Origin: a virus
Reading direction: 5' to 3' (one strand)
IMG/VR virus record: IMGVR_UViG_3300045988_166584
DNA length: 61,427 bases
Numbering within the stretch: the first letter of the stretch is position 1; each line of letters opens with the position of its first letter. Shown one piece after another: positions 1 to 61,427 of the stretch. The position numbers were made by a program, and so were the translations under genes. The notes under the pieces are model-generated. The model had not been told where the DNA came from, did no database searches, and saw only the letters and a list, made by a program, of their open reading frames with translations.

Positions 1-79
1 AAGTTCCCCCGGAACTTAGGCTAATAACAGGAGATATTATGGTAAAAATGCATAAACTGACCAAGGGTGGACAAACCAT
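1..79 (+). repeat. Left arm of a 79-bp perfect inverted repeat (IR-L)
   Basis: Exact reverse complement of 5923-6001. It contains the palindrome AAGTTCC-CCC-GGAACTT (1-17), an AGGAG RBS and codons 1-14 of fibre A. Confidence 0.95.
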
Positions 80-119
80 TTATCCAGCTACCATTTATGA
101 CGCAGTGGTCAACCCCAAG
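1..119. repeat. Terminal direct overlap, identical to 61309-61427; circular closure of a 61,308-bp unit
   Basis: Read directly. The first 119 nt (aagttcccccggaactt...gtcaaccccaag) recur verbatim as the last 119 nt of the window. Confidence 0.95.
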
Positions 120-2147
120 ACACGAAAGAGTCTGACTACGGAAATTTCCGAATTAGAAAGTTCCTTAAACGGCGGCGATACCGGATATATCAATCTCAAT
201 ATCCATTCATGGGTAACAGGCCAGTGGACGGGAGAAGGATCATCATTGACTCATAATGATAACTCTTCTTATAAACGTAATACCGAGGTGAGTACTTTGA
301 TTAAAAGTGGTGCTATTTTAACAATGTATGAAGCTTCCGGAAAACAAGTGAAAATGAATGATTATGGCATAACATTCAAATTCAGGGGTTCCGCAAAAAA
401 CAAGGCGGAATGGAGCTGGTATGATTCCGGTAATGGTATTCTGATTGGAAATACTGATGCCGTTGAGATTTATATGACAGTTGAAACATCCAATGTGGAG
501 TTTTTGAACGGGTTTGTGATTAAGGGGGCTTACGTGAAAGGAGCCGAGGATAAAATCAGTGAACTGACAGAAAGTGTGGAGTCTTTGGAACAGTCAACAA
601 CCGACAATATAGAACACATTTTTAATATTGACGAATCGGTTAACGGTGGTAATGTTGGACGCATATATATTAATGAGGATGATCTGGTTACCGGACGCTG
701 GACAGGTGAGGGTAAGAATCTGAAAGCAGATTCAATGGAAGGATATTTGCGCACTAAAAATTTGTATGACATAACTTTGAAAGCCGGTGACTTGATTTCT
801 GTATATGACAAGGCTGGAAAACAAGTAAAAGCCAACAGTCTCGGACTGAATATGAAGTTCAAAAACTCAACTAATACATCATCCATCATCTCCTATCAGG
901 ACAGCGGTACTTATTACAAACTCACTGAGGATGCGATGCAAATGGCATTTTTTGGCACTTCGGAGGCAGTTGAGAAGATTACCGGTTACTATTTCAAGGG
1001 ATTTCGGATTAAAGGATTTGACGAAAAAATCAGTGATGTCAATGAGTCTATCCATAAGCATATTAATGATGTAAAAATCACTGATTTTTATCATTCTCTT
1101 AAGATACTTTTCATTGGTTCTTCCTTTGGGGTTGACACGATTAATTACGTTGGAGATATAGCGCATAGTTATAATTTTAATATTGTTATCGGCAACCTTT
1201 ATGTTGGCGCTTCTGGAATTAAGGATTATATAACATTTTACGAATCCGACCGCAAAATATCCTACTATAAGTGGAATTTGAATGCCATTGCCTGGGAGAA
1301 TGGCACCAGTACGGTAAAAGAAGCCTTGTCCGATGAAGCGTGGGATTTTGTGGTAATCCAGAACGGAGCATATCAATCCGCAGATGAGTCAACCTATTGG
1401 GATCAGGACGAGAAAGGGAATATTACCAAGAACTATGTGAATCTGTTTGCTGACATCATTGATAGATGTTGCCTGTTCTCGCATCCTGTAATCTGTTTCA
1501 ACATGACATGGGCGTACAGCGTATATCATACGCTTTCATCATCGCAAGGTTCGAAGGACAAGTGGCTGAGTTTCGGCATTAATCAAAAACAGAGGCAGCT
1601 GGGTATGTATACGGAATTGTGTCGCTTGGCTCAAAAGGTATTGCAACATTGCCCGGAAGTAAAATTCGTCATCCCTTCCGGAACAGCCGTACAAAATGCC
1701 AGAGGCACGTCTTTAAGGACCGACACGACCATACAGGGAGTTGTGTCTCAATCCAATCCGGAAACGGGCACTACTGTAACAACCGTGGTCCCAACCATAG
1801 AAGAGGCTGAATCAATGACTGACTTGAATCAGGCTGCGGTAGATTTTCCATTTATGGCCGGTAAGGATAATAATTTTATGAACTGGCATTATGGTACAGA
1901 TTTGAGCAGGGACTGTCTGCACATGACAGAAGGGATCGGAAGATATCTTGTAGGAGGAGCCTTATGGCAGATGATTGGTTATAAACTTAGTCGCTTAAAC
2001 TTTACAGGGAATACATACCGGACGACTAAGGAAGACAAAACGAATTACAGAATCATAGCGGTTACTGACAGAAGAGCTGATATCGCTCAAAAATGTGTGA
2101 TTGCCGCATTGGATAACCCGTATGGGGTTTCAGACATTATGGAATAA
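39..2147 (+). CDS. Tail fibre / receptor-binding protein A with a C-terminal SGNH-type (DUF4886-like) esterase domain
   Basis: 702-aa ORF. The first ~40 aa are almost identical to ORF 3336-5963. It has two internal tandem ~150-aa repeats (NGGDTGYINL... and NGGNVGRIYI...). The C-terminal half has SGNH-like blocks: ILFIGSSFGVDT and RDCLHMT (D-x-x-H). Confidence 0.7.
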   Translation: MVKMHKLTKGGQTIYPATIYDAVVNPKTRKSLTTEISELESSLNGGDTGYINLNIHSWVTGQWTGEGSSLTHNDNSSYKRNTEVSTLIKSGAILTMYEASGKQVKMNDYGITFKFRGSAKNKAEWSWYDSGNGILIGNTDAVEIYMTVETSNVEFLNGFVIKGAYVKGAEDKISELTESVESLEQSTTDNIEHIFNIDESVNGGNVGRIYINEDDLVTGRWTGEGKNLKADSMEGYLRTKNLYDITLKAGDLISVYDKAGKQVKANSLGLNMKFKNSTNTSSIISYQDSGTYYKLTEDAMQMAFFGTSEAVEKITGYYFKGFRIKGFDEKISDVNESIHKHINDVKITDFYHSLKILFIGSSFGVDTINYVGDIAHSYNFNIVIGNLYVGASGIKDYITFYESDRKISYYKWNLNAIAWENGTSTVKEALSDEAWDFVVIQNGAYQSADESTYWDQDEKGNITKNYVNLFADIIDRCCLFSHPVICFNMTWAYSVYHTLSSSQGSKDKWLSFGINQKQRQLGMYTELCRLAQKVLQHCPEVKFVIPSGTAVQNARGTSLRTDTTIQGVVSQSNPETGTTVTTVVPTIEEAESMTDLNQAAVDFPFMAGKDNNFMNWHYGTDLSRDCLHMTEGIGRYLVGGALWQMIGYKLSRLNFTGNTYRTTKEDKTNYRIIAVTDRRADIAQKCVIAALDNPYGVSDIME

Positions 2148-2368
2148 TATACTTATGATACGAGAATTAATCACCAAAATAATGAACCATCTGTCCGTAG
2201 AAGTGCATCCGGATGCAGAATGGTTCTAGAATGTTAAAGGGTGCACTCTTCAAGAGAGTCATCCTTTAAATAGTCATTGCTTTTTAAAAGCATTTATGCC
2301 AATAGATATAATTTTATGATCATATTTCATTATTTATTATATGCTTTATTAATTTTCAAATAAAGATG

Positions 2369-2376
2369 TACTTTTG
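2369..2376 (+). promoter_or_regulatory. Bacteroides-type -7 promoter box TACTTTTG for the DUF2971 gene
   Basis: Exact match to TAnnTTTG, 64 nt upstream of the ATG at 2440. Confidence 0.5.
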
Positions 2377-2439
2377 TATCTCAAAACTTCTTTTAGAAAA
2401 GAGGGTAAATATAGTTATAAATTAATATATAATGATAAT

Positions 2440-3234
2440 ATGAAATCAGATCAACAACATACAGACCGAAGCCGAACAAAGAATTCCGTTCTTTACAAGT
2501 ATCTTGATATTGAAGGAGCAAAAATGATGCTTTCAAATAGAACTCTCCAGTTTACTAATGCGATGCAATTCAACGATCCTTTCGACTGTGATCCCAATTT
2601 AATAGACTTCTCTAAAGTACCTTATGAAAGGTGTAAAACATGGACATCGGATATTATTGAATCGCTTGCATTTGACCAATATAGAAAGAATCGGGAGGAC
2701 GTTTGGGTATGCTGCTTGTCAAAAGTCTTTAATTCGTTATTGATGTGGGCTTATTATAATAATCATAGAGGAGTTTGTATCGGCTTGAATATGGAGAAAG
2801 TGGCTAAATATTTCGATGCATCACTTGGACAGATAGTTGATAAACATGCTCATGAAGTCCAATATCGTGATATTATTGAAAAACCGGATTACTTCCAAAA
2901 CGAAGAAGATTTCTTTCATTATCAAATGTGCACAAAAGCTAAAGTCTGGGAACATGAACAAGAAGCACGTATGTTTATTTTCAATCCTTTTCCATGGATT
3001 ATGTTACCTGACCCAAATAATAAAAGTGATCTAGTAGACTGGAAAGAGGTAAGAGCTTTTCCTAGAATTGGAGGAGAATGTTTTGAATCCATATATTTTG
3101 GGGTAAACATTAACGAAAAAGAAAGTGGATTAATCAAGATTGCTAAAAAACTAAATCCTGATATAAAAGTGTATCAAATGGAAAAAAACACGAATGCCTT
3201 TAAATTAGATGCAATCCATATAAATGATGAATAA
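2440..3234 (+). CDS. DUF2971-family protein (paralogue 1 of 3)
   Basis: N-terminal signature VLYKYLDIEGAKMMLSNRTLQFTNAMQFNDPFDCD. The ORF-track start (2374, TTG) overlaps the promoter box, so the first in-frame ATG at 2440 is preferred. Confidence 0.65.
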   Translation: MKSDQQHTDRSRTKNSVLYKYLDIEGAKMMLSNRTLQFTNAMQFNDPFDCDPNLIDFSKVPYERCKTWTSDIIESLAFDQYRKNREDVWVCCLSKVFNSLLMWAYYNNHRGVCIGLNMEKVAKYFDASLGQIVDKHAHEVQYRDIIEKPDYFQNEEDFFHYQMCTKAKVWEHEQEARMFIFNPFPWIMLPDPNNKSDLVDWKEVRAFPRIGGECFESIYFGVNINEKESGLIKIAKKLNPDIKVYQMEKNTNAFKLDAIHINDE

Positions 3235-3274
3235 TAAGTATAGTCTTCCACTTTTTGTCGTTTAAGTTGTTACC

Positions 3275-3308
3275 AACGGACTAACAGGATTTAATCTGCT
3301 AGTCCGTT
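3275..3308. terminator. Bidirectional hairpin terminator between convergent genes
   Basis: Perfect 9-bp stem aacggacta / tagtccgtt with a 16-nt loop, lying between stop 3234 (+) and stop 3336 (-). Confidence 0.5.
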
Positions 3309-3335
3309 CTTACAGCTTTCCGAGTTACTCTATTG

Positions 3336-5963
3336 TTATGGTAGATAATAATCCCCGGTTTCTATTCTTTCTCCCTCCACATAACCAAGTTCAAGCAAAG
3401 TATTCCACATTTTAGCAGCCCAAATATAGGATAATAAATTATTCTGATGAATTTTATCACTGCCGGGCCAAAAGAGTGTTTCATAATCCGATGCTGTATA
3501 TTGACCTTCTATAATACCCAACGCTTGTCCATCATAAACTGCTTGTCCTTGAGTATAAGCGCGAAGATTGATATATCTTGCACCAAAACATTTATTAGCT
3601 TGATAGACTAGCTGATTAGTTGTAAGGGACAAGGGCGTAGAACAGACAATATACTTCTCAGAAAAATTATTAGCCGATGAACTGACCATATTAGCCCAAT
3701 CTTCTTCTGACTCGTATCCATAATTCTGACCTGTAAACCATATATGAGGATAATCCTTGTCATCATACAATGCAGCGTCAAAAAACACATTGCCTACACC
3801 TATTTTTGTTTCTCTTCCTTCTTCCAACCTTGTAAATTCATACAATAAAGAGGTGGCTAAGCTGTCAAAATAAATTTTTCCTTGTTTTATAGGCAGCAGC
3901 TCACTGCACTTGAATAATTCAGAGTAATGATATTGTCCCTTACTATCTATATAGCCATCTCTTGTTGCATTAGTTTTAATGTCCACCGTATCTTCGTTTA
4001 TTGTAATATGTGGTTCTCCAACATTTGGATTATTTATTGTGAATGTATATTTTGTCGCAGTAGATGGAATTGAATGGGTGCCAGTCTCGGATAGACTTTT
4101 TATAAATGTGCCATTCTCTGTATAAAATGCTATACCAACAGCGTCAATGGCTTGCTTTGCCAAATTTCCTCTTATACCATTAATAACTACCTGTACGTTT
4201 TGCCCATCTGATATAGCAACATAAGGTGTGTCGTGATAAATTCCGTCACTTTTTATCCATGCGCTTTCTAAAGCACAAATAACAGGGCCTTTGGCTGGTA
4301 TAGTAAACTCACCTTTAACCCTTATACCTATACCTCCTGCCCTTGTTAAATTGCCAATAGTTTTTTCGCCACCTTGGCATCTTTGAATTAATTCATATCC
4401 TGTAAATTTAAATATATTATTAAGTTGTTTTATTATCAATGCACTATTATTACCACACAGTGAATCTCCTACTATAACAACTCTTTTAGGCTTAGGCTTT
4501 TCAGAAGAAATTCCTGCTTTATAAACAATGATACTTGGTTCTCCAACAGCAATAAATTCATTATCTGAAGTAGATTTTGTCTGTAATATAAGTTCTAATT
4601 TTGTATATTGAGAATAATCTGATGTGTTGATAGTTACTGGTCCTGTTCCGTTTGTTAATTCATAAATTACATTATCATCTCCATACAGTATAAAAGCTGA
4701 CAACCTATTTGTATTATTAGACAGACTACCATTATTAGATAGTCCTTTAATAGTAACTGTATCATAATTAGATATATCTAATTTATCTGTGCTCCATAAT
4801 TTTTGTATTGAATTATAACCTTGAGTTGTTCCGTTCGGTTGATTTGCCCCCGTAAGCCATCTTCTTTTATTCCAAGTAAAAGAATTAAATATATCTATAT
4901 TATCTGCTCCAGAAATTAAATAATTAATTTTTTCTATTTCTGTGGTATTAAATTCAACAGAATCAGATAAATTATTAAAATCTTCTCTTGAAGCTACAGA
5001 ACTATCCATTATGACTATAATACTTGAATCATTTTTTGGAATAAATTCATCATCTGAAGTTGATTCACATTGTAAAATTAATTCCAGCTTGGTATATTGG
5101 GAATAGTCTGATGTATTAATAATAGTTTCACCACTTGCATCTCTAATTCCTTTAACAAGGGTATTATCACCATAAATACATATACCATTTAATGCAGATG
5201 CACTTGTGCTTATGGATGAGCCATCTAATAATCCATCGCAAATAATACTATCATATTCTGAAATGTCAATCCTTGCATACCAAATTTTTTGAACAGCATT
5301 ATATCCCAACTCCCCGCCATTAGGTTGATTTGTTCCTGTTACCCATCTTTTTTTATTCCAAGTAAGGACACCTATGACATCTTTCTCCAACCCTTCTATT
5401 TTATTTATAGAAGATTGAATAGATATAAGTTCTTCAGGCTTAACTACTTTAGCTTTGCTGTTGGCAATAACAGAAGGAATTATAGAATTATCTTGTTTTG
5501 CTTGAATAATGATGTTAATATTGCTTCTGTCGGAATATTTATCCATATTAATAACCGCAGAACTACCCCTCAAATATTCTATTTGTTCGCTACCACTATA
5601 AATACTAATTGAAGGGAAAATATCAGAAACGTCTACTTTTTCTGATAGTCCTGACATTTTTAGAGTATCGTAATATCCTACATCTGTCAATTTGGTATGC
5701 TTATAATTTTGTTTTTGAATACTATTACCCGCAGACGAATTTGTTTCCCAATCCCATGTGCCATCTATCCATACTGTATTTTCTGTTATAAGATCTTTAT
5801 CTATAGAGCCTTCTATTTGTGTCTTTAAATAAATTTCCTCATTTTCTAACTCTGAAAGTTCCGTAGTCAGACTTTTTCGTGTATTGGGGTTGACCACCGC
5901 ATCATAGATGGTAGCCGGGAATATGGTTTGTCCACCCTTGGTCAGTTTATGCATTTTTACCAT
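3336..5963 (-). CDS. Tail fibre / receptor-binding protein B with a GDSL/SGNH esterase domain
   Basis: 875-aa ORF sharing the N-terminus MVKMHKLTKGGQTI. It has two tandem ~160-aa repeats (WNKKRWVTGTNQPNG... and WNKRRWLTGANQPNG...), the GDS block VVIVGDSLCGN and a C-terminal GSDKIHQ (D-x-x-H). Confidence 0.7.
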   Translation of the reverse strand: MVKMHKLTKGGQTIFPATIYDAVVNPNTRKSLTTELSELENEEIYLKTQIEGSIDKDLITENTVWIDGTWDWETNSSAGNSIQKQNYKHTKLTDVGYYDTLKMSGLSEKVDVSDIFPSISIYSGSEQIEYLRGSSAVINMDKYSDRSNINIIIQAKQDNSIIPSVIANSKAKVVKPEELISIQSSINKIEGLEKDVIGVLTWNKKRWVTGTNQPNGGELGYNAVQKIWYARIDISEYDSIICDGLLDGSSISTSASALNGICIYGDNTLVKGIRDASGETIINTSDYSQYTKLELILQCESTSDDEFIPKNDSSIIVIMDSSVASREDFNNLSDSVEFNTTEIEKINYLISGADNIDIFNSFTWNKRRWLTGANQPNGTTQGYNSIQKLWSTDKLDISNYDTVTIKGLSNNGSLSNNTNRLSAFILYGDDNVIYELTNGTGPVTINTSDYSQYTKLELILQTKSTSDNEFIAVGEPSIIVYKAGISSEKPKPKRVVIVGDSLCGNNSALIIKQLNNIFKFTGYELIQRCQGGEKTIGNLTRAGGIGIRVKGEFTIPAKGPVICALESAWIKSDGIYHDTPYVAISDGQNVQVVINGIRGNLAKQAIDAVGIAFYTENGTFIKSLSETGTHSIPSTATKYTFTINNPNVGEPHITINEDTVDIKTNATRDGYIDSKGQYHYSELFKCSELLPIKQGKIYFDSLATSLLYEFTRLEEGRETKIGVGNVFFDAALYDDKDYPHIWFTGQNYGYESEEDWANMVSSSANNFSEKYIVCSTPLSLTTNQLVYQANKCFGARYINLRAYTQGQAVYDGQALGIIEGQYTASDYETLFWPGSDKIHQNNLLSYIWAAKMWNTLLELGYVEGERIETGDYYLP

Positions 5964-6001
5964 AATATCTCCTGTTATTAGCCTAAGTTCCGGGGGAACT
6001 T
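5923..6001 (-). repeat. Right arm of the 79-bp perfect inverted repeat (IR-R)
   Basis: Exact reverse complement of 1-79. It contains the same palindrome (5985-6001), the RBS and codons 1-14 of fibre B. Confidence 0.95.
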
Positions 6002-6046
6002 AAGCTATCATTATTTTATGTAACTATTTATTTAACTATTAAATCA

Positions 6047-6502
6047 TTATTTCTCTTCCGGTGGCAGAGGAGGTACAAAATCACTCAGTACATCATCATA
6101 CTCCCTCTCTGACAGAGGGACGCTCTGCACCGCATTGTATGCGGCATAATCCGGATAGGAAATGATCTCCGCCGTGCTCTCATCCGTCTTTCCGGCAACG
6201 AGGATAACACCTGTATTCTCCACCGATACAAGATTGCAGATGCCATCGGCAAAATCAGCATCGGAAAGATAGTATTCGCGTTTGACCGACAGAGCACCGG
6301 GACGTAGTCCATGCCTGTCAAAAATGACCAACAGACCACCATCATCAAGCCTGTGGCAGTTCTTGTACCCGTGCCCGTCAAACTCCGCAACGACACACCC
6401 CGACAGGACTGTGCGGTAAGTAAACCGGAAGGGAGTATTTATATCTCCATTCAGGCTCTTCTCTATGATTTTAAAATCGGACTGATAATTAATTCTTATC
6501 AT
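6047..6502 (-). CDS. Hypothetical virion/tail-associated protein
   Basis: 151-aa ORF in line with the virion operon, directly upstream of fibre B. No recognisable motif. Confidence 0.5.
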   Translation of the reverse strand: MIRINYQSDFKIIEKSLNGDINTPFRFTYRTVLSGCVVAEFDGHGYKNCHRLDDGGLLVIFDRHGLRPGALSVKREYYLSDADFADGICNLVSVENTGVILVAGKTDESTAEIISYPDYAAYNAVQSVPLSEREYDDVLSDFVPPLPPEEK

Positions 6503-6507
6503 AACTC

Positions 6508-6846
6508 TTATAATATTGATGTTACATCGTCTATCTCCTCGGCTGTCAGGTATCCGTTCAAGTCAACACTTCCGCCACCTCCTGTCATGCCTGTAGGACT
6601 CCATTTCCCCTTTATCTTGCATTCATATATAGGGCCCGGTATGGTATCCCCCACAATAGCCCAGTCACCCACAACAGGAGATGGAACAGCCTCTTCCAGC
6701 AATTTAAGAGTAGAAAATAATCCCTTGTTGCGGATACCGTTCTGCTTGACCTTTTCTAGTTCGGTAGAAGTCTTACTAAAGTTGTTGTTAAGACGGTCTG
6801 CCGCCTCACTCCAAGTACCTGTCTTATTGATCGAATTCAGTTCCAT
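6508..6846 (-). CDS. Hypothetical virion/tail-associated protein
   Basis: 112-aa ORF tightly packed between 6848-9157 and 6047-6502. Confidence 0.5.
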   Translation of the reverse strand: MELNSINKTGTWSEAADRLNNNFSKTSTELEKVKQNGIRNKGLFSTLKLLEEAVPSPVVGDWAIVGDTIPGPIYECKIKGKWSPTGMTGGGGSVDLNGYLTAEEIDDVTSIL

Positions 6847-6847
6847 A

Positions 6848-9157
6848 TCACTTCTTTACTTTTAAAGTCCCGTTTGTCACGACTCCTTCTACTGTCTCAT
6901 ATTCCACATATACCTGACCTGACGAAACATCATCTTTCCCCGGCCAATTACTGCAATCAATATTGGCCACATGCTTATACACATTCACCCCGTTGTATAT
7001 CGGTTTCATCCCGACCAGCAGCATTTCGCCGTTGGAACCATAAAAGGATACGTTATTGGGATTAAGAATGATATCCGTATTTTCTACATAATTCTGTATT
7101 CTGATACGTTCCGGATATACAGTCGTTTCTAGTATCAATTGGTCCCCTGCATATTTCCGCAAAATCAAATCACCATATTCCCATCCGTCCGATGATGTGT
7201 CGAACCTTAATATCAAGGTGGCATGTCCTTCAGTCGTGTACATTTCAAGAGTATTTTTATCCGGATCAATGACAATGCGTTTCCCGTCAACAGATGTTTC
7301 TACTTTTCCGCGGAAAAATCCGCCCAAGGCTTCAACCACACCGCGGAACTTACCACCCAAGGCATAAATATAGCCACGCAGGAACGTATCGCCACCATGA
7401 GTGGCAACGAAGTTCGCCATATTCGCCCATTCTTCATCGGTGGGTTGATAATTCGGATCATTACGAAACCTCATCACGGTCAATATAGCCTGTTGTAACG
7501 TGCCACCTGCCCAAAATGCCACATCATCATCGTCATTGTATATGCCGCTAACTCCGGCTGTGACCTTCTGCATCTTGCCATCCTTGTAGTTGCCTAACTG
7601 GATCATATTGGCCAATATCAAACCGCCAAGGATGTCCACAGAACCATCCTTAATCGCGCTGGCGATATAATTGATTGACTGAAAACCGGCCATGGACTTG
7701 TCGTTATCAAGAATTGAAGGCTTCCAATCGGTGGCGATGGTCCCACGCTCTAGCTGAAGATCACAAACGGTTGCGGTACCACTGATAAGAAATATACCAC
7801 TGCCATTGAAGGTGATCTTATGGGTATATCTCTGATAAGAGGATGTGAGAGGTTGAGAAACACTGAAAGAACCGCACGAAACAGACACAGACGTACCCTT
7901 TGCTTTATAACTGATAACATAACTTTCTCCTTTAATCAATGATACGGACTGGGACAAACTACCGATTGCAGCAGAGTACCCGGAGCCGGCATCACTGTCC
8001 GCAGATACGGTAGCCACTCCCGTCCAATATTCCAGTTGCTTGCTAAAAAGTTCGGTATCCGCCGATAGCTCGGTAGCGGCAGACAGGTCCTCTGTCTCAT
8101 AATCTCCCGTAAACCCGGAATTACGCAACAGATTGACACTTCCGACAGCCGCATTGTCTATCGCATCCTTGGCCTCTTGGGCAAGATCAGCCGCCGCCTG
8201 TATCTCATCCGGCAGACCTTCCATATTACGCCATCCGGTGGAACCCTGCTCGATATGGAACATACCCTTGATATCAACACCGCCTTTTTGTGTATAACGG
8301 ATGTAAGTGCTCTCATCCTTGGCACCGATATAGGCATCACCATACACATTGATATAGGCGTGTCCGGTGGACTTGTCAAAGCCCAGCCCGATGACTTCTT
8401 TCCCGGCAAGGGCGAAAGAATTGATGCCTTGGTAAAAAATAATGGAAGGCGAAGTTTCATTAACAGAAGAAAGGATTATAGCTGCCTGACGAGTGATGTC
8501 CGTCAAGTGTCCCAAGCCAATAATATCATCACCGGCAACCGGGATATCACTGTCCTTGTCGGCATTGGTTTTGCTCAAGTCAATATAGTCAGATCCTACA
8601 CCTGTCACCTCACGCCAGTAGTAGCGGTTGGATACATTGTGAGATGTTCCTTCTTTAATGTTAAATTCTTGGGCTAATGCTAATGTACCGACTGTAAATT
8701 CGTTATTGATTGTAATACCATCGACTTCCGATAAGAAGAAACAGCGGTAGCTCTCATCAAGTTCCTCCACACGGACACACTTCATTCCGGCTGGAGATAA
8801 GATCTGCTCACCACCAACATGCGTCTTCTTTTTCACTTCAAGTTCATCAAAGACAGCCTTAATCTTCACATAAAGCCGGTCAACAACGGCTTGAGAGGTA
8901 CCATCTTCCAGTACAGTAATTCCACTACCGTTCTTACCAATCAAAAGACCTTTCAAAAAAGTGATCAGCTCATTAGCGATATCTTCTTTATCTTTACGAA
9001 GGAAGTATTTGGTGAGCTTTTCTAAATCGGAATTATCCATGTTTTCTAGAATCCCGATAAATATGCGCCCAATTCTTTCAGCTGTATTCTCTCCTTCTGC
9101 AGATGCGTTTCTTACTTGAAGAGCCAGTTTCTTTAATATGTCAACCGAATCGCTCAT
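6848..9157 (-). CDS. Large tail / host-specificity protein with a carbohydrate-binding-like module
   Basis: 769-aa ORF. The segment NLLRNSGFTGDYE...LQLERGTIATDWKPS resembles the jelly-roll sugar-binding modules common in phage fibre proteins. Position is consistent with a distal tail role. Confidence 0.5.
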   Translation of the reverse strand: MSDSVDILKKLALQVRNASAEGENTAERIGRIFIGILENMDNSDLEKLTKYFLRKDKEDIANELITFLKGLLIGKNGSGITVLEDGTSQAVVDRLYVKIKAVFDELEVKKKTHVGGEQILSPAGMKCVRVEELDESYRCFFLSEVDGITINNEFTVGTLALAQEFNIKEGTSHNVSNRYYWREVTGVGSDYIDLSKTNADKDSDIPVAGDDIIGLGHLTDITRQAAIILSSVNETSPSIIFYQGINSFALAGKEVIGLGFDKSTGHAYINVYGDAYIGAKDESTYIRYTQKGGVDIKGMFHIEQGSTGWRNMEGLPDEIQAAADLAQEAKDAIDNAAVGSVNLLRNSGFTGDYETEDLSAATELSADTELFSKQLEYWTGVATVSADSDAGSGYSAAIGSLSQSVSLIKGESYVISYKAKGTSVSVSCGSFSVSQPLTSSYQRYTHKITFNGSGIFLISGTATVCDLQLERGTIATDWKPSILDNDKSMAGFQSINYIASAIKDGSVDILGGLILANMIQLGNYKDGKMQKVTAGVSGIYNDDDDVAFWAGGTLQQAILTVMRFRNDPNYQPTDEEWANMANFVATHGGDTFLRGYIYALGGKFRGVVEALGGFFRGKVETSVDGKRIVIDPDKNTLEMYTTEGHATLILRFDTSSDGWEYGDLILRKYAGDQLILETTVYPERIRIQNYVENTDIILNPNNVSFYGSNGEMLLVGMKPIYNGVNVYKHVANIDCSNWPGKDDVSSGQVYVEYETVEGVVTNGTLKVKK

Positions 9158-9663
9158 TCTCCTATTACACGAAAAACAGTTCTATTAGATTTTAATTTCC
9201 CTCCACCGTTATAAAGTGGCATGTTACATTCTTTGAGGTAGAGTACGCACTCTTTTAAATAACGATCTGCAATGTTGCATGCATCATTATATACCATCAT
9301 CTTCTCCTTGAATTCCGTATGATTGCTATACTCACCTTCCTTGTTTACGAAGCCAAAACGGGATACATTCCCATCTCCATTTTTGACAATACAGGCATAG
9401 GTATAGTATGCCAATGCTATACGGAGCCCGGTGAAAAGTTTCTTTTCCTTGCATTTGGTTTCGTAAGTACCACCGTCAAGTAATAATGCGTATTTATCCG
9501 GATTCGTTTTTACATCAAGGAACAGTTCGTCTCCTAACGCTGATTTGATGTAGATATTCTCCGACTCACGGATATAGGTTTCTATCTTGTCAGGATCGAG
9601 ATGTACAGACATTCCGCGAGATAAAGCTGACACTTCATCTGTTGTTATTAGATATTGCTGCAT
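9154..9663 (-). CDS. Hypothetical structural protein
   Basis: 169-aa ORF with overlapping start and stop codons with its neighbours, suggesting translational coupling. Confidence 0.5.
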   Translation of the reverse strand: MQQYLITTDEVSALSRGMSVHLDPDKIETYIRESENIYIKSALGDELFLDVKTNPDKYALLLDGGTYETKCKEKKLFTGLRIALAYYTYACIVKNGDGNVSRFGFVNKEGEYSNHTEFKEKMMVYNDACNIADRYLKECVLYLKECNMPLYNGGGKLKSNRTVFRVIGE

Positions 9664-10822
9664 TTCTTATATACTTTAATGGTTCGACACTGAAATCTCC
9701 TGAAGGATTGGCTACTTCGTGCCAATAGCTGAACACACGACTTAGCGTGCGTTCTATAAGACGTTGTTGTTTGCTGACGATAGAGTTATAGTATTCGAAG
9801 GCATCTTCCAAAATATCGCCTGAGAATCCGACTTTACCAATACGGATGCAATACCATGGCTCTTGGCCATAAGCTGAATAAATACGTTCAACCACACTTG
9901 CGTCAGTAACGGTAAATTCTTTGTCGTAATTTTGTGAGTTCAGATTTATTATTTCAGGTTTTTCCTCATCGCTTTCTAAAGTAACTTCCATAATCTTTCC
10001 TGCATTCGTATCACCTTGCAACTGGATGAGTGTATTTGAGAAACTGTCGTCATCGTCTGTATCTTTCACTTCGTTGCCTTCTTCGTCAAAGGTTATGTTC
10101 GATCCCTTTTTGGTGAATACCATAGCGCCAGGGAAGAAATTATTTCGTACATTTCTGTACTTGACATTGGACAGCCCTTCATCGGTACTCATTTCTGTAG
10201 CCACCCGGTCACCTTTCCCGACAGGATAAGTATTTTTTCCGGCCATTGACACCCATAGGATTTGACCTTTGTAGTATTCAATGCCTCCGGCAGCTTCTAT
10301 TTGAGCTAGTATCACATCTTTTTTGGGGTTAAAAACGTCTATGTAGTCGATGTTTTCTTTCTTGACCTGCAGAGCTTTCCCTTTACGTGTCTTCTTTCCG
10401 CTCCAGTCTGGATGTACTGCTATTTTTGCCACATAACCGTTTTCATCTTCTTCCGTCAGACGGCAATTTTCAAACGGTACGTGCTGCATCTCCACTATCT
10501 CACAGAAAACATTGTAGTTAACATGGATTGCTATTCCATTGAGTTCGGACATGTCTTTACATAGTAACATGTGTACATCATCCAATGTGTCACCTTTTCG
10601 ATTGACCACATATTTGGAAAACGCAACCTCACGGAATCCGTTTCCTTCGATAAAGTCAGCGAAACGGTCTGAGCATTCAGATGCAGTAGAGCTTGCAGCA
10701 ATGATATTCTTTAATGTCTGTGGATATAGGTTGTCCTGTCCGTAGGCTTGAATTCCTAGATTTTGTAAATAGCTGGTATCAATGCGGTTACTGCTTTTCT
10801 TTTTTAGATCTCTTACTCTCAT
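9635..10822 (-). CDS. Putative portal protein
   Basis: 395-aa ORF with an acidic tract. The QGDTNAGKIMEV segment resembles the NAGK motif of HK97-type portals (from memory). It is the only portal-like candidate in the genome. Confidence 0.5.
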   Translation of the reverse strand: MRVRDLKKKSSNRIDTSYLQNLGIQAYGQDNLYPQTLKNIIAASSTASECSDRFADFIEGNGFREVAFSKYVVNRKGDTLDDVHMLLCKDMSELNGIAIHVNYNVFCEIVEMQHVPFENCRLTEEDENGYVAKIAVHPDWSGKKTRKGKALQVKKENIDYIDVFNPKKDVILAQIEAAGGIEYYKGQILWVSMAGKNTYPVGKGDRVATEMSTDEGLSNVKYRNVRNNFFPGAMVFTKKGSNITFDEEGNEVKDTDDDDSFSNTLIQLQGDTNAGKIMEVTLESDEEKPEIINLNSQNYDKEFTVTDASVVERIYSAYGQEPWYCIRIGKVGFSGDILEDAFEYYNSIVSKQQRLIERTLSRVFSYWHEVANPSGDFSVEPLKYIRNAAISNNNR

Positions 10823-10855
10823 GTTCGTGAGGTTTACGTCCGTCCTTTATATCTT

Positions 10856-11440
10856 TTAGTCAACTTTACCTTCGCCTTTTCCATTCATTGCGTTCATAAT
10901 CTCAATGGCCTTGCTTAGATGCAGATTCAGAGCTTTTTTACTGATCTTCTTGCCATTGATTTGGAAATCTTTCAACGTGTCAGCCACGGATTCTTCAGAA
11001 ACTCCGTCTTGCAATGATTCTACCATTGAATCAAGCAGGTTTTGATTGTATCCACATTTGTTAACACGTTCTTTCCAGTCCGTAGGTACATGGGCGAAAT
11101 AAATTTCACCTTTCGGATTTTTGGCAAGGTACTTTTCAGCAACTTCATCAGTGAGGTTGTCATTAGTGTACATTTTATTGCTTCCGAACTCCGGTTGAAG
11201 CAGGACACCATTTTTTAATCTATAATTACATTTTTCTTTCATACGGTTATTCTTTTTGATGTAAACAGTCATTTCGATTACAGCATCGCGATAGCAGTCG
11301 TTACATGATGTCTTGGTGAATTCTTTTCCTAACACTTCCTTGTACAATCTTTCTATCTCCGATTTATCAGAAGAGGAGTAGGAGGGAAGACCTCCTAGCT
11401 CCTTTAATTTATCAACCACTTCTTCTAACTCCATAATCAT
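10856..11440 (-). CDS. Hypothetical protein in the head module
   Basis: 194-aa ORF in the virion operon with no recognisable motif. Confidence 0.45.
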   Translation of the reverse strand: MIMELEEVVDKLKELGGLPSYSSSDKSEIERLYKEVLGKEFTKTSCNDCYRDAVIEMTVYIKKNNRMKEKCNYRLKNGVLLQPEFGSNKMYTNDNLTDEVAEKYLAKNPKGEIYFAHVPTDWKERVNKCGYNQNLLDSMVESLQDGVSEESVADTLKDFQINGKKISKKALNLHLSKAIEIMNAMNGKGEGKVD

Positions 11441-12045
11441 TCAGTTGATTTTGTCAGTGTTTCAACAAGCGTTTTTGTCGCATCGTAAGATGTTTTGTAC
11501 AAGAATAATGCTGATTTGGGAACCTTGGTTTCTTGCAAAGAGATATTCCATCCCCCTTCCGTTTCTTCGGAATACTTGTCATTGCCGATCTCTGCGGCTT
11601 TCAAACCTTGGTAGTAACCGTAAACCTGAAAAGCTGAATCTCCCGGATTCTCGCTTTTATTTAACCCTTTAGCTTTATTCTCCAATACAACGACAAAATC
11701 ACCGTTAGCAAGCCCATCAATAATGTCATTGCATACATCGGGGTCATTTGCTAATACAACCATGTTCACTGTGTTAGTGAACGTGTTACGATAGGTTCCT
11801 GTTGCCAAGGCTGTATTGGTACCTGTAAAAGGGGTTGCACCGAATACCTGTACCTTGTAACCTTTTTTACCTGTTTTCAGTGCAAGAGTTTCGATCACAT
11901 TCTTACGGGTTGCGTTGAATGTAACCGCACCGAAATCCACGTCTGCGCGATTCATTATCACACCTTCCTGTTCCAATCCGGGAACGATAGGATCATCGCA
12001 TGATGGTGCGATGTCCTTCTTGATTGTTATATCACATATTGCCAT
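11437..12045 (-). CDS. Putative virion structural protein
   Basis: 202-aa ORF immediately downstream of the capsid gene. It is Gly/Thr/Asn-rich and looks beta-rich. Confidence 0.45.
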   Translation of the reverse strand: MAICDITIKKDIAPSCDDPIVPGLEQEGVIMNRADVDFGAVTFNATRKNVIETLALKTGKKGYKVQVFGATPFTGTNTALATGTYRNTFTNTVNMVVLANDPDVCNDIIDGLANGDFVVVLENKAKGLNKSENPGDSAFQVYGYYQGLKAAEIGNDKYSEETEGGWNISLQETKVPKSALFLYKTSYDATKTLVETLTKSTE

Positions 12046-12060
12046 ATTTGCTCTTTTTCG

Positions 12061-13128
12061 TTAGTATGCTACCTGTACCAACTCATCTTCGCCAATCATG
12101 GAACCTAATTTTCCTGTTGAATAAATGTAGTTCTTGCGGGCTTTCTTATCAAACCAGATATCCAAGTCCGACATCGGTTCGGTGCCCTCACATCCATACA
12201 TCAAGTTCTCAGGAGAACATAAAACAGCACGATGCGGTAAGTTAAGTTTGGTTTTGTTGTTCTGATAGGCTTGAATAAATCTATCCCAAATGGAACATTT
12301 AACGATGGTTGTTCCATCGTATTTGCTGACCTCTACACCGTCAAATACAACTTCCCAGGGCATGATTACCTTGTACTTTTCTTTCATATCGTGAGTCAGA
12401 GCATCGCACATTGACTTGGTGGCGAAAATTGCGCATCCGTCTTTTTGGAAAATCCGGCTGTCGGCATCTTGCAACATCGCATCGAATATTGATGTGGCAA
12501 TGCCTGTTTCTTTCATCTTTGATTTTTGTAATGCATATGATTCTTCTGCGTTGGCTGCAATTTCAGTGTGCTGTCCGGTATTGTTGGTACAGATGGCAAA
12601 CAGACGTTTGAAAAAACCGTCACATGTTTTAAATAGTTCGATGTTTACTCCGTCAGTGATTTGACCACCTCCAGTGACAGACGCTGCTGATTTATCTCCA
12701 AACCATGTAAAACGCCACATCATTTTCATCATAGCTTCAGACAGCTTCGGCAGTACAATACCGTCCATATATTCGGTCGATGTCAGGTCTCCTATATTTG
12801 TTCCCGTTTTAAGGCAGTACTTGGCAATGGTGTTTTCCAAGTCTGTATAGCACATTTCCAAAGGAATTTGCCAATCCCCGATTTCCCATTCCTTTTGGGC
12901 GGCAGCGATAGCCACTTTTTTATATTCAGGGTCGCATCCGGAGCCGGCTACTCCGATATCTTCCATTTCACCGATAAAACCTGCTTTTTTACCGTTAGTC
13001 ACATTGGGCATAAACGTCATAAAACGCTCCATGTCCTCGTTTTGAAAGACTGTTAACTGAATAAGGTCTTTCAAGTCTTTTACAGCCTGATTATCAGGTG
13101 TAAGTTTGTCAAAATCTAAAATAGGCAT
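12061..13128 (-). CDS. Putative major capsid protein
   Basis: 355-aa ORF directly after the prohead protease/scaffold gene. The call rests on size and synteny. Confidence 0.55.
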   Translation of the reverse strand: MPILDFDKLTPDNQAVKDLKDLIQLTVFQNEDMERFMTFMPNVTNGKKAGFIGEMEDIGVAGSGCDPEYKKVAIAAAQKEWEIGDWQIPLEMCYTDLENTIAKYCLKTGTNIGDLTSTEYMDGIVLPKLSEAMMKMMWRFTWFGDKSAASVTGGGQITDGVNIELFKTCDGFFKRLFAICTNNTGQHTEIAANAEESYALQKSKMKETGIATSIFDAMLQDADSRIFQKDGCAIFATKSMCDALTHDMKEKYKVIMPWEVVFDGVEVSKYDGTTIVKCSIWDRFIQAYQNNKTKLNLPHRAVLCSPENLMYGCEGTEPMSDLDIWFDKKARKNYIYSTGKLGSMIGEDELVQVAY

Positions 13129-13142
13129 TTCCCCTCCTTTTA

Positions 13143-14273
13143 TTACTTGTTGTTTCTTTTTTCTCTTTCTTCACGAAGTTTTCTCTGAATAGGCGTTTCA
13201 TTTTCTTCTACTCCTTTTATACCCTTGTTGAACGTTTGGGTACGAGCTGACACTTTATAAGTACTACAATGTTTTGCCAGCCAGTTTTCGCCCCCGGCCA
13301 TACGGACTGCGTTCAGAATCTTGTTGTCCTCAATGGTACGGGCATTCGTCTTTAGAGAAGCATTCTCAGTTTCCAACTCTTCTATACGGGCTTTTAAAGC
13401 TTTCACTTCATCCTCTTCCAATTCATCAGGATCTTTAATTTCTGTAATAACGCCATCTGTCACAATGATAGTCTTTCCGTCAGGCATGACATGTTCGCCA
13501 TCGGGACTTGCTGTATCTCCTACTTGGGGTTCACCTTCATCTCTTTCCACGGTAAGCGTGTTACCTTCGGCATTTGTCAATTCCATAGATACGACCTGTA
13601 CGTCTTCAATTTTTTGATAGCCGCATTTGGCCAGCAGCCTGTCTATGATAGTCTGCTTCACTGTTACTTCTTTTTCTTTGTTCATTTTTTTGTTATTAAA
13701 TGTGTAAGTTCTCCCTTTGGCAGTTGTAGGCATAAGAACGGTCGTGATAAAACCTAATTGTTTGGCTGTTTCACCACCAAACCAACCGGCTTTATTCATT
13801 TGGGCTTCGATAACTGAGGCTTCCGATCCTGTGCGTTCTACATACAAAGCTAGCATCTTGTTTTTTTCACTCTCCAAGTTTGATTTTATTGATTCTAGGG
13901 TTTCAAGATCAAGGTCTCCATCGTATGAAGCCATATAAGGCTTGTGAATAAGAAACTTTGCATGTGGATAAGCAAAACGTCTTTCTTTTGCAGCGGCCAA
14001 TAATATCACGGTTGCCATGGATGCACATCGTCCTACTGCAGTACAGCTGATTTGCTTTCCTGAAGCACGTAAGGCGTCATAAATGGCATACCCTTCAACG
14101 GCATCACCACCGCATGAATGTATCTCAATATCAATAACGTGGTCATTCGGATCTATCCAAGATAGGAAATTTTGAATATCGGGAAAAGACAATCCCTCTT
14201 CACCAGTTAGATACCAATTTTCCATTTTGTCTTTATCCGCAACAATATCTTTGTTGATGTATAATTTCGCCAT
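13143..14273 (-). CDS. ClpP-like prohead protease with a C-terminal scaffold-like coiled coil
   Basis: ClpP/S14 motifs HSCGGDAVEGYAIYDAL, GRCASMATVILLAA (Ser) and FLIHKP (His), followed by an acidic coiled-coil tail. The preferred start is ATG 14273 (MAKLYINKD), which has a -7 box 18 nt upstream. The track start at 14348 lies upstream of that promoter. Confidence 0.75.
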   Translation of the reverse strand: MAKLYINKDIVADKDKMENWYLTGEEGLSFPDIQNFLSWIDPNDHVIDIEIHSCGGDAVEGYAIYDALRASGKQISCTAVGRCASMATVILLAAAKERRFAYPHAKFLIHKPYMASYDGDLDLETLESIKSNLESEKNKMLALYVERTGSEASVIEAQMNKAGWFGGETAKQLGFITTVLMPTTAKGRTYTFNNKKMNKEKEVTVKQTIIDRLLAKCGYQKIEDVQVVSMELTNAEGNTLTVERDEGEPQVGDTASPDGEHVMPDGKTIIVTDGVITEIKDPDELEEDEVKALKARIEELETENASLKTNARTIEDNKILNAVRMAGGENWLAKHCSTYKVSARTQTFNKGIKGVEENETPIQRKLREEREKRNNK

Positions 14274-14291
14274 ATATAATCTATTTTGAAG

Positions 14292-14299
14292 CAAAGGTA
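14292..14299 (-). promoter_or_regulatory. -7 promoter box TACCTTTG of the second late operon
   Basis: Exact TAnnTTTG on the minus strand, 18 nt upstream of ATG 14273. Confidence 0.55.
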
Positions 14300-14340
14300 A
14301 AAAACGGTATATGGCTATAAGAATTTCAGAACACAATAGC

Positions 14341-14359
14341 ACTGACACGCTTTGTCAGT
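14341..14359 (-). promoter_or_regulatory. Inverted-repeat element ACTGACA-N5-TGTCAGT (copy 1)
   Basis: Perfect 7-bp arms, ending exactly 41 nt upstream of the -7 box at 14292-14299. A near-identical element with the same spacing is at 25662-25680. Confidence 0.6.
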
Positions 14360-14394
14360 AAAAAAATAAGGGGAAGAATAATCTTCCCCCTTAT
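14360..14394 (-). terminator. Rho-independent terminator ending the first late operon
   Basis: On the minus strand, a 12-bp G/C-cored stem (ATAAGGGGGAAGA...TCTTCCCCTTAT) is followed by T7. It overlaps the stop of ORF 14391-14627. Confidence 0.7.
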
Positions 14395-14627
14395 TGAATT
14401 GAAACGTCAACGGACAACCTGTCAATGACTCTATAGATGGTCCTTTCTGAAATGCTGTATTCATTTGCCAGGTACTGCATGATATATGCCTTTTTATGAC
14501 CTTCAGCCGTAAGACGGGTGTAGTCTTTATACATTTCTAGGTATTTAATATCTGATGCATCTAATGACATTTCAGACATTATCCTAAGAGTGTTCCTGTT
14601 TATATATAATAGTTCGTATGCTTTCAT
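14391..14627 (-). CDS. Small HTH DNA-binding protein (Mor / sigma-70 region-4-like); candidate late activator
   Basis: 78 aa with the C-terminal HTH-like segment EYSISERTIYRVIDRL. It is the last gene before the terminator and the hairpin-bearing promoter. Confidence 0.5.
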   Translation of the reverse strand: MKAYELLYINRNTLRIMSEMSLDASDIKYLEMYKDYTRLTAEGHKKAYIMQYLANEYSISERTIYRVIDRLSVDVSIQ

Positions 14628-17266
14628 AAACTACCGCTTTCTTCTATGTATTTAATTCTATTCGCAACTGAAGTAAACTCTTCTACAGAAACGACAGGGG
14701 CAGGAGCCATCATCATTCCTTTGGCGACTGCTCTGGCCAGCATATCTTCGCCTAAAGTTTGATTATTCGTTGCTGTTACATTAATAGGTACACCTCCACC
14801 CATCATATTGAAGGATGATAGGATAGGGGCGAACATGGACGTAGCTTTGGCAGTTATAACGGATTCTCCATTCGACAATTGTGCCGGAATACTGTCGCTC
14901 GTTCCTGTCCCCGGTCCTGTAACCAAACCACCTTCTGCAAATTTAGCACTTTTTACTATCTTAACAGCATTTGCAATGTTAGAAAGGATTGTTGCAATAC
15001 CTGATGCCATTGTAGCTATACCAAGAATACCTTTCCCTGATTCAGCGGATACCATTTTTGCGATCGCCTTACCTGAATTGATGGCGATCTCTGCCAAAGC
15101 CAACATTTTGCTTGCCATAGCAAATCCTCTGTCAGACTCCCCAATTTGTTCTGTGAGAGCTACAAGGCCATTTGTCACCTGTTCCATTGCTTCATATTTA
15201 GTTTGTTCTATTTCAATCTCCTTATCGCTCAGTTCTTTTTTGGATTCCAGATAAGCATTCTGTGCTTCCAGCTTGCGAAGATTGAATGCTTCTATACTTT
15301 CACCTTCCATTTGCTGCAGGCTATCGAGCTCGGCTTTCTTTTGTTCCATCCTTATACGAAGAATTTCCTCTTCGTTATCATATGCTTGTGCGATTTCCGT
15401 TTCAAAGCGTATGCGCATGGCTTCCTGTTGCTTGTTGATAATATCCTGCTCATGAACTGTTGCCAGTTCGTCTATCTTGGTATTGTACTTTGCTTTAATG
15501 GCCAGTTTCATTTCTTCGGTTTGTTCTGTGCTGGTAAGTTCCGCCTCTTGTTGTGCTTGTAATTGTTGTATCTTTAACTGATACTCCTGCTCGCTGCCTT
15601 CCTTGACCGATTCCAATTGCAGGGATATCATTTTTAAACGGTTCTCCAGTTCTTTTTTCAGCTCCTCATCGGACAACTTGCTAAGCTCCATAGATTTTTG
15701 TTGTTCCAAAGCCTTTATTTTGGCGTTGATGGCTTCACGAGCCTTAGCGGTAAGGTTCTCTTCTTGCTTTAAACTGATTTGCAAATCCTCAATCTGCCGG
15801 GAATAGTTCAATTCAATCTCTTTCCGTGCTTGTTCTCTCTTGTCTTTCACTAAGGCAAGCATAGCATCTTCTGCTGCCCTTACTGCTTCCAGTTCTGTTT
15901 GCTTTGCTTCCTTTGCTTTGTCTGCACCTTCCTGGCGGATAGAGTTTAGGGTGTTTTGCTGCTCTGTCTGACGGCCGTAACTATCTTCCATTAGCTCCTG
16001 AAGTTCGTTGAATTGGTCACGGAACACTTTAAGGTCTTCTATCGTACTATCTGATAATCCAAGTTTTCCTATTACTTCATCGGCTGTAATATCACCAGCT
16101 TTAATCTGCTCCATCAACTTGCGTACTTCATTGTTCATCTCGGTAAATCCAAGGGTGTTAGCCAGTCTTGCTTCTGCTAGTTCTGTCTGTACGGCAAGGT
16201 CCTTCTTCTCAATTTCCGCAGCTTTTTCCGCAGCTTTAATACGTTCCTGTGTGGATAGGGTTTGGTCATCTGCAGCTTTTTTCAGCTTCTCAATTTCAGC
16301 TCGGTTAGAGGCACGTGACATGGACAGCATGACTTCCCTCTTGTCTATCTCATTCAAGACTTCTGCCAGCTTCCACGCCTGTTTGGTTTCATTGACTATT
16401 TCATCACCGATACCAGCGAATATGGATTTGGCATCATTCCCCGCCTGTTTGAAGTTCCCGGTAAACAGATTCACTAAAGCACTTCCCAACTTGCCTGCCC
16501 GGTCTATTAAGACATTTACAGTGGCACCCAGAGCCCCCATTATTTTATTGGCTGCTTCCACGCCCTTCTGTGTTTTGGTGAACCATGATACCAAAGATCC
16601 TAAAGCTACAATTAATACTCCAATACCAGTTCCAAGTAGAGCAACTTTCAACAGTTTCAAAACTCTAATCCAGCCGGTTGTGGTGGTCGAAACAGTAAGC
16701 ATTTCTGTTTTTACTCCAGACAAATAATTTCTTACTCCACCCAAGGAGGTCACCATTACATTTATCTGCTGCACGAACGGGATATTGGCATTGGCGGCTT
16801 CCATTATAGCTTCCTTGTAATTGCCAACATTTCGGTAATACCGCTGTGTCTCTTCTTCAGCGCCCTTTAGAGCATCAGTAACCTCATTAATCTTATTTTT
16901 CAATTCTGTGCCGCTAGCACCTTTACGTTCCGCTTCGGATAAAGCATCGTATTCAGCCGTTAGGTTTGACAGTTTGGCACGGAGAGAAACAAGGCTGTTT
17001 TCTTGTGCCTTCTCCTGCTTGAGCTGATTTTGCATTGTTTTCGTTATAACACGTATCGAATCATTACAGTCGTTGATATAGGCTTTAGATGCCGCCATTT
17101 CTTCATTGTACTGCTGCCTTTTTATGTCTCCAGCCTTTAACTGTTCCTTCAGTTTCGCCTCTGCTTCTTTGGCTTTGTCGATTTTTGTCTGATACTCGGC
17201 TATAGCTTTGATAGCCTCATTATAATTCACTTTGATATCAAGTATCTTTTCTACTTTGTCTGCCAT
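14624..17266 (-). CDS. Tail tape measure protein
   Basis: 880 aa with long coiled coils, central hydrophobic segments (LLGTGIGVLIVALGSLVSWF) and a Gly-rich C-terminus. Confidence 0.8.
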   Translation of the reverse strand: MADKVEKILDIKVNYNEAIKAIAEYQTKIDKAKEAEAKLKEQLKAGDIKRQQYNEEMAASKAYINDCNDSIRVITKTMQNQLKQEKAQENSLVSLRAKLSNLTAEYDALSEAERKGASGTELKNKINEVTDALKGAEEETQRYYRNVGNYKEAIMEAANANIPFVQQINVMVTSLGGVRNYLSGVKTEMLTVSTTTTGWIRVLKLLKVALLGTGIGVLIVALGSLVSWFTKTQKGVEAANKIMGALGATVNVLIDRAGKLGSALVNLFTGNFKQAGNDAKSIFAGIGDEIVNETKQAWKLAEVLNEIDKREVMLSMSRASNRAEIEKLKKAADDQTLSTQERIKAAEKAAEIEKKDLAVQTELAEARLANTLGFTEMNNEVRKLMEQIKAGDITADEVIGKLGLSDSTIEDLKVFRDQFNELQELMEDSYGRQTEQQNTLNSIRQEGADKAKEAKQTELEAVRAAEDAMLALVKDKREQARKEIELNYSRQIEDLQISLKQEENLTAKAREAINAKIKALEQQKSMELSKLSDEELKKELENRLKMISLQLESVKEGSEQEYQLKIQQLQAQQEAELTSTEQTEEMKLAIKAKYNTKIDELATVHEQDIINKQQEAMRIRFETEIAQAYDNEEEILRIRMEQKKAELDSLQQMEGESIEAFNLRKLEAQNAYLESKKELSDKEIEIEQTKYEAMEQVTNGLVALTEQIGESDRGFAMASKMLALAEIAINSGKAIAKMVSAESGKGILGIATMASGIATILSNIANAVKIVKSAKFAEGGLVTGPGTGTSDSIPAQLSNGESVITAKATSMFAPILSSFNMMGGGVPINVTATNNQTLGEDMLARAVAKGMMMAPAPVVSVEEFTSVANRIKYIEESGSL

Positions 17267-17270
17267 AATT

Positions 17271-19199
17271 TTAGATGTCTAATTGTAATAATTCGACATT
17301 TGCTATTCCTGTATTTTCTGCTGTAACGGATAGAATTGCATAATATTTTCCATATTGGGCCAGATATGCTGGAGTAGTCATATCTAAGTCTCTCAAGTCT
17401 TTTTCTGTTATTTCTATTTTTTCTTTAATGATTTTGGGAGTATACACTGCATTTTGAAAGCTTGTGTAGAATCTTTTTATGATATCCGTGAACGACAATT
17501 GTGTGAAGGTTCCATTTGATAGACCTCCATTGTTTTCCTCGAGAAGTATTCTTGGTTGAACTTTTTGCAGTTCAGCCTTTCCCTCTCCGTCATATTTGTA
17601 CAATCGTATGAATGCTGTAATTCCTCTCATGTCGCATCCTGCAAATTTCAACTCTGCCATTTCTCTAGACTTCTCTAATGAGCTGATCAAGCAAGTAATT
17701 TCTCCACTGTAGTTGCCTTTTACCGTATCATCGTCTTTGTATTTAAGTATATTTCTTTGTGCAAAGCCATCGATAGTGAATTTCATTTCTTTAGGCTTGT
17801 TGGCCATATACGATGCTATTACCCGTCTAGTCCAATTGTACGCTTGTTCTTTTTTCTTTATGATATCATCGACAGACATAAATCTTATAATGTTCGTGCC
17901 TTCAATAGGATATGCAAATACGCCTAGCATGGTAGATATTGCTTTAATAAAATCAAGCTGTGTCATATCTGGCAAATTTGGTATAATGGGGTAATGACCA
18001 TTCCCGTTAAGAATACTTTCGTCTGGTTGCTTGGGCGATACAAGGCTGTTTTCCATTCTTAGATTTATGATTCCATCTACACCGTTTGATACGTCTGCAA
18101 TAAATCCGATATTTGTGAATCCAAACCGGATATCTGTACCTTTGTTTACTGAGTCAGACTCTACACCTTCGAACTCAAACGTAATATTGTAAGAGTTTCC
18201 TCCATTGCTTATTATATCCGTATATCCTATGTTGAATATTTCATTGTTCTCTCCGTTCTCAATATAATAAGCTATCATGGCTGCATTGCTGGGATAGAAA
18301 GAAGTTAAAGTATGTATTGATACTTTGCCTGAAGCATTGAGCTTTATGGAGTTTCCTTTTGTCTTTATTCCACTAATGAATGTGCCTTCGCTTAGCGAGC
18401 TTTTATTTACCGTTCCATAATATGATGAATATTCTTTGTTTTCGAAGTAAAGTTCAATAGGCCCGGTTCCTTGGTTAAGGTAATATTTTGCATTCAACCA
18501 CAGTTCATTCTTTTGAGAGAATTCCAACCCGTCATTTCTTGTCAGCAATGGGATAAACAGCTTGTTCAAGACTGCTTGCTGTTCACTTGGAAAAATGAAT
18601 ATCACATCATTATCAAGTGATATATGTTCTAAAATCCATGTTGCTTTAACTGCCGGATGATAGGGTAAGTCTTTATCGGCTGAACGTATATTGTAATTTA
18701 CTTTTGGGAAAAAGAAATCTCCATGACTATCATATTGGCTTACGTTCTTTCCGCTATTCCATTCGATGTAATAATCAGGAAATGGATCATTCCCTTGGCT
18801 TTCATAATGCCAACGTTCTTTTAAATCTTGCAGTTTTTTTTCTTCATTGGCAATACTTGAAAATTGTGTTGCGTTTCCCCATATTAATGCGGTTTCAAAC
18901 ACATCAGACGTGCCTATCAAGTATATTTTTGCCCCTTTGATAATTTCTACTCCGTTTCTTATGTATCTAGCGTCAAGGTAAAATGAAGCAACGGAATATT
19001 GGCAGGATGGCAGGTCTGCGTGAAGAAATGCAGACTGATTCCTCACTGTGTTTGGAAGTTTAATAGTGTAGCTTGTGTTACTTACAATTTTGCCTATATC
19101 GGTGAATATATTATTCTTGTATTTTAATGTGATATTGGTGCTGTCGTCCATATCTACTAATTTGTTGTTGGCACCGACATATAATAATTCATTTCTCAT
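17271..19199 (-). CDS. Tail/baseplate structural protein
   Basis: 642-aa ORF adjacent to the tape measure gene. No catalytic motif seen. Confidence 0.5.
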   Translation of the reverse strand: MRNELLYVGANNKLVDMDDSTNITLKYKNNIFTDIGKIVSNTSYTIKLPNTVRNQSAFLHADLPSCQYSVASFYLDARYIRNGVEIIKGAKIYLIGTSDVFETALIWGNATQFSSIANEEKKLQDLKERWHYESQGNDPFPDYYIEWNSGKNVSQYDSHGDFFFPKVNYNIRSADKDLPYHPAVKATWILEHISLDNDVIFIFPSEQQAVLNKLFIPLLTRNDGLEFSQKNELWLNAKYYLNQGTGPIELYFENKEYSSYYGTVNKSSLSEGTFISGIKTKGNSIKLNASGKVSIHTLTSFYPSNAAMIAYYIENGENNEIFNIGYTDIISNGGNSYNITFEFEGVESDSVNKGTDIRFGFTNIGFIADVSNGVDGIINLRMENSLVSPKQPDESILNGNGHYPIIPNLPDMTQLDFIKAISTMLGVFAYPIEGTNIIRFMSVDDIIKKKEQAYNWTRRVIASYMANKPKEMKFTIDGFAQRNILKYKDDDTVKGNYSGEITCLISSLEKSREMAELKFAGCDMRGITAFIRLYKYDGEGKAELQKVQPRILLEENNGGLSNGTFTQLSFTDIIKRFYTSFQNAVYTPKIIKEKIEITEKDLRDLDMTTPAYLAQYGKYYAILSVTAENTGIANVELLQLDI

Positions 19200-20287
19200 A
19201 AGCTCTGCACGTTAGTTTCAGGTAATATAATGTTCGCTTCAAAGTCTTGCAGTGATACCCGCTGTTTGACGAAATTTCCCACAGACACATTTACGGCCAT
19301 CCATCTGGCGTTACCGTTATCATCATAGCCCATGAACATATCAACAACAGGAGATGTGGCCATTTGGTAAAGGAAGTCATAAGTTATGCTGTCTATTAAT
19401 GGAGCGCATACGGGAAGTGTCGTTTCTTCCATTTTCCTTTGCTTTCGTCCGCTACCTCCATGGTATCCGTTCTTGTAACTGTAATCCTGCATATTGTTTC
19501 TGATGAACTCTCCGTCATTGGATACCTGCGAAGTCTCGTTTCCTTGCATGAATAGCCAGTAACACCACATTCCATGGCGGTTGATCCATCTCAAGTATAT
19601 TCCACAGTCTGAATTGTCAACCTTACAAGTGATCTTTGTGGCCATATTGAGCAGCCCTCGGAAGGTGAAATCAAAGGTGTGGTCAAAAACAGATGCTGCC
19701 GTATTACTTCCAGGTAGATAAAATTCCACCCTGTCTGAAGCATCTATTCCAGCAAGAATGATATTCCATGCATTTTGTCCTGATAATGCGATAGGGGAGC
19801 TTTCGGAACCATCTATAGTTACTTTTACATTCCCTGATGTTGCAGAGTATAAGCCTACAGAGAATGGGTAGTTTTTGAACCATGTCAGCACTCGGCTTCC
19901 ATTATACTGCTCTCCAACCTTACTGGCTCCCCACAATATGAATACGTTGAACTGGAAGCTGTTTTCAAGTGTTCCTGATTCGTTATACATATCAAGCTCT
20001 ATGCTAAACAGACGTCCTAACTTACTATCTTCGGCGTGAGTTGACTTGTAATCGACTTCTCTGTATTCGTCAAAATAGCTCTGCGTATAGAATGATAGGT
20101 CAAAGAAGCAGGAACCACCGAACGTCGCTCTGTTCTCTCTGTCTGATGTGGCTGTGGTGGTGTCCGTTACCGTTGCAGTAACAGATTGATAGTTTCCGCC
20201 AAGGATATTTATTATCACAGGATTAAAGCAGAATCCTATTTGGTCAGGATATTCAATTGTTGTATTATCTATCGTATGTGTTCTCAT
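19196..20287 (-). CDS. Tail structural protein
   Basis: 363-aa ORF, translationally coupled (ATGA-type overlap) with 17271-19199. Confidence 0.45.
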   Translation of the reverse strand: MRTHTIDNTTIEYPDQIGFCFNPVIINILGGNYQSVTATVTDTTTATSDRENRATFGGSCFFDLSFYTQSYFDEYREVDYKSTHAEDSKLGRLFSIELDMYNESGTLENSFQFNVFILWGASKVGEQYNGSRVLTWFKNYPFSVGLYSATSGNVKVTIDGSESSPIALSGQNAWNIILAGIDASDRVEFYLPGSNTAASVFDHTFDFTFRGLLNMATKITCKVDNSDCGIYLRWINRHGMWCYWLFMQGNETSQVSNDGEFIRNNMQDYSYKNGYHGGSGRKQRKMEETTLPVCAPLIDSITYDFLYQMATSPVVDMFMGYDDNGNARWMAVNVSVGNFVKQRVSLQDFEANIILPETNVQSL

Positions 20288-20753
20288 TGTCGAAATTCAG
20301 ATTTATATGTTCAACTTCTGTTTCATATATAGCCGATACCCTGCTAGCTATATTGTCCACGGTATTTTCTAGATCACGGGAATAGATTTCCTCATGTTTT
20401 CTGTTTCGGTATAGTTCCGTTCCTTCCTTGGCTATCTTTCTAGCGACAAGGTAGGCGAAGGAATCGGGCTTCTTTACTTGTATACCCTTATCTTCCACCC
20501 ATTGGCGGATAATCTTGTAAAATCCTTTCGGAACTTTCCCTGGCCCACGTCCGGTTTCTAGTACCGCGAATGCCTGCCTGCCCCACAAAACGCCTCCGTC
20601 CTCCGACATTTCTACTTTCAGACTGCCCTTTGTCCTTCCACTGGCTACTTGTCCGGCTGCTTCATGGTTGGCTATAATTCGCTTGCGTAACGCTTCCAGC
20701 TCTTCACCTATTATTCTTAGGGTTCCGGCTTTAGTTTCTGCTGCCATATACAA
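20265..20753 (-). CDS. Hypothetical structural/assembly protein
   Basis: 162-aa ORF in the late operon. Confidence 0.45.
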   Translation of the reverse strand: MYMAAETKAGTLRIIGEELEALRKRIIANHEAAGQVASGRTKGSLKVEMSEDGGVLWGRQAFAVLETGRGPGKVPKGFYKIIRQWVEDKGIQVKKPDSFAYLVARKIAKEGTELYRNRKHEEIYSRDLENTVDNIASRVSAIYETEVEHINLNFDNENTYDR

Positions 20754-21195
20754 TCTCTTTCACGCTCTTGTTGCAAATAACAGTACCCATTATCTCTTCT
20801 AACTTAAGTTGGATAACTATTCCGGTTACATTAACATCCAGCTTGTCATAGAAAACAGAATAAGGGATATCTCCTGATATTTCTTTGAACATCCCACTCC
20901 TGTTCAATAGCAATATGAATTCTTTGGCTTTATTCTTGCATCCTTCTATCACTGCATCATTTTCTGTGCCATCAAAATCGAACTTGGTTTTATCCATGAA
21001 TGCCATCATACAGTTAGGGCAGTCTCTTAACTGCTGTCTGCCTAGATTAAAAGTTCCGCTTACAGGAAGGAGATTAAGCACTGCCGGAAATTTAATCTTG
21101 TCCAGTCTTATATTGGCTGTTTGCCAGTTGTCAAAAAGGTAACTTACACCCTCCATGGAGTCTACTATCTTTTTAATTTTTTGCTCTACCGTCAT
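20731..21195 (-). CDS. Hypothetical structural/assembly protein
   Basis: 154-aa ORF in the late operon. Confidence 0.45.
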   Translation of the reverse strand: MTVEQKIKKIVDSMEGVSYLFDNWQTANIRLDKIKFPAVLNLLPVSGTFNLGRQQLRDCPNCMMAFMDKTKFDFDGTENDAVIEGCKNKAKEFILLLNRSGMFKEISGDIPYSVFYDKLDVNVTGIVIQLKLEEIMGTVICNKSVKEIVYGSRN

Positions 21196-21728
21196 TTCTT
21201 CTTACTTAATATGTTTCTTAATCTACGTTCGAATCTTACTCTTTTGGCGTCCATGTCAAGACATTTATATACTCTGACCCATGGCACGCTGTCTACTTCT
21301 GCATGATCAGTGATACCCATGCGCTGCGCATAGTAATCAATCATGCCGAAAGGTCCAAAATTTAGCAATTCGGATCCTGCTTGCTTCTCTTCGGGTGTGG
21401 GTGGTACATTAGTCGACGCGAATAGTTTATTTATTCGTTCAACTTCTTTGGCCACCCATTGTACGAATCCCAGTACATCGCTAGCTGGAAGTTGGGATAT
21501 ATAACGTTTACTCAGCCCCATCAGTACAGTACAGGGAACGAACAATATATCGTGTTCTGTTTCGATGGATTGCAGTTGCATCAGTTCTCCCATATTTATG
21601 TCGTTTAGGGTATCTGGTGTCTTATACTGCCCTAGTTGATAAGGTTTTCTCAGTTCATCCAACTTGGTTCTAATGACCTCGGGTTCGGTGGCAATGCTGC
21701 TTATTGTCAAAAATTCTTTTACTGTCAT
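21192..21728 (-). CDS. Hypothetical protein downstream of terminase
   Basis: 178-aa ORF overlapping the terL stop by 4 nt. Confidence 0.45.
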   Translation of the reverse strand: MTVKEFLTISSIATEPEVIRTKLDELRKPYQLGQYKTPDTLNDINMGELMQLQSIETEHDILFVPCTVLMGLSKRYISQLPASDVLGFVQWVAKEVERINKLFASTNVPPTPEEKQAGSELLNFGPFGMIDYYAQRMGITDHAEVDSVPWVRVYKCLDMDAKRVRFERRLRNILSKKK

Positions 21729-23041
21729 ATCTTTCCTATTTTTGCTTTTGGTCGTTTTGGTGTTGGTTTGATACGGAATATCATTGCCATTATCAGCATA
21801 TCAAGGTAATCTGTGGAATGACCTAATATTTCTTTCATTTTTTCTTTGCTGATTATTCCTTTCTTCCGTGTGTCTGCATCAATATGTGCTTGTTTGAGAA
21901 CTGACAATTCTTCAATGATCCGTTCTCGCTGTGCTTCCGTGCATACAATACGAAGCAATCGATTGTTAATCATATCAGCCAGTTTGAAGGCACACTCTGA
22001 TTTCAAATTGTCAAATTCAGGATTAATAGGTCGTGCTCCTCCATGAAACTCCTTGATACCGTTCAGATAGCTTTCAAGATAGTTCCCCAATCCGTCAGAG
22101 TCCGCAATCATCTTACTACGAGGAATTGAGCATTCTATCATCATCCGCTTCAGGTCTGTTTCAATGGATTTTCCAGTACTGTATTCCTGATCCAGTTTGA
22201 TAAAACACACATTCCCTTTCCAATGACCGGCGATAAATCTGTCTCGTCCCTTCATTGCAAGGTCTGCAGAACCGGTAGATTCACCTGCAGGAGCAATGAA
22301 CTCATTCGTGAACAAGTCACAGATAGCGTCGTAGTTACACAGGGTAGTCGGGTCATTATCATACTCCCAATTGCCGAAATATAGGCGTTCCTTTGTTACC
22401 CGGTCTTTTGTGTTTCGAAGACTTTCGATGTAGTCTTCTGTTGCCCAAGGATTATCCTGCACCAAAGCCTGGATAAATGCATAAGGAGCTTGTAATTTGT
22501 CTTCTTTCCAGAGCTTGTAGAATTCACGGTATAGCCAGTTTTTCTTCGGGTTGCAGGTGATAAGTATCTTTCCGGGTACATGATATACATCGTTCATGTG
22601 GCGGCCGATACGGGTTTTCAAGACTTCGAAGGCAAGGTAGTGCACTTCACCAGCTTCCTCTATCCATCCTCCTGTATATTCCTTAGACCCCAATCGTTCA
22701 TACATCGGATCTTTCACCGGATAATACGTCAAGTCAATATAAACGATTTCACTTCCGTTGTCGAAGGCTATCCCTTCATTTGTTGTCTTGTATGCCGTGA
22801 AGCTGTGAGAAGATGCTACCTTATTGAAGGTCACGGTAACGGACTCACGGCTATCCTTCAAATTATTTCGGCCAACAAACCAGCGAGTACCGGGAAGATA
22901 GTAGGCACATTGCATCAGCCATTCACAGCCTAGCCATGATTTACCACCACCTCCGGCACCACCATACAATAAAAATTTCGTTTTGCTGTCACGAAGAAAA
23001 TTGTATGCCAATCGCTGTTTTAAGTTAACCTTTTGCTCCAT
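21725..23041 (-). CDS. terL: Terminase large subunit
   Basis: 438 aa with Walker A LLYGGAGGGGKSW and a C-terminal nuclease-like region, immediately after the small subunit. Confidence 0.8.
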   Translation of the reverse strand: MEQKVNLKQRLAYNFLRDSKTKFLLYGGAGGGGKSWLGCEWLMQCAYYLPGTRWFVGRNNLKDSRESVTVTFNKVASSHSFTAYKTTNEGIAFDNGSEIVYIDLTYYPVKDPMYERLGSKEYTGGWIEEAGEVHYLAFEVLKTRIGRHMNDVYHVPGKILITCNPKKNWLYREFYKLWKEDKLQAPYAFIQALVQDNPWATEDYIESLRNTKDRVTKERLYFGNWEYDNDPTTLCNYDAICDLFTNEFIAPAGESTGSADLAMKGRDRFIAGHWKGNVCFIKLDQEYSTGKSIETDLKRMMIECSIPRSKMIADSDGLGNYLESYLNGIKEFHGGARPINPEFDNLKSECAFKLADMINNRLLRIVCTEAQRERIIEELSVLKQAHIDADTRKKGIISKEKMKEILGHSTDYLDMLIMAMIFRIKPTPKRPKAKIGKI

Positions 23042-23042
23042 A

Positions 23043-23585
23043 TCACTTCAATCTGTCAGCTTCGGGAGTATAGGGAAGAAAGTCAAATCCGTTGAAGGGT
23101 TTGCCTTGTGTTGTATGATCCACTTCCTGTTTGTCGGACAACCCTAGCTTTCGGGCTATAATGTTTGCATTGAAAGCGCCAACACAGGCTCCTTCAAATT
23201 GTTGAGTCTCGATGGTTTCTTCCACCCGCGCGATGACGTGCAAAAAATCTTCATCATTTTTTTTCATGCATTCACTTCTGAAGCTACTCCACCAACGTGA
23301 TGAAGTACCTAGATAGATACATAATCCGGTGAGAGAGTAGGGGCGCTGTGTAGGTGAAACTTCTTGTTGTGTTTGCTGTTCATTAACAGTTTCTGTTCTT
23401 TTACCTTTTTTGCGTCTAACAGGCATGGTACGTTGTATAGCCTTTCTTGTTGTCCATGGGTTTTCATCACACCATTGGAAATATTCGCACGCCGCCTCCC
23501 ATAACGCTTCAGGCGTGGCGAAGAGTTTATCCCTGCCATGCTTGCTGCGTAACATCCAAAACTGATTTCCTTTAGGTGCTGCCAT
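23043..23585 (-). CDS. terS: Terminase small subunit
   Basis: 180 aa. The N-terminus MAAPKGNQFWMLRSKHGRDKLFATPEALWEAACEYFQWCDENPW is typical of Bacteroidetes phage small terminases. Confidence 0.7.
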   Translation of the reverse strand: MAAPKGNQFWMLRSKHGRDKLFATPEALWEAACEYFQWCDENPWTTRKAIQRTMPVRRKKGKRTETVNEQQTQQEVSPTQRPYSLTGLCIYLGTSSRWWSSFRSECMKKNDEDFLHVIARVEETIETQQFEGACVGAFNANIIARKLGLSDKQEVDHTTQGKPFNGFDFLPYTPEADRLK

Positions 23586-23588
23586 TGT

Positions 23589-25010
23589 TTATAGTGTTTT
23601 AAAGATTGGTATAATTTCTTTGTCCAAATCCCATTTGCGATTATTGGGAAGAGGAAGTGTGAATTCATATTGCAACGCTTTCAGATAATCACTCTTACTT
23701 GCGCTCCTTCCGTTGGTTGATGCTACTTGAAATGACGAACCTCTTAACTCTTTTTCTGGGCTTATCTTCATTCCTTTATCGAATATGTTAAAATCCTTTC
23801 CGATGTAAGCTGTGTTTAATCTGACGATGTCAGCTGTGGAATGATAATGCTGGAAGTACCATTCACCAAAACGGAAGTTGGCTGTGAAGTTCTTTGCGTC
23901 AAGAAATACGGCTTTAGAACGATGGTCGTGTGTTTCCTTGCGTTCAGATGATTTCTGGGCGAACAGCAGCGGAATGCCAGACCAGAATATCATTCCTCCG
24001 GGCTTGCATAATGCTGATAACGAAAGTAAGACATTCTTTTCATCCTCTTCTGAGTTCACAGAGTTCAACACGCTATCGCACACAACCATATCGTACAGCC
24101 CGTAGTCCGACAAGGTCTTGCATATGGAAGCACAGTCTTGCCTGATTTCCTTTTCATCAATGATGTCCGCTCCATCTTTGCGGTGGAAGAATTCAATGGC
24201 GTCAATGAGATAGCCTTTTTTCTTCAGTATGGTTGCGTAATCCTTTTGTCCGGCACCGAAATCGAGTATGCGCATATCCTTGGTGATGTATGGTATAACC
24301 TGCGTTTCATACAACGTTGAATGGCTACGCTTGCTTGGAACCCCGTTCTTTTGCCGTAGCCGTGCCCTTTGGGCAAAAGACTGTATATAGGTCTTTCGTT
24401 CCAGATGGGAATACTCGAACACTCCATATTCCTTAGAGAAGTATTTGAGCGCGATTTCTTCTTTCCCTTCTGGAAGGACATATACAAGTAGGTCCATACC
24501 TAATAGTTTTACCGTTTTGGCATATACTGTTGAGATGATCACTTTCCCGGTATGGTCACATACGGCATTTGCAAACTGGCCGTAACGGAGAATCATTTTC
24601 GTAAGGTCAACAACACGTGAGTTGTTTCCTCCTTTGGAAAGAATGGAGATATCTTTGTTGGATACAGTATAAAATCCTTCTGTTCCTTTAGGAAGACTTA
24701 CATTGATTTCTGGTTGGATTTCCGACAACTCACATTCCGCATAGTTGTGAAGTTGGTTGAACCTTACTTCATCGGTGGAGTTTACACCGTCAAGAATAAA
24801 GGCTGGAACATGGGTATACCCAAGCAGCTTCATTGTCTTTGTACGTTGGTGTCCTGCCATGATACGTTTATCCGATTGACGTATGATGATCGGTTTGATA
24901 ATGCCTAATTCCTTGATGGATTTTTTTAAATCTTCTTGTGCTTCATTAGTGAGCAGGCGTGGGTTATATTCTGCCGGGTTCAATATTGATATGTCTATGT
25001 ATTCCATCAT
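23589..25010 (-). CDS. ParB-like N-terminal domain fused to a SAM-dependent methyltransferase
   Basis: The ParB/Srx motif region is NPAEYNPRLL...IMAGHQRTKT. The methyltransferase motif I is MRILDFGAGQKDY, followed by VVCDSVLNSV. Confidence 0.7.
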   Translation of the reverse strand: MMEYIDISILNPAEYNPRLLTNEAQEDLKKSIKELGIIKPIIIRQSDKRIMAGHQRTKTMKLLGYTHVPAFILDGVNSTDEVRFNQLHNYAECELSEIQPEINVSLPKGTEGFYTVSNKDISILSKGGNNSRVVDLTKMILRYGQFANAVCDHTGKVIISTVYAKTVKLLGMDLLVYVLPEGKEEIALKYFSKEYGVFEYSHLERKTYIQSFAQRARLRQKNGVPSKRSHSTLYETQVIPYITKDMRILDFGAGQKDYATILKKKGYLIDAIEFFHRKDGADIIDEKEIRQDCASICKTLSDYGLYDMVVCDSVLNSVNSEEDEKNVLLSLSALCKPGGMIFWSGIPLLFAQKSSERKETHDHRSKAVFLDAKNFTANFRFGEWYFQHYHSTADIVRLNTAYIGKDFNIFDKGMKISPEKELRGSSFQVASTNGRSASKSDYLKALQYEFTLPLPNNRKWDLDKEIIPIFKTL

Positions 25011-25597
25011 AAGCCAAGTAGATTATTAACAAAACCAACCATTACACCGTTCTCATCCAAATATTCAGAAGCCCGTGCTTTCAGTGCTTCCAGTTCGCTT
25101 TCACTGACTGGAATCTTATACCCCTCAAATACTAAATATTTGATATGAGCTCCGGCTTCATAGTTTGCGTTCTTGAGTACATTATGACTGTCTTCTATAT
25201 CTTCTGAAAAATCTGTCGGATCAGGAAAGCTGATGCCTTCCATACCCCAATTAAGCAACTCGTTACAATCCCAGTCAAACAACTTGGTTATGTCCCATTG
25301 TCCGTTGTTAACGTTATCACGTATGATTAGCTCACGTTCCCTTTCCTCCGTCAGGTTGGGAATAAGAACGGTCGGTACTTGTTGCATACCTAGCGATATA
25401 CAGGCATCATACCTTTGGTTTCCGGCTATAATGATCAATTCGCCAGTACGGTCTGACAGGATGATCGGTCGGGCTTCGAAATAATCCGGATTGTTTCGGA
25501 TTGACTCTTTAAGTTTGTCTAGCTGTTCATCCGAAATAGTTCTTGGATTGTTTTCCAGTTTCTTCAGTTCCTCTAGTTTTCTGTAAATAATTTCCAT
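25007..25597 (-). CDS. ParB-like nuclease-domain protein
   Basis: 196 aa with ENNPRTISDEQLDKLKESI and IIIAGNQRYDA. Confidence 0.65.
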   Translation of the reverse strand: MEIIYRKLEELKKLENNPRTISDEQLDKLKESIRNNPDYFEARPIILSDRTGELIIIAGNQRYDACISLGMQQVPTVLIPNLTEERERELIIRDNVNNGQWDITKLFDWDCNELLNWGMEGISFPDPTDFSEDIEDSHNVLKNANYEAGAHIKYLVFEGYKIPVSESELEALKARASEYLDENGVMVGFVNNLLGL

Positions 25598-25612
25598 AAT
25601 TGCTTTTTTTGC

Positions 25613-25620
25613 GTTACAGA
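25613..25620 (-). promoter_or_regulatory. Near-consensus -7 box TACCTTCG of the first late operon
   Basis: One mismatch to TAnnTTTG, 15 nt upstream of ATG 25597. It has the same TACCTT core as 14292-14299. Confidence 0.45.
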
Positions 25621-25661
25621 AACGAAGGTACTTAATAAGGGAGCTAAGGGGAAAAATGAGG

Positions 25662-25680
25662 AAAACAAAGTACTGACACG
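25662..25680 (-). promoter_or_regulatory. Inverted-repeat element ACTGACA-N5-TGTCAAT (copy 2)
   Basis: One arm mismatch. The arms extend to 25656-25686 (caaagtactgaca / tgtcaatactttg). The element ends exactly 41 nt upstream of the -7 box at 25613-25620. Confidence 0.6.
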
Positions 25681-25913
25681 GCTTGTCAATACTTTGTTAT
25701 GTGTGTTATAATTCCTTTGTTGATATCAATGCCGAATTGCTGGTAAGATAAAGAATTACAGGAAAGTATTTCACTGGTAACCTGTAAAGTCTTGCATTCT
25801 TCTTTGATGAACGTTAATATGAAAAGTGGGAAAGATAGATAATGCTTTTTGCAGATTTTTGGAACGGAGTAGAAACGTGACTTTACTTGTTTTCGTTTTC
25901 ATTTCCATTGTAG

Positions 25914-26213
25914 CTATCCTCTGATAATCACATATCTTCCGGCGGCTATTTCACTTCTATACTCGACAGAATAGCCCTTGTCTATAAATGCTCTTATGAC
26001 ATTATCGTGCGCCAACTCCGAAATTTGGTGTCTGTCTTTAGCGTCACTTCCAGTATTTTTTGCCCAACAATGAGGCCAGTTATTTCCCCATCCTACGCCA
26101 TAATGAAAGTAAACACATTCACCTTTCTCTTTGATTTCCGAGAGGATGAAAGATGCAAGTGCGTCTTCCTCGGATTTTCTTCTATTTGATTTTGGTATTT
26201 CTATTGTCAACAT
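25914..26213 (-). CDS. Hypothetical early protein
   Basis: 99-aa ORF, last in the minus-strand array of small genes. Confidence 0.5.
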   Translation of the reverse strand: MLTIEIPKSNRRKSEEDALASFILSEIKEKGECVYFHYGVGWGNNWPHCWAKNTGSDAKDRHQISELAHDNVIRAFIDKGYSVEYRSEIAAGRYVIIRG

Positions 26214-26428
26214 ACTGATTTATTTTTAGCGTCCAACCATTTATCCCGTCTTTCTCTACACGCCTCTAAGGTAGGTGCACAACAAGCAAACAGTTCGCCA
26301 CTTTCAGTGCGATAGTCATATTGGTACATTCTTACTCTCTTACCTTTCAATTTGGTAGTGTAAGTGCAATAGTTTTCTTTACCGGGTTGACATACGCTGC
26401 AACCTCTTTCGTCGTTAATTGAGTTCAT
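26207..26428 (-). CDS. Small Cys-rich hypothetical protein
   Basis: 73 aa with CSVC...C and CC...C cysteine pairs. Confidence 0.5.
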   Translation of the reverse strand: MNSINDERGCSVCQPGKENYCTYTTKLKGKRVRMYQYDYRTESGELFACCAPTLEACRERRDKWLDAKNKSVC

Positions 26429-26437
26429 AATTATTTA

Positions 26438-26725
26438 TCAATACTTACTTAGTAATTTGTAAAACATTCGCCTTTTCTCTATGTATTTAAGACCATTTCG
26501 TCTAAGACCTCGCTTTGATTTTGATACAGTCATTTGGCAACCTGCAACGCCAACGTAGATGCAATTTGAATGATGCCTTTTGGCTTCTTTGAAAGCCCAC
26601 CAAATCGCTTCACGACAATATCTATAGCTATCATTTTGAACCCCCTCGTATCCTCTACTCAAAATGAAGTGGCCTATTTCATTTGCTTCTTCTTCTGAAT
26701 AGCATATTGTGAATATATTATTCAT
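26438..26725 (-). CDS. Hypothetical early protein
   Basis: 95-aa ORF in the packed array. Confidence 0.5.
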   Translation of the reverse strand: MNNIFTICYSEEEANEIGHFILSRGYEGVQNDSYRYCREAIWWAFKEAKRHHSNCIYVGVAGCQMTVSKSKRGLRRNGLKYIEKRRMFYKLLSKY

Positions 26726-27077
26726 CCTTTCTTTGCTTTACTTGTTCAACCAAAAACTTTTTAAAATCATTCTTGTACTGGCTGTGAATGATTTTATACT
26801 GATGGGATAGGTTAGGCAATTGTTTATAACCTTTGCTATACAAGAATTTGGCTACTAATTCAATCTTTTCACGGTTACTGAAACCTCTGTCCTTACACAT
26901 GTTAGTTATACAGACATTTGCCTTGCTGGTAGGCTTCTTTTCAACTGGTGGCATGTATTCATGTCTGCCATAAGCAAGCGTTCTTGGATAGCCAACCGCT
27001 TCACCTAAATACTCACCTGTGATGCAATCAAATTCACCACTAATTAAACTATCTGCTATTTCACCCATAATAATCAA
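26718..27077 (-). CDS. Hypothetical early protein
   Basis: 119-aa ORF overlapping its downstream neighbour by 8 nt. Confidence 0.5.
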   Translation of the reverse strand: MIIMGEIADSLISGEFDCITGEYLGEAVGYPRTLAYGRHEYMPPVEKKPTSKANVCITNMCKDRGFSNREKIELVAKFLYSKGYKQLPNLSHQYKIIHSQYKNDFKKFLVEQVKQRKDE

Positions 27078-27080
27078 TAT

Positions 27081-27278
27081 TTAATGTTTCACATTCAATC
27101 TTTCTTCACTCGTATAAGCCACTACAAGCCCAGTTTCATCATGCTGTATGGTGATGTACTTTTCACCCCTCTCTATGGTGGTAAAGTCGTACATAGAACA
27201 TAACTTACCCAATACTTTGCCCAGTTGCTTCATCAATGGGGATTCGGGACTGATAACTAAAACTAAATCCGCTTTCAT
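27081..27278 (-). CDS. Hypothetical small protein
   Basis: 65-aa ORF in the array. Confidence 0.4.
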   Translation of the reverse strand: MKADLVLVISPESPLMKQLGKVLGKLCSMYDFTTIERGEKYITIQHDETGLVVAYTSEERLNVKH

Positions 27279-27320
27279 AATCGTGCGTATTGTGGTAGCC
27301 CGAAGGCTACCGAATTAAAC

Positions 27321-27521
27321 TTAGAATTTCTCTATTTTGAGGTTATCATTAATGATAAACATACGTCCACATTCTAAAACAACGTGAGTATCTGTGATTC
27401 TTTTCACTACTCTTACTACATCATCGTGCGATATGCGTGGCGTACCGTCTGAATGACGACCATTAGACAAATCACCTGATACTCTATATCTCAAACCTAC
27501 TGTAACTTCATTTACGTTCAT
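27321..27521 (-). CDS. Hypothetical small protein
   Basis: 66-aa ORF in the array. Confidence 0.4.
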   Translation of the reverse strand: MNVNEVTVGLRYRVSGDLSNGRHSDGTPRISHDDVVRVVKRITDTHVVLECGRMFIINDNLKIEKF

Positions 27522-27545
27522 AATCTTCTATATTACCGGATTAAA

Positions 27546-27746
27546 CTATTCAATTTCTATATCTATAATTTGCAGAATGTTATCTGTAATCATGCTATTA
27601 ACACTAAGCTGGGCTGACTTTATGCCGTTGGCAACCATCCATCTTTTTGCTCGGTTGATAGCCGACTGCTTACTACTACCATCGGGTATCAATGCGCCTA
27701 AATCATTGTAATCGCTATCTAACAACTCAAAGTAATATCGCTTCAT
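27546..27746 (-). CDS. Hypothetical small protein
   Basis: 66-aa ORF in the array. Confidence 0.4.
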   Translation of the reverse strand: MKRYYFELLDSDYNDLGALIPDGSSKQSAINRAKRWMVANGIKSAQLSVNSMITDNILQIIDIEIE

Positions 27747-27788
27747 AATCTTCTACATTGCGCAGGGCGAAAGCCCTGCTGGTTAAAC

Positions 27789-27977
27789 TTATGCTATATT
27801 CAGTCTATTATTTCTCATTGCATTCAGTTCTGCTGCCATCTTGTTAGCAGCTTCTTCTGTATCTTCTAAAGAAGCCATGCTCATATCATAGCCATCTATT
27901 ACCATATAATAACCTCTTACCTTCTTTACGTAGAACTCATTTGCCTTATGCTGCTTCATGTAACTTGTTGCTTTCAT
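27789..27977 (-). CDS. Hypothetical small protein
   Basis: 62-aa ORF in the array. Confidence 0.4.
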   Translation of the reverse strand: MKATSYMKQHKANEFYVKKVRGYYMVIDGYDMSMASLEDTEEAANKMAAELNAMRNNRLNIA

Positions 27978-28001
27978 TGCTTTATATCTTTTAATTGTTA
28001 C

Positions 28002-28163
28002 TTATACTTCTTTATAACCTCTTGCATTCAACCATGCGATTGCGCCTTTGAGCGTCTTGAAACGCTTGCTGCTTTCTACCGCTGTGCAAGCTGAATAGTT
28101 CTTTTCGTCATGAATGAACAATGCACCTTCGTTCTCACCTTTCTTATAACTGATAATATTCAT
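28002..28163 (-). CDS. Hypothetical small protein (53 aa, below the ORF-track cutoff)
   Basis: Hand-translated as MNIISYKKGENEGALFIHDEKNYSACTAVESSKRFKTLKGAIAWLNARGYKEV. It is the first gene downstream of the minus-strand -7 box at 28206-28213. Confidence 0.4.
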   Translation of the reverse strand: MNIISYKKGENEGALFIHDEKNYSACTAVESSKRFKTLKGAIAWLNARGYKEV

Positions 28164-28205
28164 ATCTTCTATCTTTTAATTGTTATTACTTCGTTTCTAA
28201 TGATG

Positions 28206-28213
28206 CAAAGATA
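28206..28213 (-). promoter_or_regulatory. -7 box TATCTTTG driving the 28163-25914 gene array
   Basis: Exact TAnnTTTG on the minus strand (plus strand reads caaagata), 42 nt upstream of ATG 28163. Confidence 0.5.
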
Positions 28214-28297
28214 GTATCATTTATAATACAAAATACTATTTATGCGTTAATAAATCATAAAATAGAGTATTATTTATAATACATACTAATAAATAAG

Positions 28298-28305
28298 TAT
28301 TTTTG
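28298..28305 (+). promoter_or_regulatory. -7 box TATTTTTG for the plus-strand island; predicts a leaderless mRNA
   Basis: Exact TAnnTTTG ending 4 nt before ATG 28310. Confidence 0.5.
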
Positions 28306-28309
28306 CATC

Positions 28310-28534
28310 ATGGAAGCAAAAGGAGTAATACATTTGGAAATAAAGGCGACTGGGCTACACAGATACTTCGGTTCGCCATCGGCTATGTATGATAACTATA
28401 CAAGTCAAGAACTCGGAATTGCCCGACAGTCACTTCTGAACTACTGGCAAAAGACGGAGGAACCTTATGAAAATGCTGTTTGCATAATCAGGAAGGGAGA
28501 ATTAGAACGTAAAAAAAAGACAAAAATAGAATAA
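28310..28534 (+). CDS. Small HTH-like protein (NUMOD1-like pattern)
   Basis: 74 aa with the segment YFGSPSAMYDNYTSQELGIARQSLLNYWQK. Its stop overlaps the start of the next gene (TAATG). Confidence 0.5.
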   Translation: MEAKGVIHLEIKATGLHRYFGSPSAMYDNYTSQELGIARQSLLNYWQKTEEPYENAVCIIRKGELERKKKTKIE

Positions 28535-29508
28535 TGAAAGTTTATAAATATAGAGCCAACTTATTTAATGAGAAAGAGAAAAGGAGAAGAGATACCGAAT
28601 CCTTACTAAAAAATGAATTTTATGCTGCAAAATTTAAAGAATTGAATGACCCATTTGAATGTTCTTTTGATTTACAGATGAAAGATTCTGATAAAACGAC
28701 TTTCTATAATTCTATTAACCCACTTGATGTTGGCATATATTCTTTGGGGATGCTGCAACAAGAAGAATTATTTCCGTCTCATGAATTAATGTGGGCACAT
28801 TATGCAAATTCACATAAAGGTTTTTGTATTGAGTATGATTTAGATAAGATGTTACAAAGTTCTTATCCCGACTTTGATATTAGAAACAAAATAACAGTAA
28901 TTTATCAGCCAAATATGCCAACTATTGTAAAAGAAGACTTTAATGATATTTTTGGCATCCAAAAAAAAGTATTTGGTACAAAATCATTGGCATGGGAATA
29001 TGAAAATGAGATTAGGTTAGTATTTCTTGAATCAGGAATAAAACACTATTCCCAAGAAATTGTTACAGGTATTTATTTTGGCTTAAATATTGGTTTAGAA
29101 GAACGGAATTTAATCATAAACAAACTAAAAAGAAAAAACATAAAATTCTACCAAATAAATAGAACAAACAACTCATATAAATTATCATGTAGCGAGTTAA
29201 ATGAGAGTGATATATATAATTATCAAATTATTAGTCAATCAAGTAATATGATTGTTGACAATTACAATGTTTTGTATTTAGGGGTTAATAAAGATAAAAT
29301 TACAATGCAGAATTTTGTGAACGAATTTCGCAGAGGAAAATATAAACCAACAAATATCACTATTTATGATGATTTACGAGTAGAGAAATGCATAAATAAA
29401 TGGTCTTCACAAACGACAGAAGAAGAAAAGCAGATATTAGCAAAGCATTGGATTACATATGCACCATTCGATATTGCTCCAATTATTTGGATGTATCCCG
29501 AAAGCTAA
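28534..29508 (+). CDS. DUF2971-family protein (paralogue 2 of 3)
   Basis: 324 aa with the N-terminal signature KVYKYRAN...LLKNEFYAAKFKELNDPFECSF. Confidence 0.65.
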   Translation: MKVYKYRANLFNEKEKRRRDTESLLKNEFYAAKFKELNDPFECSFDLQMKDSDKTTFYNSINPLDVGIYSLGMLQQEELFPSHELMWAHYANSHKGFCIEYDLDKMLQSSYPDFDIRNKITVIYQPNMPTIVKEDFNDIFGIQKKVFGTKSLAWEYENEIRLVFLESGIKHYSQEIVTGIYFGLNIGLEERNLIINKLKRKNIKFYQINRTNNSYKLSCSELNESDIYNYQIISQSSNMIVDNYNVLYLGVNKDKITMQNFVNEFRRGKYKPTNITIYDDLRVEKCINKWSSQTTEEEKQILAKHWITYAPFDIAPIIWMYPES

Positions 29509-29531
29509 AGCCGGAGCACTAAACTCCGGCT
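29509..29531. terminator. Bidirectional hairpin between convergent genes
   Basis: 8-bp stem agccggag / ctccggct with a 7-nt loop, lying between stop 29508 (+) and stop 29534 (-). Confidence 0.5.
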
Positions 29532-29533
29532 CA

Positions 29534-29971
29534 TTAATTGATTAGCCCTTTGAATTTCAACCGATTTACGATTTCGGTGTAAAGATACTCTATATCTCCA
29601 CTGAAATCCCCATAGTTCTGATACAGAAATACGACATCAGCACAATTGTCGGAAATTGTACTCTTGGACTGAATCCCCAATACTCTTGACATCTCCTCAC
29701 GTAGCCCTGCTGTCATTTTCCCACCGGCAAGCGAACTTGGAGAAAACAGGTACAGGATAATGAAGATGAACTTCTTCCGCTGGGTAACACTATCAATACA
29801 AGGGGGAAGACTTCTGCTATTCAATAGCTCAACGAAGATTTTATAGATATCCCTAATAAGGCTTTTATCTCTCAAAATCGGTGAAGCTAAGGTATTTTCT
29901 TCTTCTGAAAGTTCTGATTTCTCAATTCTAATCTTTTTAAGGCGAATTATTTTGTTAAAATCCAGTTCCAT
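29534..29971 (-). CDS. Hypothetical protein
   Basis: 145-aa ORF with no recognisable motif. Confidence 0.5.
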   Translation of the reverse strand: MELDFNKIIRLKKIRIEKSELSEEENTLASPILRDKSLIRDIYKIFVELLNSRSLPPCIDSVTQRKKFIFIILYLFSPSSLAGGKMTAGLREEMSRVLGIQSKSTISDNCADVVFLYQNYGDFSGDIEYLYTEIVNRLKFKGLIN

Positions 29972-30061
29972 AACACGATTATTTTAAAAGTAAATAGTAT
30001 ATTTGCATCATAATCGTGTAAGGAAGAGCTGATTCATGGTCGTGCGTGGGTTGGCTCTTTT

Positions 30062-30244
30062 TCATTCTTCCCCATTCGTGCTGACGAATGGTTTCTTTTC
30101 CAAATCATAGCAGGTGATATATACCCGTTTCCCATTAACATCACATAGAGCAAGGGCATATCCTTTCTCCAGTATTTTAACCGGCTGATTGTCGCAATAG
30201 ACAGTACTTCCAACCGGAACTCTTATAAAATGACGTACTATCAT
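30062..30244 (-). CDS. Hypothetical small protein
   Basis: 60-aa ORF. Confidence 0.35.
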   Translation of the reverse strand: MIVRHFIRVPVGSTVYCDNQPVKILEKGYALALCDVNGKRVYITCYDLEKKPFVSTNGEE

Positions 30245-30338
30245 TTGATTATCTTTAGCTTGTTATACCAGCGTGAAGAAAAAGGGAACCATCCGATTAA
30301 GAATGATTCCCCGAAAATGGTTACTTTGTATAGTTTGC

Positions 30339-30578
30339 TCATGGATTTTTCTTTTTAAGTATTTCAACACATTTTTTTATCCCATCATCGAAACCCTGTT
30401 TATAGCATCTAGTATATTCCCCTATAATATATATCGTCATTGACAGAAAAAATAGAAGGATACCTACAGGCTTATACCAACCGGGAAGTGATATAGAAAA
30501 CGGCTTAAATGTAATTGTGAGATCTCCAACCCATAATAGGGCGATAATACATATAATTGTAAGTAATATTGTTTTCAT
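30339..30578 (-). CDS. Small membrane protein (2 predicted TM segments)
   Basis: 79 aa with the hydrophobic stretches ILLTIICIIALLWVG and VGILLFFLSMTIYIIG. Confidence 0.5.
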   Translation of the reverse strand: MKTILLTIICIIALLWVGDLTITFKPFSISLPGWYKPVGILLFFLSMTIYIIGEYTRCYKQGFDDGIKKCVEILKKKNP

Positions 30579-30772
30579 CGCTTATCATGTTTTTTAAAAT
30601 GTTCGTCAAGAATAAGTTTGGATAGCTTGTACACCAATACAATCATACATGCTATCATTACAAATACTAAGACAATTCTAACTAACAAGAACTGATCAAT
30701 AGCCCAAAGTAGAGAAAAATATACGGGTAAAGACAGTGCAGCTATAATGCCGGATATTATTTTATTCTTCAT
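30575..30772 (-). CDS. Small membrane protein (2 predicted TM segments)
   Basis: 65 aa with IISGIIAALSLPVYFSLLWAI and VLVFVMIACMIVLVY. Confidence 0.5.
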   Translation of the reverse strand: MKNKIISGIIAALSLPVYFSLLWAIDQFLLVRIVLVFVMIACMIVLVYKLSKLILDEHFKKHDKR

Positions 30773-31176
30773 TACTTACTTCCTTTCAATAATTCCGGGT
30801 TATCAAAAACGTTTCCTATCACTTCGCATCTATCGCTGACATACCACAATGGGGTAAAGCCACATGCCTTGTTCCTGTAGCAGAACACTCCTTTATGAAA
30901 TAGTACTTCAACTGTAAATTGGTAGGAACTTTCGCTTTCATGAATCAGTATTAGATCATGTTCGAAGATGCTATTACCGTTCTTATCGGTTATTTCGCTG
31001 AACTGACAAACTGTTTCAGGAAAAACTACATAAGTCGTCTTTTGTGGAACAGGTTCTGCATCTTCAACGAGTGTAATAGTTGGGTAGTATCTTGGATATG
31101 TTGTCAAAGATCCTTCTATCCACTGTCCTGTTTCAAATTCTTTCCCTCTGAATTTTATTTCACGTTTCATAATCAA
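30772..31176 (-). CDS. YopX-like protein
   Basis: The N-terminus KREIKFRGKEFETGQWIEGSL and the C-terminal VIGNVFDNPELL are typical of the YopX family. Confidence 0.65.
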   Translation of the reverse strand: MIMKREIKFRGKEFETGQWIEGSLTTYPRYYPTITLVEDAEPVPQKTTYVVFPETVCQFSEITDKNGNSIFEHDLILIHESESSYQFTVEVLFHKGVFCYRNKACGFTPLWYVSDRCEVIGNVFDNPELLKGSK

Positions 31177-31742
31177 TATCTTTTTCCGTTCAACATAGGT
31201 CTTAATTCATTGTATCTCATCTTCTGTTCAATGAACCACTCAATATCTATTCCTTTCCAAAGACAGTATTGCCATACATCAAGAATCACTCCTTTAACCG
31301 ACCTTGTAGATTCGGATATAATTGTTCCGGTGCAAATATCAAAAACTATCTCTGCAAATGTGTGTTCTTGGAAAAAGTCTGAAACGTCATTGAGTTCATC
31401 CACATTATCCAACGTATCTTGCAAATCCCAGCCGCGCAGCCCAGCAAGGTCAAGACAGCGTATCACAACATCAGCTAATTCTTCCTCCACCGTTCCTTTG
31501 ATATATTTTTCAAAACAATACTTGAAATTGACATCATCGTGCGGTTCTTCATCTTCATAAGAACTCTTGAAAGATTCCCTGTCGGCACGTTTCCCTTTTC
31601 GGTCCGCTTCCACAGCTTCCATAAGCTCGGAAATGACAAGGCAAAGGCAGTGTTCGTTACTCAGCTCCTTATCATGGAAACCGTGCTCGCAAGCGTTCTT
31701 ATAAGCACGGTCTCGCCATTTATTCAAATTAATATCATTCAT
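31173..31742 (-). CDS. MazG-like nucleotide pyrophosphohydrolase
   Basis: Helical EXXE-type motifs VISELMEAVEADRKG and EEELADVVIRCLDLA. Confidence 0.6.
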   Translation of the reverse strand: MNDINLNKWRDRAYKNACEHGFHDKELSNEHCLCLVISELMEAVEADRKGKRADRESFKSSYEDEEPHDDVNFKYCFEKYIKGTVEEELADVVIRCLDLAGLRGWDLQDTLDNVDELNDVSDFFQEHTFAEIVFDICTGTIISESTRSVKGVILDVWQYCLWKGIDIEWFIEQKMRYNELRPMLNGKRY

Positions 31743-32136
31743 TGTCTATTTTTTTATAATCCTTACATCCATTACGATAAAAACCACTATCATATAAATC
31801 ACTGTAACCATGGCTCATTTTAAACCGAAGAGGATGGTTTAGTGCACAAAGATCACTATAGTGCCGTTTAGCTGATTCTTCAATCACTTTTTCCATATCA
31901 TCATCTAAAACATTTTCGTCTGGTTTAAAATTCTTGCATGTATCACAGTAACGGATAGGTTTACGTTCTCCTTTTTTCCCTGAAGGTTTTTTTAACCCTT
32001 TTAGCCAACAGCTTTCGTCTTTGATAGGGCAACATCTACAGTAATCATCAATTTCGTAAAATTGACAGTAGCCATCACAGAACCATTCTCGAAACTCTGT
32101 AAGCATTTTCTCTTTTATAAATTCTTCCTTCTTCAT
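31735..32136 (-). CDS. Cys-rich hypothetical protein
   Basis: 133 aa with CDGYC, CRCC and CDTC clusters. Confidence 0.5.
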   Translation of the reverse strand: MKKEEFIKEKMLTEFREWFCDGYCQFYEIDDYCRCCPIKDESCWLKGLKKPSGKKGERKPIRYCDTCKNFKPDENVLDDDMEKVIEESAKRHYSDLCALNHPLRFKMSHGYSDLYDSGFYRNGCKDYKKIDNE

Positions 32137-32395
32137 CCTTGATTATTTTCCCAATCTTGCCAGCTTCCTCATACCGTTCCTCTTTTATCAACTGTCTTTG
32201 CAACTCTGAGAGCTGGTTAAGAAAAACAATATCGTTACGATCTGACACATGACGAACATATCTTTCTATTTCATCCAGCTTATTCTCCATGCGTCTGTGC
32301 CACTTGCTTACCAAGATTAAGGTAAACATCAAAGCATAAGCATTTAATGAGACAATGATAAATTTAAATATTACTTCTGCTGTTTCCATAATCAT
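32075..32395 (-). CDS. Hypothetical membrane-anchored protein
   Basis: 106 aa with an N-terminal TM segment (FKFIIVSLNAYALMFTLILV). The 3' end overlaps 31735-32136 by 62 nt, so one of the two boundaries is uncertain. Confidence 0.4.
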   Translation of the reverse strand: MIMETAEVIFKFIIVSLNAYALMFTLILVSKWHRRMENKLDEIERYVRHVSDRNDIVFLNQLSELQRQLIKEERYEEAGKIGKIIKDEEGRIYKRENAYRVSRMVL

Positions 32396-32461
32396 ATAAG
32401 TTTTAACGCTTCTTGTATTCCGGCTTCAAGTGCTTCATCTGTTCAATTGACAATACTTTTT

Positions 32462-32671
32462 TCATTCCTTTTCCTCCTCTGTTTTAATATCCGTTACTTT
32501 GCCACGACTGATAAAACACTGACCTATTCCCAAATCTAGTATGGCACAATAGTTATCATCTAAAATATTACAGCATTCCCGGGATAAGGAACATTCATTA
32601 CAAAATCCTTCTGATGATTCATGCAGCACTCCATCTATTATAATTCCGTTATTTATTTCCATACCGTTCAT
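32462..32671 (-). CDS. Small Cys-rich protein
   Basis: 69 aa containing CNECSLSRECCNILDDNYC. Confidence 0.4.
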   Translation of the reverse strand: MNGMEINNGIIIDGVLHESSEGFCNECSLSRECCNILDDNYCAILDLGIGQCFISRGKVTDIKTEEEKE

Positions 32672-32883
32672 TCATTAGAAGTTACACCCAAGCACAATAC
32701 TTTGTCAGAAACGCCTATATCGTCAAATTCCAGAGTTAAATACTCTGTATCGTAAGGGTAAGGGTATCTGCAATTTTTCAATTCTTCATCCGTCAATCTG
32801 CGTCTAATACGCATTTCTATTTCGTAATCATCGGAAAGATTCTCAATTATTTTTCTAAGTTGTCCTACGTTCTTTATTTCCAT
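32668..32883 (-). CDS. Hypothetical small protein
   Basis: 71-aa ORF with coupled stop/start codons. Confidence 0.4.
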   Translation of the reverse strand: MEIKNVGQLRKIIENLSDDYEIEMRIRRRLTDEELKNCRYPYPYDTEYLTLEFDDIGVSDKVLCLGVTSNE

Positions 32884-33082
32884 ATTGTCTAATTAATTTA
32901 ATTGCTAATAGAGGGTCTTTATCTCCTATTTGATTGATTAGCTTTGTAAATTTGTCCACTCTACCATAGTGTCTAACGCAAATAGCATTTGCCTTCATCG
33001 AGCGTCCTAATCCGTATAAATACTCCATGCGTGCATTTCTACGGATATTCTTCATTATCTTTTTTGCTTGTCTTAATTTCAT
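32855..33082 (-). CDS. Hypothetical small basic protein
   Basis: 75-aa ORF. Confidence 0.4.
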   Translation of the reverse strand: MKLRQAKKIMKNIRRNARMEYLYGLGRSMKANAICVRHYGRVDKFTKLINQIGDKDPLLAIKLIRQYGNKERRTT

Positions 33083-33167
33083 ATCTTAATCTTTCTCTTT
33101 AATCCGTTCAATATCTGACTTATGCTTATAAATTGCTATTTTCTTCATTTCTGATTTGTTTTGAAGA

Positions 33168-33395
33168 TTATTTAGAATATTGTTGTTCTTTTGTACACGT
33201 ATTTGTCCCAAAACTCCCTATCGGGCAGTCATCACAGTAAAAAGTAATACTTCTGTAGTCTGCATTACTTCCACATGGATGCTCGGTAAGCTCCATAACT
33301 TTATCATTTAAAAGTCGTACATTCTCTTCGAGTTCATTCACCTTATTAATAGGTGTTAGAGCTTTATATTCTTGTTCTGTTAATATGTATTGCAT
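33168..33395 (-). CDS. Small Cys-rich protein
   Basis: 75 aa containing HPCGS...YCDDCPIGSFGTNTC. Confidence 0.4.
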   Translation of the reverse strand: MQYILTEQEYKALTPINKVNELEENVRLLNDKVMELTEHPCGSNADYRSITFYCDDCPIGSFGTNTCTKEQQYSK

Positions 33396-33595
33396 AATTT
33401 ATTCCTTTTTTTCTTGATTTTGAATTTTTTATTCATTTCTTTTTCCGCAGCTTTAACACCTTTTTTGAACCCCTCCACAAAGCTGTCAAAACAAGCTCTA
33501 TGGATCTCCAAAGTACACCTTTTCATAATCGGACATACAGAACATTTTTGGCTAAGTCCGGCTGATTTCTTGGCTATTTTCGTTACGTTTTTCAT
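33380..33595 (-). CDS. Small Cys-rich basic protein
   Basis: 71 aa containing CSVCPIMKRC. Confidence 0.4.
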   Translation of the reverse strand: MKNVTKIAKKSAGLSQKCSVCPIMKRCTLEIHRACFDSFVEGFKKGVKAAEKEMNKKFKIKKKRNKLCNTY

Positions 33596-33607
33596 TGGAT
33601 TTTTAAA

Positions 33608-33925
33608 TTAATTATTACGATTTCTTTCCGCTGCGACTTCACTCATACACATCTTGCACCAGGAGGTGAGACATCGGTATTCCTTATCCCCACATCTGAC
33701 AGTCCTGTTATAGAACCGGTGGAGCGGAAGGGAACGTCCGCAATGCGGACAAACCTTTCTTCCGGCTTCCGTACCGGCAACCGTCTTGGCTTTACGGTGT
33801 ACAAGCGTACATCCCCTGCATTCATCCAGTCTGCCTTTGTATTTCCGGCATTTGTGCAGGGAGATGCGCCCGCATGGAGCGAATTTCTCGCAGTCGAATC
33901 TGGGTTCTGTATGATAGATGTTCAT
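33608..33925 (-). CDS. Cys-rich zinc-ribbon-like protein
   Basis: 105 aa with multiple CxxC-type pairs (CRGC, CPHC, CKMC). Its stop is coupled to the upstream gene. Confidence 0.5.
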   Translation of the reverse strand: MNIYHTEPRFDCEKFAPCGRISLHKCRKYKGRLDECRGCTLVHRKAKTVAGTEAGRKVCPHCGRSLPLHRFYNRTVRCGDKEYRCLTSWCKMCMSEVAAERNRNN

Positions 33926-36438
33926 ACGGCACTGTCCATCAAATCAAACAATGTGGGTGCGCTAACTTCCATCTCCGCCTCATACAGATATGAAAGACTG
34001 TCTTTCCAATAGTCATAATTTAGTTCAGTAGATAATCCCTTACGTTTCAGTCTGATGGCACAATAAGGTACTGTGCCGATACCTCCGAAGGGGTCAAACA
34101 CCAACTCACCCTTGTTTGAATACCGTTCAATCAGTCTTTCAACGATATCGAGCTGTAAAGGGCAGATGTGGTTCTGCCGTTTCTTCTGTGACTGCTTGGT
34201 ATTGAGCGTGCGCATACGGGTGACATCATCCCATATCCAATCTTTCTTGCTTACAGGGTCAACGGCCATAAATGTTTTAGGCAGCTTTCCGTATATTTCC
34301 AATTCTTCAGCGAATGATACATGTTCCTCGTAGTTATATATATGTTCACGTTCGTAGTTCCTGAACAGATGGCGTATCTTATCTATTCCGGCTCCTTTCA
34401 TGTCCTCATAGCTCAATAGAGAGTTACCAGAAGATTTCCAACTTGCATGGGCATCTATCTGCCAACGGGCAAGCGAGTATTCACTCTTATTCTTTGTCAC
34501 CGGCAAATCAGCATAGGCTCGTGAGGTATCAGAAGGCAACTTTCGGAAGAGAAGAACATATTCCGGGCAACCGATACCCATCTTTGAACCGTCCTTGCAC
34601 ATCTCTGTATATCCAAGCCGATAAGTCTGGTTGTTCTCCCTCACCACATCCGTATCCACTGTAATACGCCCCATGTAGCGGAACCCGTGCTTCAGATAAT
34701 GGAACACTGTCATTTCGCTGAACGGGTCGATGGTGGGCATACCGTCACCCGTAACGTTGCCGAACAGTACACGGTCCTTTACATGGATGCAGGCCAACCG
34801 GCCGGGCTTTAAAATACGCATAAGCTCCGGGGTGAGATAGTCCATCTGCTCAAAGAACTTGCCGTTGTCTTCATTATGCCCGAAATCATTATAGGTAGGC
34901 GTATATTCGTAGTGGTTGGAGAACGGAATACTGGTTACAATCAGGTCTACTGAATTATCTTCCATCTTCTGACATTCAAGTACATTGTCATTATTGATAG
35001 CTTTCCACAGTTTGCCGGACTTCTCTTCCCGACTGGCGAACATCCAGCGCATCATCTTTTCCTCTGCCTGCAAGCCGAACAAACCGTTCTCACGAACTAT
35101 ATCGGTCATTCTGGCTACCATCTGGCGGTGTTGCGCCCACTTCTGCATGAAGCTCTTGTATATCTCTCCCTCACTTTCCGCATAGACCAGATAGAGGTCA
35201 ACCGGATGCTGCTGCATGAAACGGTAGATACGGGCTATTGCCTGAAACTTGTCGTTGAAACGGTAGTCAATGAACATGATTGCCTTGTGGCAGTGGTACT
35301 GGAAGTTCAGACCCTCACCAAGCATTTCAGGTTTGGCGGCCAGATATTTCAGACGGCCATCCTTGAAGTCCGCTATCACCCTGTCGGCTTCCTCATCATC
35401 CTGCGAGCCGTACACAGCCTTACATCCGGGAATTGCCTTGCAGAGTGCCTCACGTTCAGCCTCCAAGTCGTGCCATAAAAGGAAATGATCATCCTTGTTT
35501 TCGGAACGGTTGATTATTTCCACCACACGGGCTATTTTCTCAGTCATGTTGTCCCGGCGTTCCTTTGCAGCATCAGCCAGACCGAGAGCAGCCTCACGGA
35601 ACATTTTCACCTGCCCGTCACGGTCGGTGCCGGCAGTGGAGTTGTCCACACTCACAACTTCTTCATGTACCCGTAACTCCGGTAACTCATATCCTGTATC
35701 GGGATAACCGAGATCAGATGGCTTTGTAAGAAATAATGCCCATGTACTGACCCATAACCAGAATTCCTTTTCCTTGTGGGGATAGAGGGTAAGATTGTTC
35801 GCCTTCGTGCTGTCACGCTGGAAGAACCTTGTAAGTGCCTGCCCGGTATCCATCACTCCAAGGTAGCCGGCATAGTGTATCAGCTCCTTGTATCTGTTGG
35901 GTGACGGTGTGGCAGTGGCAACAAACCTGTACGGAACTTCTGCAAACATAGGAAGAAACTCCTGATAGGTCTTGGTTCCGAATCCACGTAACACGCTCGC
36001 TTCATCCAATGAGGTAACGGTAAAGTAAGAAGGTTCTATTCTTACTCCGTCCTCGCCGTCACGGACACGCTCATAGTTTGTCACCATGATATTGGTCGGA
36101 CATTGCTTCACCTCCTGCATAGTACGTACATAGGTCACTTTCATGCCCAGATGCTTTTCGGCCTGTGTCAGGAACTCCACTACTACACGCTTGGGGCAAA
36201 CTATCAACCCTTTGCCTCCTGTGCGGTTCAGGATTACCCGCAGTATCTCCAACTGGGTTACGGTCTTCTGCATACCGAAGCTGGAGAATATCGCCCTGCA
36301 ACCGCCGGAAACAGCCCAACGTACTGTATCTTTCACATGGGGATATAAGTACGGGGTAAGTTCATCAGCCTTAACTTCAAATCCTGTCTGATGGCTGATT
36401 GCCATCTTGTCTTTCAAAAATTCTATATAATCTTTCAT
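33922..36438 (-). CDS. SF2 helicase-like N-terminal domain fused to a beta-class N6/N4 DNA methyltransferase
   Basis: 838 aa. Helicase motifs are GMQKT and TSLDEAS. The methyltransferase motif IV-like DLIVTSIPFSNHYEY precedes the motif I-like VFDPFGGIGTVPYCA. Confidence 0.7.
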   Translation of the reverse strand: MKDYIEFLKDKMAISHQTGFEVKADELTPYLYPHVKDTVRWAVSGGCRAIFSSFGMQKTVTQLEILRVILNRTGGKGLIVCPKRVVVEFLTQAEKHLGMKVTYVRTMQEVKQCPTNIMVTNYERVRDGEDGVRIEPSYFTVTSLDEASVLRGFGTKTYQEFLPMFAEVPYRFVATATPSPNRYKELIHYAGYLGVMDTGQALTRFFQRDSTKANNLTLYPHKEKEFWLWVSTWALFLTKPSDLGYPDTGYELPELRVHEEVVSVDNSTAGTDRDGQVKMFREAALGLADAAKERRDNMTEKIARVVEIINRSENKDDHFLLWHDLEAEREALCKAIPGCKAVYGSQDDEEADRVIADFKDGRLKYLAAKPEMLGEGLNFQYHCHKAIMFIDYRFNDKFQAIARIYRFMQQHPVDLYLVYAESEGEIYKSFMQKWAQHRQMVARMTDIVRENGLFGLQAEEKMMRWMFASREEKSGKLWKAINNDNVLECQKMEDNSVDLIVTSIPFSNHYEYTPTYNDFGHNEDNGKFFEQMDYLTPELMRILKPGRLACIHVKDRVLFGNVTGDGMPTIDPFSEMTVFHYLKHGFRYMGRITVDTDVVRENNQTYRLGYTEMCKDGSKMGIGCPEYVLLFRKLPSDTSRAYADLPVTKNKSEYSLARWQIDAHASWKSSGNSLLSYEDMKGAGIDKIRHLFRNYEREHIYNYEEHVSFAEELEIYGKLPKTFMAVDPVSKKDWIWDDVTRMRTLNTKQSQKKRQNHICPLQLDIVERLIERYSNKGELVFDPFGGIGTVPYCAIRLKRKGLSTELNYDYWKDSLSYLYEAEMEVSAPTLFDLMDSAV

Positions 36439-37787
36439 TATGCTATTCTTTTTTTGATTAAACTCATGTTCTTCTCCACCAGCCGGATAATGCGGTCATG
36501 ATACTCTGATGTTCCGTTGCATACGGCTCTTGACTGTACTATCTGAAAAGATTTAAGATTCACTTCGATGGTTTCCACATGTTTTTCTCCGACTATGGCT
36601 GTCATGATCAGGCATTCACTGCGTCTGTAATACCTGTTGGCGTATACACAATGGTGCATGGCTTTGCCCTCCTTGTAGAACTGGGTTACGCTTTCAAGCG
36701 GACGGATGATTATGCCGTCGCCTTTGATTTTCATGCCGAAGAATCTTTCCATCCGGTTGTAGAATGATGCTATATCCTCCTTGAGCTGCTTTTCTTTTTG
36801 GATAGCCTTTATTCTGTCCCTTTCCCTTCTTTGCCTTGCCTCAATTTCATTTTTCTTTCTTAGTAATCTGTTGTGCTCGGCTTTTAAATTTTTGGGACAT
36901 ACGTATTTGGCGTTATGCAGATCCTTGTGGAAATAGGACAGCAGGCTTATATAGTCATTCCACATACTTGCATCTCTGATTATATAACGGTTACGGTTGC
37001 AGATGTTGAAAGACGGTTTATATCGGAGTTGGTAATAGCCCGTTTTGTACATGTGCTTCAACATATCCGTCTGCCCGATCTTGATACATAATTCCGCATC
37101 ATTGCCACCTTTCAGAAGGTCTCGTACAAGTTTTGAGGGGGGTACATCGGGGAACCGTTTCCCGATTCCCCGCTTTCTCAATTCCGGGAGCAGTTTCTTT
37201 CTTGGATATATCCATCCCCATATCGCATATAGGTCTCCACGATAATTCCAACTGTAACTGCCGTATTCACCCTTTATGCTCAGTGGTTCCGAATATATCC
37301 ATCCGCTGCTTCCCATATTCATCGGTTTTGCCATGATGGTGCGTTTCCCCTCGACGGTGATCCATTCCTGGACCACTTCAAAGAAAGTATAGTGAATATA
37401 ATCCTGTCTGCTGTTCAAATCAAAATTCCTTTTTCTGGCGTACTTGCAGCATAGTATATGTCTTATGATCTGGAACTCTCCGGCGGTCTGTAAGATGGAC
37501 ATGTACTTTTCTTCCTCGACTTTTCGTTTCCGGCTGACCTTTACGTCCAGTTTGTGGTGGCAGTACGGGCATTCGGTCGTATCACCGAGCAGGGTGGTTC
37601 CCAGCTCGCTATTGCTTGTGTCTATCCATGTTCCGCCGCACTCGGAACACCATAGCTCATCCTTGCACCTATATGCTTCGTGGGTGAATATATGTTCTTT
37701 CGCCCATTCTTTTTGTACTTCGGTAACGGCGGACAGTTTGCCGCTTAGTCCGGTTACACGTTTCTCAAGTTTCGTTCTCGGTTTCAT
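36438..37787 (-). CDS. PcfJ-like protein
   Basis: 449 aa with an N-terminal zinc-ribbon (CSECGG...CPYCHH) and a C-terminal EGKAMHHCVYANRYY. It is paired with a PcfK-like gene upstream. Family assignment is from memory. Confidence 0.55.
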   Translation of the reverse strand: MKPRTKLEKRVTGLSGKLSAVTEVQKEWAKEHIFTHEAYRCKDELWCSECGGTWIDTSNSELGTTLLGDTTECPYCHHKLDVKVSRKRKVEEEKYMSILQTAGEFQIIRHILCCKYARKRNFDLNSRQDYIHYTFFEVVQEWITVEGKRTIMAKPMNMGSSGWIYSEPLSIKGEYGSYSWNYRGDLYAIWGWIYPRKKLLPELRKRGIGKRFPDVPPSKLVRDLLKGGNDAELCIKIGQTDMLKHMYKTGYYQLRYKPSFNICNRNRYIIRDASMWNDYISLLSYFHKDLHNAKYVCPKNLKAEHNRLLRKKNEIEARQRRERDRIKAIQKEKQLKEDIASFYNRMERFFGMKIKGDGIIIRPLESVTQFYKEGKAMHHCVYANRYYRRSECLIMTAIVGEKHVETIEVNLKSFQIVQSRAVCNGTSEYHDRIIRLVEKNMSLIKKRIA

Positions 37788-37789
37788 GA

Positions 37790-38209
37790 TTAGAACAGGC
37801 TCATTTGTTGGACATTATCATCTGCTTTCTTTCGGACGTTTTTCTTCCTGAGTGTCTGGTATTGTTCTTCCGCTAGCCGTGCGATTGCTTTGTCACGTGC
37901 CGCTTTCTTATCTTCTTCGGTGAGTTCCACAGGTTTGGCGGAGGATGATACGGACGTTTTCTCTCCGGCAGGCAGCCGGTTTATTTTGATATCGTCCTCA
38001 TCATAGTAGTGCACTGCCATCCCGTAGACCTCCTCGTCTGAAATCGCTATGGCGTTACCACGCTTCCTGGCTTCACCCATGATATAACTACAGCATTCAT
38101 CAATACTTTTCTTCTCATTCGCATATTTGGGGGCGAACAGTGAATCTTCTTCCGCCCGTTTGTCCAGATAGGCTTTGATTGCCTGTTTGAAACTTTCATT
38201 ACTTGCCAT
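37790..38209 (-). CDS. PcfK-like protein
   Basis: 139 aa with the pattern FKQAIKAYLDKRAEEDSLFAPKY...CCSYIMGEARKRG...VYGMAVHYYDEDD, typical of PcfK-like proteins of Bacteroides mobile elements (from memory). Confidence 0.6.
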   Translation of the reverse strand: MASNESFKQAIKAYLDKRAEEDSLFAPKYANEKKSIDECCSYIMGEARKRGNAIAISDEEVYGMAVHYYDEDDIKINRLPAGEKTSVSSSAKPVELTEEDKKAARDKAIARLAEEQYQTLRKKNVRKKADDNVQQMSLF

Positions 38210-38240
38210 GGTTACTTAATTTTGAAGTGGTTGATAATAT

Positions 38241-39068
38241 TTATTTGTGATTGATTCTGATGTTATACTCGCATAAGAATTTTCCTATATCGTCGCTTGC
38301 TATATTGGGAGGTGGTGCATTATCTCCGTATATAGCCCGTATTGCATCCTCATTTCCCCCGTATGCCTTCCAATAGGTGTAGGCAGTATGGTTGTTGGGA
38401 ACGTTAGGAAAAAGTTCTGTGAAGGCGCTGAAATCGTTTTTAGCCTTTTTTTTGAGCTCCTGAATGTTTTTTACTCCCTCAATCATGGCGCACGCTGCAT
38501 CTTCTATCCGGGTGAAACCTTTTTGGGATTGTTTCATGGCGGTTTCATTGGACAGTTTGACGTGCTCGTCTCTTCTATCCCTGCAAAAGTCCGATAGGGC
38601 TACCATAATGGACTGGTTGTTTATCCTGTTTCCCCAGACGAACTGTCCACGGCTCCCGTTTTTAAGATGTGTGAAGAATATGCAAAGCTCGGCCAGATTG
38701 AGAAAATAATAGCTGGCCAATATGCTTAGCGCCGTTTCGGCAAGTTGTTGAGGTGCGATATCAATGTCTGCGTATCGGAGGATTGATTGCAGGTGCTCTG
38801 TGATAATCCTGACTGATGTGGCGTTGCCGAAGACAGCATTGATGTCCGCAAGGGTGGGAATACCCTCAATCCTGATTGCTTGTGCTAATGTCAGGTTACA
38901 ATTCAGCTGGGCTTGCGTGCCGGACCAGTTGTCAACCAATTGGGAGGCTGTTGATCCATTTCTCAAGATCTGCTGGAGCGGTGTCAGTGTCTCCGGCTTT
39001 TTCCTGGATTGGGGTATCTGTCCTGGGGACATTATCACAGTGATCTGTTTTTGAAGTCTTGTTTCCAT
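38241..39068 (-). CDS. Hypothetical replication-module protein
   Basis: 275-aa ORF. Its 5' 137 nt overlap the 3' end of 38932-39696 in another frame. Confidence 0.5.
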   Translation of the reverse strand: METRLQKQITVIMSPGQIPQSRKKPETLTPLQQILRNGSTASQLVDNWSGTQAQLNCNLTLAQAIRIEGIPTLADINAVFGNATSVRIITEHLQSILRYADIDIAPQQLAETALSILASYYFLNLAELCIFFTHLKNGSRGQFVWGNRINNQSIMVALSDFCRDRRDEHVKLSNETAMKQSQKGFTRIEDAACAMIEGVKNIQELKKKAKNDFSAFTELFPNVPNNHTAYTYWKAYGGNEDAIRAIYGDNAPPPNIASDDIGKFLCEYNIRINHK

Positions 39069-39696
39069 TTTGAAGTCTTTTTTCGATTATCCAAAGGTTG
39101 GCCCGGCTGTCCCATCGTTCAATTTTAGCCCCGTTGGTGTTTTTCCAGCTTAGCGCATCGAAGTGGTAGAAGAATATCTCTGCCTGCTGCTCCCAGTCCG
39201 GGAGCTTGTCACGGAAGTAATCTTTCACCTGTTCCAGGGTAGGGGCTATAAATTCGGTTTTTGGTTTTGAAGGCTTCTTTTTAGGTTTTTCCTGCTCGGG
39301 CTTAAATAACTCGCTAGAGTTATTATTATCTTTACTCTTAAGTCTTATATTAATGTTAGCCTTTTTACTTAAAGGTTTACTTAAGTCATTACTTAAGAGT
39401 TTACTTAAGGGTTTACTTAAATCATTTAAGTAATAAACGGGCGATTTCGCATTTTTCTTACCTGACTCAAACTGTAGTAAACCTTTTTGCTGTAATCTGT
39501 TCCTGACTTCAATTACGGTTGGTTCTGATATACCGGTTGCGAGGACGATTCGTCTGTTGGGACACTCAAACGGATTCTCCCAACCCCGACTATTGCACTC
39601 GTTCAAAAGGAAGAAGTACAAATAAACTTCGTTCGAGGAAAATGCTACACTCTGATGTGTCTTCCAAAATTGGTTTACGTAATCTATATAAGTCAT
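38932..39696 (-). CDS. Putative replication initiator / DnaD-like wHTH protein containing iterons
   Basis: The preferred start is ATG 39696 (MTYIDYVNQFW), which overlaps the VRR-NUC stop as ATGA. The wHTH-like segment is RRIVLATGISEPTVIEVRNRLQQKGLL, and there is a central LSKx repeat linker. Confidence 0.55.
   Translation of the reverse strand: MTYIDYVNQFWKTHQSVAFSSNEVYLYFFLLNECNSRGWENPFECPNRRIVLATGISEPTVIEVRNRLQQKGLLQFESGKKNAKSPVYYLNDLSKPLSKLLSNDLSKPLSKKANINIRLKSKDNNNSSELFKPEQEKPKKKPSKPKTEFIAPTLEQVKDYFRDKLPDWEQQAEIFFYHFDALSWKNTNGAKIERWDSRANLWIIEKRLQNGNKTSKTDHCDNVPRTDTPIQEKAGDTDTAPADLEKWINSLPIG
39365..39424. repeat. Five tandem 12-bp repeats (TTACTTAAGnnn); candidate origin iterons
   Basis: The core ttacttaa starts at 39365, 39377, 39389, 39401 and 39413. 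A degenerate copy lies at 39331-39342. Confidence 0.8.
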
Positions 39697-40055
39697 TGTA
39701 GGTAAGAATTTACTTCGTTTATAAACTCCTGTAGTGAATGGCAGATAACATACTTGTTTTGGTATCTCTCTGCTTCTGTCTGCCACGTTCGTTGGTGCTC
39801 GCTCTGTGTACCCTTCGGTGTCTTCATCTCTATGCAGAGGGAGGCCCATCCCTTTTTGGGTATGAGCAAAATCAAGTCTGCCACACCTCTCACTGCTCCT
39901 TCATACTTCATCCGTGCTCCTGTCTTGGCATCACGTTTGCCACCGTTGGGCACTGCAAAAAGCATACGAGCCAGTTTGGGATATTGTAATCGGAACCATA
40001 CCAAACAATCATGTTGTATTTGGCTTTCTGATAATGGTGTTGTCTGTTTTCTCAT
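39693..40055 (-). CDS. VRR-NUC domain nuclease
   Basis: 120 aa with GVADLILLIP...LCIEMKTPKGTQSEHQ (D...E-x-K). Confidence 0.7.
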   Translation of the reverse strand: MRKQTTPLSESQIQHDCLVWFRLQYPKLARMLFAVPNGGKRDAKTGARMKYEGAVRGVADLILLIPKKGWASLCIEMKTPKGTQSEHQRTWQTEAERYQNKYVICHSLQEFINEVNSYLQ

Positions 40056-41746
40056 ATTCTTCCGTTGAATAGGTTCATTGCCATATCTACCACATTCTCC
40101 TTAACCACATCATCCGTCCCTGTCACTCCGTTGGCTATTCCTTTTTTGGTCTGAATGACATCATACATATATTTGTCGATAGTATCCTTTCCAAGATAGT
40201 AGTAACAGTTTACGTTGTTCTTCTGTCCGTTCCGATGTGCTCGGTCTTCTGCCTGCTCACAATCGGAGAAAGTCCATGGGAACTCGATAAACGCCACACG
40301 GCTGGAAGCTGTCAATGTAAGACCTGTACCTCCTGATTTGTAGTTAAGGATGATCAGCTTGCAAGAAGGGTCGTTTTGGAAGCGGTCTACCGCTGTCTGT
40401 TTTTGAGTAGCATTGTCTTCGCCTGTAACGGTGACAGCTTCAGGGAATATCTTCTTTAATTCCTGTACTACTTCTTTCAGGTAAGCAAAGACTATCAGTT
40501 TCTCACCTCCGTCAATCACGTCATGGATGAATTCGGAAAAGACTTTGATTTTTCCCCTGGCTGATATGGCTTTCAATATTCCCATTTTCACCATTACTTC
40601 GCCTCTTAATGCCTTGGCCACCTTTTCATCGTCCGCATTCTTGTAAGTTCGGAGATACTGTATCAGGTCGGCTTCCGCTTTGTCGTATTCTTTGCGATTG
40701 GATATGTCCACCTCTATATATTGGCGTGACTTGTCCGGCAACTGAGTGAGTACCTTGGCCTTTTCGCGCCGGAAGAAGCAGGTCGATGATAACCTCCAGT
40801 TCAGTTCTTTCACATTGCTTGACTGTTTAGGTCCATCGCAGAACCTCTCTACGAAATACTTGTATCCTCCGAAATCCTCTAATCGTCCCATTATCTTGAG
40901 TTGTTGTATAAGGTCTGTATTGTTGTTCACTACTGGGGTTCCCGTCAGTTCCAAGATATATTCTTTGCCTTTACATATTCCTTCTACGAACTTGGATTGC
41001 TGGGTCTTGGTGGATTTGCACTTGTGTGATTCGTCAATGACTACGGATTTGAATAACGATATTCGCGGGTCAAACTCAATGGATTTCATGGTAAACCGTG
41101 CATCCTCCTTTACTTTAAGTACAAAAAACTTTTTCAGTGATTCATAATTTGTTATGAATATGTTGCAGCATTTAGTCTCAAAGAAACGGTGCCAACTGGC
41201 TTTATTGCGATCATCCAGAATCATGGCATTTTTTCCGGCAAATTTCTTAAATTCACGTTGCCAGTTTATTTTCAATGCGGCCGGACAAATGACAAGGCAC
41301 GGATACGCTTTTGCTATCGTAACCGTGCCTATTGCCTGTAATGTCTTTCCCAGTCCCGGTTGGTCCCCGAATATGCACCGCTTGTGCTGTAGCGCATAAG
41401 CGATGCCTTCTTTCTGATATTCGTACGGTTCTAACAGCAATCCGTGTGGAACCGTAAGTTTTGGAAGGTCGGGAATAGTATAGTCATTATACTCTCTTGT
41501 TGTCACTTTGTGCTGTACCCGGCTGCATATCCTTGTCTGTACCGCCCAATCTGCCATCATCCTCACGTATTCCTTATCTTGTAGAGAAACCTTCCAAGCT
41601 TTTTCGTCAGCGATATAGGCTGCCCGGATATTCTGTTTTACACTTGGAATCCGTTTGACCAGCTCCACTAATCTTGGATGATATGGGAAGGCTAGTTTGA
41701 AGCAGTTGGGGGTAGTAGTTACGCAAAATGGGGACGGCGGTATCAT
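40052..41746 (-). CDS. SNF2-family helicase
   Basis: Motifs GDQPGLGKT (I), VIDESHKCK (II), LTGTPVVNN (III) and QAEDRAHRNGQ (VI). Confidence 0.85.
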   Translation of the reverse strand: MIPPSPFCVTTTPNCFKLAFPYHPRLVELVKRIPSVKQNIRAAYIADEKAWKVSLQDKEYVRMMADWAVQTRICSRVQHKVTTREYNDYTIPDLPKLTVPHGLLLEPYEYQKEGIAYALQHKRCIFGDQPGLGKTLQAIGTVTIAKAYPCLVICPAALKINWQREFKKFAGKNAMILDDRNKASWHRFFETKCCNIFITNYESLKKFFVLKVKEDARFTMKSIEFDPRISLFKSVVIDESHKCKSTKTQQSKFVEGICKGKEYILELTGTPVVNNNTDLIQQLKIMGRLEDFGGYKYFVERFCDGPKQSSNVKELNWRLSSTCFFRREKAKVLTQLPDKSRQYIEVDISNRKEYDKAEADLIQYLRTYKNADDEKVAKALRGEVMVKMGILKAISARGKIKVFSEFIHDVIDGGEKLIVFAYLKEVVQELKKIFPEAVTVTGEDNATQKQTAVDRFQNDPSCKLIILNYKSGGTGLTLTASSRVAFIEFPWTFSDCEQAEDRAHRNGQKNNVNCYYYLGKDTIDKYMYDVIQTKKGIANGVTGTDDVVKENVVDMAMNLFNGRI

Positions 41747-42387
41747 GATGCAAGTTGTTTGACTTTACGTGGTTTACGTGATTTAATTTTCTTTCCGTTC
41801 ATTATTATGTCAACCCCTGCATCATTCATAGCCTGCTGGAATTCCGCAACCTCTTGATTGAAGTCTGTACCGGCTTCTGGAATGGCGTCCGGTTGTACGT
41901 CTGCGTTCGCCGTGTCTTCCTCAAACGGAAGTTCCTGTTGTACAATTCGCCATTTTTTGTTGAACAGATACTCTTTGACTTCGAACTCACAGGATTGGAT
42001 TTCCTGCTCCAACTCGAAGGCATTGATATACGATTCATTCTCATTATTGAACATGGTGAACGGAGCGCATAGGTTCAGAACTTTTCCTGTTTTGAGAAAA
42101 CGTTTGGCTACCAGAGTAACCCCTTCATTATCTCCATCTCCGCCAATGGAATATCCTGTAACGTCAAGCACCTGTCCTATGATATCAGGCACTTCATCTA
42201 CTGATTCTATACCGTCCACTTCTTTCTGTTCTGTAAGCAAAGCGGCGTGGGGATTCAGCTTGCTGAACGCATTGATAAGGTCTGATGTTACCAGGTTCTT
42301 GCCTTCTACGGTGGTTGTACCATTCTCATCCTTGTAGGTGGCCACCAAGGTACTGTCCTTGGTGATTTTAGCTTTTATGATCTTCAT
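41743..42387 (-). CDS. Hypothetical recombination-module protein
   Basis: 214-aa ORF with an acidic centre and a basic C-terminal tail. Confidence 0.45.
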   Translation of the reverse strand: MKIIKAKITKDSTLVATYKDENGTTTVEGKNLVTSDLINAFSKLNPHAALLTEQKEVDGIESVDEVPDIIGQVLDVTGYSIGGDGDNEGVTLVAKRFLKTGKVLNLCAPFTMFNNENESYINAFELEQEIQSCEFEVKEYLFNKKWRIVQQELPFEEDTANADVQPDAIPEAGTDFNQEVAEFQQAMNDAGVDIIMNGKKIKSRKPRKVKQLAS

Positions 42388-42812
42388 TATCTTCTATATT
42401 TATATTCGTTGACAAATTCGTTATAATAACGGTCTTCCGGAAGGGGAAGTGTTATTCCCAGTTCCGTGGCTGCATCTGCTTTGACCTTATTTAAAAAGTC
42501 CGTCATTTGCAGTGTGTTCAGTTTCGATGTGCTTCCGGCTATGACTGTTTCTTTTCCTTTGATAATGGTTGTCCTTCGTAGATATAGGTTGCAGTAATAA
42601 TCGTGTACGTCCTGTTTGTCCGTTCCTGTTTCCTGTTCGATACAGGTAAACCAAAGCCACATCAGGGCGTTTTGACTTAATGTGCGCGGCTCTGTGTAAC
42701 GTTCGATAATTAACCTGTAACGACCGTTACGGAGCTGCGAGCACATGAAATCAAAGGACTTGTTCAGTGTTACCACACCTTTTTCTTTTATAAGGATAGC
42801 TTCTTGTGCCAT
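42387..42812 (-). CDS. NinB/Orf-like recombination mediator
   Basis: RTLSQNALMWLWF matches the RSLDQNRKLWA core of lambda NinB. Confidence 0.6.
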   Translation of the reverse strand: MAQEAILIKEKGVVTLNKSFDFMCSQLRNGRYRLIIERYTEPRTLSQNALMWLWFTCIEQETGTDKQDVHDYYCNLYLRRTTIIKGKETVIAGSTSKLNTLQMTDFLNKVKADAATELGITLPLPEDRYYNEFVNEYKYRR

Positions 42813-43630
42813 TATTCCAGTCCGAAAATCTTCTTGTCCGTGATAGATTCTCTATTAGCTTCCAAAAACTCTATGAAATGTTCTACGTGTGCCGTGAGCA
42901 GTTTCACTGTCTGTTCGTGATTGTAAGTATAATATTCCGGATATTGCGTACCACTGATAAGCGGTGTGCGGCTGGTACCGCCTTTCAGCGCATAAGCCGT
43001 AAACTCAAATGCCTTTATGTTTTCCATCTGACCGGAAGCAATTAGGCAATAAGGGTAGACATGGCGCTGCCACCCGTGGGCGTATTTGCCGAACTCGTAT
43101 TTAGATGTGGATTTTATGTCATAAACAACATCCTTTCGGAGTTCGTCGATAAATCCGTATAACTCCACATTTCCGTACTGGGTAGGAAGAATGGCGGATA
43201 CATAGACCTGACTTAATGAGCCTTTGAAATACTCTGCCTGTTCTATACACCATTGTCTGTCGAAAAGGAAATGCCGTGCAGGTGCGATATCCGTTGCGGG
43301 GAAAGCTACTTGTATAGTATTGGTTTCCTTATCGCCAATGATGGAGTAGGGGGAACGCTCTGTCGGCACGTGATTTTCGCAATGGACATAGCAGTCAATG
43401 ATAGCATTGAAGGCTGTTCCCTTGTCGGCTGCTTCACTCTCAAACGGTACACGGTTGATAGCATCCAGAAGGTCTTGTTTCAGGCTCTCTTCGATTTCTT
43501 CCGGAGAGCGTTTATACTCTCCGGTTTCATTATCAATGTTCCAGAAGTTTTCCACTTCTTCATCAGCTCTCAGATACTTGTCGAATTTGTCAAGTAATGA
43601 GGGATAGATTCTATAACTAGGCTGCTTCAT
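42812..43630 (-). CDS. PD-(D/E)XK (RecB/Cas4-like) exonuclease
   Basis: 272 aa with GFIDEL...VVYDIKST (D...D-x-K), next to an AAA_24-type ATPase. Confidence 0.6.
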   Translation of the reverse strand: MKQPSYRIYPSLLDKFDKYLRADEEVENFWNIDNETGEYKRSPEEIEESLKQDLLDAINRVPFESEAADKGTAFNAIIDCYVHCENHVPTERSPYSIIGDKETNTIQVAFPATDIAPARHFLFDRQWCIEQAEYFKGSLSQVYVSAILPTQYGNVELYGFIDELRKDVVYDIKSTSKYEFGKYAHGWQRHVYPYCLIASGQMENIKAFEFTAYALKGGTSRTPLISGTQYPEYYTYNHEQTVKLLTAHVEHFIEFLEANRESITDKKIFGLE

Positions 43631-45584
43631 ATATTTTTTTTACTTTGTCGAATTTCAACCCTAATTCCTTGCATCTTTTATTCAGTAGCATACCTGCTTG
43701 TAATTTGCTGTCGAAGATATGCTGCAGGCTCTCCAGTGATTGTTTCACTTCGTTGGCCGTGTCCGCATCCGCTACCATGGCTATCTGTTCCTTGATAACT
43801 TCCATAAGACCTTCATATTCGGAGGACAGTTCTGCCTGTTTTTCCTGATAGGTCTGATAAGTGTTTACAATCTTTGTCATAAAGTCGTTCGGTCCGGTGA
43901 TTGTACCTTCTGCATTAATGATAACTGGTATCTTTATGCGTGCCGGAAGATTGCAGGTATTCTTACCGTAGAATTTCTCGCACGGATCAAAAGAGATGGT
44001 TCTGTCCTTACCTATGGCTTCCATATAGCCTACAAGATCAAGCTCTTTAATCAGGTCACCAGCAGAAGAACCTCCGATTTCAGGGCGTATCTGTTTGTCC
44101 TCTCCGTTCTTTTCCTCGCGTTCATGGGCTACGAATATTACTGATTTACCCATTAGTGTGACTTGATTTACGAAGTTGATGAACATGTTCTTTCGTACTC
44201 CGTATCCTTGCAGGGACAGTGTGCCGTCCGCTTTCTTCATTTTGGGATTGTTCTTCATTATATATTTATCCATGAAGGATAACATTTTTCCTGCCGTATC
44301 AATAACGATGGTCTTGTATTCGGCAATTTCTCCGCTCGTAAGAACTTCATCCACCTCTTCCCATTTGGAAATTTGCACGGTGTCTACACGGTGGGCTGCA
44401 TTCACACGGTGAACGCCACCGTCAAAATCAAGCAATAACGGTTTGGGTGAACTTAAAGCAAGTGTAGTGTTGTGAGTTACTATATAATCGTCAGTGACAT
44501 ACAATTCATCCTCATTAGATACCTTAATGCAGACACATTCACAATCTTCTACACGGGTCACATCTACTATATATCTAGATATAGTAGTTTTACTCCATTC
44601 AGAAGCTTTTCTTTCAAGACTGAAAGGGCATTCTTTGATTTTCACGCTAACACGGTATTCGTCCCCCTTATCTTCTCTTTCGTATACATGTACATTAGCT
44701 ATACCACCTAAAGAGTTAACAAGCTCCACCACATCATAAGCAAGATTCTTACTTGCAGTAGAAAAACAAACTCTATTTTTTATTGCACATCCATCTGTGT
44801 CCATAAGGCCGCGAAGCAAAGATATACGTTGTTGATGGCTTCCTAATTTGTAACAATCAGGGATAAATTTCTCTGTAGAATGGACGTTCAATCCTAACCG
44901 CTTTATTCTCTGAATATATCCTTCCCCATTGCCTGAAAGAATTATGCCGTATTGAGGGCATTGCGGTGCATCATTCTTACTCAAGGAATAGCCGTTCGGA
45001 AGCAGTCGTTCTACGTTGCTGGCTATTTGTGAATCTACATCAGGATTTGAGAATATTGCTACATTCCCCGTCAGAGAACCATCGCCGATTAAAACCCCAA
45101 GAATATACGGGTCAACATCATAACTCTTTTCAGTATATTCCATAGCATCTACTACCGGAATCTCAAAGCGTGGGATAGGTTTTCTTGTAGAAAGCTGTCT
45201 TGATGGAGACAAGGAGCAAGAGATACCCTTCGACATCATCTCTTTAAGGGTCATGTTTCTAAATCCTGCTTTACGGCTATTGCCAGTACTTGAACGAACA
45301 TTCCATATATGTTCTTCATCGCAATAAGTTATGGCTCCGTCATTTGTCATGACTCTGTACACAGGTCTTACTCCTTGAGGATAAACACCCAATACTTTCT
45401 GTTCTTTACCGTCACATCCCATCAGGGTGTCTCCTACAGATATATCGGATAACTTCTTATATCCTTCCGGTGTCAGAACGCTGCAATACAAAGGTTGAGC
45501 CTTTCCCATACCTGGTTGTCCGTAGATTAATGCCGACAGGGCATTCTTAACTGTCAGTTCGTTAGGTTTTTTGATAAGTCCCAT
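43617..45584 (-). CDS. AAA_24 / Sak4-like ATPase interrupted by an intein in the Walker A loop
   Basis: The exteins read LIYGQPGMGK | TTLALSSPKPLLLDFDGG, which rejoin to GQPGMGKTT. The preferred start is ATG 45584 rather than the track's TTG at 45590. Confidence 0.75.
   Translation of the reverse strand: MGLIKKPNELTVKNALSALIYGQPGMGKAQPLYCSVLTPEGYKKLSDISVGDTLMGCDGKEQKVLGVYPQGVRPVYRVMTNDGAITYCDEEHIWNVRSSTGNSRKAGFRNMTLKEMMSKGISCSLSPSRQLSTRKPIPRFEIPVVDAMEYTEKSYDVDPYILGVLIGDGSLTGNVAIFSNPDVDSQIASNVERLLPNGYSLSKNDAPQCPQYGIILSGNGEGYIQRIKRLGLNVHSTEKFIPDCYKLGSHQQRISLLRGLMDTDGCAIKNRVCFSTASKNLAYDVVELVNSLGGIANVHVYEREDKGDEYRVSVKIKECPFSLERKASEWSKTTISRYIVDVTRVEDCECVCIKVSNEDELYVTDDYIVTHNTTLALSSPKPLLLDFDGGVHRVNAAHRVDTVQISKWEEVDEVLTSGEIAEYKTIVIDTAGKMLSFMDKYIMKNNPKMKKADGTLSLQGYGVRKNMFINFVNQVTLMGKSVIFVAHEREEKNGEDKQIRPEIGGSSAGDLIKELDLVGYMEAIGKDRTISFDPCEKFYGKNTCNLPARIKIPVIINAEGTITGPNDFMTKIVNTYQTYQEKQAELSSEYEGLMEVIKEQIAMVADADTANEVKQSLESLQHIFDSKLQAGMLLNKRCKELGLKFDKVKKIYEAA
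44469..45500 (-). mobile_element. Intein with a LAGLIDADG homing-endonuclease domain
   Basis: The N-terminal block is (AQPLY)CSVLTPEGYKKLSDISVGD. The LAGLIDADG blocks are LGVLIGDGSL and LRGLMDTDGC. The C-terminal block is YIVTHN followed by a +1 Thr. Confidence 0.8.
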
Positions 45585-45617
45585 AATCAATAATTTTTAG
45601 TGGTTAATAAATGAGTT

Positions 45618-45658
45618 AAAAAAAATAGTTCCCGGATAGTCGGCCAGGACACACCGGG
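45618..45658 (-). terminator. Rho-independent-type terminator ending the tRNA-like transcription unit
   Basis: On the minus strand, a CCCGG...CCGGG stem with an inner GTC/GAC helix is followed by AACTA and T8. Confidence 0.55.
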
Positions 45659-45826
45659 ATAAATAAGGATATAGAATATAACATATAAAGAGGGCTCTCA
45701 CCTCACGCTGTCCTTTCCAGCGGCTTTGGGTTAAATTATTATCTAACAAATTGCTCTCTGCTTCACTGCCTTGAAGTCTCTAACATGGCTACGTTTAAAG
45801 GGTGTACGGCTCCCTCTCTTTGGGTG
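45659..45826 (-). ncRNA. Candidate structured RNA downstream of the tRNA-like gene
   Basis: There is no ORF. Structure includes a long-range pairing AGAGGG (about 45812) with CCCTCT (about 45692), plus hairpins CTTCA-N6-TGAAG and CGCTG-GAAAGGA-CAGCG. Confidence 0.4.
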
Positions 45827-45936
45827 TGGGTAATACAGGATTCGAACCTGTATCTGTATTCCTCCTGAAAACAATCACAAACCGTCTGAACGTAAAGAAA
45901 AAAGTGAATACCGCTTTTCCATTAAGCTAATTACCC
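45827..45936 (-). tRNA. tRNA-like gene with 46 nt in place of the 7-nt anticodon loop
   Basis: Hand-folded on the minus strand: acceptor GGGTAAT/ATTACCC, U8 A9, D arm GCTT-AATGGAA-AAGC, anticodon stem GTATT/AATAC, variable loop AGAT, T arm ACAGG-TTCGAAT-CCTGT, discriminator A. There is no encoded CCA and no clean anticodon hairpin. Confidence 0.6.
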
Positions 45937-45943
45937 GTGTGGC

Positions 45944-46243
45944 TTATGCCACTTTCTTTTTTAATTTTCTAGGCTTCCTTGGCATTTTGACCTGTGCATA
46001 ACGCAGGACATCACTGGCATTGCAGAACCATTTCCCGTTTTGTGCGCATGTAGGCTTGTCGGAACGTATTTTGTTTTCTTCGATCAGTCTGATAAGCCTT
46101 CCTATGCCTCCAACTATTTTGGCCGCTTCTCTTTTACCGAATGTATGAGTGTCCATGATGGCTAGGATGTCTGCTAGCCGTGCTTCTGCCGTTCCATCAA
46201 ATAAGATGGATGTCCGTAGTTGGTTGTTAACTGTATAGTTCAT
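45944..46243 (-). CDS. Hypothetical DNA-binding-like protein
   Basis: 99 aa with a basic C-terminal tail (PRKPRKLKKKVA). Its stop lies 8 nt upstream of the tRNA-like gene. Confidence 0.5.
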   Translation of the reverse strand: MNYTVNNQLRTSILFDGTAEARLADILAIMDTHTFGKREAAKIVGGIGRLIRLIEENKIRSDKPTCAQNGKWFCNASDVLRYAQVKMPRKPRKLKKKVA

Positions 46244-46607
46244 AATCTGAATCTGTTTTTGTTCGTCTTGTTCTTGATACTTGGGTGGTTCTTGTCTTTG
46301 CTCTGCTGCATTGTTTCATGTCGGGATGAAAATCCAATGCGGCAATGACAAGGAACAGGATGGAGAAGAATAGCTCAAGCCCGTGTTTACGTATCTCTTT
46401 TATATCGAAGTTGATCTTCATGCGCTCACAGAACATGTATAATACAAGCTCGGTATCTTTGGAAATACCCAGCTTTTTGTATATATCCCGCTTCTGTGCT
46501 TTGATGGTCCATTCCGAGCGTTGCAGACTGTCGGCTACTTCCTTGTCGGCTAAACCCTTGCAATATTGTTCGGCGACAAGATGCTCGCGCTCTGATAGCG
46601 TAATCAT
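46227..46607 (-). CDS. LuxR/GerE-type HTH regulator with a C-terminal TM segment
   Basis: The GerE-like region is LSEREHLVAEQYCKGLADKEVADSLQRSEWTIKAQKRDIYKKLG, followed by the hydrophobic stretch LELFFSILFLVIAAL. Confidence 0.6.
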   Translation of the reverse strand: MITLSEREHLVAEQYCKGLADKEVADSLQRSEWTIKAQKRDIYKKLGISKDTELVLYMFCERMKINFDIKEIRKHGLELFFSILFLVIAALDFHPDMKQCSRAKTRTTQVSRTRRTKTDSDYELYS

Positions 46608-46810
46608 GACACACGCTGGATTTTGAACTCTCCGCGCTTGCGGTCAACCTCTCCTGTTCGTTTCCAATCGGCATTTTCTACACACATCTCCAATCTTAGT
46701 CTGGAAATGGTTGTGTTGACGGAAGATATCGCACGCACAGGGAACACAACGATATCACCTACCTTCATCGCTCTCAATGTGGCCGCCCAATTTTCTGTTA
46801 CTTTTACCAT
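46604..46810 (-). CDS. Hypothetical small protein
   Basis: 68-aa ORF with coupled start/stop codons. Confidence 0.45.
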   Translation of the reverse strand: MVKVTENWAATLRAMKVGDIVVFPVRAISSVNTTISRLRLEMCVENADWKRTGEVDRKRGEFKIQRVS

Positions 46811-46811
46811 A

Positions 46812-47006
46812 TTACTTCAATTTAGCGAGTTTAACGATGTTGTCTAGAGCATTAATGCTGCTTTCGTGTCGTGCCTGTAGGCGGGTGAACGAATCGAGCC
46901 ACATGTCGCTCTGTTCCTTGACTTCTTTAAGGTCTTGTTCCAGTTCTTGTACACGTCTTACAAGGTCTTCGTGTGTCATGCTTTGTAATTCTTCTACTGT
47001 TGTCAT
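46812..47006 (-). CDS. Small coiled-coil protein
   Basis: The preferred start is ATG 47006 (MTTVEELQSM). The track's TTG at 47039 would overlap the upstream small ORF. Confidence 0.45.
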   Translation of the reverse strand: MTTVEELQSMTHEDLVRRVQELEQDLKEVKEQSDMWLDSFTRLQARHESSINALDNIVKLAKLK

Positions 47007-47010
47007 AGCT

Positions 47011-47169
47011 TTATTTTTTTTGATTTTCAATATTGTCAAGTTCGTTGCTTATCACTAGTAGTGTGGCGGTGAATGATGCTGCCGCCACCCAAAACCATGC
47101 GTCCATGTTCTGCATGGTAAGAAGGAGCACTAGAAAGGATGCTCCACAGATGGAAATCATTGTTTTCAT
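47011..47169 (-). CDS. Small membrane peptide (52 aa, below the ORF-track cutoff)
   Basis: Hand-translated as MKTMISICGASFLVLLLTMQNMDAWFWVAAASFTATLLVISNELDNIENQKK. It starts directly after the stop of 47170-48129. Confidence 0.45.
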   Translation of the reverse strand: MKTMISICGASFLVLLLTMQNMDAWFWVAAASFTATLLVISNELDNIENQKK

Positions 47170-48129
47170 TTATAAGTATATAGATCTTGCAAAATCATTC
47201 TTTGCTATTTTATCATACCAATAATCCTCTTCATTTTCATCATAGGATTGGGGCTCTATTGTCACGTTCCTTTTAATCTTGTCTTTGTGACTTATTACAT
47301 CATCCAGTGCTCTAATTGCTTTCCTCAACATTTCCGCATTGGAAATCCTTCTACGCTTCATGAGTTTCATTAGATAGTACATCTCTCTTTCACCTTTGAT
47401 CTCAACTAATAATGCCCTGTTGTTAGGATTTGCCGTAAAAGGATATGCTGGCTGTTTTATCAGTCTATAAAGGCTGAACACTTTTCCTATCATGGAGTCG
47501 TCCAAAGCTCTTTCTTTTTTCGAAACACAAGACGCTCTCAGCGCAATCCTTATCAAATCACATACATTCATACCGTTTTGGTTCGCGTAACTATTTATCA
47601 TTTGGTATATTTCTTCCGGGATAACAGTTTGTAACCTAACGGATATGTCATACTTTGCTTTGGGATTTTTCATATATGCTATCCTTTTGCACATTCTGTC
47701 CAACAGTCTGTCAGGAGCATTATAGAAAGCTGTAACTGCATGGTAATATATTTCGTTTCTGAACCGATAACCACTCTTGCTCATGTTGAGGGAAACGGCG
47801 TTTTTCAAGTCTACAGGTATTGCCCCGATAGAATAATATACATACTTATTAGGGGTATTGTATTCTTTACCATATTTCCAGACTTTCATTGCAATACTTT
47901 CACAAGGTTTTCCGCATATATGAGCGATGTAATTAGATAATAGGTAGCACATTATTTCAACTCTGTAGGCTTTGTTGCGGTATAAAGAGAATTTTAACAT
48001 GATTTTTTCTCTTTCTTCTTTTGTCATGTAAAGAGTCAGACATGAAATTTGATTTTCCTTTCCGCCCTTCCAGCCTTTCGGCATTATCGAAAGGTTGATT
48101 TCTTTGTTTAATCTAATTAGGTTTCTCAT
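47170..48129 (-). CDS. Protein built from repeated ribbon-helix-helix-like modules
   Basis: 319 aa with at least three RHH-like units, for example ISVRLQTVIPEEIYQMINSYANQNGMNVCDLIRIALRA and LLVEIKGEREMYYLMKLMKRRRISNAEMLRKAIRAL. Confidence 0.5.
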   Translation of the reverse strand: MRNLIRLNKEINLSIMPKGWKGGKENQISCLTLYMTKEEREKIMLKFSLYRNKAYRVEIMCYLLSNYIAHICGKPCESIAMKVWKYGKEYNTPNKYVYYSIGAIPVDLKNAVSLNMSKSGYRFRNEIYYHAVTAFYNAPDRLLDRMCKRIAYMKNPKAKYDISVRLQTVIPEEIYQMINSYANQNGMNVCDLIRIALRASCVSKKERALDDSMIGKVFSLYRLIKQPAYPFTANPNNRALLVEIKGEREMYYLMKLMKRRRISNAEMLRKAIRALDDVISHKDKIKRNVTIEPQSYDENEEDYWYDKIAKNDFARSIYL

Positions 48130-48508
48130 AAGTAGATATTATTAGTTTGTGCCCCGATAACCTCTCTCTGGTCTTCCCACCGGAGTTGTCAGCTACTGTT
48201 CTTCACTGCATAACCGTTCGGGGCATGATTGCCCTTTTTATTTTACCCTTACACGCTTGGCGCCCTTTGCCGCTTGTTCACTCAGGAATATTGCGTATTG
48301 CATTGTACCTTTCTCAGTACGCAAACGGCAGCTTTCAGTTACCTCCGGGACTGCACCCGTAACCCTACTCAAGTCTGCTTCTGCTGTCACCAGTTCCGAG
48401 TCTTTCGGGATGTGTTGTTGCGGAGTGTCGCTTCTCCTGTTTGTTATGGTCAAACTCCATTTAGTAGCGGTAATCCCATCAAAAGGTAGGCTCGCTGGCC
48501 GTTACCGC
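48130..48508 (-). ncRNA. Candidate structured non-coding RNA or long structured leader
   Basis: About 380 nt, visibly more G+C-rich than its flanks. Short ORFs are open in several frames on both strands, which is typical of non-coding G+C-rich sequence. Many helices are present, including AGCGGTAA/TTACCGCT, TTGCGTA/TACGCAA and TGCCCCGA/TCGGGGCA. Confidence 0.4.
48221..48244 (+). terminator. Plus-strand hairpin with a T-tract, antisense to the leader of 47170-48129
   Basis: GGGCA-tgat-TGCCC is followed by TTTTTATTTT. Its left arm also belongs to the alternative long-range helix 48150-48157 / 48218-48225. Confidence 0.4.
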
Positions 48509-48793
48509 TTAATCTCCGCAGTACTGGGAGCCTAAATATCCACGGCTGTTGGAGTTGTAGCAGTCTGACCATTCGGCTTTGAAAGTGACTTTTTCTGCTT
48601 TGACCGGAGTGAACACTTTGTTATTTCTTTCTTCCTGTTGTCTTGCCAGCTCTTCTTGCATTGTAACATTCAGTTTTGCCAGTTTCCATGTTGATTTCAG
48701 AACTTCACCGAAGGTCTTGCCTTGTTTCTTGCCTACATACTTGTAAGTTCTGTGGGCATCTCTCATAATCTGTCGTAAATCGAATCTTTTCAT
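48509..48793 (-). CDS. Hypothetical protein, first gene of the leftward early operon
   Basis: 94-aa ORF, 86 nt downstream of the minus-strand -7 box at 48880-48887. Confidence 0.55.
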   Translation of the reverse strand: MKRFDLRQIMRDAHRTYKYVGKKQGKTFGEVLKSTWKLAKLNVTMQEELARQQEERNNKVFTPVKAEKVTFKAEWSDCYNSNSRGYLGSQYCGD

Positions 48794-48852
48794 TGTCTTA
48801 CCTCTTTTTAGTTATTACTTTTATTTGGTTATCTCACTCAAACTTGCTTTCT

Positions 48853-48902
48853 TTGTTTATTGTTTGTTGTTTGATGCTGCAAAGATAAAGAATTTATCTT
48901 TA
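48853..48902. promoter_or_regulatory. Divergent switch promoters with heptad repeats and a palindromic operator
   Basis: There are three TTGTTT(A/G) heptads at 48853-48873, a minus-strand box TATCTTTG at 48880-48887, the palindrome AGATAAA-gaa-TTTATCT at 48883-48899, and a plus-strand near-consensus box TATCTTTA at 48895-48902. Confidence 0.5.
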
Positions 48903-48953
48903 TAAAGTCTTTATTCAGCAAATTAATTCTTTATATTAACTTTATTTTACTTT

Positions 48954-49262
48954 ATGACAGGAAACGAGGTTCGCTCCATATTATTAGAAAATGGATTTGT
49001 ATTAGCAGAAGTGGCTGACAAACTTGGTATCACAGCCCAAACGCTTAATAGTAGGTTAAATGCTAAAAATTTTAAGAATGAATATCTAACTGAATTATCG
49101 AATATCCTTAACGTGTCGTTTGAAACAAAACCTGTTCAGGATATAGATAATCTCATGTCTTTAATTGAAAGTCAAAAGCAGATGCTTGAGAGTCAGCAGC
49201 GAACAATTGAAAATCTTTCACGCACCATAGATACTCTTTCAAAAACTTTGCAACATCAATAA
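48954..49262 (+). CDS. Cro/XRE-like HTH protein with a C-terminal coiled coil
   Basis: 102 aa. The HTH region is LAEVADKLGITAQTLNSRLNAKN, and heptad-like repeats follow. Confidence 0.6.
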   Translation: MTGNEVRSILLENGFVLAEVADKLGITAQTLNSRLNAKNFKNEYLTELSNILNVSFETKPVQDIDNLMSLIESQKQMLESQQRTIENLSRTIDTLSKTLQHQ

Positions 49263-49342
49263 ATCAAAGAACACAGAGTTTACCTCTTTTTAGTTAGTCA
49301 ATATTTTTGCACTTCCGAACTATTTTTCGTTCCTTTGTGCTG

Positions 49343-49444
49343 TTGTTTATTGTTTGATGTTGCAAAGATACTAACTGTTTGTATTAATGCAAACTTTTGC
49401 TTATAAAAAGTTAGTTTATTTACAACATTTAACTAACAGTTAGT
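49343..49444. promoter_or_regulatory. Second switch region: heptads, -7 box and ACTAAC/GTTAGT operator half-sites
   Basis: TTGTTTATTGTTTGAT lies at 49343-49358 and a minus-strand box TATCTTTG at 49363-49370. Half-sites are ACTAAC at 49370-49375 and GTTAGT at 49410-49415. The perfect palindrome ACTAAC-A-GTTAGT lies at 49432-49444, 10 nt before the repressor ATG. Confidence 0.5.
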
Positions 49445-49454
49445 ATATATCGAT

Positions 49455-50156
49455 ATGAAACCTTGGGAACGCATACAAAAAATAATGGATGAAGAAGGAC
49501 TTAATAAAAATTCCTTCAGTAAGGCTATTGGCATTTCAAATAATGTCACTATAACCCGTATTATCAATGAAAAACGCTCTCCGTCAAGGAGTACATGTGA
49601 AAAAATAGTTTCCGCCTTTCCTAAATATAATCTTGCATGGATACTAACTGGAGAAGGAAGTATGCTAACTGATATAACTTCTTATGATGAAGCATCTCCG
49701 ATTGACGAGCCAATCATACTACGTGTACCACTCGTGAGTCAATACGCGCAAGCAGGATACCTCTGCGGATACGCGGATGCAGCATACATGGCAACTTTGC
49801 CTACTATACCATATATAGTAGACCATGAAGCGCAAGGACACTACGTTGCCTTTGAGGTGAAAGGAGACAGTATGAATGACGGGACAGAGGATGCCATTTT
49901 GGAAGGTGACCGCCTGCTGTGTCGGGAAATTATGCCGCATCTATGGGCAGATAGCAAACTGCATATCAGAAAATGGGATTTCGTTATCGTACATACTGAA
50001 GGAATACTGGTGAAGCGTATCATTGATCATAATGTGGAAAACCATACCATCACAATACACTCACTGAACTCAATGTACCTGGATAAAGTCATCAGCCTTT
50101 CTGACGTGAAGCAGATATTCAATGTTATAGAATTACAAAGACCAAGAAGACGATGA
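49455..50156 (+). CDS. CI/LexA-type repressor (XRE HTH plus S24 peptidase)
   Basis: The HTH is FSKAIGISNNVTITRIINEKRSPS. The S24 catalytic motifs are EVKGDSMNDG (Ser) and ILVKRI (Lys). Confidence 0.85.
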   Translation: MKPWERIQKIMDEEGLNKNSFSKAIGISNNVTITRIINEKRSPSRSTCEKIVSAFPKYNLAWILTGEGSMLTDITSYDEASPIDEPIILRVPLVSQYAQAGYLCGYADAAYMATLPTIPYIVDHEAQGHYVAFEVKGDSMNDGTEDAILEGDRLLCREIMPHLWADSKLHIRKWDFVIVHTEGILVKRIIDHNVENHTITIHSLNSMYLDKVISLSDVKQIFNVIELQRPRRR

Positions 50157-51001
50157 GTTTATTCAACATATTCAGCCAAAAGAAAGCTATAAAAGAAGAA
50201 CTTGTTTCCCAAAAGGAATACTACACATCGGAGGAAATTGAGGCTATCGCTTGTAAGGGCTTCAGAGACAAATGGCAAATCGGAATAAGAGATAACCCTA
50301 ATTTGTTTCCTGTTATGTTTGAATGGCGTACGATAGGAGAATATAAAAGCATTTTGTGTTTTAAGAGTTTTAGAACAGAAGAATTGAATTACGCTCCTGT
50401 CTTCACTAGTTTTGATGACAGCCTAAAGGAATTTTTCCATGAAGACGGAAAGTCAGACCCGGTTTCTTTAAAAACAACTTTTTTTGGATATGTTATATTG
50501 AAATATCCTGTTGAAAAGTGTGCGGTTCGTATTTTGGCTCCCATATATAATGAGATGTACAAAAGAAACCATAAACCTGTTGAGGATTTTTCTGATATTC
50601 TTGAAATAGACTTTTCTCCTGAAGCTATATTGAATCACGAACAGGAAGTTGAACGTATGGCAAATGAAGCAAAGGCTAAAAGAGAACGTGAAGAAATTGA
50701 AGCTATAAAAGAAAAACTCCTTAAAAAGAAACGTAAAGAGCAGTTAGAAAAAATGGCTTTACGTGAACTAATGGATGAGGGTATTTTATTCCCAGAAGCT
50801 GGGAAACGACCACCTATACCAAAAGATGTCGTAGATGCAGTTTGGAGAAGGGATGGAGGAAGATGTGTTTATTGCGGTTCTACTGAAAACCTGCAGCTTG
50901 ACCATATTATTCCCTTTTCCAAAGGTGGTGCGACTACAGTGGAGAATCTTCAATTATTATGCCAAAAATGTAATTTACAAAAATCAAATAAAATAGGATA
51001 A
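50153..51001 (+). CDS. HNH endonuclease with an unknown N-terminal domain and a central coiled coil
   Basis: The HNH region is CVYCGSTENLQLDHIIPFSKGGATTVENLQLLCQKCNLQKSNK. Its start overlaps the repressor stop (ATGA). Confidence 0.8.
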   Translation: MSLFNIFSQKKAIKEELVSQKEYYTSEEIEAIACKGFRDKWQIGIRDNPNLFPVMFEWRTIGEYKSILCFKSFRTEELNYAPVFTSFDDSLKEFFHEDGKSDPVSLKTTFFGYVILKYPVEKCAVRILAPIYNEMYKRNHKPVEDFSDILEIDFSPEAILNHEQEVERMANEAKAKREREEIEAIKEKLLKKKRKEQLEKMALRELMDEGILFPEAGKRPPIPKDVVDAVWRRDGGRCVYCGSTENLQLDHIIPFSKGGATTVENLQLLCQKCNLQKSNKIG

Positions 51002-51180
51002 TGATGAAAGAATATATAGCTATATTTGAATATAATGGAGAAATACAGAATCTAGAATTTGTGTCTAATTCAAACTCTCAAGAAAAACTAAATTCTGAAG
51101 CAAGAATGTATGTAAATGACTATCTTCTAACAAAATATGGAACTGTTACATATCATTTTATAAGAGTTATTCCTAAATAA
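51001..51180 (+). CDS. Hypothetical small protein (59 aa, below the ORF-track cutoff)
   Basis: Hand-translated as MMKEYIAIFEYNGEIQNLEFVSNSNSQEKLNSEARMYVNDYLLTKYGTVTYHFIRVIPK. Its ATG overlaps the HNH stop (TAATG). Confidence 0.45.
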   Translation: MMKEYIAIFEYNGEIQNLEFVSNSNSQEKLNSEARMYVNDYLLTKYGTVTYHFIRVIPK

Positions 51181-51216
51181 GAACCATTTTAAACACAATG
51201 TTTATATAAGCTAAAG

Positions 51217-51786
51217 ATGAAAGTCAATATTAAAGTTAGAGATAATTATAAAAGCTATTGCTCCTTAATAGATGAAGAGAAAATTTTGTTAAATAACAAA
51301 ATCGTTCTTGACGAAAAGAAAAATAGCAGACCGGATTATAAAGAAAAAAATACTCCTACTTATAGCGATGTCTTACCAAATGATATAATTTTTACCATAC
51401 AACAAAAAGAAACTGAAGAAAAAGATTTTAAATTCATTTTACGCTGTGTTCCTTTTTGTGAAAGACCTTTTTTTAGATATGATTCTACGGGACCTTCTCA
51501 TAGGAATTCCAATTTGCCTATTCCTATAGAGGAACAACAAGTTCCAACTCCTCATTTTCATCGGTTCGTAGCTGATGGAAAGGAGATAGCTTACAAGACA
51601 AAGGTGCTGTTGGATGAAAAGCAATCAAAAGTTTTGGAAGATATTTCTATGTGTGTTTTGCATTTTATGCAGGAGGCCAATATAAAATTTGAAAATTTTG
51701 ATTTAATTTCGACCCCAGGTGTTCTTCCTTTTAAAATGGAAGAAAATATTGATCCTTTAGAAAATGTACAATTTGATATTGAATAA
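51217..51786 (+). CDS. Hypothetical protein
   Basis: 189-aa ORF with conserved-looking His/Cys patches (CVPFCERPFFRYDSTGPSHRN and PTPHFHRF). No family recognised. Confidence 0.55.
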   Translation: MKVNIKVRDNYKSYCSLIDEEKILLNNKIVLDEKKNSRPDYKEKNTPTYSDVLPNDIIFTIQQKETEEKDFKFILRCVPFCERPFFRYDSTGPSHRNSNLPIPIEEQQVPTPHFHRFVADGKEIAYKTKVLLDEKQSKVLEDISMCVLHFMQEANIKFENFDLISTPGVLPFKMEENIDPLENVQFDIE

Positions 51787-51788
51787 TC

Positions 51789-52592
51789 ATGGAAGATATA
51801 ATAAAGATTATAATAGCGTCATTTAGTTCTTTGTGGAAAGTGAAAAAATATGGAAAGACCATAGAAATAATAACGCCTTTCTTTACCACAAATGATTGCT
51901 TTGTTTCTGTTTTTCTAACAGAAAGAGAGGGCTATTACATTATTACTGATGGTGGTTGGATTAGTGAAAATTACTATAATAATTTTTTCGATAGTGATGA
52001 TGAGTCTTATTTAAGACTGTTCACTTATTATAAGGAACAATATTCTATACGTGAGACGGAATCAAACAATAAAATTTATTATTATAAAACTACAATGAAA
52101 AAAGAATTAGTACCAAATTTGGTTCTTGAGGTGTCTAATTTTATTTCAACCGTGGTAAGTTCTTCTTTTATAAAATTTCAAGATGATAAGGATAAGGATT
52201 TGCAAAAGAGATTCCGTACGCAGGTGAGTAACTTTCTTACAGCTGGGTTTGATAAGAAGGAATTGTCGTTTAATGGGTTTATTGATGAGAGGTATAAGGA
52301 TATAAAATTTAATGCTGTTGTTAAAAGAAGTGATAGATTTACATTGTTTAATTACGTAACTGGTACTACTGAATTTTATTTTCGTGGTAGTATTGGACGT
52401 TCTAATATGAATTTCCAGTTAATAAATAGGACAATGCTAAAAAAGCAGATACATAGGCGTGTGACGGTTGTGAATGATCAAGCTTCAGGATATAAAATTG
52501 AAAAATTGAAACAATATCTTGACTTGATATCGGATGAAGCGGAGTCTGTAGTCGTTAATTGGACTAATAGAAAAAAACTATTAGAATTATAA
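51789..52592 (+). CDS. Hypothetical protein (possibly DUF1828/DUF1829-like)
   Basis: 267-aa ORF starting 2 nt after the previous stop. The segment IITPFFTTNDCFVSVFLTEREGYYIITDGGW recalls DUF1828, but this is a low-certainty recollection. Confidence 0.55.
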   Translation: MEDIIKIIIASFSSLWKVKKYGKTIEIITPFFTTNDCFVSVFLTEREGYYIITDGGWISENYYNNFFDSDDESYLRLFTYYKEQYSIRETESNNKIYYYKTTMKKELVPNLVLEVSNFISTVVSSSFIKFQDDKDKDLQKRFRTQVSNFLTAGFDKKELSFNGFIDERYKDIKFNAVVKRSDRFTLFNYVTGTTEFYFRGSIGRSNMNFQLINRTMLKKQIHRRVTVVNDQASGYKIEKLKQYLDLISDEAESVVVNWTNRKKLLEL

Positions 52593-52619
52593 TGGGATGA
52601 TGATTGTTTAATACGAAAA

Positions 52620-52720
52620 AACGTTAGACAATGTAATAATGAAGTCGGTGATACTAGTGTGGGGAGCTTTAGCTTTTATGCCAAGAATGCAATCTACAAA
52701 GATCAAATAAAATAGGATAA
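52620..52720 (+). pseudogene. Remnant of a second HNH gene 3' end
   Basis: 52676-52720 matches 50957-51001 at 41 of 45 positions and ends in the same ...SNKIG stop. Upstream similarity (GDTSVGSFSF against GATTVENLQL) is broken by a frameshift and an in-frame TAG at 52670-52672. Confidence 0.65.
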
Positions 52721-52739
52721 ACTTATAATTAAATTTAAG

Positions 52740-53510
52740 ATGAAAATACATCATTATACTTCTATTGAAACATTAGAAATGATTCTTAAGAACAAAAGTA
52801 TAAAGTTTAATCGTTTGGATCAAGTGGATGATAAAGCAGAATATAAATATGACTCAACGGTTTATGATACGAATATAAAATTAGGTAAATATACTTTTGT
52901 GAGTTGTTGGACTAAGTCGGAAATGGAAAATATTGATTTATGGAATCGATACGGGAAAGGGAATAAAGGTGTAAGGATAAGTTTGGATGAGGATATGTTT
53001 GAAACTTACGATGTGGGAACTGTTAATAGATCATTTTATAATAATAGGGAATATTGTTTTGAAAATTTTGTAGTCAGTTCTTATATTAATAAAGTCGGTC
53101 TTGTTGATGTGAAATATGAACAAAATATTGAGCTATATTATAAAGAAGCTATCAAATGCTTTGATCAAGGAGTTGCGTTTAAACATGATAATATTGGCAT
53201 TTATAAGAAAAGGGAATGGGGATTACAGAATGAAAGCCGTTTCATTATTCATGCACAACCGTTTGAACCGGCTTTAATGAGCAATCATCCTTTGAGCTTT
53301 CCGTTGGCTCTTGGTACTGCTTATAGAAATGGAATGGAGCTGAGTAGAACAGCCCTTTATATTCCATTAAAGCAGGAAGTTTTAGAGCATTTAGAAATAA
53401 CAATGGGACCTGGAACAACTGATGAAGATCGGAAAAAGGTTGAAAAGATATTGAAAGATTGTAATATTAAAGCAGAAATCAAAGATAGTGCATTAAAGGG
53501 GGATTTATAA
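52740..53510 (+). CDS. DUF2971-family protein (paralogue 3 of 3)
   Basis: 256 aa with the N-terminal signature KIHHYTSIETLEMILKNKSIKFNRLDQVDDKAEY. Confidence 0.65.
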   Translation: MKIHHYTSIETLEMILKNKSIKFNRLDQVDDKAEYKYDSTVYDTNIKLGKYTFVSCWTKSEMENIDLWNRYGKGNKGVRISLDEDMFETYDVGTVNRSFYNNREYCFENFVVSSYINKVGLVDVKYEQNIELYYKEAIKCFDQGVAFKHDNIGIYKKREWGLQNESRFIIHAQPFEPALMSNHPLSFPLALGTAYRNGMELSRTALYIPLKQEVLEHLEITMGPGTTDEDRKKVEKILKDCNIKAEIKDSALKGDL

Positions 53511-53527
53511 TATGACTATTCTGGAAA

Positions 53528-53677
53528 ATGTTAGATTATGCTTGGCTAGGTATAGTAGTTCAGTTTATTGACGAAAACAAGAAAGATGTGAAACACGTTA
53601 TTGAAAGCCTTGATGATATTTATAACTATGAGGATGAATTCTTTAAGGCGATCGATATGTACGAACATAAGGAATAG
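53528..53677 (+). CDS. Possible small acidic protein (49 aa)
   Basis: Hand-translated as MLDYAWLGIVVQFIDENKKDVKHVIESLDDIYNYEDEFFKAIDMYEHKE. Support is weak. Confidence 0.3.
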   Translation: MLDYAWLGIVVQFIDENKKDVKHVIESLDDIYNYEDEFFKAIDMYEHKE

Positions 53678-53769
53678 GATAAAAGTTCTAGAAGATTAAT
53701 TAAAAATAATTGCAGCATTAGCAAATGTATTGTTAGTGCTGCAATGTGAACATTGGAGTTTTATTATAT

Positions 53770-54030
53770 ATGATTCAAAGCATATATGACTGTTCATGTC
53801 AGTGGAAAAATCAAAAACACTGTAGGCTTTCACCTTCATGCAAAGGGTGGGGATGCCGATTTCTGTCTACGCCCATTGAAGAGATTCCAGCAACAATCCA
53901 GGAGAAAGCAAAGCTCTTTTCCAGAGTGTATCGGGAAGCGAAGCAAAAGGGAGTGCTGGAATGCCCGCACTACCGATCAATTTTCATAGATGAGGTGCTG
54001 GCCAATTTGCCGAAGGGTGAAGTGTGTTAA
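53770..54030 (+). CDS. Small Cys-rich hypothetical protein
   Basis: The preferred start is ATG 53770 (MIQSIYDCSCQW) rather than the track's GTG at 53746. Confidence 0.4.
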   Translation: MIQSIYDCSCQWKNQKHCRLSPSCKGWGCRFLSTPIEEIPATIQEKAKLFSRVYREAKQKGVLECPHYRSIFIDEVLANLPKGEVC

Positions 54031-54047
54031 ATAAATGGTTTATGTTA

Positions 54048-54076
54048 TTGTTTATTGTTTGATTTTCGTATATTTG
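54048..54076 (+). promoter_or_regulatory. Promoter: heptad element TTGTTTATTGTTTGAT plus the -7 box TATATTTG
   Basis: An exact TAnnTTTG lies at 54069-54076, 18 nt before ATG 54095. The 16-mer at 54048-54063 is identical to 49343-49358. Confidence 0.55.
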
Positions 54077-54094
54077 CAATAAATCTTAATTTGA

Positions 54095-54337
54095 ATGGGA
54101 AGTTGGAGTGAACAACAGGAAGTAAAGAAAGAAGTCAAGGAAAAGGACAAGGTAAGACGGGAAAAACTTGCCGGGTTGTTTTTTGATTTAGCAAAACTTT
54201 CATTTGCCGGACTTGTTGTAGGTGGAATAGTTTCCATGAAGCCTGATGTAGATATAACCCTTGACATATACAGGGTTATTATAGGTGGAATCTCTACCAT
54301 CATTTTTATTAGAATAGGAAATACAATTTTAAAATAA
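54095..54337 (+). CDS. Small membrane protein (2 TM); superinfection-exclusion candidate
   Basis: 80 aa with a charged N-terminus followed by LAGLFFDLAKLSFAGLVVGGIV and VIIGGISTIIFIRIG. Confidence 0.55.
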   Translation: MGSWSEQQEVKKEVKEKDKVRREKLAGLFFDLAKLSFAGLVVGGIVSMKPDVDITLDIYRVIIGGISTIIFIRIGNTILK

Positions 54338-54345
54338 AGTGGATT

Positions 54346-54450
54346 ATGGACATGTTAAGTTTAGTATATACAATAAGTGCTGTTGTAGGTGGTGGATTTT
54401 TGGTGTGGCTTAACACAAAATCCGGGAAAAAATGGCTCGCAAATCTATAG
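54346..54450 (+). CDS. Small hydrophobic peptide (34 aa)
   Basis: Hand-translated as MDMLSLVYTISAVVGGGFLVWLNTKSGKKWLANL. It starts 8 nt after the previous stop. Confidence 0.35.
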   Translation: MDMLSLVYTISAVVGGGFLVWLNTKSGKKWLANL

Positions 54451-54693
54451 TGTACTTTTCATTGGAAATTGAGGGTATTATGGACGCATTAGGTTTTAGT
54501 CTGGCAACAAAAAGTGGTTGGCTGGTCTGTGCTCTCTGATGCCTTACAATTTTGGTTAATGTATGAAAAGGAAATCCCTTGAATGTTTATGGTCGTTCAA
54601 TTATAGTAGTGAGTTGAGCGGCTTTTTAGTATTTGGACGTTAGAACAGGGAAAATAATGAATAAAATAAAATAGAAAATCAAGATGATTTTTA

Positions 54694-54705
54694 CTAAAAC
54701 GAATC
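54694..54705 (+). repeat. 12-bp direct repeat CTAAAACGAATC (copy 1), candidate integrase arm site
   Basis: Identical 12-mer at 54927-54938. The two copies flank the tRNA-like 3' fragment. Confidence 0.5.
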
Positions 54706-54786
54706 TTGGAGGATTTTGAATGGATAGATAACCTTCTGCTTGTCAGTATAGTAAGCGCAGATCAGAATTCATACTGGCAGTCTAAA

Positions 54787-54815
54787 GGTGGCGAGTTCGA
54801 GTCTCGCATGCTCCA
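54787..54815 (+). other. tRNA 3'-end fragment (T arm plus acceptor 3' strand); probable attP core
   Basis: GCGAG-TTCGAGT-CTCGC is followed by ATGCTCC-A. No matching 5' acceptor, D arm or anticodon arm lies upstream. It is located 134 nt upstream of the integrase gene. Confidence 0.6.
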
Positions 54816-54926
54816 CATTACAAGCCTCTCTGTTTCAGAGGGGTTTGTGTTTTCTTAAGCTTCTCCAGCTTTCGTTTTTGGATAAAAAAAAGACAGTTTG
54901 TGCCACTTTTGGCAAAAAGAACTTGT

Positions 54927-54938
54927 CTAAAACGAATC
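54927..54938 (+). repeat. 12-bp direct repeat CTAAAACGAATC (copy 2)
   Basis: Identical to 54694-54705 and lies 10 nt upstream of the integrase ATG. Confidence 0.5.
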
Positions 54939-54948
54939 CAGAACAATT

Positions 54949-56124
54949 ATGACAACTCTTAAAGCCGCCGTTGTTCCGGCCAAGGTGCTGAAAAACGGCA
55001 AACACAGAATTCGTATCGCAATTGGTCATAAACAGGAAACAAGATACATCGTTACCCGATTTGAAATAGATAATACTGCTAATTTTAAAGGAGGGCAGGT
55101 GGTAGGTGTTCCTGATGCCGCACATGTCAATGCTAAATTACGTGGAATACTTAATTCATATCAGGATGCCTTGGATAAGATAAACACATCATCCTATACT
55201 TGTACCCAACTTGTCGAATACTTGTCCTCGGTAAAGCAGGGAGCCATCTCTTATAGTGTCGCTTCGGCTGACTATATGCAGAATTTGATTAAAGAGGGGA
55301 GAAGGACCACTGCCTCCTTATATCAAAGGGCGAGTGATTACTTCATTGAGTTTGTCAAATATGATATAATGCTTGATGGAATTACTCCCCGGACCATAAA
55401 GGACTTTGATATTTATCTAAAGAATGTCCGAAGGCTGGCTCCTGTTACTTGTGGTATGCACATGGCACATTTGAAGGCAATAATCAATCAAGCAATAAGG
55501 GATAAGAAGGTATCATATGACACGCATCCTTTTGAATATTATGAAAGACCAGCAGGAATGCCCAAAGAGCGTGATATCTCGGTAGCTGACGTAAAGAAGA
55601 TAAGGGATGCGGAGATAAAAGAGAAGTCTCAGCGTGTTGCCAGGGATGTGTTCATGCTTTCGTATTATCTAGGAGGTATCAATCTGATGGACTTGATGCA
55701 ATACAATTTCAAAGATGCGAAAATTATGGAATATGTACGTGAAAAATCCAAAAACACAAAGAAAGGTGATATGAAGATTAGCTTCACTATTCCTGAGGAA
55801 GCAAAACCGATTATCAAAAGATGGATGGGACGTAATGGAAAGCTTGATTTTGGTTATAAATATTCTTATCCTAATTTTCGTAACTATGTAACAAAAGAAA
55901 TTATAAGGTTAGGGGAGAGGCTGGAGGTAGAATCGCATGTCGTATATTATTCAGCCCGGAAATCCTTTGTCCAACATGGTTTTGAACTGGGTATACCATT
56001 GGAAACTTTGGAATATTGTATAGGCCAAAGCATGAAATCCAATAGACCGATCTTTAATTATGTCAGAATTATGAGAAAACATGCTGATGAAGCCATAAGA
56101 AAGATTTTAGATAATCTAAAGTGA
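54949..56124 (+). CDS. int: Tyrosine site-specific integrase (Bacteroides type)
   Basis: 391 aa. The N-terminal arm-binding-like region is LKAAVVPAKVLKNGKHRIRIAIGHKQETRYI. The C-terminal catalytic region is YYSARKSFVQHGFELG...NYVRIM. Confidence 0.85.
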   Translation: MTTLKAAVVPAKVLKNGKHRIRIAIGHKQETRYIVTRFEIDNTANFKGGQVVGVPDAAHVNAKLRGILNSYQDALDKINTSSYTCTQLVEYLSSVKQGAISYSVASADYMQNLIKEGRRTTASLYQRASDYFIEFVKYDIMLDGITPRTIKDFDIYLKNVRRLAPVTCGMHMAHLKAIINQAIRDKKVSYDTHPFEYYERPAGMPKERDISVADVKKIRDAEIKEKSQRVARDVFMLSYYLGGINLMDLMQYNFKDAKIMEYVREKSKNTKKGDMKISFTIPEEAKPIIKRWMGRNGKLDFGYKYSYPNFRNYVTKEIIRLGERLEVESHVVYYSARKSFVQHGFELGIPLETLEYCIGQSMKSNRPIFNYVRIMRKHADEAIRKILDNLK

Positions 56125-56325
56125 GGATTCAAGAACTAGAGCGATTGCTTCGGCAGTCGCTTCCTCTTTTTCTTTCTCTATCTCCGAGTTTAGCCGTTCT
56201 ATCAAATCCACATTTCCTGTGACAATCGTTTTTGTGCCCTCAGAGGAAGAAATTGTAAGTTCATAGTGTCCATAGCCTATAAACTTTTTAGATAGTTGAT
56301 GAGTAGTTGGGGCTAATTTTGACAT
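56116..56325 (-). CDS. Hypothetical small protein convergent with the integrase
   Basis: The preferred internal start is ATG 56325 (MSKLAPTTHQLSKKF...). The N-terminal 55 aa of the track ORF look non-coding. Confidence 0.35.
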   Translation of the reverse strand: MSKLAPTTHQLSKKFIGYGHYELTISSSEGTKTIVTGNVDLIERLNSEIEKEKEEATAEAIALVLESSL

Positions 56326-56647
56326 ATGCAATTGCGTTAGTCTGCGGAAAAAGAAAACGGTTCCGCTTTCCCGTTGCGTTACATTCCGTAATCGAAACAG
56401 TGGGTACATTAATACTCCACACGGGGGTCGGAACCGTATTATGAAGAAGCTACAGGCAATAAAAATCGTCTGTAGCTCAATACGAGACAACGCCTCGATT
56501 ACTTCAAAATGTAACGCAATGCAAAGATGGGTATTTTATATGACTTTACAAAAAACAAAATAGGAAAATTCAAGTAAAGCATAGGGGTGAGGATTATAAA
56601 AGGGTAGGGAAGGCAGCTTATTAGGTTGCCTTCTTTAATCTATAATA

Positions 56648-57148
56648 CTATTTTAATAGAGATATTATCTCATTAGGAGTACAAATTATATGGTCTGCAT
56701 CTGATCCTAACAATGACTCTTCATTAGCACTTCCCCATAAACAAGCAACACTTTCAATTCCTGCTTTATTTGAGGCTATTACATCACTAACCTCATCCCC
56801 AAAAGAAATAACATCTTCCGCACTTAACCCTAATCGAGTCAATGCTAAATTCATTCCTTCCGAGTTTGGCTTTTGCAATTTAACATCATGATAAGCAACA
56901 ACTGTATCAAAAGGTATATTGAAGTGATTTAACACTTTCTTTACATAACCAGAAGGAGCTTTACTCACAATTCCAACTTTTAAATTATTATCTCTTATAA
57001 ATTCAAATACTTTATCATAAGCTTCATATAATATAAATTTTGGAATCAGTGAATAAACTATACTCCAATTGTGGGCACTTCTATACGGCTTAGCAACATT
57101 TGAGTCTACTAAAGTTTGATCAAGATCAAAAATTATACCTTTCTTCAT
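56648..57148 (-). CDS. HAD-superfamily phosphatase
   Basis: Motif I is IIFDLDQTLVDS, motif II is GIVSKAP and motif IV is FGDEVSDV. Confidence 0.75.
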   Translation of the reverse strand: MKKGIIFDLDQTLVDSNVAKPYRSAHNWSIVYSLIPKFILYEAYDKVFEFIRDNNLKVGIVSKAPSGYVKKVLNHFNIPFDTVVAYHDVKLQKPNSEGMNLALTRLGLSAEDVISFGDEVSDVIASNKAGIESVACLWGSANEESLLGSDADHIICTPNEIISLLK

Positions 57149-57159
57149 AAATATACATA

Positions 57160-58149
57160 TTAGAATAATAGTTGTGATTCATAATCATGTTTATACTGGA
57201 GCTGTTTTCCTGACTGTAAGAATTCGTACAATATATTCGCTTCACGTAATTGAAGAGCTCCTTTTCTGATTAAATAACTATTTCCACAAACATTTTCCAT
57301 TTCATTCACACGTTGATCTTTATAAAAGACTGCTGCTAAAATTTTATTATTATCAATGGTCGTTTGGACAGCGTGCATTGTGCCACCCTTTATCCCAGTT
57401 TGAATTACAATTGTAGCAATAGCTAACCCCGCTTGTAATCTATCTCTTTCTACGAAATTCGTTTTAAAAGCAGGAGAGTCATAAAAATACTCGGATAGTA
57501 GCACTCCCCCTTTTTCTACTATTTCTATAGCAATGTTTTTATGTACCTTTGGAGAAATAGTATGAAGACCATGGGCTAATATAGCTGTAGTTGTTCCATT
57601 TTTTACAGATAAAGCTGCTTTATGAGCAATAGTATCACATCCTAATGCTAAGCCACTAACAATATTAAATCCTTTCTCTGCAAAATATTCTCCATAATAT
57701 TGCCCTGCTTCTTCACCTTCTATTGTAGGGTGTCTTGTTCCAATTATTGCAATTGATTTCTTATTATTAATACTATTAATATCACCTTTATAATTAAGTA
57801 TTATTGGAGCCACATCTTTAAATCTATTATTACTATATGATTTCAGCACTTTAAGTTGTATCGGAAACAAATTATCATATTGAGAAATAATATGTACACC
57901 ATTATTTAAAGATTTATCTAAAACTCTTTGAGCTTCATCAATAGCTTTCTGACAAAGTTCTAGGGTAAATTCTTTGTTTAATCTTATATAATGAGTTTTT
58001 ATACATTCCCGTATATATGATGTAATGTCATTATCAGAAAACAAGTTACGTTCTATCATAGCTTTAGCTACTAACTCCACATTCTTAGGACCAAAACCTG
58101 GCAAATGTTTCAGCTTAATAATTAATTCCGTTTCTTTAGATACACTCAT
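57160..58149 (-). CDS. DprA/Smf-like (SLOG Rossmann) protein
   Basis: The N-terminal SAM/HhH-like segment is LKHLPGFGPKNVELV. The core reads IAIIGTRHPT...VSGLALGCDTIAHKAAL...TTAILAHGL...TGIKGGTMHA. Confidence 0.75.
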   Translation of the reverse strand: MSVSKETELIIKLKHLPGFGPKNVELVAKAMIERNLFSDNDITSYIRECIKTHYIRLNKEFTLELCQKAIDEAQRVLDKSLNNGVHIISQYDNLFPIQLKVLKSYSNNRFKDVAPIILNYKGDINSINNKKSIAIIGTRHPTIEGEEAGQYYGEYFAEKGFNIVSGLALGCDTIAHKAALSVKNGTTTAILAHGLHTISPKVHKNIAIEIVEKGGVLLSEYFYDSPAFKTNFVERDRLQAGLAIATIVIQTGIKGGTMHAVQTTIDNNKILAAVFYKDQRVNEMENVCGNSYLIRKGALQLREANILYEFLQSGKQLQYKHDYESQLLF

Positions 58150-58355
58150 AACAATTATAAATTTTCGTTAGCATGTTCATCATGACTTGTTCTTGCAATA
58201 CAAAATAAATAAAAAATTATTTTGGGCCACACCTTCTTTAATGTTTTTATTATTTCTGCAACAGTTGTACATATTGTTATATCATTAACTATTAAGATTT
58301 TTTTTGTTTAAGTTATAAGTACGATTATTTATTTTAATACATCATTTACTTCAGC

Positions 58356-58727
58356 CTATCTTTCTGCTAATGATAAGAAATGCATAGGTTTAGTTTCCCT
58401 CTTCTTATGAAGCAATTGTGGTAAATATTTTACTCCAGTTTCATCAGCAATTGCTTTGGCTAAACTTCTTATAGGCGCATTTTTTCGAGGTATAGTTTCT
58501 TCATGTCCCATCATTCTTATAACATAATCAAATTGTAATCCCTCAATATGTAAGGCCTTAACACATTCATTTATTATATCCTGACTTACTTCTTTTTTAC
58601 ATACAGATACCTTTTTGCTCCAATCTGTCAGGGATTGATTTCTAGGTATATAATATACAATATGATATGCATCTTTCAATCCCGCTTTTATATATTGCCA
58701 ATCATCAGATAAATATTTTAATTTCAT
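58356..58727 (-). CDS. ComF-like N-terminal fragment lacking the PRTase domain (truncated paralogue or accessory subunit)
   Basis: 123 aa. The ending ...LLHKKRETKPMHFLSLAER matches the ComF-type segment that normally precedes the PRPP-binding domain. About 200 nt of AT-rich non-coding DNA follows. Confidence 0.45.
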   Translation of the reverse strand: MKLKYLSDDWQYIKAGLKDAYHIVYYIPRNQSLTDWSKKVSVCKKEVSQDIINECVKALHIEGLQFDYVIRMMGHEETIPRKNAPIRSLAKAIADETGVKYLPQLLHKKRETKPMHFLSLAER

Positions 58728-58730
58728 ACA

Positions 58731-59342
58731 CTACTCTCTTGTTGTTTTTGCTAAAAAAATACCTATGACACTCTTAGCGCCTGTTTCTAAAAGTTTAGCA
58801 GCCACTTGTTTAAAGGAGCCCCCAGATGTTATAACATCATCAAACAGTAATACATTTTTACCTTTATATTGTTCGGAATTCAGTATTAAATATGGTATCA
58901 CATTTTTATTACTGGTACCTTTTGTTTCTTCATGCTCAATTGCAGAAAGGTAATTAAAACCGTTTTCAATATTTAAAGCTTTAGCTACTATTTTACAAAA
59001 ATACTCAAAACGCTTATTTGTCTTTTCCGGTTTTGAAGCAGGTATTATCATTAAACAGGTGTTTTCAAGATTAACGCCCTCTTTTTTAATACTTTCCACT
59101 ATTATGTTAGCAGCATATTCAATAATAGCTTTATGTCCATCTTTAAAATCATATATAAAATTACGAACAGTCTTTATATTAATATCTACATCATTTCCTA
59201 TACCAGACAAAGGGTAATAATCATGAATTACATAGTACTTACATTCTTTAAAAGCCATGCTTCTTTCTTTTTTCATTCGAACTAAATATGAATCACGATG
59301 ACGGAATTCTTTAATTTTCTTATCATATTTAAGAGTATACAT
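58731..59342 (-). CDS. Phosphoribosyltransferase-domain protein (ComF-like)
   Basis: The PRPP-binding loop is KNVLLFDDVITSGGSF, preceded by LMIIPASKPEK. Confidence 0.7.
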   Translation of the reverse strand: MYTLKYDKKIKEFRHRDSYLVRMKKERSMAFKECKYYVIHDYYPLSGIGNDVDINIKTVRNFIYDFKDGHKAIIEYAANIIVESIKKEGVNLENTCLMIIPASKPEKTNKRFEYFCKIVAKALNIENGFNYLSAIEHEETKGTSNKNVIPYLILNSEQYKGKNVLLFDDVITSGGSFKQVAAKLLETGAKSVIGIFLAKTTRE

Positions 59343-59576
59343 AGCACTTTTTCTGTTTTAAAGGTTAATACTTTGTAAAAGTAGCAATAAATAAATTAAT
59401 ATTGTCATAATAATTAAATGTTAGATAACATAAAAAGTCCCGACCGCTACCAGTCAAGGCTCAAATTTATCAATGATGATTTTTATTACAAACTTGCCGC
59501 TAATGAGAAAGGTTGTGGAATTAAGGATGAAAAGCCCCGACTTTCGCAAGCCGGAGCATCTAAATTTAAAGTTTTT

Positions 59577-60074
59577 CTATTTGCTCCGCTTGATTATAAA
59601 TACTACAACCAGCAAAACAGCTATTCCAACACACATCCAACCTATTTGTTCCGGTAATGTGGATTCCTTATTGTCTTTTATTTCTTCTGACCGGCTTTTC
59701 TCATGGTTCTGAGAAGACAACTCCTTGTCAGCATCCACTTTCATACTATCCTGTATTTCTACATTTGTTTCCTCCTTCTTCCTGAGGTCACCTTTTATCT
59801 GCCCGTCAGCAAGTAACGGACGTTTACCTGTCAGACTGTCAACCGGCTTCCGGGTATCATAAACACGGAAATCAATCACATAACTGCCTTCAGTAGCAAT
59901 GAGGGTTGATAAAGAGGTATGAGAACCTTCCACCACATGAACAGATTCAGATATGCTGTCAGTACTGACAACTTTCCTTTCTTTCATTACAGCCTTATGC
60001 GAGCTGCCACAGGCAAACAGCAGGAACAGACACATAAAGGGAGCCAGCAATATATGCCGGCTTACCCAGTTCAT
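59577..60074 (-). CDS. Lipoprotein with a C-terminal TM anchor (unimolecular-spanin-like)
   Basis: The preferred start is ATG 60074 (MNWVSRHILLAPFMCLFLLFA-C-GSS, which contains a lipobox). The C-terminus WMCVGIAVLLVVVFII is hydrophobic. The gene is the last in the lysis cassette. Confidence 0.5.
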   Translation of the reverse strand: MNWVSRHILLAPFMCLFLLFACGSSHKAVMKERKVVSTDSISESVHVVEGSHTSLSTLIATEGSYVIDFRVYDTRKPVDSLTGKRPLLADGQIKGDLRKKEETNVEIQDSMKVDADKELSSQNHEKSRSEEIKDNKESTLPEQIGWMCVGIAVLLVVVFIIKRSK

Positions 60075-60078
60075 AACC

Positions 60079-60597
60079 TTAGCCAACATAAGAGATATCA
60101 TTTATACGGTTCATCCAGCCCCGTTTGAACTTGTTATTTGCAGGGCGCTTCCGGCATATATCCTCGATGAAATCAAACCGTGCAATCTTGATCTGATCAA
60201 ACAGTTCACGTGGATTACGGGAATTGACTGCGGCAAGTGTCTTAGACCCGACAATGCCATCAGGAATCACGCCAAGCAAATCCTGCGGTATTTTGATACC
60301 GTGCACTCCGCTTGCCCAGATCCAATCGACAAGGATATCAGCTATGGATTGGGATTTAATTTCGTCAGCTTTCCACCTGTCCCAATACATGGTTTTCAAA
60401 ATCTCCGTCCATTCCTCTTTCGTGATGTTTTTCAATCTTTCAACCGTAGGCTTGGGATAGCCTTTCTTTCGGCAATACGCTTCATAAGTTCCAATGGTCA
60501 CACCCATATTGGTAGCCCCTCCTAAATCGTCCGGGTCATTTACAAAACCGCCTTCCCACTTCAGGATAAACGGTGCAAGTTTTTTCACATCAGCCAT
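60079..60597 (-). CDS. Endolysin (GH108 lysozyme-like plus PG_binding_3)
   Basis: [24 protein letters not shown] is the GH108 signature. The C-terminal half is a peptidoglycan-binding-like region. Confidence 0.8.
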
Positions 60598-60982
60598 TTT
60601 TCTTTTCCTCCTTATCTTTAATTAATGTAGTCCTGCGTGGTGGAATACGACGACCGCATTCGCTGTCAGGCCTGTCACAACGGTTATGCTCGGCATCTTT
60701 CAATTGCAGTTCCAGCTCGTGGCACTTATGAATCCATGCCAGCTTATCAGACTGTTCATTACGAAGCTCAACGTATAACGCATCAATCTTGGCGTCACGC
60801 TGGGCGATGCGTTCTTCCAGCCAGTCAACCTGCTTACGCTCGTTCTCATCCTCCATCGAATCGGCGGACGCATCCTCTTTCCGTGCGTTAGTCTTGCGGT
60901 TCACCCAGAACGTGACACCCCAGCGGACAGCCTCCAATCCTCCGAAAGCCCCGATTATAGCCAACCAGTCGTTTAATTCCAT
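60590..60982 (-). CDS. Membrane-anchored coiled-coil lysis protein (holin or i-spanin-like)
   Basis: 130 aa with an N-terminal TM segment ([22 protein letters not shown]), a coiled coil and a basic tail. It overlaps the endolysin start. Confidence 0.5.
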
Positions 60983-61021
60983 TTCGTCTATTGTTTATCT
61001 GAATTATAAAAATACACACCT

Positions 61022-61029
61022 CAAAGATA
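61022..61029 (-). promoter_or_regulatory. -7 box TATCTTTG for the lysis cassette
   Basis: Exact TAnnTTTG on the minus strand, 39 nt upstream of ATG 60982. Confidence 0.5.
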
Positions 61030-61148
61030 TCCCTATCCGTTTGCATCATCGCTGCCAAAGCCCCGAAATCCATTGCCATGATATGACAATAAAAAAAGAG
61101 CCTGCTACGGAATTTAATCCGCAACAAGCTCTTGGTCTTACACATCTG

Positions 61149-61156
61149 CAAAGATA
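61149..61156 (-). promoter_or_regulatory. Second upstream -7 box TATCTTTG
   Basis: Exact TAnnTTTG on the minus strand, in tandem with 61022-61029. Confidence 0.4.
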
Positions 61157-61308
61157 AAAACTCACATTCCTGTTTCAAACTTTTTCACCTAAAAATATAG
61201 TAGAAATAGATACATGGTAGAAAGTGGGTAGAATCCTAAGAAAAATATCTTTTGTTCTACCCTATTTTTTGAACAGAACTTATCTGATTCATTTTCAATG
61301 CTGTTTCC

Positions 61309-61427
61309 AAGTTCCCCCGGAACTTAGGCTAATAACAGGAGATATTATGGTAAAAATGCATAAACTGACCAAGGGTGGACAAACCATTTATCCAGCTACC
61401 ATTTATGACGCAGTGGTCAACCCCAAG
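61309..61427. repeat. Second copy of the terminal overlap (same as 1-119)
   Basis: Verbatim repeat of 1-119. It restarts the fibre A gene (ATG at 61347) and is cut off by the window end. Confidence 0.95.

Follow-up and report, generated by a model that had tools for sequence, protein, structure and literature searches.

Phage Mu G (Gin), P1 C (Cin), e14 (Pin) and p15B (Min) each flip a DNA segment between two or more alternative tail-fibre specificities under a fixed promoter outside the segment, and the copy not in use lies silent in reverse orientation. In these systems a serine invertase is encoded beside the segment and acts, with an enhancer and Fis, at 26-bp sites (12-2-12) whose crossover region is 2 bp long. 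The crossover lies inside the fibre gene, and the constant N-terminal part of the fibre is outside the segment.

Tyrosine-family enzymes have been credited with a related role in temperate gut phages. The Rin shufflon of Bifidobacterium prophages varies the receptor-binding protein by means of several C-terminal cassettes that are fused to a constant N-terminal gene; the rin gene adjoins the cassettes, and the rix sites are 11 bp long (PMC6109161). A second bifidophage inversion, a 3′-end swap of about 500 bp at an 8-bp site seen in two genomes, has no flanking recombinase, and an invertase acting in trans was proposed for it (PMC6109161). In BV01-like phages of Phocaeicola vulgatus, inversions diversify a carbohydrate-binding tail fibre and were proposed to counter phase-variable capsules; the shufflon spans 1.7 kb, with three small C-terminal cassettes, the 10-bp motif TGGGAGAACT between them, a flanking recombinase gene and six isoforms of one gene (PMC13596623, preprint, Sept 2026). 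An "invertible region Q" is mentioned for B. fragilis NCTC 9343, within a putative prophage (PMC3090145); it may be an element of this sort that was recorded without interpretation.

The window analysed here (the whole 61,427-nt stretch of phage DNA) carries at positions 1-6001 two complete fibre genes facing each other, each with its own ribosome-binding site (RBS) and start codon, between inverted repeats. The contig has a 119-nt direct terminal repeat of 100% identity and is therefore circularly closed, at 61,308 bp; the copy at its end is the same left repeat, so that there are two repeat copies and not three. On the closed circle, the upstream region of fibre A is 61179-61308. The phage has the same host family as the BV01-like phages and is a different phage, without nucleotide similarity to them over the window. 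The logic resembles that of Mu G and P1 C, as had been suggested from the sequence: each cassette occurs behind the tail operon in some loci and faces it in others, the consequence for expression being inferred. In contrast to Gin, Cin, Pin and Min, there is no serine recombinase, the site is a 3-nt-centred dyad upstream of the RBS, and whole genes including their start codons are swapped. In contrast to the bifidophage loci, two full genes of 2-2.6 kb are exchanged at a 21-nt core, as recorded at about 160 loci among the matches listed. The dedicated tyrosine invertase gene that flanks the cassettes in Rci/R64-, Rin- and BV01-type systems is absent, and each element has two sites and two complete genes, as against three or more sites with partial cassettes in shufflons. 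Swapping of whole genes upstream of the RBS, with no invertase gene in cis, is new relative to the known phage host-range inversion switches. No earlier description of this switch was found in the literature searched, outside which lay the primary Tsr0667 and B. fragilis genome papers. The features of the locus are collected in Table 1.

Table 1. Features of the invertible segment, its flanks and the integration module in the window.
Feature	Position	Strand	Remarks
Left recombination core, AAGTTCC-CCC-GGAACTT-AGGC (17-nt palindrome + AGGC)	1..21	+	Sole block invariant across all copies
Left repeat arm	1..159	+	79 nt perfect, 159 nt at 92%
Fibre A (predicted), 702 aa	39..2147	+	Shared anchor + DUF4886; OFF position, faces against operon, adjoins lysis flank
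Cargo gene, DUF2971	2374..3234	+	Co-oriented with fibre A
Fibre B (predicted), 875 aa	3336..5963	-	Shared anchor; ON position, in line with virion operon
Right repeat arm	5843..6001	-	Inverted-repeat match
Right recombination core, same 21 nt inverted	5981..6001	-	Outer flank extends dyad
Last constant structural/tail-operon gene, 151 aa	6047..6502	-	Directly upstream of right core
attP core	54773..54815	+	Identical to 3′ part of host tRNA-Ala(GGC) gene, anticodon loop onward
Tyrosine integrase	54949..56124	+	Only recombinase detected in phage
Lysis genes: 130-aa protein + holin-associated N-acetylmuramidase	60079..60982	-	Downstream of segment
Bacteroides-type promoter match, TTTG-N19-TAtcTTTG	61149..61179	-	Consensus match only; points away from segment, into lysis genes
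Assembly overlap, exact duplicate of 1-119	61309..61427	+	Direct-repeat comparison

Comparison within the window confirmed the original observation of a 79-bp perfect inverted repeat: reversed and complemented, 5923-6001 reads exactly as bases 1-79. Without gaps, the match can be followed over 159 nt (1-159 against 5843-6001), at 92% identity, in agreement with the dozen or so mismatches that had been counted in the next 85 nt or so. Each copy contains, as described earlier, a 17-nt palindrome AAGTTCCCCCGGAACTT, an AGGAG-type RBS and the start of a fibre gene; the ATGs were confirmed at 39 (+) and 5963 (-), and the coordinates given for the three open reading frames of the segment were correct. 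With up to three mismatches allowed, the palindrome has no further match within the window beyond the two repeats (0.13 expected by chance). The left arm comprises the core, a leader with the RBS and codons 1-41 of the shared N-terminal anchor; the RBS, the start codon and the N-terminus thus all lie inside the invertible segment. The core is a 7-3-7 dyad (up to 11-3-11) located 22 nt upstream of the ATG, with the general form AAGTTCC-NNN-GGAACTT-AGGC across relatives; with its outer flank the right core forms a dyad of about 11-3-11 (AGCTT AAGTTCC CCC GGAACTT AGGCT). The dyad has an asymmetric centre and can be read as 5-7-5 or 9-7-9, which is tyrosine-recombinase core geometry.

The two fibres have about 42 N-terminal amino acids in common, and among relatives this shared N-terminus is joined to more than 20 different C-termini. 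Fibre A matches Pfam DUF4886 at 7.9e-30 and PDB entry 4i8i at 1e-14. For fibre B, a PDB sequence search gave no match; its AlphaFold model is of moderate quality (pLDDT 65), so its fold matches hold at the level of domains only, and predicts three carbohydrate-binding-like beta-sandwiches with long helices between them, followed at the C-terminus by an SGNH-esterase-like domain with GDSL and DxxH motifs. The position after the tail genes, the shared N-terminus and the DUF4886, SGNH and carbohydrate-binding-like folds together identify the two ORFs as predicted tail fibres. The DUF2971 gene does lie inside the segment as originally noted, but it is optional cargo: in other segments the slot holds a 110-aa gene, a 288/335-aa gene or nothing. 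It matches the PADLOC candidate defence gene PDC-S31 and was ruled out as a recombinase on that account.

Both orientations of the segment were found among the related loci that carry the same site, about 160 in the matches listed, with at least 150 loci from human-gut metagenomes. Among the 158 sites listed for the flank counts, the fibre B cassette is on the operon side in 10 cases and on the lysis side in 8, the fibre A cassette in 4 and 4, and a third one (cassette 0) in 10 and 10. In locus L001 the operon flank is joined to A and the lysis flank to B, and the window and L003 have the reverse arrangement. An identical 875-aa protein (P0001) is present in 24 contigs in both configurations: it is ON in L154, L156, L157 and L158 and in 11 and 1 further similar places, and OFF in L153, L155 and 6 further similar places. 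Between L153 and L154, a 5,671-bp segment is inverted at 100.000% identity; the same holds for L013 and L021, and in both pairs the flanks differ solely at the repeat-leader mismatches. Flipped segments of complete identity indicate that the flip is recent and hence active. Conserved short inverted sites, and both orientations in otherwise identical genomes, are the general marks of an inverton, and the segment shows both. The prediction that inversion sets either the one or the other fibre gene behind the virion operon is thus supported, with identical junction haplotypes in the two orientations, and the element is very probably an actively inverting site-specific switch.

The point of exchange was located from the leader haplotypes. 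From nt 22 onward these are identical at both flanks (6/6, 7/7 and 3/3); the cassette-specific differences start at nt 22 and travel with the fibre, and on the outer side the two flanks are different as far as nt 1. The exchange point of the inversion is within nt 1-21. These boundaries on either side of the core argue for site-specific recombination, and the palindrome, which had been suspected to be a recombinase core, lies where the exchange maps. The 79 bp had been taken to be either homogenised or the crossover site; the crossover is indeed there but confined to nt 1-21, and there is no need for the 79-bp identity, which is incidental.

The ends of some contigs also bear on the switch. 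The window starts at core base 1, the first base of the repeat, where the alternative outer flanks (..TTTCC and ..AGCTT) stop differing. L090, L100, L162 and L163 start at the TCC/AAGTTCC boundary, where the alternative flanks converge, and the contig of L028 is equal to the segment. These contigs suggest, indirectly, that both orientations may coexist within single samples. Contig ends at the repeat were rejected as a general proof of heterogeneity because repeats longer than k break assemblies anyway; the exact flank-convergence starts alone were kept.

Which enzyme catalyses the flip was considered from the recombinases that the phage encodes. Searches of the 40 window ORFs with Pfam, PHROGs and NCBIfam agreed with the earlier statement that there is no serine invertase (no PF00239-type protein was detected) and that the integrase is the sole recombinase; no second one was detected in these ORFs, the neighbours of the segment included, with the caveat that a Pfam search may miss small or novel phage recombinases. 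The integrase could therefore double as the invertase, with the palindromic cores as secondary sites, since it is the only recombinase detected. It is 5.2 kb from the segment in the window, and in many relatives 2-5 kb separate it from the lysis-side core. Like the inversion core, with its tyrosine-recombinase geometry, the attB core TTAGA-CTGGCAG-TCTAA is laid out as 5-7-5. Against this, the att core and the inversion core have no convincing sequence in common, and the window integrase has no match to the NCBIfam invertase families. The enzyme is a true tRNA-Ala integrase, and integrated copies have intact tRNA-Ala genes beside them. Moreover, the same core occurs alongside four unrelated or very divergent integrases; those of the L134, L052 and L111 types are unrelated by BLASTP, yet the inversion core is invariant. 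The integrase, put forward earlier as a possible invertase, is thus an improbable one.

A recombinase or accessory protein in the tail or lysis module that escaped recognition is slightly less probable again. Unannotated ORFs of 151, 112, 130 and 174 aa adjoin the segment, and conservation in all lineages is limited to the tail module and the core. However, these ORFs are small, occupy structural or lysis positions and gave no match to a catalytic family, and the segment itself has no constant gene across the segments compared, its cargo being variable or absent.

The inversion could also do without a dedicated enzyme, if homologous recombination or gene conversion acted between the 79-159-bp repeats of a dual-fibre phage for which the orientation is of little consequence. 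The repeat arms are long enough for RecA, and mosaic leaders exist: fibre B in L001 and L003 has an A-like stretch at nt 80-100, and some cassette-0 copies have a B-like leader. In addition, eight relatives keep a single core copy upstream of a single fibre, that is, a palindrome without partner, so that it may have another role, for example as a 13-bp mRNA hairpin. In the common haplotypes, however, the exchange is always inside the 21-nt core, and other cassette pairs flip with merely 21-28 perfect nt. The central triplet falls into two classes, CCC and GGC, and 17 of the 19 two-site loci carry matching triplets at their two ends; L087 and L150 are natural hybrids. Each cassette is divided about 50:50 between the flanks, which together with the completely identical flipped segments points to a high switching rate. 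Recombination through the repeats is accordingly quite improbable. That the apparent inversions are assembly artefacts, in which a segment between inverted repeats is oriented arbitrarily, is highly improbable: many contigs do end at or inside the repeat, and in the A/B pair the perfect repeat, at 79 nt, exceeds the SPAdes k of 55, but the B/G cassette pairs have only 21 perfect nt, less than any final assembly k-mer, so that k-mers cross the junction uniquely, and both orientations are found repeatedly; the 119-nt overlap of the window spans its 79-nt perfect repeat, and paired reads easily bridge 160 nt.

The occurrence of the same site with unrelated integrases, and the lack of another recombinase, make a host tyrosine invertase acting in trans the likeliest agent. 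We rate the chance that the enzyme is host-encoded as about even, and a host Tsr-type recombinase, the alternative also named at the outset, is favoured over the phage integrase. The leading candidate is the Tsr0667 family of Bacteroidales master invertases; a specifically Tsr0667-like enzyme is a tentative proposal. Tsr0667 is a trans-acting master invertase that inverts SusC/SusD loci of Bacteroides fragilis (BT2267 in B. thetaiotaomicron) at many dispersed sites. Its sites are short imperfect dyads that start with AGTTC.. and end with ..ACT. Its loci are chromosomal and concern outer-membrane proteins; the dyad of the phage core is perfect and extended, and was found nowhere else in the representative genomes. 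The phage core would fit a Tsr0667 site consensus of AGTYYYN4GDACT, and AGTYYYNNNNGDACT matches the window at both cores only, with 0.56 matches expected by chance. For the B. thetaiotaomicron shufflon repeat AGTTCTGCAAAGACTT.., agreement with the Tsr0667 motif has been published; this repeat has its geometry in common with the phage core, and the left arm agrees at 5 of 6 positions and the right arm at only 3 of 6. The Tsr19-type motif TACTTNNNANGTAANNGAA was considered as well and does not fit the phage core.

Host loci with the same site were sought in 185,579 representative genomes, in which the exact core is absent from non-phage loci; the matches were a Phocaeicola MAG contig (the phage segment itself) and chance hits. 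A host inverton bearing this extended site was thus not encountered in them. A further proposal, rather doubtful at present, is that the switch site mimics the target of a host Tsr0667-family master invertase, with no phage invertase, and would also be a universal docking point for the exchange of more than 20 fibre cassettes among gut Bacteroidales phages.

The last tail gene lies on one side of the segment and the lysis cassette on the other, and the 151-aa gene is conserved beside the ON fibre in relatives. The prediction that fibre B is in line with the minus-strand operon, and that a flip puts fibre A there, is matched by the finding of each cassette at both flanks. A consensus scan revealed no Bacteroides-type promoter between the 151-aa gene and the fibre, and the only such promoter near the segment is the one directed into the lysis genes; a sigma-70 promoter and terminator scan is uninformative for Bacteroides. 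The flank beyond fibre A, credited at first with only an imperfect promoter-like match, is no dead end: it is the lysis cassette (supported by the holin/endolysin of BS-TP3 and by GH108), which has a Bacteroides-type promoter of its own that is directed outward from the segment.

Taken together, positions 1-6001 are probably an invertible receptor-binding-protein switch of a temperate Bacteroides/Phocaeicola phage, operated by a host tyrosine invertase in trans; we hold this with moderate confidence. Conservative site-specific recombination between the inverted 21-nt cores would flip the 6-kb segment, by a recombinase that is probably not phage-encoded. Transcription reading through the 151-aa tail gene would drive whichever fibre adjoins the right core, so that after a flip the other fibre gene, now behind the late structural operon, would be expressed. 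The fibre left facing the operon would stay silent, as judged solely from the absence of a consensus promoter, and one fibre would be expressed at a time. As the fibres carry different glycan-binding or esterase modules, a flip would change the host surface glycan recognised by the virion, and host range would presumably change with it.

Gut Bacteroidales evade phages by phase-varying their capsules and outer-membrane proteins, and to our knowledge it is largely unknown how temperate Bacteroides phages keep pace. The element is widespread: it occurs in human-gut metagenomes, in the cultured phage BS-TP3 and in genome records of Phocaeicola dorei and P. vulgatus. It equips each phage with two complete receptor-binding proteins, exchanged by one precise flip. 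Since the segment is flipped in otherwise identical phages, the phage could change which receptor-binding fibre is made. The system is readily testable, given a site of 21 nt, a relative in culture and two PCRs across the junctions. The conserved site and its many cassettes could serve the engineering of host range in Bacteroides phages. If the invertase is that of the host, the locus would clearly exemplify a phage that counters host phase variation with machinery borrowed from that very process in the host; if the Tsr0667 reading is true, one host enzyme would vary both the bacterial surface (SusC/SusD-type) and the receptor-binding protein of the phage.

The first and last 119 nt of the window (1-119 and 61309-61427) are identical. 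The contig is thus circular, closing at 61,308 bp with 119 nt of assembly overlap, so that the repeat copies number two and the upstream flank of fibre A is 61179-61308. It represents a siphovirus-like, temperate phage with Bacteroidaceae hosts. Genes for terminase, protease, capsid and tail are on the minus strand and end with a 151-aa gene (6047..6502); the fibre genes form the end of the tail module, and past the segment (1-6001) the lysis genes, encoding a 130-aa protein and an N-acetylmuramidase, follow on the same strand. A cultured relative, Bacteroides phage BS-TP3 of B. salyersiae BG8, matches much of the genome at 93-98% identity and shares its gene order (tail genes, fibre (+), DUF2971 (+), fibre (-), holin, endolysin, integrase); inversion is unmentioned in the BS-TP3 paper. 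Genome annotations of Phocaeicola dorei and P. vulgatus include close homologues of both fibres. Elsewhere in the window (43617-45590, -), an AAA_24 ATPase gene is split by an intein-like insertion bearing Hint and LAGLIDADG homing-endonuclease domains.

Sequence comparison confirmed that 1-79 is the exact reverse complement of 5923-6001, and the repeat runs on ungapped to 159 nt at 92% identity. The palindrome AAGTTCC-CCC-GGAACTT is present in each copy, together with a ribosome-binding site (AGGAG) and the opening 13-14 codons of a large ORF. No further palindrome copy with up to 3 mismatches is present in the window (0.13 expected by chance).

Coordinates of the fibre, integration and defence features in the window
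Feature	Position	Strand	Remark
Fibre A ORF	39..2147	+	702 aa
DUF2971 gene 1	2374-3234	+	PADLOC candidate defence PDC-S31, 3.3e-29; same direction as fibre A, within segment
Fibre B ORF	3336..5963	-	875 aa
DUF2971 gene 2	28534-29508	+	PDC-S31, 1.5e-37; opposite to neighbours
DUF2971 gene 3	52740-53510	+	PDC-S31 marginal, 2.3e-4; label from annotation of BS-TP3 homologue
attP	54773-54815		Identical to 3' part of tRNA-Ala(GGC), from anticodon loop onward
Tyrosine integrase	54949..56124		Pfam, PHROGs, NCBIfam
Shosta-type defence module	56648-59342	-	ShosA and ShosT, plus HAD phosphatase
HAD phosphatase	56648-57148	-	
ShosA (DprA-like)	57160-58149	-	4e-60
ShosT (PRTase)	58731-59342	-	8.5e-20

Stretches bearing the 21-nt core found at each end of the segment were taken from viral contigs, representative genomes and metagenomes (L numbers denote these related loci), and the sequence outside and inside each site was classified. 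The set comprises at least 158 fibre-associated sites, and all site counts are among the matches listed. Fibre B adjoins the tail operon and fibre A the lysis genes in the window and L003; the reverse is seen in L001, L005/L014, L011, L024 and L150. Every common cassette in this set is divided evenly between the operon and lysis flanks (10/10 for cassette 0, another common fibre of 805/810 aa; 10/8 for fibre B; 4/4 for fibre A). Orientation was checked a second time by protein identity, independently of the DNA pattern. The tail operon is followed by the identical 875-aa protein in L154, L156, L157 and L158 (with 11 and 1 further similar places); in L153 and L155 (with 6 further similar places) this protein adjoins the lysis genes, and its 805-aa partner occupies the opposite place in each arrangement. 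In L153 and L154, which come from different samples, the 5,671-bp segment is 100.000% identical and oppositely oriented, with flanks that differ only where the two repeat leaders are mismatched; the same holds for L013 and L021. There has been no time for point mutations since these flips, which argues that inversion is frequent and ongoing and not an ancient fixed rearrangement. The invertible two-fibre segment of the original prediction is thus supported, and the segment is very probably an active site-specific switch.

An assembly artefact is excluded, since pairs of fibre B and cassette 0 are perfect over 21 nt only, so that the final assembly k-mers span the junction uniquely; in the window, the 119-nt overlap exceeds the 79-nt perfect repeat. 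The first base of the window is also the first of the repeat and core, the point at which the alternative flanks ..TTTCC and ..AGCTT cease to differ. Four further contigs (L090, L100, L162, L163) start between TCC and AAGTTCC, the flank convergence point of their lineage, and L028 consists of the segment alone. A de Bruijn unitig begins at a branching k-mer, and we infer that such starts are expected from mixed junctions. Ordinary contig ends within the repeat were left uncounted, as repeats longer than k produce those regardless. These starts are indirect evidence that both orientations coexist in single samples.

Among the matches listed, the sole invariant block over all copies is AAGTTCC-NNN-GGAACTT-AGGC. 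Directly past nt 21 the leaders diverge by cassette (TAATAACAGGAG.., GGATGAAAGGAG.., TAAAAACAGGAG.., TAATAATAAGATAC..), and these variants accompany the fibre body to either flank. Among the matches listed, each dominant leader haplotype of 140 nt is as frequent at one flank as at the other (6/6, 7/7 and 3/3). The outer flanks are dissimilar up to nt 1. As leaders move with the fibre and outer flanks differ to nt 1, exchange is confined to the 21-nt core. Judged from these alignments, the flip is site-specific recombination and not general recombination over the 79-159-bp homology. Of the earlier choice between a homogenised and a crossover 79 bp, crossover stands for the 21-nt core, the 79 perfect bases being peculiar to the A/B pair. 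The perfect stretch is 100 nt in L001/L003, where fibre B has A-like nt 80-100, a trace of occasional gene conversion. The central triplet is CCC or GGC only, and is the same at both ends in 17 of the 19 two-site loci (both counts among the matches listed). L087 (4020, 10309) and L150 (1172, 7173) carry GGC at one core and CCC at the other; they are hybrids between lineages, possibly locked if strand exchange requires identical overlaps. The operon-side dyad often reaches about 11-3-11 (GCCT/AGCTT AAGTTCC NNN GGAACTT AGGC). A dyad of odd length also permits a 9-7-9 reading around a 7-nt asymmetric centre, which fits a lambda-type tyrosine recombinase core and does not fit the 12-2-12 sites of serine invertases. 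The earlier idea that the palindrome is the recombinase core is supported by the mapping of exchange to it.

Searches of 40 ORFs with Pfam, PHROGs and NCBIfam detected no serine invertase, in line with the earlier note, and no recombinase besides the tyrosine integrase. Homology of L001, L038, L118, L136 and L140 to the window stops exactly at the tRNA-Ala-identical stretch, and an intact tRNA-Ala gene lies there, next to int, in the scanned L001, L038 and L136. These three are integrated copies, so the window is the excised or circular form. The enzyme is a genuine integrase.

Trans-acting invertases (Mpi, Tsr19, Tsr0667) are well established in Bacteroidales. The same inversion core accompanies integrases unrelated to that of the window by BLASTP (L134, L052/L007 and L111/L101 types, the second 38% identical to the first), and the gene between the fibres varies (DUF2971, a 110-aa protein, a 288/335-aa protein, or none). 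Thus no candidate enzyme is encoded in cis. A host-encoded invertase acting in trans is the most economical explanation, which we hold with about even confidence; that it is Tsr0667-like is a more tentative suggestion. Nakayama-Imaohji et al. reportedly described in 2009 the consensus AGTYYYN4GDACT for repeats controlled by Tsr0667. This pattern matches the window at the two cores only (0.56 expected by chance) and serves as a lead. The repeat of B. thetaiotaomicron BT2260-68, AGTTCTGCAAAGACTT.., is stated to agree with the Tsr0667 motif; it has the geometry of the phage core, with 5/6 of the left arm and only half of the right arm in common. The Tsr19-type motif does not fit. The phage integrase is unlikely to be the invertase, given the unrelated integrases with the same core and an att core, TTAGA-CTGGCAG-TCTAA, without resemblance to the inversion core; it also matches no NCBIfam invertase family.

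Late operon transcription would pass the 151-aa gene, cross the core and enter whichever fibre gene adjoins. No match to the strict Bacteroides promoter TTTG-N17-23-TAnnTTTG was found upstream of fibre A or fibre B, and the operon-facing fibre has no evident promoter. A strict match at 61179-61149 on the minus strand is directed into the lysis genes, which would make the lysis cassette independent of read-through. One fibre would be expressed at a time. As RNA, the operon-side core and flank (5985-6013, -) are predicted to form a 13-bp hairpin, UAGCUUAAGUUCC-CCC-GGAACUUAGGCUA, 13 nt ahead of the ribosome-binding site. With no T-run after it, the hairpin is no intrinsic terminator; it may affect mRNA stability or translation.

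Both fibres look like receptor-binding proteins and have only about 42 N-terminal residues in common; in the databases this part is fused to over 20 distinct bodies. Fibre A contains DUF4886. The model of fibre B (moderate, pLDDT 65) has three carbohydrate-binding-like beta-sandwiches with long helices between them and, after these, a C-terminal domain in which GDSL and DxxH motifs are present; SGNH or pectate-lyase-like domains occur in other cassettes. A 110-aa gene is always 3' of the cassette-0 fibre on the same strand (L008, L012, L013, L153-L158); its position is reminiscent of fibre-specific assembly chaperones such as Mu U/U'. The DUF2971 moron noted earlier inside the segment is present in the window and BS-TP3 and is replaced or absent in other segments; its expression might change with the flip. 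The Shosta-type module is an insertion relative to L001, L003, L024, L038 and BS-TP3, all of which lack 56633-59604.

Seven relatives (L039, L042, L051, L060, L084, L096, L101) have one core upstream of a single fibre, then further tail genes; an eighth, L100 (L100:4713), has a second, convergent fibre without core. All eight are natural variants that are either locked or were never invertible. That they keep the palindrome suggests an additional role: it may also be an RNA element, or a docking site for cassette exchange between phages. Such exchange is hinted at by the hybrid arrangements L150, L087 and L007. In L007 (5433-11727), lysis-type flanks lie on both sides of the segment without a tail operon, one being a 72% variant with L052-type integrase and the other window-type; it is either an assembly chimera via the common core or the product of two-phage recombination there. 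The 280-kb bacterial contig SKEE01000006.1 carries L052 (2677-13440) and L143 (100327-111151) among the matches listed, with a lysis-side core and integrase at ~11 kb and an operon-side core ~90 kb off, so that it either harbours two prophages or has undergone a large core-to-core rearrangement. In representative genomes, no non-phage locus was found to carry the exact extended core.

The likeness to Mu G and P1 C drawn earlier holds for function and not for family, as there is no serine invertase and the site geometry is different. In Mu G and P1 C the C-terminal parts are swapped; here, with the site located upstream of the ribosome-binding site, entire genes are exchanged. The Rin shufflon of bifidophages (PMC6109161) and the BV01-like tail-fibre shufflon of P. 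vulgatus phages (PMC13596623, preprint) are each flanked by a recombinase and comprise several C-terminal cassettes; neither feature is present here. For the lack of a cis-encoded recombinase, the closest precedent is a small bifidophage locus with a proposed trans invertase (PMC6109161). No published description of the present switch was found in the literature. The 'invertible region Q' of a putative prophage of B. fragilis NCTC 9343 flips two hypothetical genes (PMC3090145); it was recorded in 2005 and 2010 but left uninterpreted, and may be an element of this kind. A flip would alter the host range of the phage; the switch is widespread in the human gut, and a cultured relative exists.

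Follow-up and report, generated by a model that had tools for sequence, protein, structure and literature searches.

The minus strand of a 61,427-nucleotide virus contig (IMG/VR record IMGVR_UViG_3300045988_166584; the whole contig is referred to below as the window) carries a tRNA-like element whose RNA is unable to read codons, and which is a member of a family of about 200 genes without earlier annotation. Our preferred explanation, advanced tentatively, is that the element is a working gene whose product is a tRNA-like RNA with no part in decoding; RNase P and RNase Z would release this RNA, and its tRNA body would display a single-stranded effector loop. No description of such elements was found in the literature, nor is there any mention of these genes in GenBank, IMG/VR or the BS-TP3 paper, the main text of which contains no occurrence of the word "tRNA". 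Commonly used tRNA-finding programs overlook these genes or would label them intron-containing tRNAs.

A complete tRNA fold in which a 44-nt loop takes the place of the anticodon loop

The Rfam tRNA model RF00005 matched the element from end to end with a score of 53.9 bits (E = 8e-09 for the whole window; gathering score 29 bits), aligning model positions 1–71 and skipping 45 nt in the anticodon loop. A chance explanation for this match is far exceeded, and the 61-kb window holds no other Rfam match. Read on the minus strand from 45936 to 45827, the sequence is GGGTAAT-TA-GCTT-AATGGAA-AAGC-G-GTATT-[46 nt]-AATAC-AGAT-ACAGG-TTCGAAT-CCTGT-ATTACCC-A, identical letter for letter to the hand fold given in a preliminary description of this DNA. 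That description had all four helices perfectly paired and the T loop canonical; the sequence and the RF00005 alignment agree on both points, and the D loop is found to be canonical as well. The tRNA core set is complete, comprising U8-A14, R15-Y48, G18 and G19, 13-22-46, T54-A58 and C56 (Table 1).

The anticodon arm called for a refinement. An insert of 46 nt had been placed between the two strands of the anticodon stem, and an insert is indeed present there, but the C following GTATT pairs with the G preceding AATAC, giving an arm with a 6-bp stem (GTATTC/GAATAC) and a 44-nt loop. A decoding tRNA is recognised by a 7-nt loop with U33 and a purine at position 37 on a 5-bp stem, and none of this applies to a 44-nt loop on a 6-bp stem. 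The RNA is unable to read codons, because ARAGORN in its default mode returned no tRNA (and no tmRNA) for the element and because no canonical loop is obtained by excision, as detailed below. The original picture of canonical acceptor, D and T arms with a foreign insert for an anticodon loop therefore holds, and is strengthened by the comparative data that follow.

Table 1. Features of the tRNA-like element and of its surroundings (positions in the window).
Feature	Position	Strand	Evidence and remarks
Whole tRNA-like element, type A, 110 nt	45827..45936	-	RF00005 match and covariance model R1
Acceptor stem 5' strand GGGTAAT	45930..45936	-	7/7 Watson-Crick pairs with 45828-45834
U8-A9 preceding D arm	45929-45928	-	Sequence
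D arm GCTT-AATGGAA-AAGC	45913..45927	-	A14, A15, G18, G19 and A21 present
G26	45912	-	Sequence
Extended anticodon stem 5' strand GTATTC	45906..45911	-	6 bp with 45856-45861
44-nt insert/loop ACUUUUUUCUUUACGUUCAGACGGUUUGUGAUUGUUUUCAGGAG	45862..45905	-	48% U, 14% C; predicted mostly unpaired
Extended anticodon stem 3' strand GAATAC	45856..45861	-	Pairs with GTATTC
Variable loop AGAT (A46, U48)	45852..45855	-	U48-A15 Levitt pair; A46 fits a U13-A22-A46 triple
T arm ACAGG-TTCGAAT-CCTGT	45835..45851	-	Canonical T loop
Acceptor stem 3' strand ATTACCC and discriminator A73	45827..45834	-	Followed by CAC; no encoded CCA
gp35-family gene, 99 aa, phrog_18744, function not known	45944..46243	-	Always immediately upstream of the element
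Hairpin GTGGC-ATAA-GCCAC over the upstream stop codon	45939..45952	-	5-bp stem (detected as + strand); ends 2 nt before the element
Two-hairpin motif AACCCAAAGC-CGCUG-GAAAGGA-CAGCG-U-GAGG-UGAGAGC-CCUC	45690..45732	-	Conserved; compensatory variants in relatives
Terminator-like hairpin (CCCGG...CCGGG) and T8 run	45618..45658	-	33 nt before the gp36 ATG (45584)

The element belongs to a family whose tRNA body covaries

Related genes were found as 204 copies with 32 distinct sequences, on Bacteroides phage contigs and in a prophage of B. clarus (type D, strain YIT 12056), and were sorted into types A to G (29 of the 31 matches in a genome collection being due to chance). The phages that bear them are temperate Bacteroides phages. 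The family is recognised by the pattern GGN5-TA-GCTY...RAGC-G-GT, a lengthened anticodon stem, an unpaired loop of 34–47 nt, an A73 followed by C (in all members) and a position after a gp35-family gene; every part of this signature is present in the window element, which represents type A. A covariance model (R1) built from the sister types B to F, with type A left out, recovered the window element at 47 bits (E 4e-07). The anticodon stem measures 6 bp in type A and 7–9 bp in types B to G, and type A is a divergent branch of the family. Inspection of the sequences revealed no ORF that is conserved across the types.

MAFFT misplaced type A, and covariation was analysed using a covariance-model alignment together with a structure-aware parse. 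In the model-based alignment 96.8% of cells were paired, against 32–49% when the partners were slid, and changes had occurred on both sides in 22 of the 24 pairs; the observed values were reached by none of 500 shuffles. Compensatory changes between types were found at 11 of the 25 base-pair positions and, in the structure-aware parse, covariation extends to all four stems: to positions 3, 4 and 5 of the acceptor stem, to the D-stem pair 13-22 (U-A in type A, C-G in types B to G), to positions 3–6 of the anticodon stem and to T-stem pairs 1–3. The tertiary pairs covary too, such that the A15-U48 pair and U13-A22-A46 triple of type A are replaced by G15-C48 and C13-G22-G46 in 26 of the 27 distinct B–G sequences. 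Had the element been a decaying pseudogene, the arms were expected in the preliminary description to accumulate non-compensatory substitutions in relatives; the opposite is seen. Since both stems and tertiary pairs covary, the L-shape is under selection, and what selection keeps is a complete tRNA body of class I, with the tertiary core as well as the three arms (acceptor, D and T).

The loop is predicted to be unpaired and its 3' core is conserved in types B to G

The type-A insert region folded alone gave z = +1.29 relative to shuffles, the loop alone gave z = +0.59, and the loop was left unpaired in the RNAalifold prediction. The same tendency runs through the family, in which 15 of 16 loop variants are less structured than their shuffles, with about 50% U and 2–14% C. 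Among types B to G the 3' core of the loop is 78–100% identical, compared with 79–97% for the body and values down to 16–22% for the flanks, so that the core equals or exceeds the body in conservation and is the best-conserved segment of the RNA in these types, although the flanks cannot be aligned. Its consensus, UUUGUCAUGGUAUYNUUUWAAWGGUUU, comes with three GGU repeats, which are of UGGU type (WWGGUWWY) and lie about 13 nt apart; this spacing was spotted after the fact and then tested against shuffles, 0.02% of which have equal spacing. The loop core was never found outside the family scaffold.

The type-A loop is different. Its identity to the B–G core (48–59%) is near the level of the unalignable flanks and puts it outside the conserved core; the two share short blocks only (GGUUUGUGA and UUGUUUU.AGG), and type A lacks the three repeats, carrying GGUUUG and CAGGAG. 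Just two sites vary in this loop among type-A copies (68 of them aligned). Conservation is even over the entire segment between gp35 and the two-hairpin motif (pi ~0.004–0.008), and no constraint on the type-A insert is demonstrable from variation within the type, the copies being too alike for such a comparison to show it. Selection on the type-A insert sequence may be proposed by analogy with the sister types B to G.

Several specific roles for the loop were considered. The best complementary or similar hit of the type-A insert in the whole window (BLAST-short) scored 23.8 bits, no better than chance, as shuffled inserts reach 21.8 at the median and 25.7 at the 95th percentile, and the B–G loop core found chance 12–13-mers only as targets in the retrieved phage loci. 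A recurring 13-mer, ATGGTATTATTTA, was entertained as a mark on repressor start codons and rejected, since the window does not contain it and the loop has no likeness to any start region of a repressor. A small ORF from the AUG in the B–G loop was likewise discarded: it stops after four codons in types E and F, and its frame differs between B and D. Mimicry of a Shine-Dalgarno sequence by CAGGAGG was dismissed for type A, in which the two polymorphic loop sites fall within this motif and mutate it in 15 of 78 copies; other types lack the motif. By inspection, the insert has no match to a Bacteroides-type promoter (TTTG ... TAnnTTTG).

The locus lies between early regulatory and recombination/replication genes

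Family elements always lie between a gp35-family early gene and the recombination/replication module. Upstream of the window element are a gene for a LuxR-type HTH DNA-binding regulator and gp35 itself. The preliminary description had the element starting 8 nt after the stop of the ORF at 45944–46243, and it does begin at the eighth nucleotide past that stop, with 7 nt (GCCACAC) between TAA and the first G. An untranslated stretch of about 350 nt holds the element, the conserved two-hairpin motif (for which Rfam has no match) and the terminator directly before gp36; the terminator-like hairpin is kept in the relative L080. A hairpin just 5' of the element is present in other types too.

In relatives the same region is home to further tRNA-shaped genes. 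One of them (L184) has genuine tRNA-Arg(CCU) and tRNA(CAU) genes here, both with A73-C74 and no encoded CCA, which are the maturation features of the element itself. In other relatives the locus holds arrays of other anticodon-less bodies (class-I, class-II Leu-like and "double"), and some have tRNA bodies capped by a tetraloop or a minimal loop, as in the tRNA-like element of L240 which has a GCAA tetraloop instead of an anticodon loop. These tetraloop and minimal-loop relatives show that a tRNA body is retained even on its own, which favours a body-centred function, for instance in processing or as a decoy, in which the loop is possibly secondary. Among the neighbours scanned there is no linked gene with a role in defence or tRNA biology.

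A proposed non-decoding scaffold RNA and its alternatives

Under the explanation we prefer, the element would be transcribed within the early polycistronic transcript, from which host RNase P would free its 5' end at G1 and RNase Z its 3' end behind A73, the latter cut being proposed because CCA is not encoded, and CCA addition would follow. Processing by these two enzymes is predicted from the intact acceptor/T domain, the elbow and the A73-C74 sequence without CCA. The tRNA body would supply precise ends and metabolic stability, and would present the loop as the working part, most likely as a platform for protein binding and less likely for RNA binding. Excision would at the same time cut the early mRNA between the regulatory and the recombination/replication genes. 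A further-reaching proposal, less likely than not, is that the phages possess effector RNAs of a new class: arrays of tRNA-shaped RNAs in which the anticodon loop is missing, reduced to a tetraloop or exchanged for a conserved single-stranded loop, and which hijack host tRNA maturation as a scaffold for their expression. The insert-bearing member would then act on a host or phage factor as a sponge or guide through its UGGU-type motifs, influencing the early programme of lysis-lysogeny or replication, or countering a host defence.

The strongest competitor is an unlikely but serious one, namely that the element serves for nothing but processing ("tRNA punctuation", as mascRNA does on MALAT1). 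Here recognition by RNase P and RNase Z would be the sole selected function, splitting the gp32–gp35 regulatory mRNA from the recombination/replication mRNA and setting their ends and half-lives, while the excised RNA would be functionless and the insert a tolerated filler. The position 8 nt past the gp35 stop, the small hairpin just 5' of the presumed cut site and the untranslated stretch shared with the two-hairpin motif and the terminator all suit this reading, as do the relatives with tetraloop or minimal-loop bodies, in which the body alone is selected, and the want of demonstrable constraint on the type-A insert. A filler, however, would not be expected to have a B–G 3' core that matches or surpasses the body in conservation among lineages whose flanks cannot be aligned, nor to be held at 34–47 nt while consistently avoiding self-pairing. 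Moreover, RNase P and RNase Z need the acceptor/T domain and elbow only, which leaves the lengthened and covarying anticodon stem over. A tRNA-shaped processing signal had been among the roles first suggested for the element; processing remains viable and is very likely part of events, but does not explain the conservation of the B–G loop.

Rather improbable, in our judgement, is a role as decoy or sponge, aimed at a host factor which reads the tRNA body, with the loss of the anticodon keeping the decoy out of translation. Candidate partners would be a defence or toxin enzyme that targets tRNA at the acceptor end or elbow, an enzyme that modifies tRNA or adds CCA, or a synthetase that does not depend on the anticodon. 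Phage tRNAs are able to counter defences directed at tRNA, and selection on the full L-shape including its tertiary pairs fits a body decoy, as do the arrays of varied anticodon-less bodies in relatives. The alanine identity pair G3:U70 occurs in types B and F and in one type-G variant, but it is not conserved: types A, C and D and the majority of type G have G-C as the 3-70 pair, and type E has A-U. Furthermore, the conserved loop sequence is unaccounted for and the neighbours scanned offer no linked defence- or tRNA-related gene. The example of a decoy given originally, one against anticodon nucleases, is made less likely because the element lacks an anticodon loop, and an RNA of this kind cannot mimic the substrate of such a nuclease.

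The loop might instead work as DNA within an old tRNA gene, in which case its direct repeats (TTGGTAAT / ATGGTATT / AAGGTTTC, 13 bp apart) would be bound by a phage protein, for example as origin iterons or an operator. We consider this very unlikely. Three evenly spaced direct repeats in an AT-rich segment with inverted-repeat flanks, directly upstream of recombination/replication genes and just downstream of those for the LuxR-type HTH regulator and gp35, are what such a site could look like; yet it would not explain the covarying tRNA stems and tertiary pairs that surround the insert. To avoid C and self-pairing on one strand is a property to be expected of an RNA, and type A is without the three repeats.

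It is more doubtful again that the element is a true tRNA with a short unconventional intron, spliced to give a decoding tRNA, as had been raised at the outset. The tRNA body is perfect, genuine tRNAs occupy the same locus in L184, and ARAGORN, run with introns allowed as the preliminary description had advised, does report a "tRNA-Pro(AGG)" with a 37-nt intron. This model places the intron at the non-standard position 31/32 and yields a loop, UCAGGAG, with C33; it is not credible, and the type-A polymorphisms lie inside the proposed anticodon loop and would alter the anticodon. Single excisions produced no 7-nt loop with U33 and R37 on a standard 5-bp stem in any type. In type A none yields U33/R37 in any stem register, and in types C to F the loops that can be recovered need a 7–8-bp stem and would differ in identity between types. 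Across the family the anticodon stem is extended to 6–9 bp and covaries as one helix. The judgement that the insert is far too short for a group I intron was sound: such introns need about 200 nt or more (the P1–P9 catalytic core), and the 44–46 nt found here are unstructured and have no Rfam intron match. There is no bulge-helix-bulge motif, the insert being without a helix. Neither a splicing endonuclease nor an RNA ligase turned up in the GenBank annotation or among the roughly 25 window proteins scanned against Pfam and PHROG.

Finally, a functionless, decaying tRNA pseudogene or integration-site remnant is hardly credible: the element has no GenBank annotation and its anticodon loop is destroyed, but the 204 copies have perfectly paired stems, such decay is already contradicted by the compensatory and tertiary covariation described above, lineages with flanks that cannot be aligned share both the place and the length of the insert, and the element sits inside an operon at a distance of some 9 kb from the closest integrase gene (BS-TP3 record), a placement that also lends no support to the suggestion that it is an attachment target for satellites.

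Comparison with known tRNA-like RNAs

Phage tRNA genes are usually explained by codon usage or by the replacement of tRNAs cut by defence systems. Here, a widespread group of human-gut Bacteroides phages keeps the tRNA shape under clear selection while the anticodon has been discarded, and the RNA must therefore do something other than decode. As the proposed scaffold for an effector loop, it would add an RNA player to the early regulatory region of these temperate phages.

Each of several known RNAs resembles the element in part. The mascRNA/MALAT1 and MEN-beta tRNA-like elements are cut by RNase P and RNase Z, which defines the 3' end of the upstream RNA; like the phage element they have a tRNA shape without a working anticodon and, as proposed for the phage RNA, lie inside a longer transcript and give a small tRNA-like product, but they are eukaryotic and nuclear, have a small anticodon arm and bear no sequence relationship to the phage family. 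The vtRNAs/TMERs of murine gammaherpesvirus 68 are processed and CCA-tailed by host tRNA enzymes, do not decode and act as a handle for attached effectors. They too are virus-encoded tRNA-like RNAs, although their effectors are pre-miRNA hairpins 3' of the tRNA-like part, expressed from a eukaryotic pol III promoter, whereas the phage insert is in the anticodon arm.

The tRNA-like module of the Y RNA YrlA is topologically permuted, ends in the Ro-binding stem and is linked to the rsr (Ro60) gene. YrlA and the phage element both mimic the D/T elbow and acceptor, are non-decoding and are joined to a second functional module, but the phage element has normal tRNA topology with its ends forming the acceptor stem; it has no Y RNA match in Rfam, and no Ro60-like protein was found among the scanned neighbours. 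Bacterial noncoding Y RNAs that mimic tRNAs are widespread (PMC4201824).

With the tRNA-like domain of tmRNA the element has in common an acceptor and T arm and a foreign sequence that replaces the anticodon arm. It differs in having neither tag reading frame nor resume codon, a complete D arm and, in type A, G3-C70 in place of the alanine identity pair G3:U70, and neither ARAGORN nor Rfam gave a tmRNA match. Bacterial group I and archaeal bulge-helix-bulge intron tRNAs are similar in that extra sequence interrupts the anticodon arm; in the phage family the insert is short, has no bulge-helix-bulge and leaves no canonical loop on excision, and the 6–9-bp stem covaries.

One further parallel is artificial. 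Ponchon and Dardel are said to have engineered a tRNA scaffold for recombinant RNA, a design also employed in PMC4402540, and, by analogy, the element could be viewed as its natural counterpart, in which case a trick independently invented by RNA engineers also exists in nature. If the tRNA body is indeed a natural scaffold, it would offer a ready-made chassis for small-RNA expression in Bacteroides. In both, a lengthened anticodon stem carries the inserted sequence in place of the anticodon loop, and the acceptor, D and T body is left intact; in the engineered design this body permits cleavage by RNase P, maturation of the 3' end and resistance to nucleases, and it would do likewise in the phage RNA. 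The engineered scaffold is man-made and its cargo is a folded aptamer or hairpin, whereas the phage family is natural and bears a loop of about 44 nt that is predicted to be unstructured.

A tRNA body with an unpaired insert

The element, a type A member of a family of insert-bearing tRNA-like genes, matches the Rfam tRNA model with 53.9 bits (model positions 1–71; gathering score 29; E = 8e-09 for the 61-kb window) in an alignment that skips 45 nt within the anticodon loop, and this is the sole match in an Rfam scan of the whole window. The preliminary description had read its sequence exactly and had placed a 46-nt insert at the site of the anticodon loop. The insert stands, but its first C pairs with its last G, which lengthens the anticodon stem to 6 bp (GTATTC/GAATAC) and leaves a 44-nt loop. 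The gene does begin 8 nt past the stop of gp35, its 5′ neighbour: between the TAA and G1 lie 7 nt (GCCACAC). ARAGORN makes no call at the element in default mode; with introns allowed, a check that had been proposed, it returns a tRNA-Pro(AGG) whose 37-nt intron sits at position 31/32 and whose loop reads UCAGGAG, a model which we rejected for the position of its intron and the C at position 33. A 5-bp hairpin (GTGGC-ATAA-GCCAC; window 45939–45952, minus strand) with the stop codon of gp35 in its loop stops 2 nt short of the element, and other family types likewise have a hairpin just 5′ of theirs. After RNase P cleavage this structure could cap the upstream mRNA at its 3′ end.

Positions of the tRNA-like elements and of the candidate signals that accompany them, in the window and in related loci (L numbers) of other contigs
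Feature	Locus	Positions	Strand	Remarks
tRNA-like element	window	45936 to 45827	minus	GGGTAAT-TA-GCTT-AATGGAA-AAGC-G-GTATT-[46 nt]-AATAC-AGAT-ACAGG-TTCGAAT-CCTGT-ATTACCC-A
Two-hairpin motif	window	45690-45732	minus	CGCUG-GAAAGGA-CAGCG then GAGG-UGAGAGC-CCUC; conserved, between element and gp36
Two-hairpin motif, other copies	L184	~4128-4170, ~6962-7005, ~7168-7205		
Two-hairpin motif, other copies	L080	~2340-2376		
Two-hairpin motif, other copies	L207	7311-7345		
Terminator-like hairpin (CCCGG...CCGGG) and T8 run	window	45618-45658	minus	only 33 nt ahead of gp36 start codon
tRNA-shaped elements without normal anticodon loop	L080	2496-2563, 2658-2788		
tRNA-shaped elements without normal anticodon loop	L207	6918-7000, ~7519-7655, 7792-7924		
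tRNA-shaped elements without normal anticodon loop	L082	871-941		
tRNA-shaped elements without normal anticodon loop	L184	4005-4085, 7035-7141		
tRNA-shaped elements without normal anticodon loop	L240	6772-6837		
Family member with T-stem bulge, example	L080	2201-2314		types B-G
Family member with T-stem bulge, example	L294	2997-3109		types B-G
Recurrent box CTGTGAAGAT/CTGTGAAGTT	L207	~7500, ~7768		
Recurrent box CTGTGAAGAT/CTGTGAAGTT	L080	~2470		
Recurrent box CTGTGAAGAT/CTGTGAAGTT	L082	~855		

Phage source and gene neighbourhood

The 701 nt around the element show 100% identity to Bacteroides phage BS-TP3 (PQ571276.1), a temperate phage of B. salyersiae whose record leaves the element without annotation; the main text of the BS-TP3 paper does not contain the word 'tRNA'. 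Compared across 24 kb, the window proves to be a mosaic relative of this phage (63% covered at 99% identity). The two records diverge at 33922–36438 (minus strand), where the window has an 838-aa SNF2-helicase/N6_N4 DNA-methylase fusion and BS-TP3 an integrase and a methyltransferase. SusC/SusD-like genes at both ends of the BS-TP3 record suggest that these ends are host flanks.

The early rightward operon contains the element. It is preceded, on its own strand, by genes for small regulators, among them a LuxR-type HTH protein and gp35 (99 aa; phrog_18744, function not assigned); a CI-like repressor (phrog_4) is encoded on the opposite strand ~3.5 kb upstream. On the downstream side come an intein-split AAA_24 ATPase, NinB, a helicase and a VRR-NUC nuclease. 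The ATPase, gp36 (43617–45590, minus strand, ATG at 45584), is labelled 'terminase large subunit' in BS-TP3; it is an AAA_24 (Sak4-like) protein whose intein gives a LAGLIDADG_3 match at 1.3e-09 and a weak Hint match, and its homologs in sister phages (312–348 aa) are intein-free. Among type-A phages pi reaches 0.17 in gp36, far above the block upstream.

A family of insert-bearing genes within a tRNA island

Exact-word scans found near-identical copies of the element in 77 IMG/VR contigs, as five variants that differ at three positions, and divergent members were reached via neighbouring genes, a flanking motif and a degenerate 5′ signature. The family comprises 204 copies and 32 distinct sequences of 106–121 nt, assigned to types A to G. 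Among species-representative genomes it occurs in Bacteroides clarus YIT 12056 and one uncultured-bacterium assembly, the remaining 29 pattern matches being chance. Every member has a complete tRNA body, an anticodon stem of 6–9 bp, a 34–47-nt insert at the same site, and A73 followed by C with no encoded CCA. In types A–F the gene directly follows a gp35-family gene, ahead of the recombination/replication module; in type G the 3′ gene, judged by its sequence rather than by a domain search, is probably a RecT-like recombinase. All B–G members carry a bulged nucleotide in the T stem, between pairs 52–62 and 53–61 (GCGG-C-G/CCCGC), which is nearly always a pyrimidine (C or U) and is A in one type-G variant; the type A T stem is regular and has no bulge.

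In related phages the corresponding intergenic region also holds other tRNA-shaped elements without a normal anticodon loop, and these occur as arrays. They include a 68-nt element with a 3–4-bp stem and 4-nt loop, a 71-nt element with a 6-bp stem and tetraloop, 81-nt elements with 15–17-nt loops, a Leu-like class-II body that carries a long insert, and 'double' elements of 131–133 nt that combine two D arms and two T arms with a single acceptor stem. A 160-kb contig (L240) has a 66-nt element in which a GCAA tetraloop replaces the anticodon loop. One related locus (L184) has genuine tRNA-Arg(CCU) and tRNA(CAU) genes at the same place and in the same A73-C context. Because genuine tRNAs and anticodon-less bodies occupy the same place, the locus is a phage tRNA island of which several members have turned into non-decoders. 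The anticodon-less relatives show that the tRNA body matters on its own, and two alternatives place the function there: pure processing punctuation of the transcript, which we consider unlikely but a serious contender, and a decoy for some factor with affinity for the tRNA body, which is less probable again.

The loop has a conserved core in types B–G

RNAalifold leaves the insert unpaired. The 16 distinct loops are ~50% U and 2–14% C, and in 15 of them self-structure lies below that of shuffled versions (z +0.4 to +2.0). The last 27 nt of the loop in types B–G (UUUGUCAUGGUAUUAUUUAAAGGUUU and close variants) are 78–100% identical, and this core is conserved even between lineages with unalignable 150-nt flanks: types B and G share 89% identity in the core, 80% in the body and 16–22% in the flanks. 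The 5′ part is more variable; in type-G loops (L312, L313 and other loci) its GGUAUU repeats vary in number from one to three, with the 3′ core fixed. B–G loops contain three WWGGUWWY motifs, of which the second and third lie 13–14 nt apart in every variant keeping all three, while the distance from first to second is 13 nt for types B, D, E and F and 19–20 nt for C and most G. Equal spacing arises in 0.02% of shuffles, for a pattern that was spotted post hoc. A repeat element acting at the DNA level appears improbable. The core was never found outside the tRNA-like scaffold. No complementary target for the loop rose above chance in the phage sequences examined.

The type-A loop shares only short blocks with the B–G core (GGUUUGUGA and UUGUUUU.AGG; 48–59% identity). 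Type-A copies are too alike (pi ~0.004–0.008 throughout the block that runs from gp35 to the two-hairpin motif) for constraint on their insert to be read from within-type variation; both polymorphic loop sites fall within CAGGAGG.

The insert is not a tRNA intron

A short-intron tRNA had been among the suggested roles. When all single contiguous excisions were tried on the standard 5-bp stem, no type gave a 7-nt loop having both U33 and a purine at position 37; type A gave none in any stem register, in agreement with the earlier remark that the insert holds no convincing anticodon loop. The lengthened anticodon stem covaries as a helix, and the insert contains no helix able to make a bulge-helix-bulge motif. 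At 44–46 nt it falls below the size of a group I core, as had been pointed out. The annotation and Pfam/PHROG scans of part of the ORFs revealed no RNA ligase, splicing endonuclease or reverse transcriptase. We therefore rejected the intron-bearing tRNA, which is very improbable.

The tRNA fold is under selection

A covariance model built from types B–F alone recovers the window element (47 bits, E 4e-07). In the alignment of 138 hits to this model, which is fitted to structure and includes paralogous tRNA-like elements, standard pairs occupy 96.8% of cells against 32–49% when partners are slid by 1–3 columns, changes occur on both sides in 22 of 24 pairs, and none of 500 column shuffles reaches the observed pairing values. 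A structure-aware parse of the 32 family sequences, made independently, agrees with this. Variation is seen at acceptor pairs 3–70 (G-C, G-U, A-U), 4–69 (U-A, C-G, A-U, one U-G) and 5–68 (A-U, U-A), at D-stem pair 13–22 (U-A, C-G) and at T-stem pairs 49–65 (A-U, G-C), 50–64 (C-G, U-A) and 51–63 (A-U, G-C), and in the anticodon stem each of positions 3–6 switches from type A to the remaining types. The tertiary contacts A15-U48 and U13-A22-A46 of type A are G15-C48 and C13-G22-G46 in types B–G (26 of 27 distinct sequences), while U8, A14, G18-G19, G26 and the T loop are kept across all types. Since stems and tertiary contacts covary, the L-shaped fold is under selection, beyond a few separate hairpins, and the decaying pseudogene for which covariation had been proposed as a check is ruled out as scarcely credible.

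A proposed non-decoding RNA

A conserved, constrained tRNA body without an anticodon, an unpaired loop, a fixed early-operon position and, in types B–G, a conserved loop sequence lead us to favour, tentatively and with not quite even confidence, an excised non-decoding tRNA-like RNA with the body as scaffold and the loop as effector platform. RNase P and RNase Z would cut the element out of the early transcript, and CCA would be added as for the neighbouring true tRNAs. The body would serve processing and stability, and the loop would most likely engage a protein recognising the repeated GGU motifs. Excision would also divide the mRNA, parting the regulatory genes from those for recombination/replication.

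As a non-decoding tRNA-like RNA the element is of a kind already known. Functionally among the closest are mascRNA and the MHV68 vtRNAs (cellular and viral tRNA-like RNAs that RNase P and RNase Z generate) and the engineered tRNA scaffold; YrlA (PMC4201824) is similar in being a bacterial/phage tRNA mimic joined to a second module. Defining features of each of the tmRNA, Y RNA and intron-tRNA families were tested for and are absent, so the element lies outside them. Rfam 15 has no separate family for it, and a literature search found no description of such elements.

Possible RNA signals around the element

The terminator-like hairpin and T8 run just before gp36, conserved in L080 too, mean that expression of the recombination/replication module would need read-through or antitermination. 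A box, CTGTGAAGAT (CTGTGAAGTT in L082), recurs 8–23 nt 5′ of several tRNA-like elements in relatives and is missing 5′ of the window element. Its role may be that of a promoter element or of a signal for processing. The two-hairpin motif, which has no match in Rfam, lies upstream of the terminator directly preceding these genes, and on this ground we speculate that it may be a nut/put-like antitermination signal. It recurs beside tRNA and tRNA-like genes, and its stems show compensatory variants in relatives (GUUG/CAAC, GGUG/CACC, GGGG/CCCU).

Follow-up and report, generated by a model that had tools for sequence, protein, structure and literature searches.

The window analysed here, a stretch of 61,427 nt that is the circular ~61.3-kb genome of a temperate Bacteroides phage, carries in its repressor operon a three-gene cassette lying between two copies of the 3' end of an HNH endonuclease gene, and homologous recombination between these copies repeatedly removes the trio precisely, restoring an intact chimeric HNH gene. 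Two of the three genes, coding for ORF189 and ORF267, belong, as far as protein similarity can tell, to PDC-M24, a candidate system in PADLOC (DUF6978-like plus DUF1828-like), as one of its diverged members. The overall picture that we consider probable is that of a trio deletable through an HNH-end scar in a slot of the repressor operon and providing the lysogen with a predicted two-protein defence of the PDC-M24 type.

The ends of the window overlap by 119 nt, which is its longest direct repeat. The isolated phage BS-TP3, which forms a cultivable phage-host pair with B. salyersiae (PMC12694917), is 98-99% identical to the window across the aligned part of the cassette region, and a mosaic joint between the two lies inside the HNH gene, at about 50705-50860. 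All genes described below are on the plus strand. The upstream block codes for a 102-aa HTH protein of Cro/CI type (48954..49262; Pfam HTH_3, E 9e-6; phrog_8, transcriptional regulator) and for a 233-aa CI/LexA-like repressor with HTH and Peptidase_S24 domains (49455..50156; Pfam Peptidase_S24, E 2.5e-8, and HTH_3; phrog_4, transcriptional repressor, E 4e-20). The stop of the repressor gene overlaps the start of the HNH gene (50153..51001, 282 aa; Pfam HNH, PF01844, 57.8 bits against a cutoff of 21.4), whose HNH domain occupies residues 238-281 and contains the motif CxxC...DH...N...CxxC (RCVYCGS...LDHIIPFSKGG...VENLQLLCQKCN). The N-terminal domain of the HNH protein differs between alleles, being swapped in relatives of 216, 282 and 305-306 aa. 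The repressor, HNH and cargo ORFs share one strand and overlap or nearly abut, and the scan found no plus-strand terminator-like site from 48700 to 54259, neither inside the trio nor between it and the DUF2971 gene that follows; the promoter scan was of the sigma-70 type, which does not cover Bacteroides promoters. This layout suggests that the trio is read through from the repressor operon, and the gene spacing points to co-transcription with the repressor. The operon is divergent from the early lytic genes. The G + C content of the cassette is 29%, against about 42% elsewhere in the genome. The sole integrase, which is the phage attP integrase, lies about 2.2 kb downstream, with no tRNA detected beside attP.

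The first gene of the trio, ORF59 (51001..51180, 59 aa), starts within the HNH stop (TAATG) and is lineage-restricted, its homologs being near-identical except for a 72% homolog in one HNH-less phage lineage (L058-L061); no family match was obtained for it in Pfam, PADLOC, PHROGs or NCBIfam. It is followed by the DUF6978-like, PDC-M24A-like ORF189 (51217..51786, 189 aa) and, after a gap of 2 nt in the window, by the DUF1828-like, PDC-M24B-like ORF267 (51789..52592, 267 aa). PHROGs gave no significant match for the trio and NCBIfam none for any of its genes, the ORF189 and ORF267 family profiles found no meaningful match in a sequence search of the PDB, and neither ORF189 nor ORF267 has a recognisable catalytic domain. 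Compared with a 66-80% identical lineage, the genes are under purifying selection (dN/dS of 0.28 for ORF59 and 0.08 for ORF189; pN 0.19 versus pS 0.83 for ORF267). The family alignment of ORF189 contains the invariant pattern FRYDSxGPxHRN...TPHFH...C146...H149...E153, and its structure model (pLDDT 87.5, pTM 0.79) has no structural neighbour in a Foldseek search of PDB and BFVD (best E 0.2-0.3, TM below 0.26), making it a reasonable target for structure determination. A profile search recovered 272 clusters of this family; among the best 150 of the 272, most are ~185-195 aa, a few reach 283 aa with N-terminal extensions, and no clear domain fusion is present.

ORF267 is predicted to have two domains (model pLDDT 87.7), the N-terminal one resembling the YbjN / T3SS-chaperone fold; YbjN/Spa15/SicP-like alpha-beta domains superpose on it with a TMt of about 0.5. 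As a whole, the protein weakly matches effectors combining a sensor domain with a PD-(D/E)xK domain, such as the CARF/SAVED-type effector nucleases Card1, Cdn1 and Can2 (E about 1e-2, 3e-3 at best; TM about 0.33), but it lacks their conserved D...(D/E)xK signature. The invariant residues of its C-terminal half are F142, T191, G192 and W258, none of them acidic or lysine, and its reading as an active PD-(D/E)xK nuclease was dropped because the conserved catalytic residues are absent. The resemblance of the model to CARF/SAVED effectors and to the YbjN/chaperone fold may serve as a lead, not as a classification.

Membership in PDC-M24 is most direct for ORF189, which matches PDC-M24A with an E-value of 9.3e-5 (residues 22-158 on positions 10-136 of the 146-position profile; judged by E-value, not by PADLOC's own score cut-offs), as do all 20 of its 20 relatives (best E 2.1e-7). 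The window ORF267 reaches PDC-M24B only at E 0.02 and through its N-terminal residues 1-56, whereas of its 23 relatives, 10 match one of two PDC-M24B models and 5 the other (best E 4.6e-7); since the window protein is weak on its own, its membership would be by transitivity through homologs. For Pfam DUF6978 (PF22398, cutoff 29.6 bits), the window ORF189 has no match at E up to 1, but 9/20 relatives do at that threshold (best E 2e-7), and the three relatives with scores given remain below the cutoff at 26.5-27.9 bits (E 3e-6 to 8e-6). ORF189 is best regarded as a distant DUF6978 relative outside the curated family. DUF1828 (PF08861) is likewise not matched by the window ORF267 at E up to 0.1 or 1 but is reached by 6/23 relatives (best E 7.8e-4); ORF267 is called a DUF1828 domain protein in the GenBank record of BS-TP3 and in UniRef.

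The PDCs are phage defence candidates defined by "guilt-by-embedding", and some of them have been validated (PMC12881386), while a search of the literature found no paper on the function of PDC-M24, DUF6978 or DUF1828 and no experiment tying them to phage defence. The arrangement in the window is like that of PDC-M24 in that two adjacent co-oriented genes have A upstream of B and that some family members lie beside restriction-modification (R-M) systems; it differs in the distance of the window proteins, in the pair being prophage cargo in a repressor operon, and in the additional lineage-specific 59-aa gene ahead. The sequence-only reading had seen three tightly packed ORFs with nothing recognisable in them and had proposed a candidate novel defence or exclusion module. 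Its ORFs and coordinates hold, but relatives can be reached in DUF6978, DUF1828 and PDC-M24; candidacy for defence gains from the PDC-M24 A/B matches and from R-M neighbours, but the novelty of the trio is incomplete, the family having already been entered in PADLOC as a candidate.

The ORF189 and ORF267 genes are adjacent and co-oriented, A first, in all 15 of 15 bacterial genome loci, and they are arranged likewise in five metagenomic contexts (L038-L046 and L058-L061 among the loci), with a divergence that co-varies between the two proteins. Other phage lineages also have the pair, either behind an S24 repressor or at a prophage end. No cryptic third gene is conserved beside it in distant loci, ORF59 being shared with L058-L061 only. 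The conserved functional unit thus appears, from these comparisons of gene order, to be ORF189 plus ORF267, and the three-gene unit supposed earlier gives way to a two-gene core. A batch scan of 121 neighbour genes identified defence genes at some loci: in L092 the pair is followed, after 23 nt and on the same strand, by a Type I R-M operon (hsdM/hsdS), in L102 it adjoins a Type IIG enzyme, in L099 a Type II REase and a PDC-M26A-like gene are close by, and in L096 a PDC-S33-like gene. There is no defence-system embedding in L088, L090 and L093, several bacterial contexts have housekeeping neighbours only, and in L043/L044 the pair is immediately upstream of an Apyc1-like metallo-beta-lactamase-fold gene (anti-defence). 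L092 and L097 have their own upstream genes in common.

We propose that the trio would be expressed in the lysogen together with the repressor, and that ORF189 and ORF267 may form a two-protein anti-phage system of the PDC-M24 kind, acting by superinfection exclusion or abortive infection. ORF267 could be the sensor or adaptor, combining a YbjN/chaperone-like ligand- or protein-binding domain with a degenerate alpha/beta domain, and ORF189 a metal-dependent effector, with an invariant His/Cys/Asp/Glu cluster in a fold for which neither solved nor viral structures offer a neighbour; the part of ORF59 would be that of an accessory specific to the lineage. More tentatively, and rather short of probable, the pair could represent a mechanistically new two-protein anti-phage system, with an effector of neighbourless fold and a His/Cys metal centre, that is naturally excisable through the duplicated HNH end and is carried by a Bacteroides prophage ranking among the most prevalent in the human gut, so that gut populations would contain isogenic trio-plus and trio-minus lysogens.

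The same genes could instead be lysogen-expressed cargo unrelated to defence, either a toxin-antitoxin-like addiction or stabilisation device or a lysogenic conversion function that acts on the physiology of the host, with the defence association reflecting the general clustering of mobile genes. This would suit the lack of any recognisable catalytic or defence-specific domain, two closely packed genes whose stop and start overlap in a manner reminiscent of toxin-antitoxin operons, a cassette repeatedly lost with no obvious harm to the phage, and neighbours that are often integrases, transposases or housekeeping genes. However, proteins of 189 and 267 aa are large for a classic type II toxin-antitoxin pair, the PADLOC family matches are consistent, R-M operons directly adjoin the pair in unrelated genomes, and exclusion-like genes make up the other cargos of the slot (lipoproteins, a TM protein, DUF2971/PDC-S31), and we regard a non-defence role as unlikely. 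A role in phage counter-defence is considerably less likely still. Variable phage slots also gather anti-defence genes, most occurrences of the pair are phage-borne, and the gene just downstream in L043/L044 resembles Apyc1, a known anti-Pycsar/CBASS family. Nevertheless, the pair is part of a repressor operon that points away from the early lytic genes, a position from which one would expect lysogenic and not early-infection expression, the L092 copy is on a bacterial chromosome and co-oriented with a Type I R-M operon, and by PADLOC's candidate definition the family is embedded in defence loci (PMC12881386).

With respect to its surroundings, the predicted defence pair belongs to one of several cargos of a variable slot. 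Relatives have at least five alternative cargos after the conserved HNH end (the trio, DUF2971, and three different secreted or lipoprotein genes), making this part of the repressor operon variable, and a conserved ~85-aa "CKGWGCRF" gene (53746..54030, probable start near 53770) is present after each of them and forms the right boundary. The cassette is present or absent between near-identical phages (flanks 99-100% identical), in addition to its atypical G + C content. By blastn, window positions 51004-52606 correspond to 7225-8815 of L058 at 73% identity with non-homologous flanks; in L058-L061 the trio lies behind an S24 repressor without HNH gene or flanking repeats. The repeats therefore do not define the cassette, and the trio is, on this alignment, a discrete and transferable 1.6-kb module ending at 52606, the HNH remnant belonging to the neighbouring DUF2971 module. 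The latter consists of a 256-aa DUF2971-like gene (52740..53510; Pfam DUF2971, E 0.0076, below cutoff; PADLOC PDC-S31, E 2e-4; no NCBIfam match), an independent cargo that always keeps the HNH-end motif upstream, and of ORF49 (53528..53677), which travels with it and is followed by a 16-bp inverted-repeat hairpin (53709..53745; MFE -25.5 kcal/mol, z = -4.4), possibly a terminator or processing site. The slot in the window holds two stacked modules, the trio and then DUF2971 plus ORF49, the second carrying the HNH end of another allele at its left border.

The last 45 nt of the HNH gene (50957-51001) recur 1,719 nt downstream, at 52676-52720, with 41 of 45 positions identical, and both copies translate as ...C-Q-x-C-N-L-Q-x-S-N-K-I-G-stop. 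An automated repeat search gives the pair a length of 54 nt and an identity of 85% (50948-51001 and 52667-52720) and ranks it as the top direct repeat in the 6-kb region and the second-longest in the window. Local alignment against eight HNH alleles places the remnant each time at 52642..52720, where it covers the last 80 nt of HNH (50922..51001 in the intact window gene) with 79 nt and a single 1-nt deletion, so that just a frameshifted HNH 3' end is retained. Upstream of the 45-nt core, its similarity is significant against the alleles L001, L025 and L027 (1/500 shuffles) but not against the HNH gene of the window (126/500), from which we infer that the remnant derives from a second, diverged HNH gene of a different allele. 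When examined as a possible RNA element, its region showed no significant structure (z = 0.26). The 79-nt remnant is the scar left by an earlier join, and with the intact HNH end it forms the 45-nt direct repeat.

In four distinct viral contigs (L016/L086, L065, L073 and L075), the 1,719 bp between the repeats are missing, no more and no less. Their flanks are 99-100% identical to the trio-bearing BS-TP3, their flank alignments overlap by exactly 45 nt, and each has a single chimeric HNH end closing an intact 216-aa HNH ORF. The switch points differ, giving four junction types in at least three intervals of the 45-nt repeat. Scanning for the empty junction as an exact pattern retrieved one contig only, an undercount because the other empty junctions are chimeric, and the remaining empty sites were located through the DUF2971 gene. 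The chimeric junctions point to loss rather than gain as the direction of the polymorphism, although the L016 type may be an ancestral empty site. In these four mapped crossover products, the use of short conserved gene ends as joints for shuffling accessory genes beside a prophage repressor is recorded with unusual clarity. Together with the cultivable pair BS-TP3 / B. salyersiae (PMC12694917), to which the catalogue entry PDC-M24 is now tied, the natural, precisely deleted isogenic variants make the function of the cassette directly testable.

Much of the sequence-only reading of this region is borne out: the duplication with four mismatches and the same stop reading, recombination at the HNH 3' end, a hot spot in the repressor operon, now supported by the trio, DUF2971 or one of three secreted/lipoprotein genes standing behind one HNH end, and a DUF2971 gene after the remnant, its start being at 52740. 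The frameshifted second-HNH remnant is also confirmed, but it begins at about 52642 instead of 52620, and the repeats that were to bound the cassette are real without being its limits, the module ending at 52606. Occurrence of the trio without repeats and in unrelated contexts had been named as evidence against this reading; in part this is observed, the trio lacking the repeats in L058-L061, though again behind an S24 repressor.

As to mechanism, a site-specific or integron-like cassette was discarded because the crossover points vary, with three or more intervals of the repeat being used; no significant structure is seen in the remnant region, and the only integrase is that of attP. Some points would fit a dedicated exchange site, at or near which the HNH nuclease itself cuts genomes of a different arrangement and so drives homing-like swapping. 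Homing nucleases are frequent among phage HNH genes, mosaic joints fall exactly at HNH on both sides, and the motif survives loss of the gene, as a ~120-nt remnant in L030-L034 and as ~25 nt out of frame in L083-L085. But crossovers scattered over the 45-nt repeat are what general homologous recombination should produce, L058-L061 show the trio moving in the absence of HNH, and HNH is near-universal at this position and not sporadic, which leaves nuclease-driven exchange improbable. The weakest alternative, that a short repeat in AT-rich, low-complexity sequence is a meaningless chance match or assembly artefact, can be considered already refuted, since a 35-nt sub-pattern with up to three mismatches matches only at the two copies and found a second match in 0/100 dinucleotide shuffles, the remnant is collinear with HNH over 79 nt, and the two-copy structure recurs in BS-TP3, in 19/26 viral contigs examined and in 10/10 listed chromosome or metagenome places with an identical ORF267 protein.

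The slot has parallels among prophages. Hot spots for accessory ("moron") and defence genes are reportedly found in P2/P4 and, in cluster N mycobacteriophages, in the central variable region, and lambdoid phages reportedly have "boundary sequences" at their module joints, as described by Juhala in 2000, Clark in 2001, Dedrick in 2017 and Rousset in 2022. The slot in the window is like them in its fixed place between conserved genes beside the immunity genes, its alternative and compositionally atypical cargo, its presence or absence between near-identical genomes, and its short conserved joint as recombination substrate. It differs in that a coding sequence, the 3' end of an HNH nuclease gene, serves as the joint and has a second copy in the form of a pseudogene scar, which leaves the cassette flanked by direct repeats and precisely excised, and in that independent excision products with mapped crossovers are seen in public data. 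The carrier is a Bacteroides prophage that is very common in the human gut. An assembly collection has the identical ORF267 protein in about 22,000 of its indexed blocks, and every context inspected is the same Bacteroidaceae prophage module, so that the cassette, whatever its role, would be expressed by a substantial fraction of the Bacteroides lysogens of the human gut.

Comparison with relatives shows that the cassette at 51001-52592 occupies a cargo slot, that a scar lies beside it and that it is excised through repeats. The window carries a perfect 119-nt terminal direct repeat (1-119 and 61309-61427 in a window-wide search), which makes it a complete phage genome, assembled as a circle of ~61.3 kb (about 61,308 bp). 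Segment 48900-56200 is 98.9% identical over 75% of its length to Bacteroides phage BS-TP3 (PQ571276.1; host B. salyersiae), a temperate phage from a gut-phage cultivation study (PMC12694917). The plus-strand block encodes, in order, an HTH protein, an S24 CI/LexA-like repressor, an HNH endonuclease (50153-51001), ORF59 (51001-51180), ORF189 (51217-51786) and ORF267 (51789-52592), followed by a 147-nt spacer, a DUF2971-like gene (52740-53510), ORF49 (53528-53677), a hairpin, an ~85-aa conserved 'CKGWGCRF' gene, a DUF6722-type 80-aa gene (phrog_23063) and the attP side with a tyrosine integrase. From the repressor through ORF267 the ORFs overlap or almost abut, and a plus-strand scan of the repressor-to-cargo block found no terminator-like site before 54259. 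The GC content of the 51-53 kb segment is 29%, against ~42% elsewhere in the genome. The hairpin immediately 3' of ORF49 (53709-53745) has a perfect 16-bp stem (minimum free energy -25.5 kcal/mol, z = -4.4) and may terminate or process transcripts between the cargo slot and the 'CKGWGCRF' gene.

The last 45 nt of the HNH gene (50957-51001) recur at 52676-52720 with 4 mismatched positions on direct reading, as the sequence-only reading had stated. In the repeat search this pair measures 54 nt at 85% identity, second in length among direct repeats of the whole genome; a 35-nt sub-pattern with up to 3 mismatches matches at the two HNH-end copies only, and a second match arose in 0/100 shuffles. 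When the ORF267-DUF2971 spacer was aligned locally with eight HNH alleles, 52642-52720 matched the last 80 nt of HNH every time, with one 1-nt deletion. Upstream of the 45-nt core the similarity is significant to alleles of other viral contigs (L001, L025, L027: 1/500 shuffles) and not to the window's own HNH gene (126/500 shuffles). The right copy is therefore what is left, with a frameshift, of another HNH allele that has diverged from the window's own. The origin proposed for it earlier is thus retained, with its start moved from about 52620 to near 52642.

Among 26 viral contigs found via the DUF2971 gene, the upstream neighbor is the trio with the remnant in 19, another gene in 3 and an intact 216-aa HNH gene running straight into DUF2971 in 4 (L016, the same contig as L086, L065, L073 and L075). 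These four empty-site contigs are 99-100% identical to BS-TP3 on both flanks. The overlap between the two flank alignments is precisely the 45-nt repeat, so exactly 1,719 bp are absent from each contig. Each has one HNH end, a chimera whose switch point varies, except in L016, which is of left-copy type all through, with a crossover within the last 19 identical nt. The switch in L073 lies between core positions 10 and 15, while L065 joins a left-type flank to a complete remnant-type core, as does L075 in a lineage with a variant remnant. The four C-termini are the four combinations of CQ[K/E]CNLQ[K/R]SNKIG. This is what would be produced by repeated homologous recombination between the two copies, and the differing switch points speak against a site-specific mechanism for cassette loss. 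For the non-chimeric L016 type, the reverse direction, from an ancestral empty site, is an alternative. Overall, the contigs show recurrent cassette loss with the HNH gene restored each time; recombination at the HNH 3' end, previously deduced from the repeat, is here documented by mapped crossovers.

The comparison of related prophages for alternative cargo that had been proposed was made on 36 viral contigs with HNH relatives, mapped using the window's proteins. HNH genes that are otherwise diverged share the conserved end ...AAATCAAATAAAATAGGATAA, after which at least five unrelated downstream sequences occur: the trio, DUF2971, signal-peptide proteins of 191 aa and 188 aa, and a lipoprotein of 117 aa. 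The 'CKGWGCRF' gene comes next after each of these five cargos. In contigs L030-L034 a 148-aa membrane protein stands in place of the HNH gene and ~120 nt of the HNH 3' end are left; in L083-L085 a 261-aa membrane protein precedes DUF2971 and ~25 nt of the HNH-end motif are kept out of frame. The ~98% identity between the window and BS-TP3 begins within the HNH catalytic domain (~50705-50860) and extends as far as 56555, and upstream of this the repressors and the HNH N-terminal domains differ. The conserved HNH C-terminal part is therefore a divider between a variable immunity module and a variable cargo slot.

Between flanks of 96-99% identity, the window differs from BS-TP3 by replacement or divergence at 47127-50705, which holds a 319-aa minus-strand gene, HTH102, the S24 repressor and the N-terminal domain of HNH; a heteroimmune variant is the probable reading of the window. 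The N-terminal domains of HNH genes are of at least three unrelated kinds (216, 282 and 305-306 aa) on a conserved coiled-coil and HNH C-terminus, with a TM segment in the alleles of 305-306 aa. In L015 (10585-12050; the contig also listed as L087) an insertion of ~1.47 kb interrupts DUF2971 at residue 150 and encodes, on the opposite strand, a 405-aa IS701/IS4-family transposase. An occasional copy of ORF189, ORF267 or DUF2971 is split or frameshifted in a module that is identical elsewhere (relatives L048 5430-5998, L049 6952-7723, L003 9205-9965 and L010 8606-9173), through either real pseudogenisation or assembly errors.

A related phage backbone without the HNH gene (L058-L061) has the order S24 repressor, 54 aa, homologs of ORF59 (72%), ORF189 (80%) and ORF267 (66%), 231-aa membrane protein, 'CKGWGCRF' gene and integrase. 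Its nucleotide homology with the window covers 51004-52606 and ends on both sides, and HNH-end repeats are absent from it, so that the trio is a separate module of 1.6 kb. The remnant begins 36 nt past the module end and belongs to the DUF2971 module. Occurrence without flanking repeats and in unrelated contexts had been named as counting against the cassette; the repeats are absent here, though the trio again lies behind an S24 repressor. Between the two lineages, purifying selection acts on each gene of the trio. At greater distance only ORF189 and ORF267 persist: the pair occurs in five metagenomic contexts (ORF189/ORF267 identities 62/63, 52/58, 40/36 and 32/42%), and in 15/15 bacterial genome loci, 13 of them from Bacteroidota, the ORF267-like gene is directly 3' of the ORF189-like gene. 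No further conserved neighbor was found across these distant loci. In place of the supposed three-gene unit, the conserved unit is a two-gene system, with ORF59 as a lineage-specific addition. In L057 (1-8000), an ORF267 homolog (85% identical) lies beside a truncated ORF189 homolog (residues 143-189 only), directly abutting the tyrosine integrase of a mobilizable element with a Mob_Pre relaxase, Toprim primase, DUF5906 and class A beta-lactamase (Beta-lactamase2), which appears to have inserted into the pair.

The sequence-only reading had assigned the ORFs no recognisable function. The pair does have relatives: ORF189 matches PADLOC PDC-M24A (E 9.3e-5), as do 20/20 tested relatives (best E 2.1e-7), and two PDC-M24B models are matched by 10/23 and 5/23 ORF267 relatives (best E 4.6e-7) and weakly by the window's ORF267 (E 0.02, first 56 residues). 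At Pfam level the two families are outliers of DUF6978 and DUF1828. PDCs are candidates by recurrent embedding in known defence loci, and part of them were tested (PMC12881386); we found no literature on the function of PDC-M24, DUF6978 or DUF1828.

The ORF189 model is confident (pLDDT 87.5, pTM 0.79), and fold searches, also proposed earlier, gave no structural neighbor in PDB (best E 0.2) or BFVD (best E 0.3). Residues R87, D89, S90, H95, N97, H113, H115, C146, H149 and E153 are invariant in the family alignment, which suggests a metal-binding or catalytic site. With 272 clusters (50% identity level) out of 1.84 billion representatives, this is a small family, and its best 150 clusters show no clear domain fusion. 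In the ORF267 model (pLDDT 87.7) the N-terminal domain resembles the fold of YbjN and type III secretion chaperones. Over its full length the protein has weak matches, none better than E 3e-3, to two-domain effectors of the CARF-nuclease type and to restriction-enzyme folds, and a D...(D/E)xK signature is not conserved in the family alignment.

In bacterial genomes the pair lies 23 nt upstream of a co-oriented Type I R-M operon (L092), adjoins a Type IIG enzyme (L102) or a PDC-S33-like gene (L096), or has a Type II REase and a PDC-M26A-like gene nearby (L099). A batch scan of 121 neighbors gave many R-M, MADS, AbiL, AriA-like, PglX and DrmMII matches, together with integrases, transposases and housekeeping genes. 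In three further phage lineages the pair is again behind S24 repressors or at prophage ends. These contexts support an association with defence. The trio would be transcribed together with the repressor in lysogens, ORF267 acting as sensor or adaptor and ORF189 as metal-dependent effector of a prophage-borne anti-phage system of the PDC-M24 kind. We are highly confident in the structural and evolutionary part of this explanation and put forward the defence function tentatively, at somewhat under even chances; the combined statement of slot, scar, excision and lysogen-expressed defence is reasonably probable. The strongest rival is a non-defence addiction or conversion module, set beside neighborhoods that hold housekeeping as well as defence genes. 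An anti-defence role of the pair comes second and draws on another phage lineage (L043 8992-10484 and L044 5506-6998), where the repressor-side operon continues after the pair with an Apyc1-like gene (metallo-beta-lactamase fold, anti-Pycsar family) and a gene of the sigma-70 family. The least weight goes to a homing-like exchange driven by HNH at its conserved end, beside junctions of the homologous-recombination type.

It is known that prophages can have variable accessory slots beside their immunity genes and that modules can be joined at short conserved sequences. The family of the pair is already in PADLOC as a candidate, so the pair is a diverged, phage-borne newcomer to it and not a new category. 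The case is set above the ordinary by a very prevalent prophage (in the index of the assembly collection, ~22,000 blocks list the identical ORF267 protein), by four independent excision products with mapped crossovers, and by a predicted ORF189 fold without solved or viral-predicted neighbor.

Homology to integrated prophages (L047, L053) ends at 54819, placing the attP crossover in 54776-54849. The preceding bases resemble a tRNA 3' end (GGCGAGTTCGAGTCTCGCATGCTCCA), a 14-bp terminator-like hairpin comes after, and no complete tRNA was called at this attP side. Chromosomal copies of the lysogeny module abut DUF4286-RuvC-pullulanase-UxuA. In L053 (1-1123; Bacteroides chromosome) the same module adjoins a gene whose product has a Mu-transposase C-terminal domain, immediately past a 319-aa gene 99% identical to window 46860-48236; window 43617-45590 is a 657-aa ORF. 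The 80-aa DUF6722/phrog_23063 gene (54095-54337) has a tandem second copy, ~53% identical, in some relatives (L024 11484-12106, L055 8307-8935, L073 4856-5478). Finally, a 49-nt direct repeat (4831-4879 and 5317-5365; 84% identity, 486 nt apart) within an 875-aa minus-strand ORF (3336-5963) may reflect either an internal domain repeat or a template/variable pair of DGR type; related phages are reported to have DGRs (PMC12694917).
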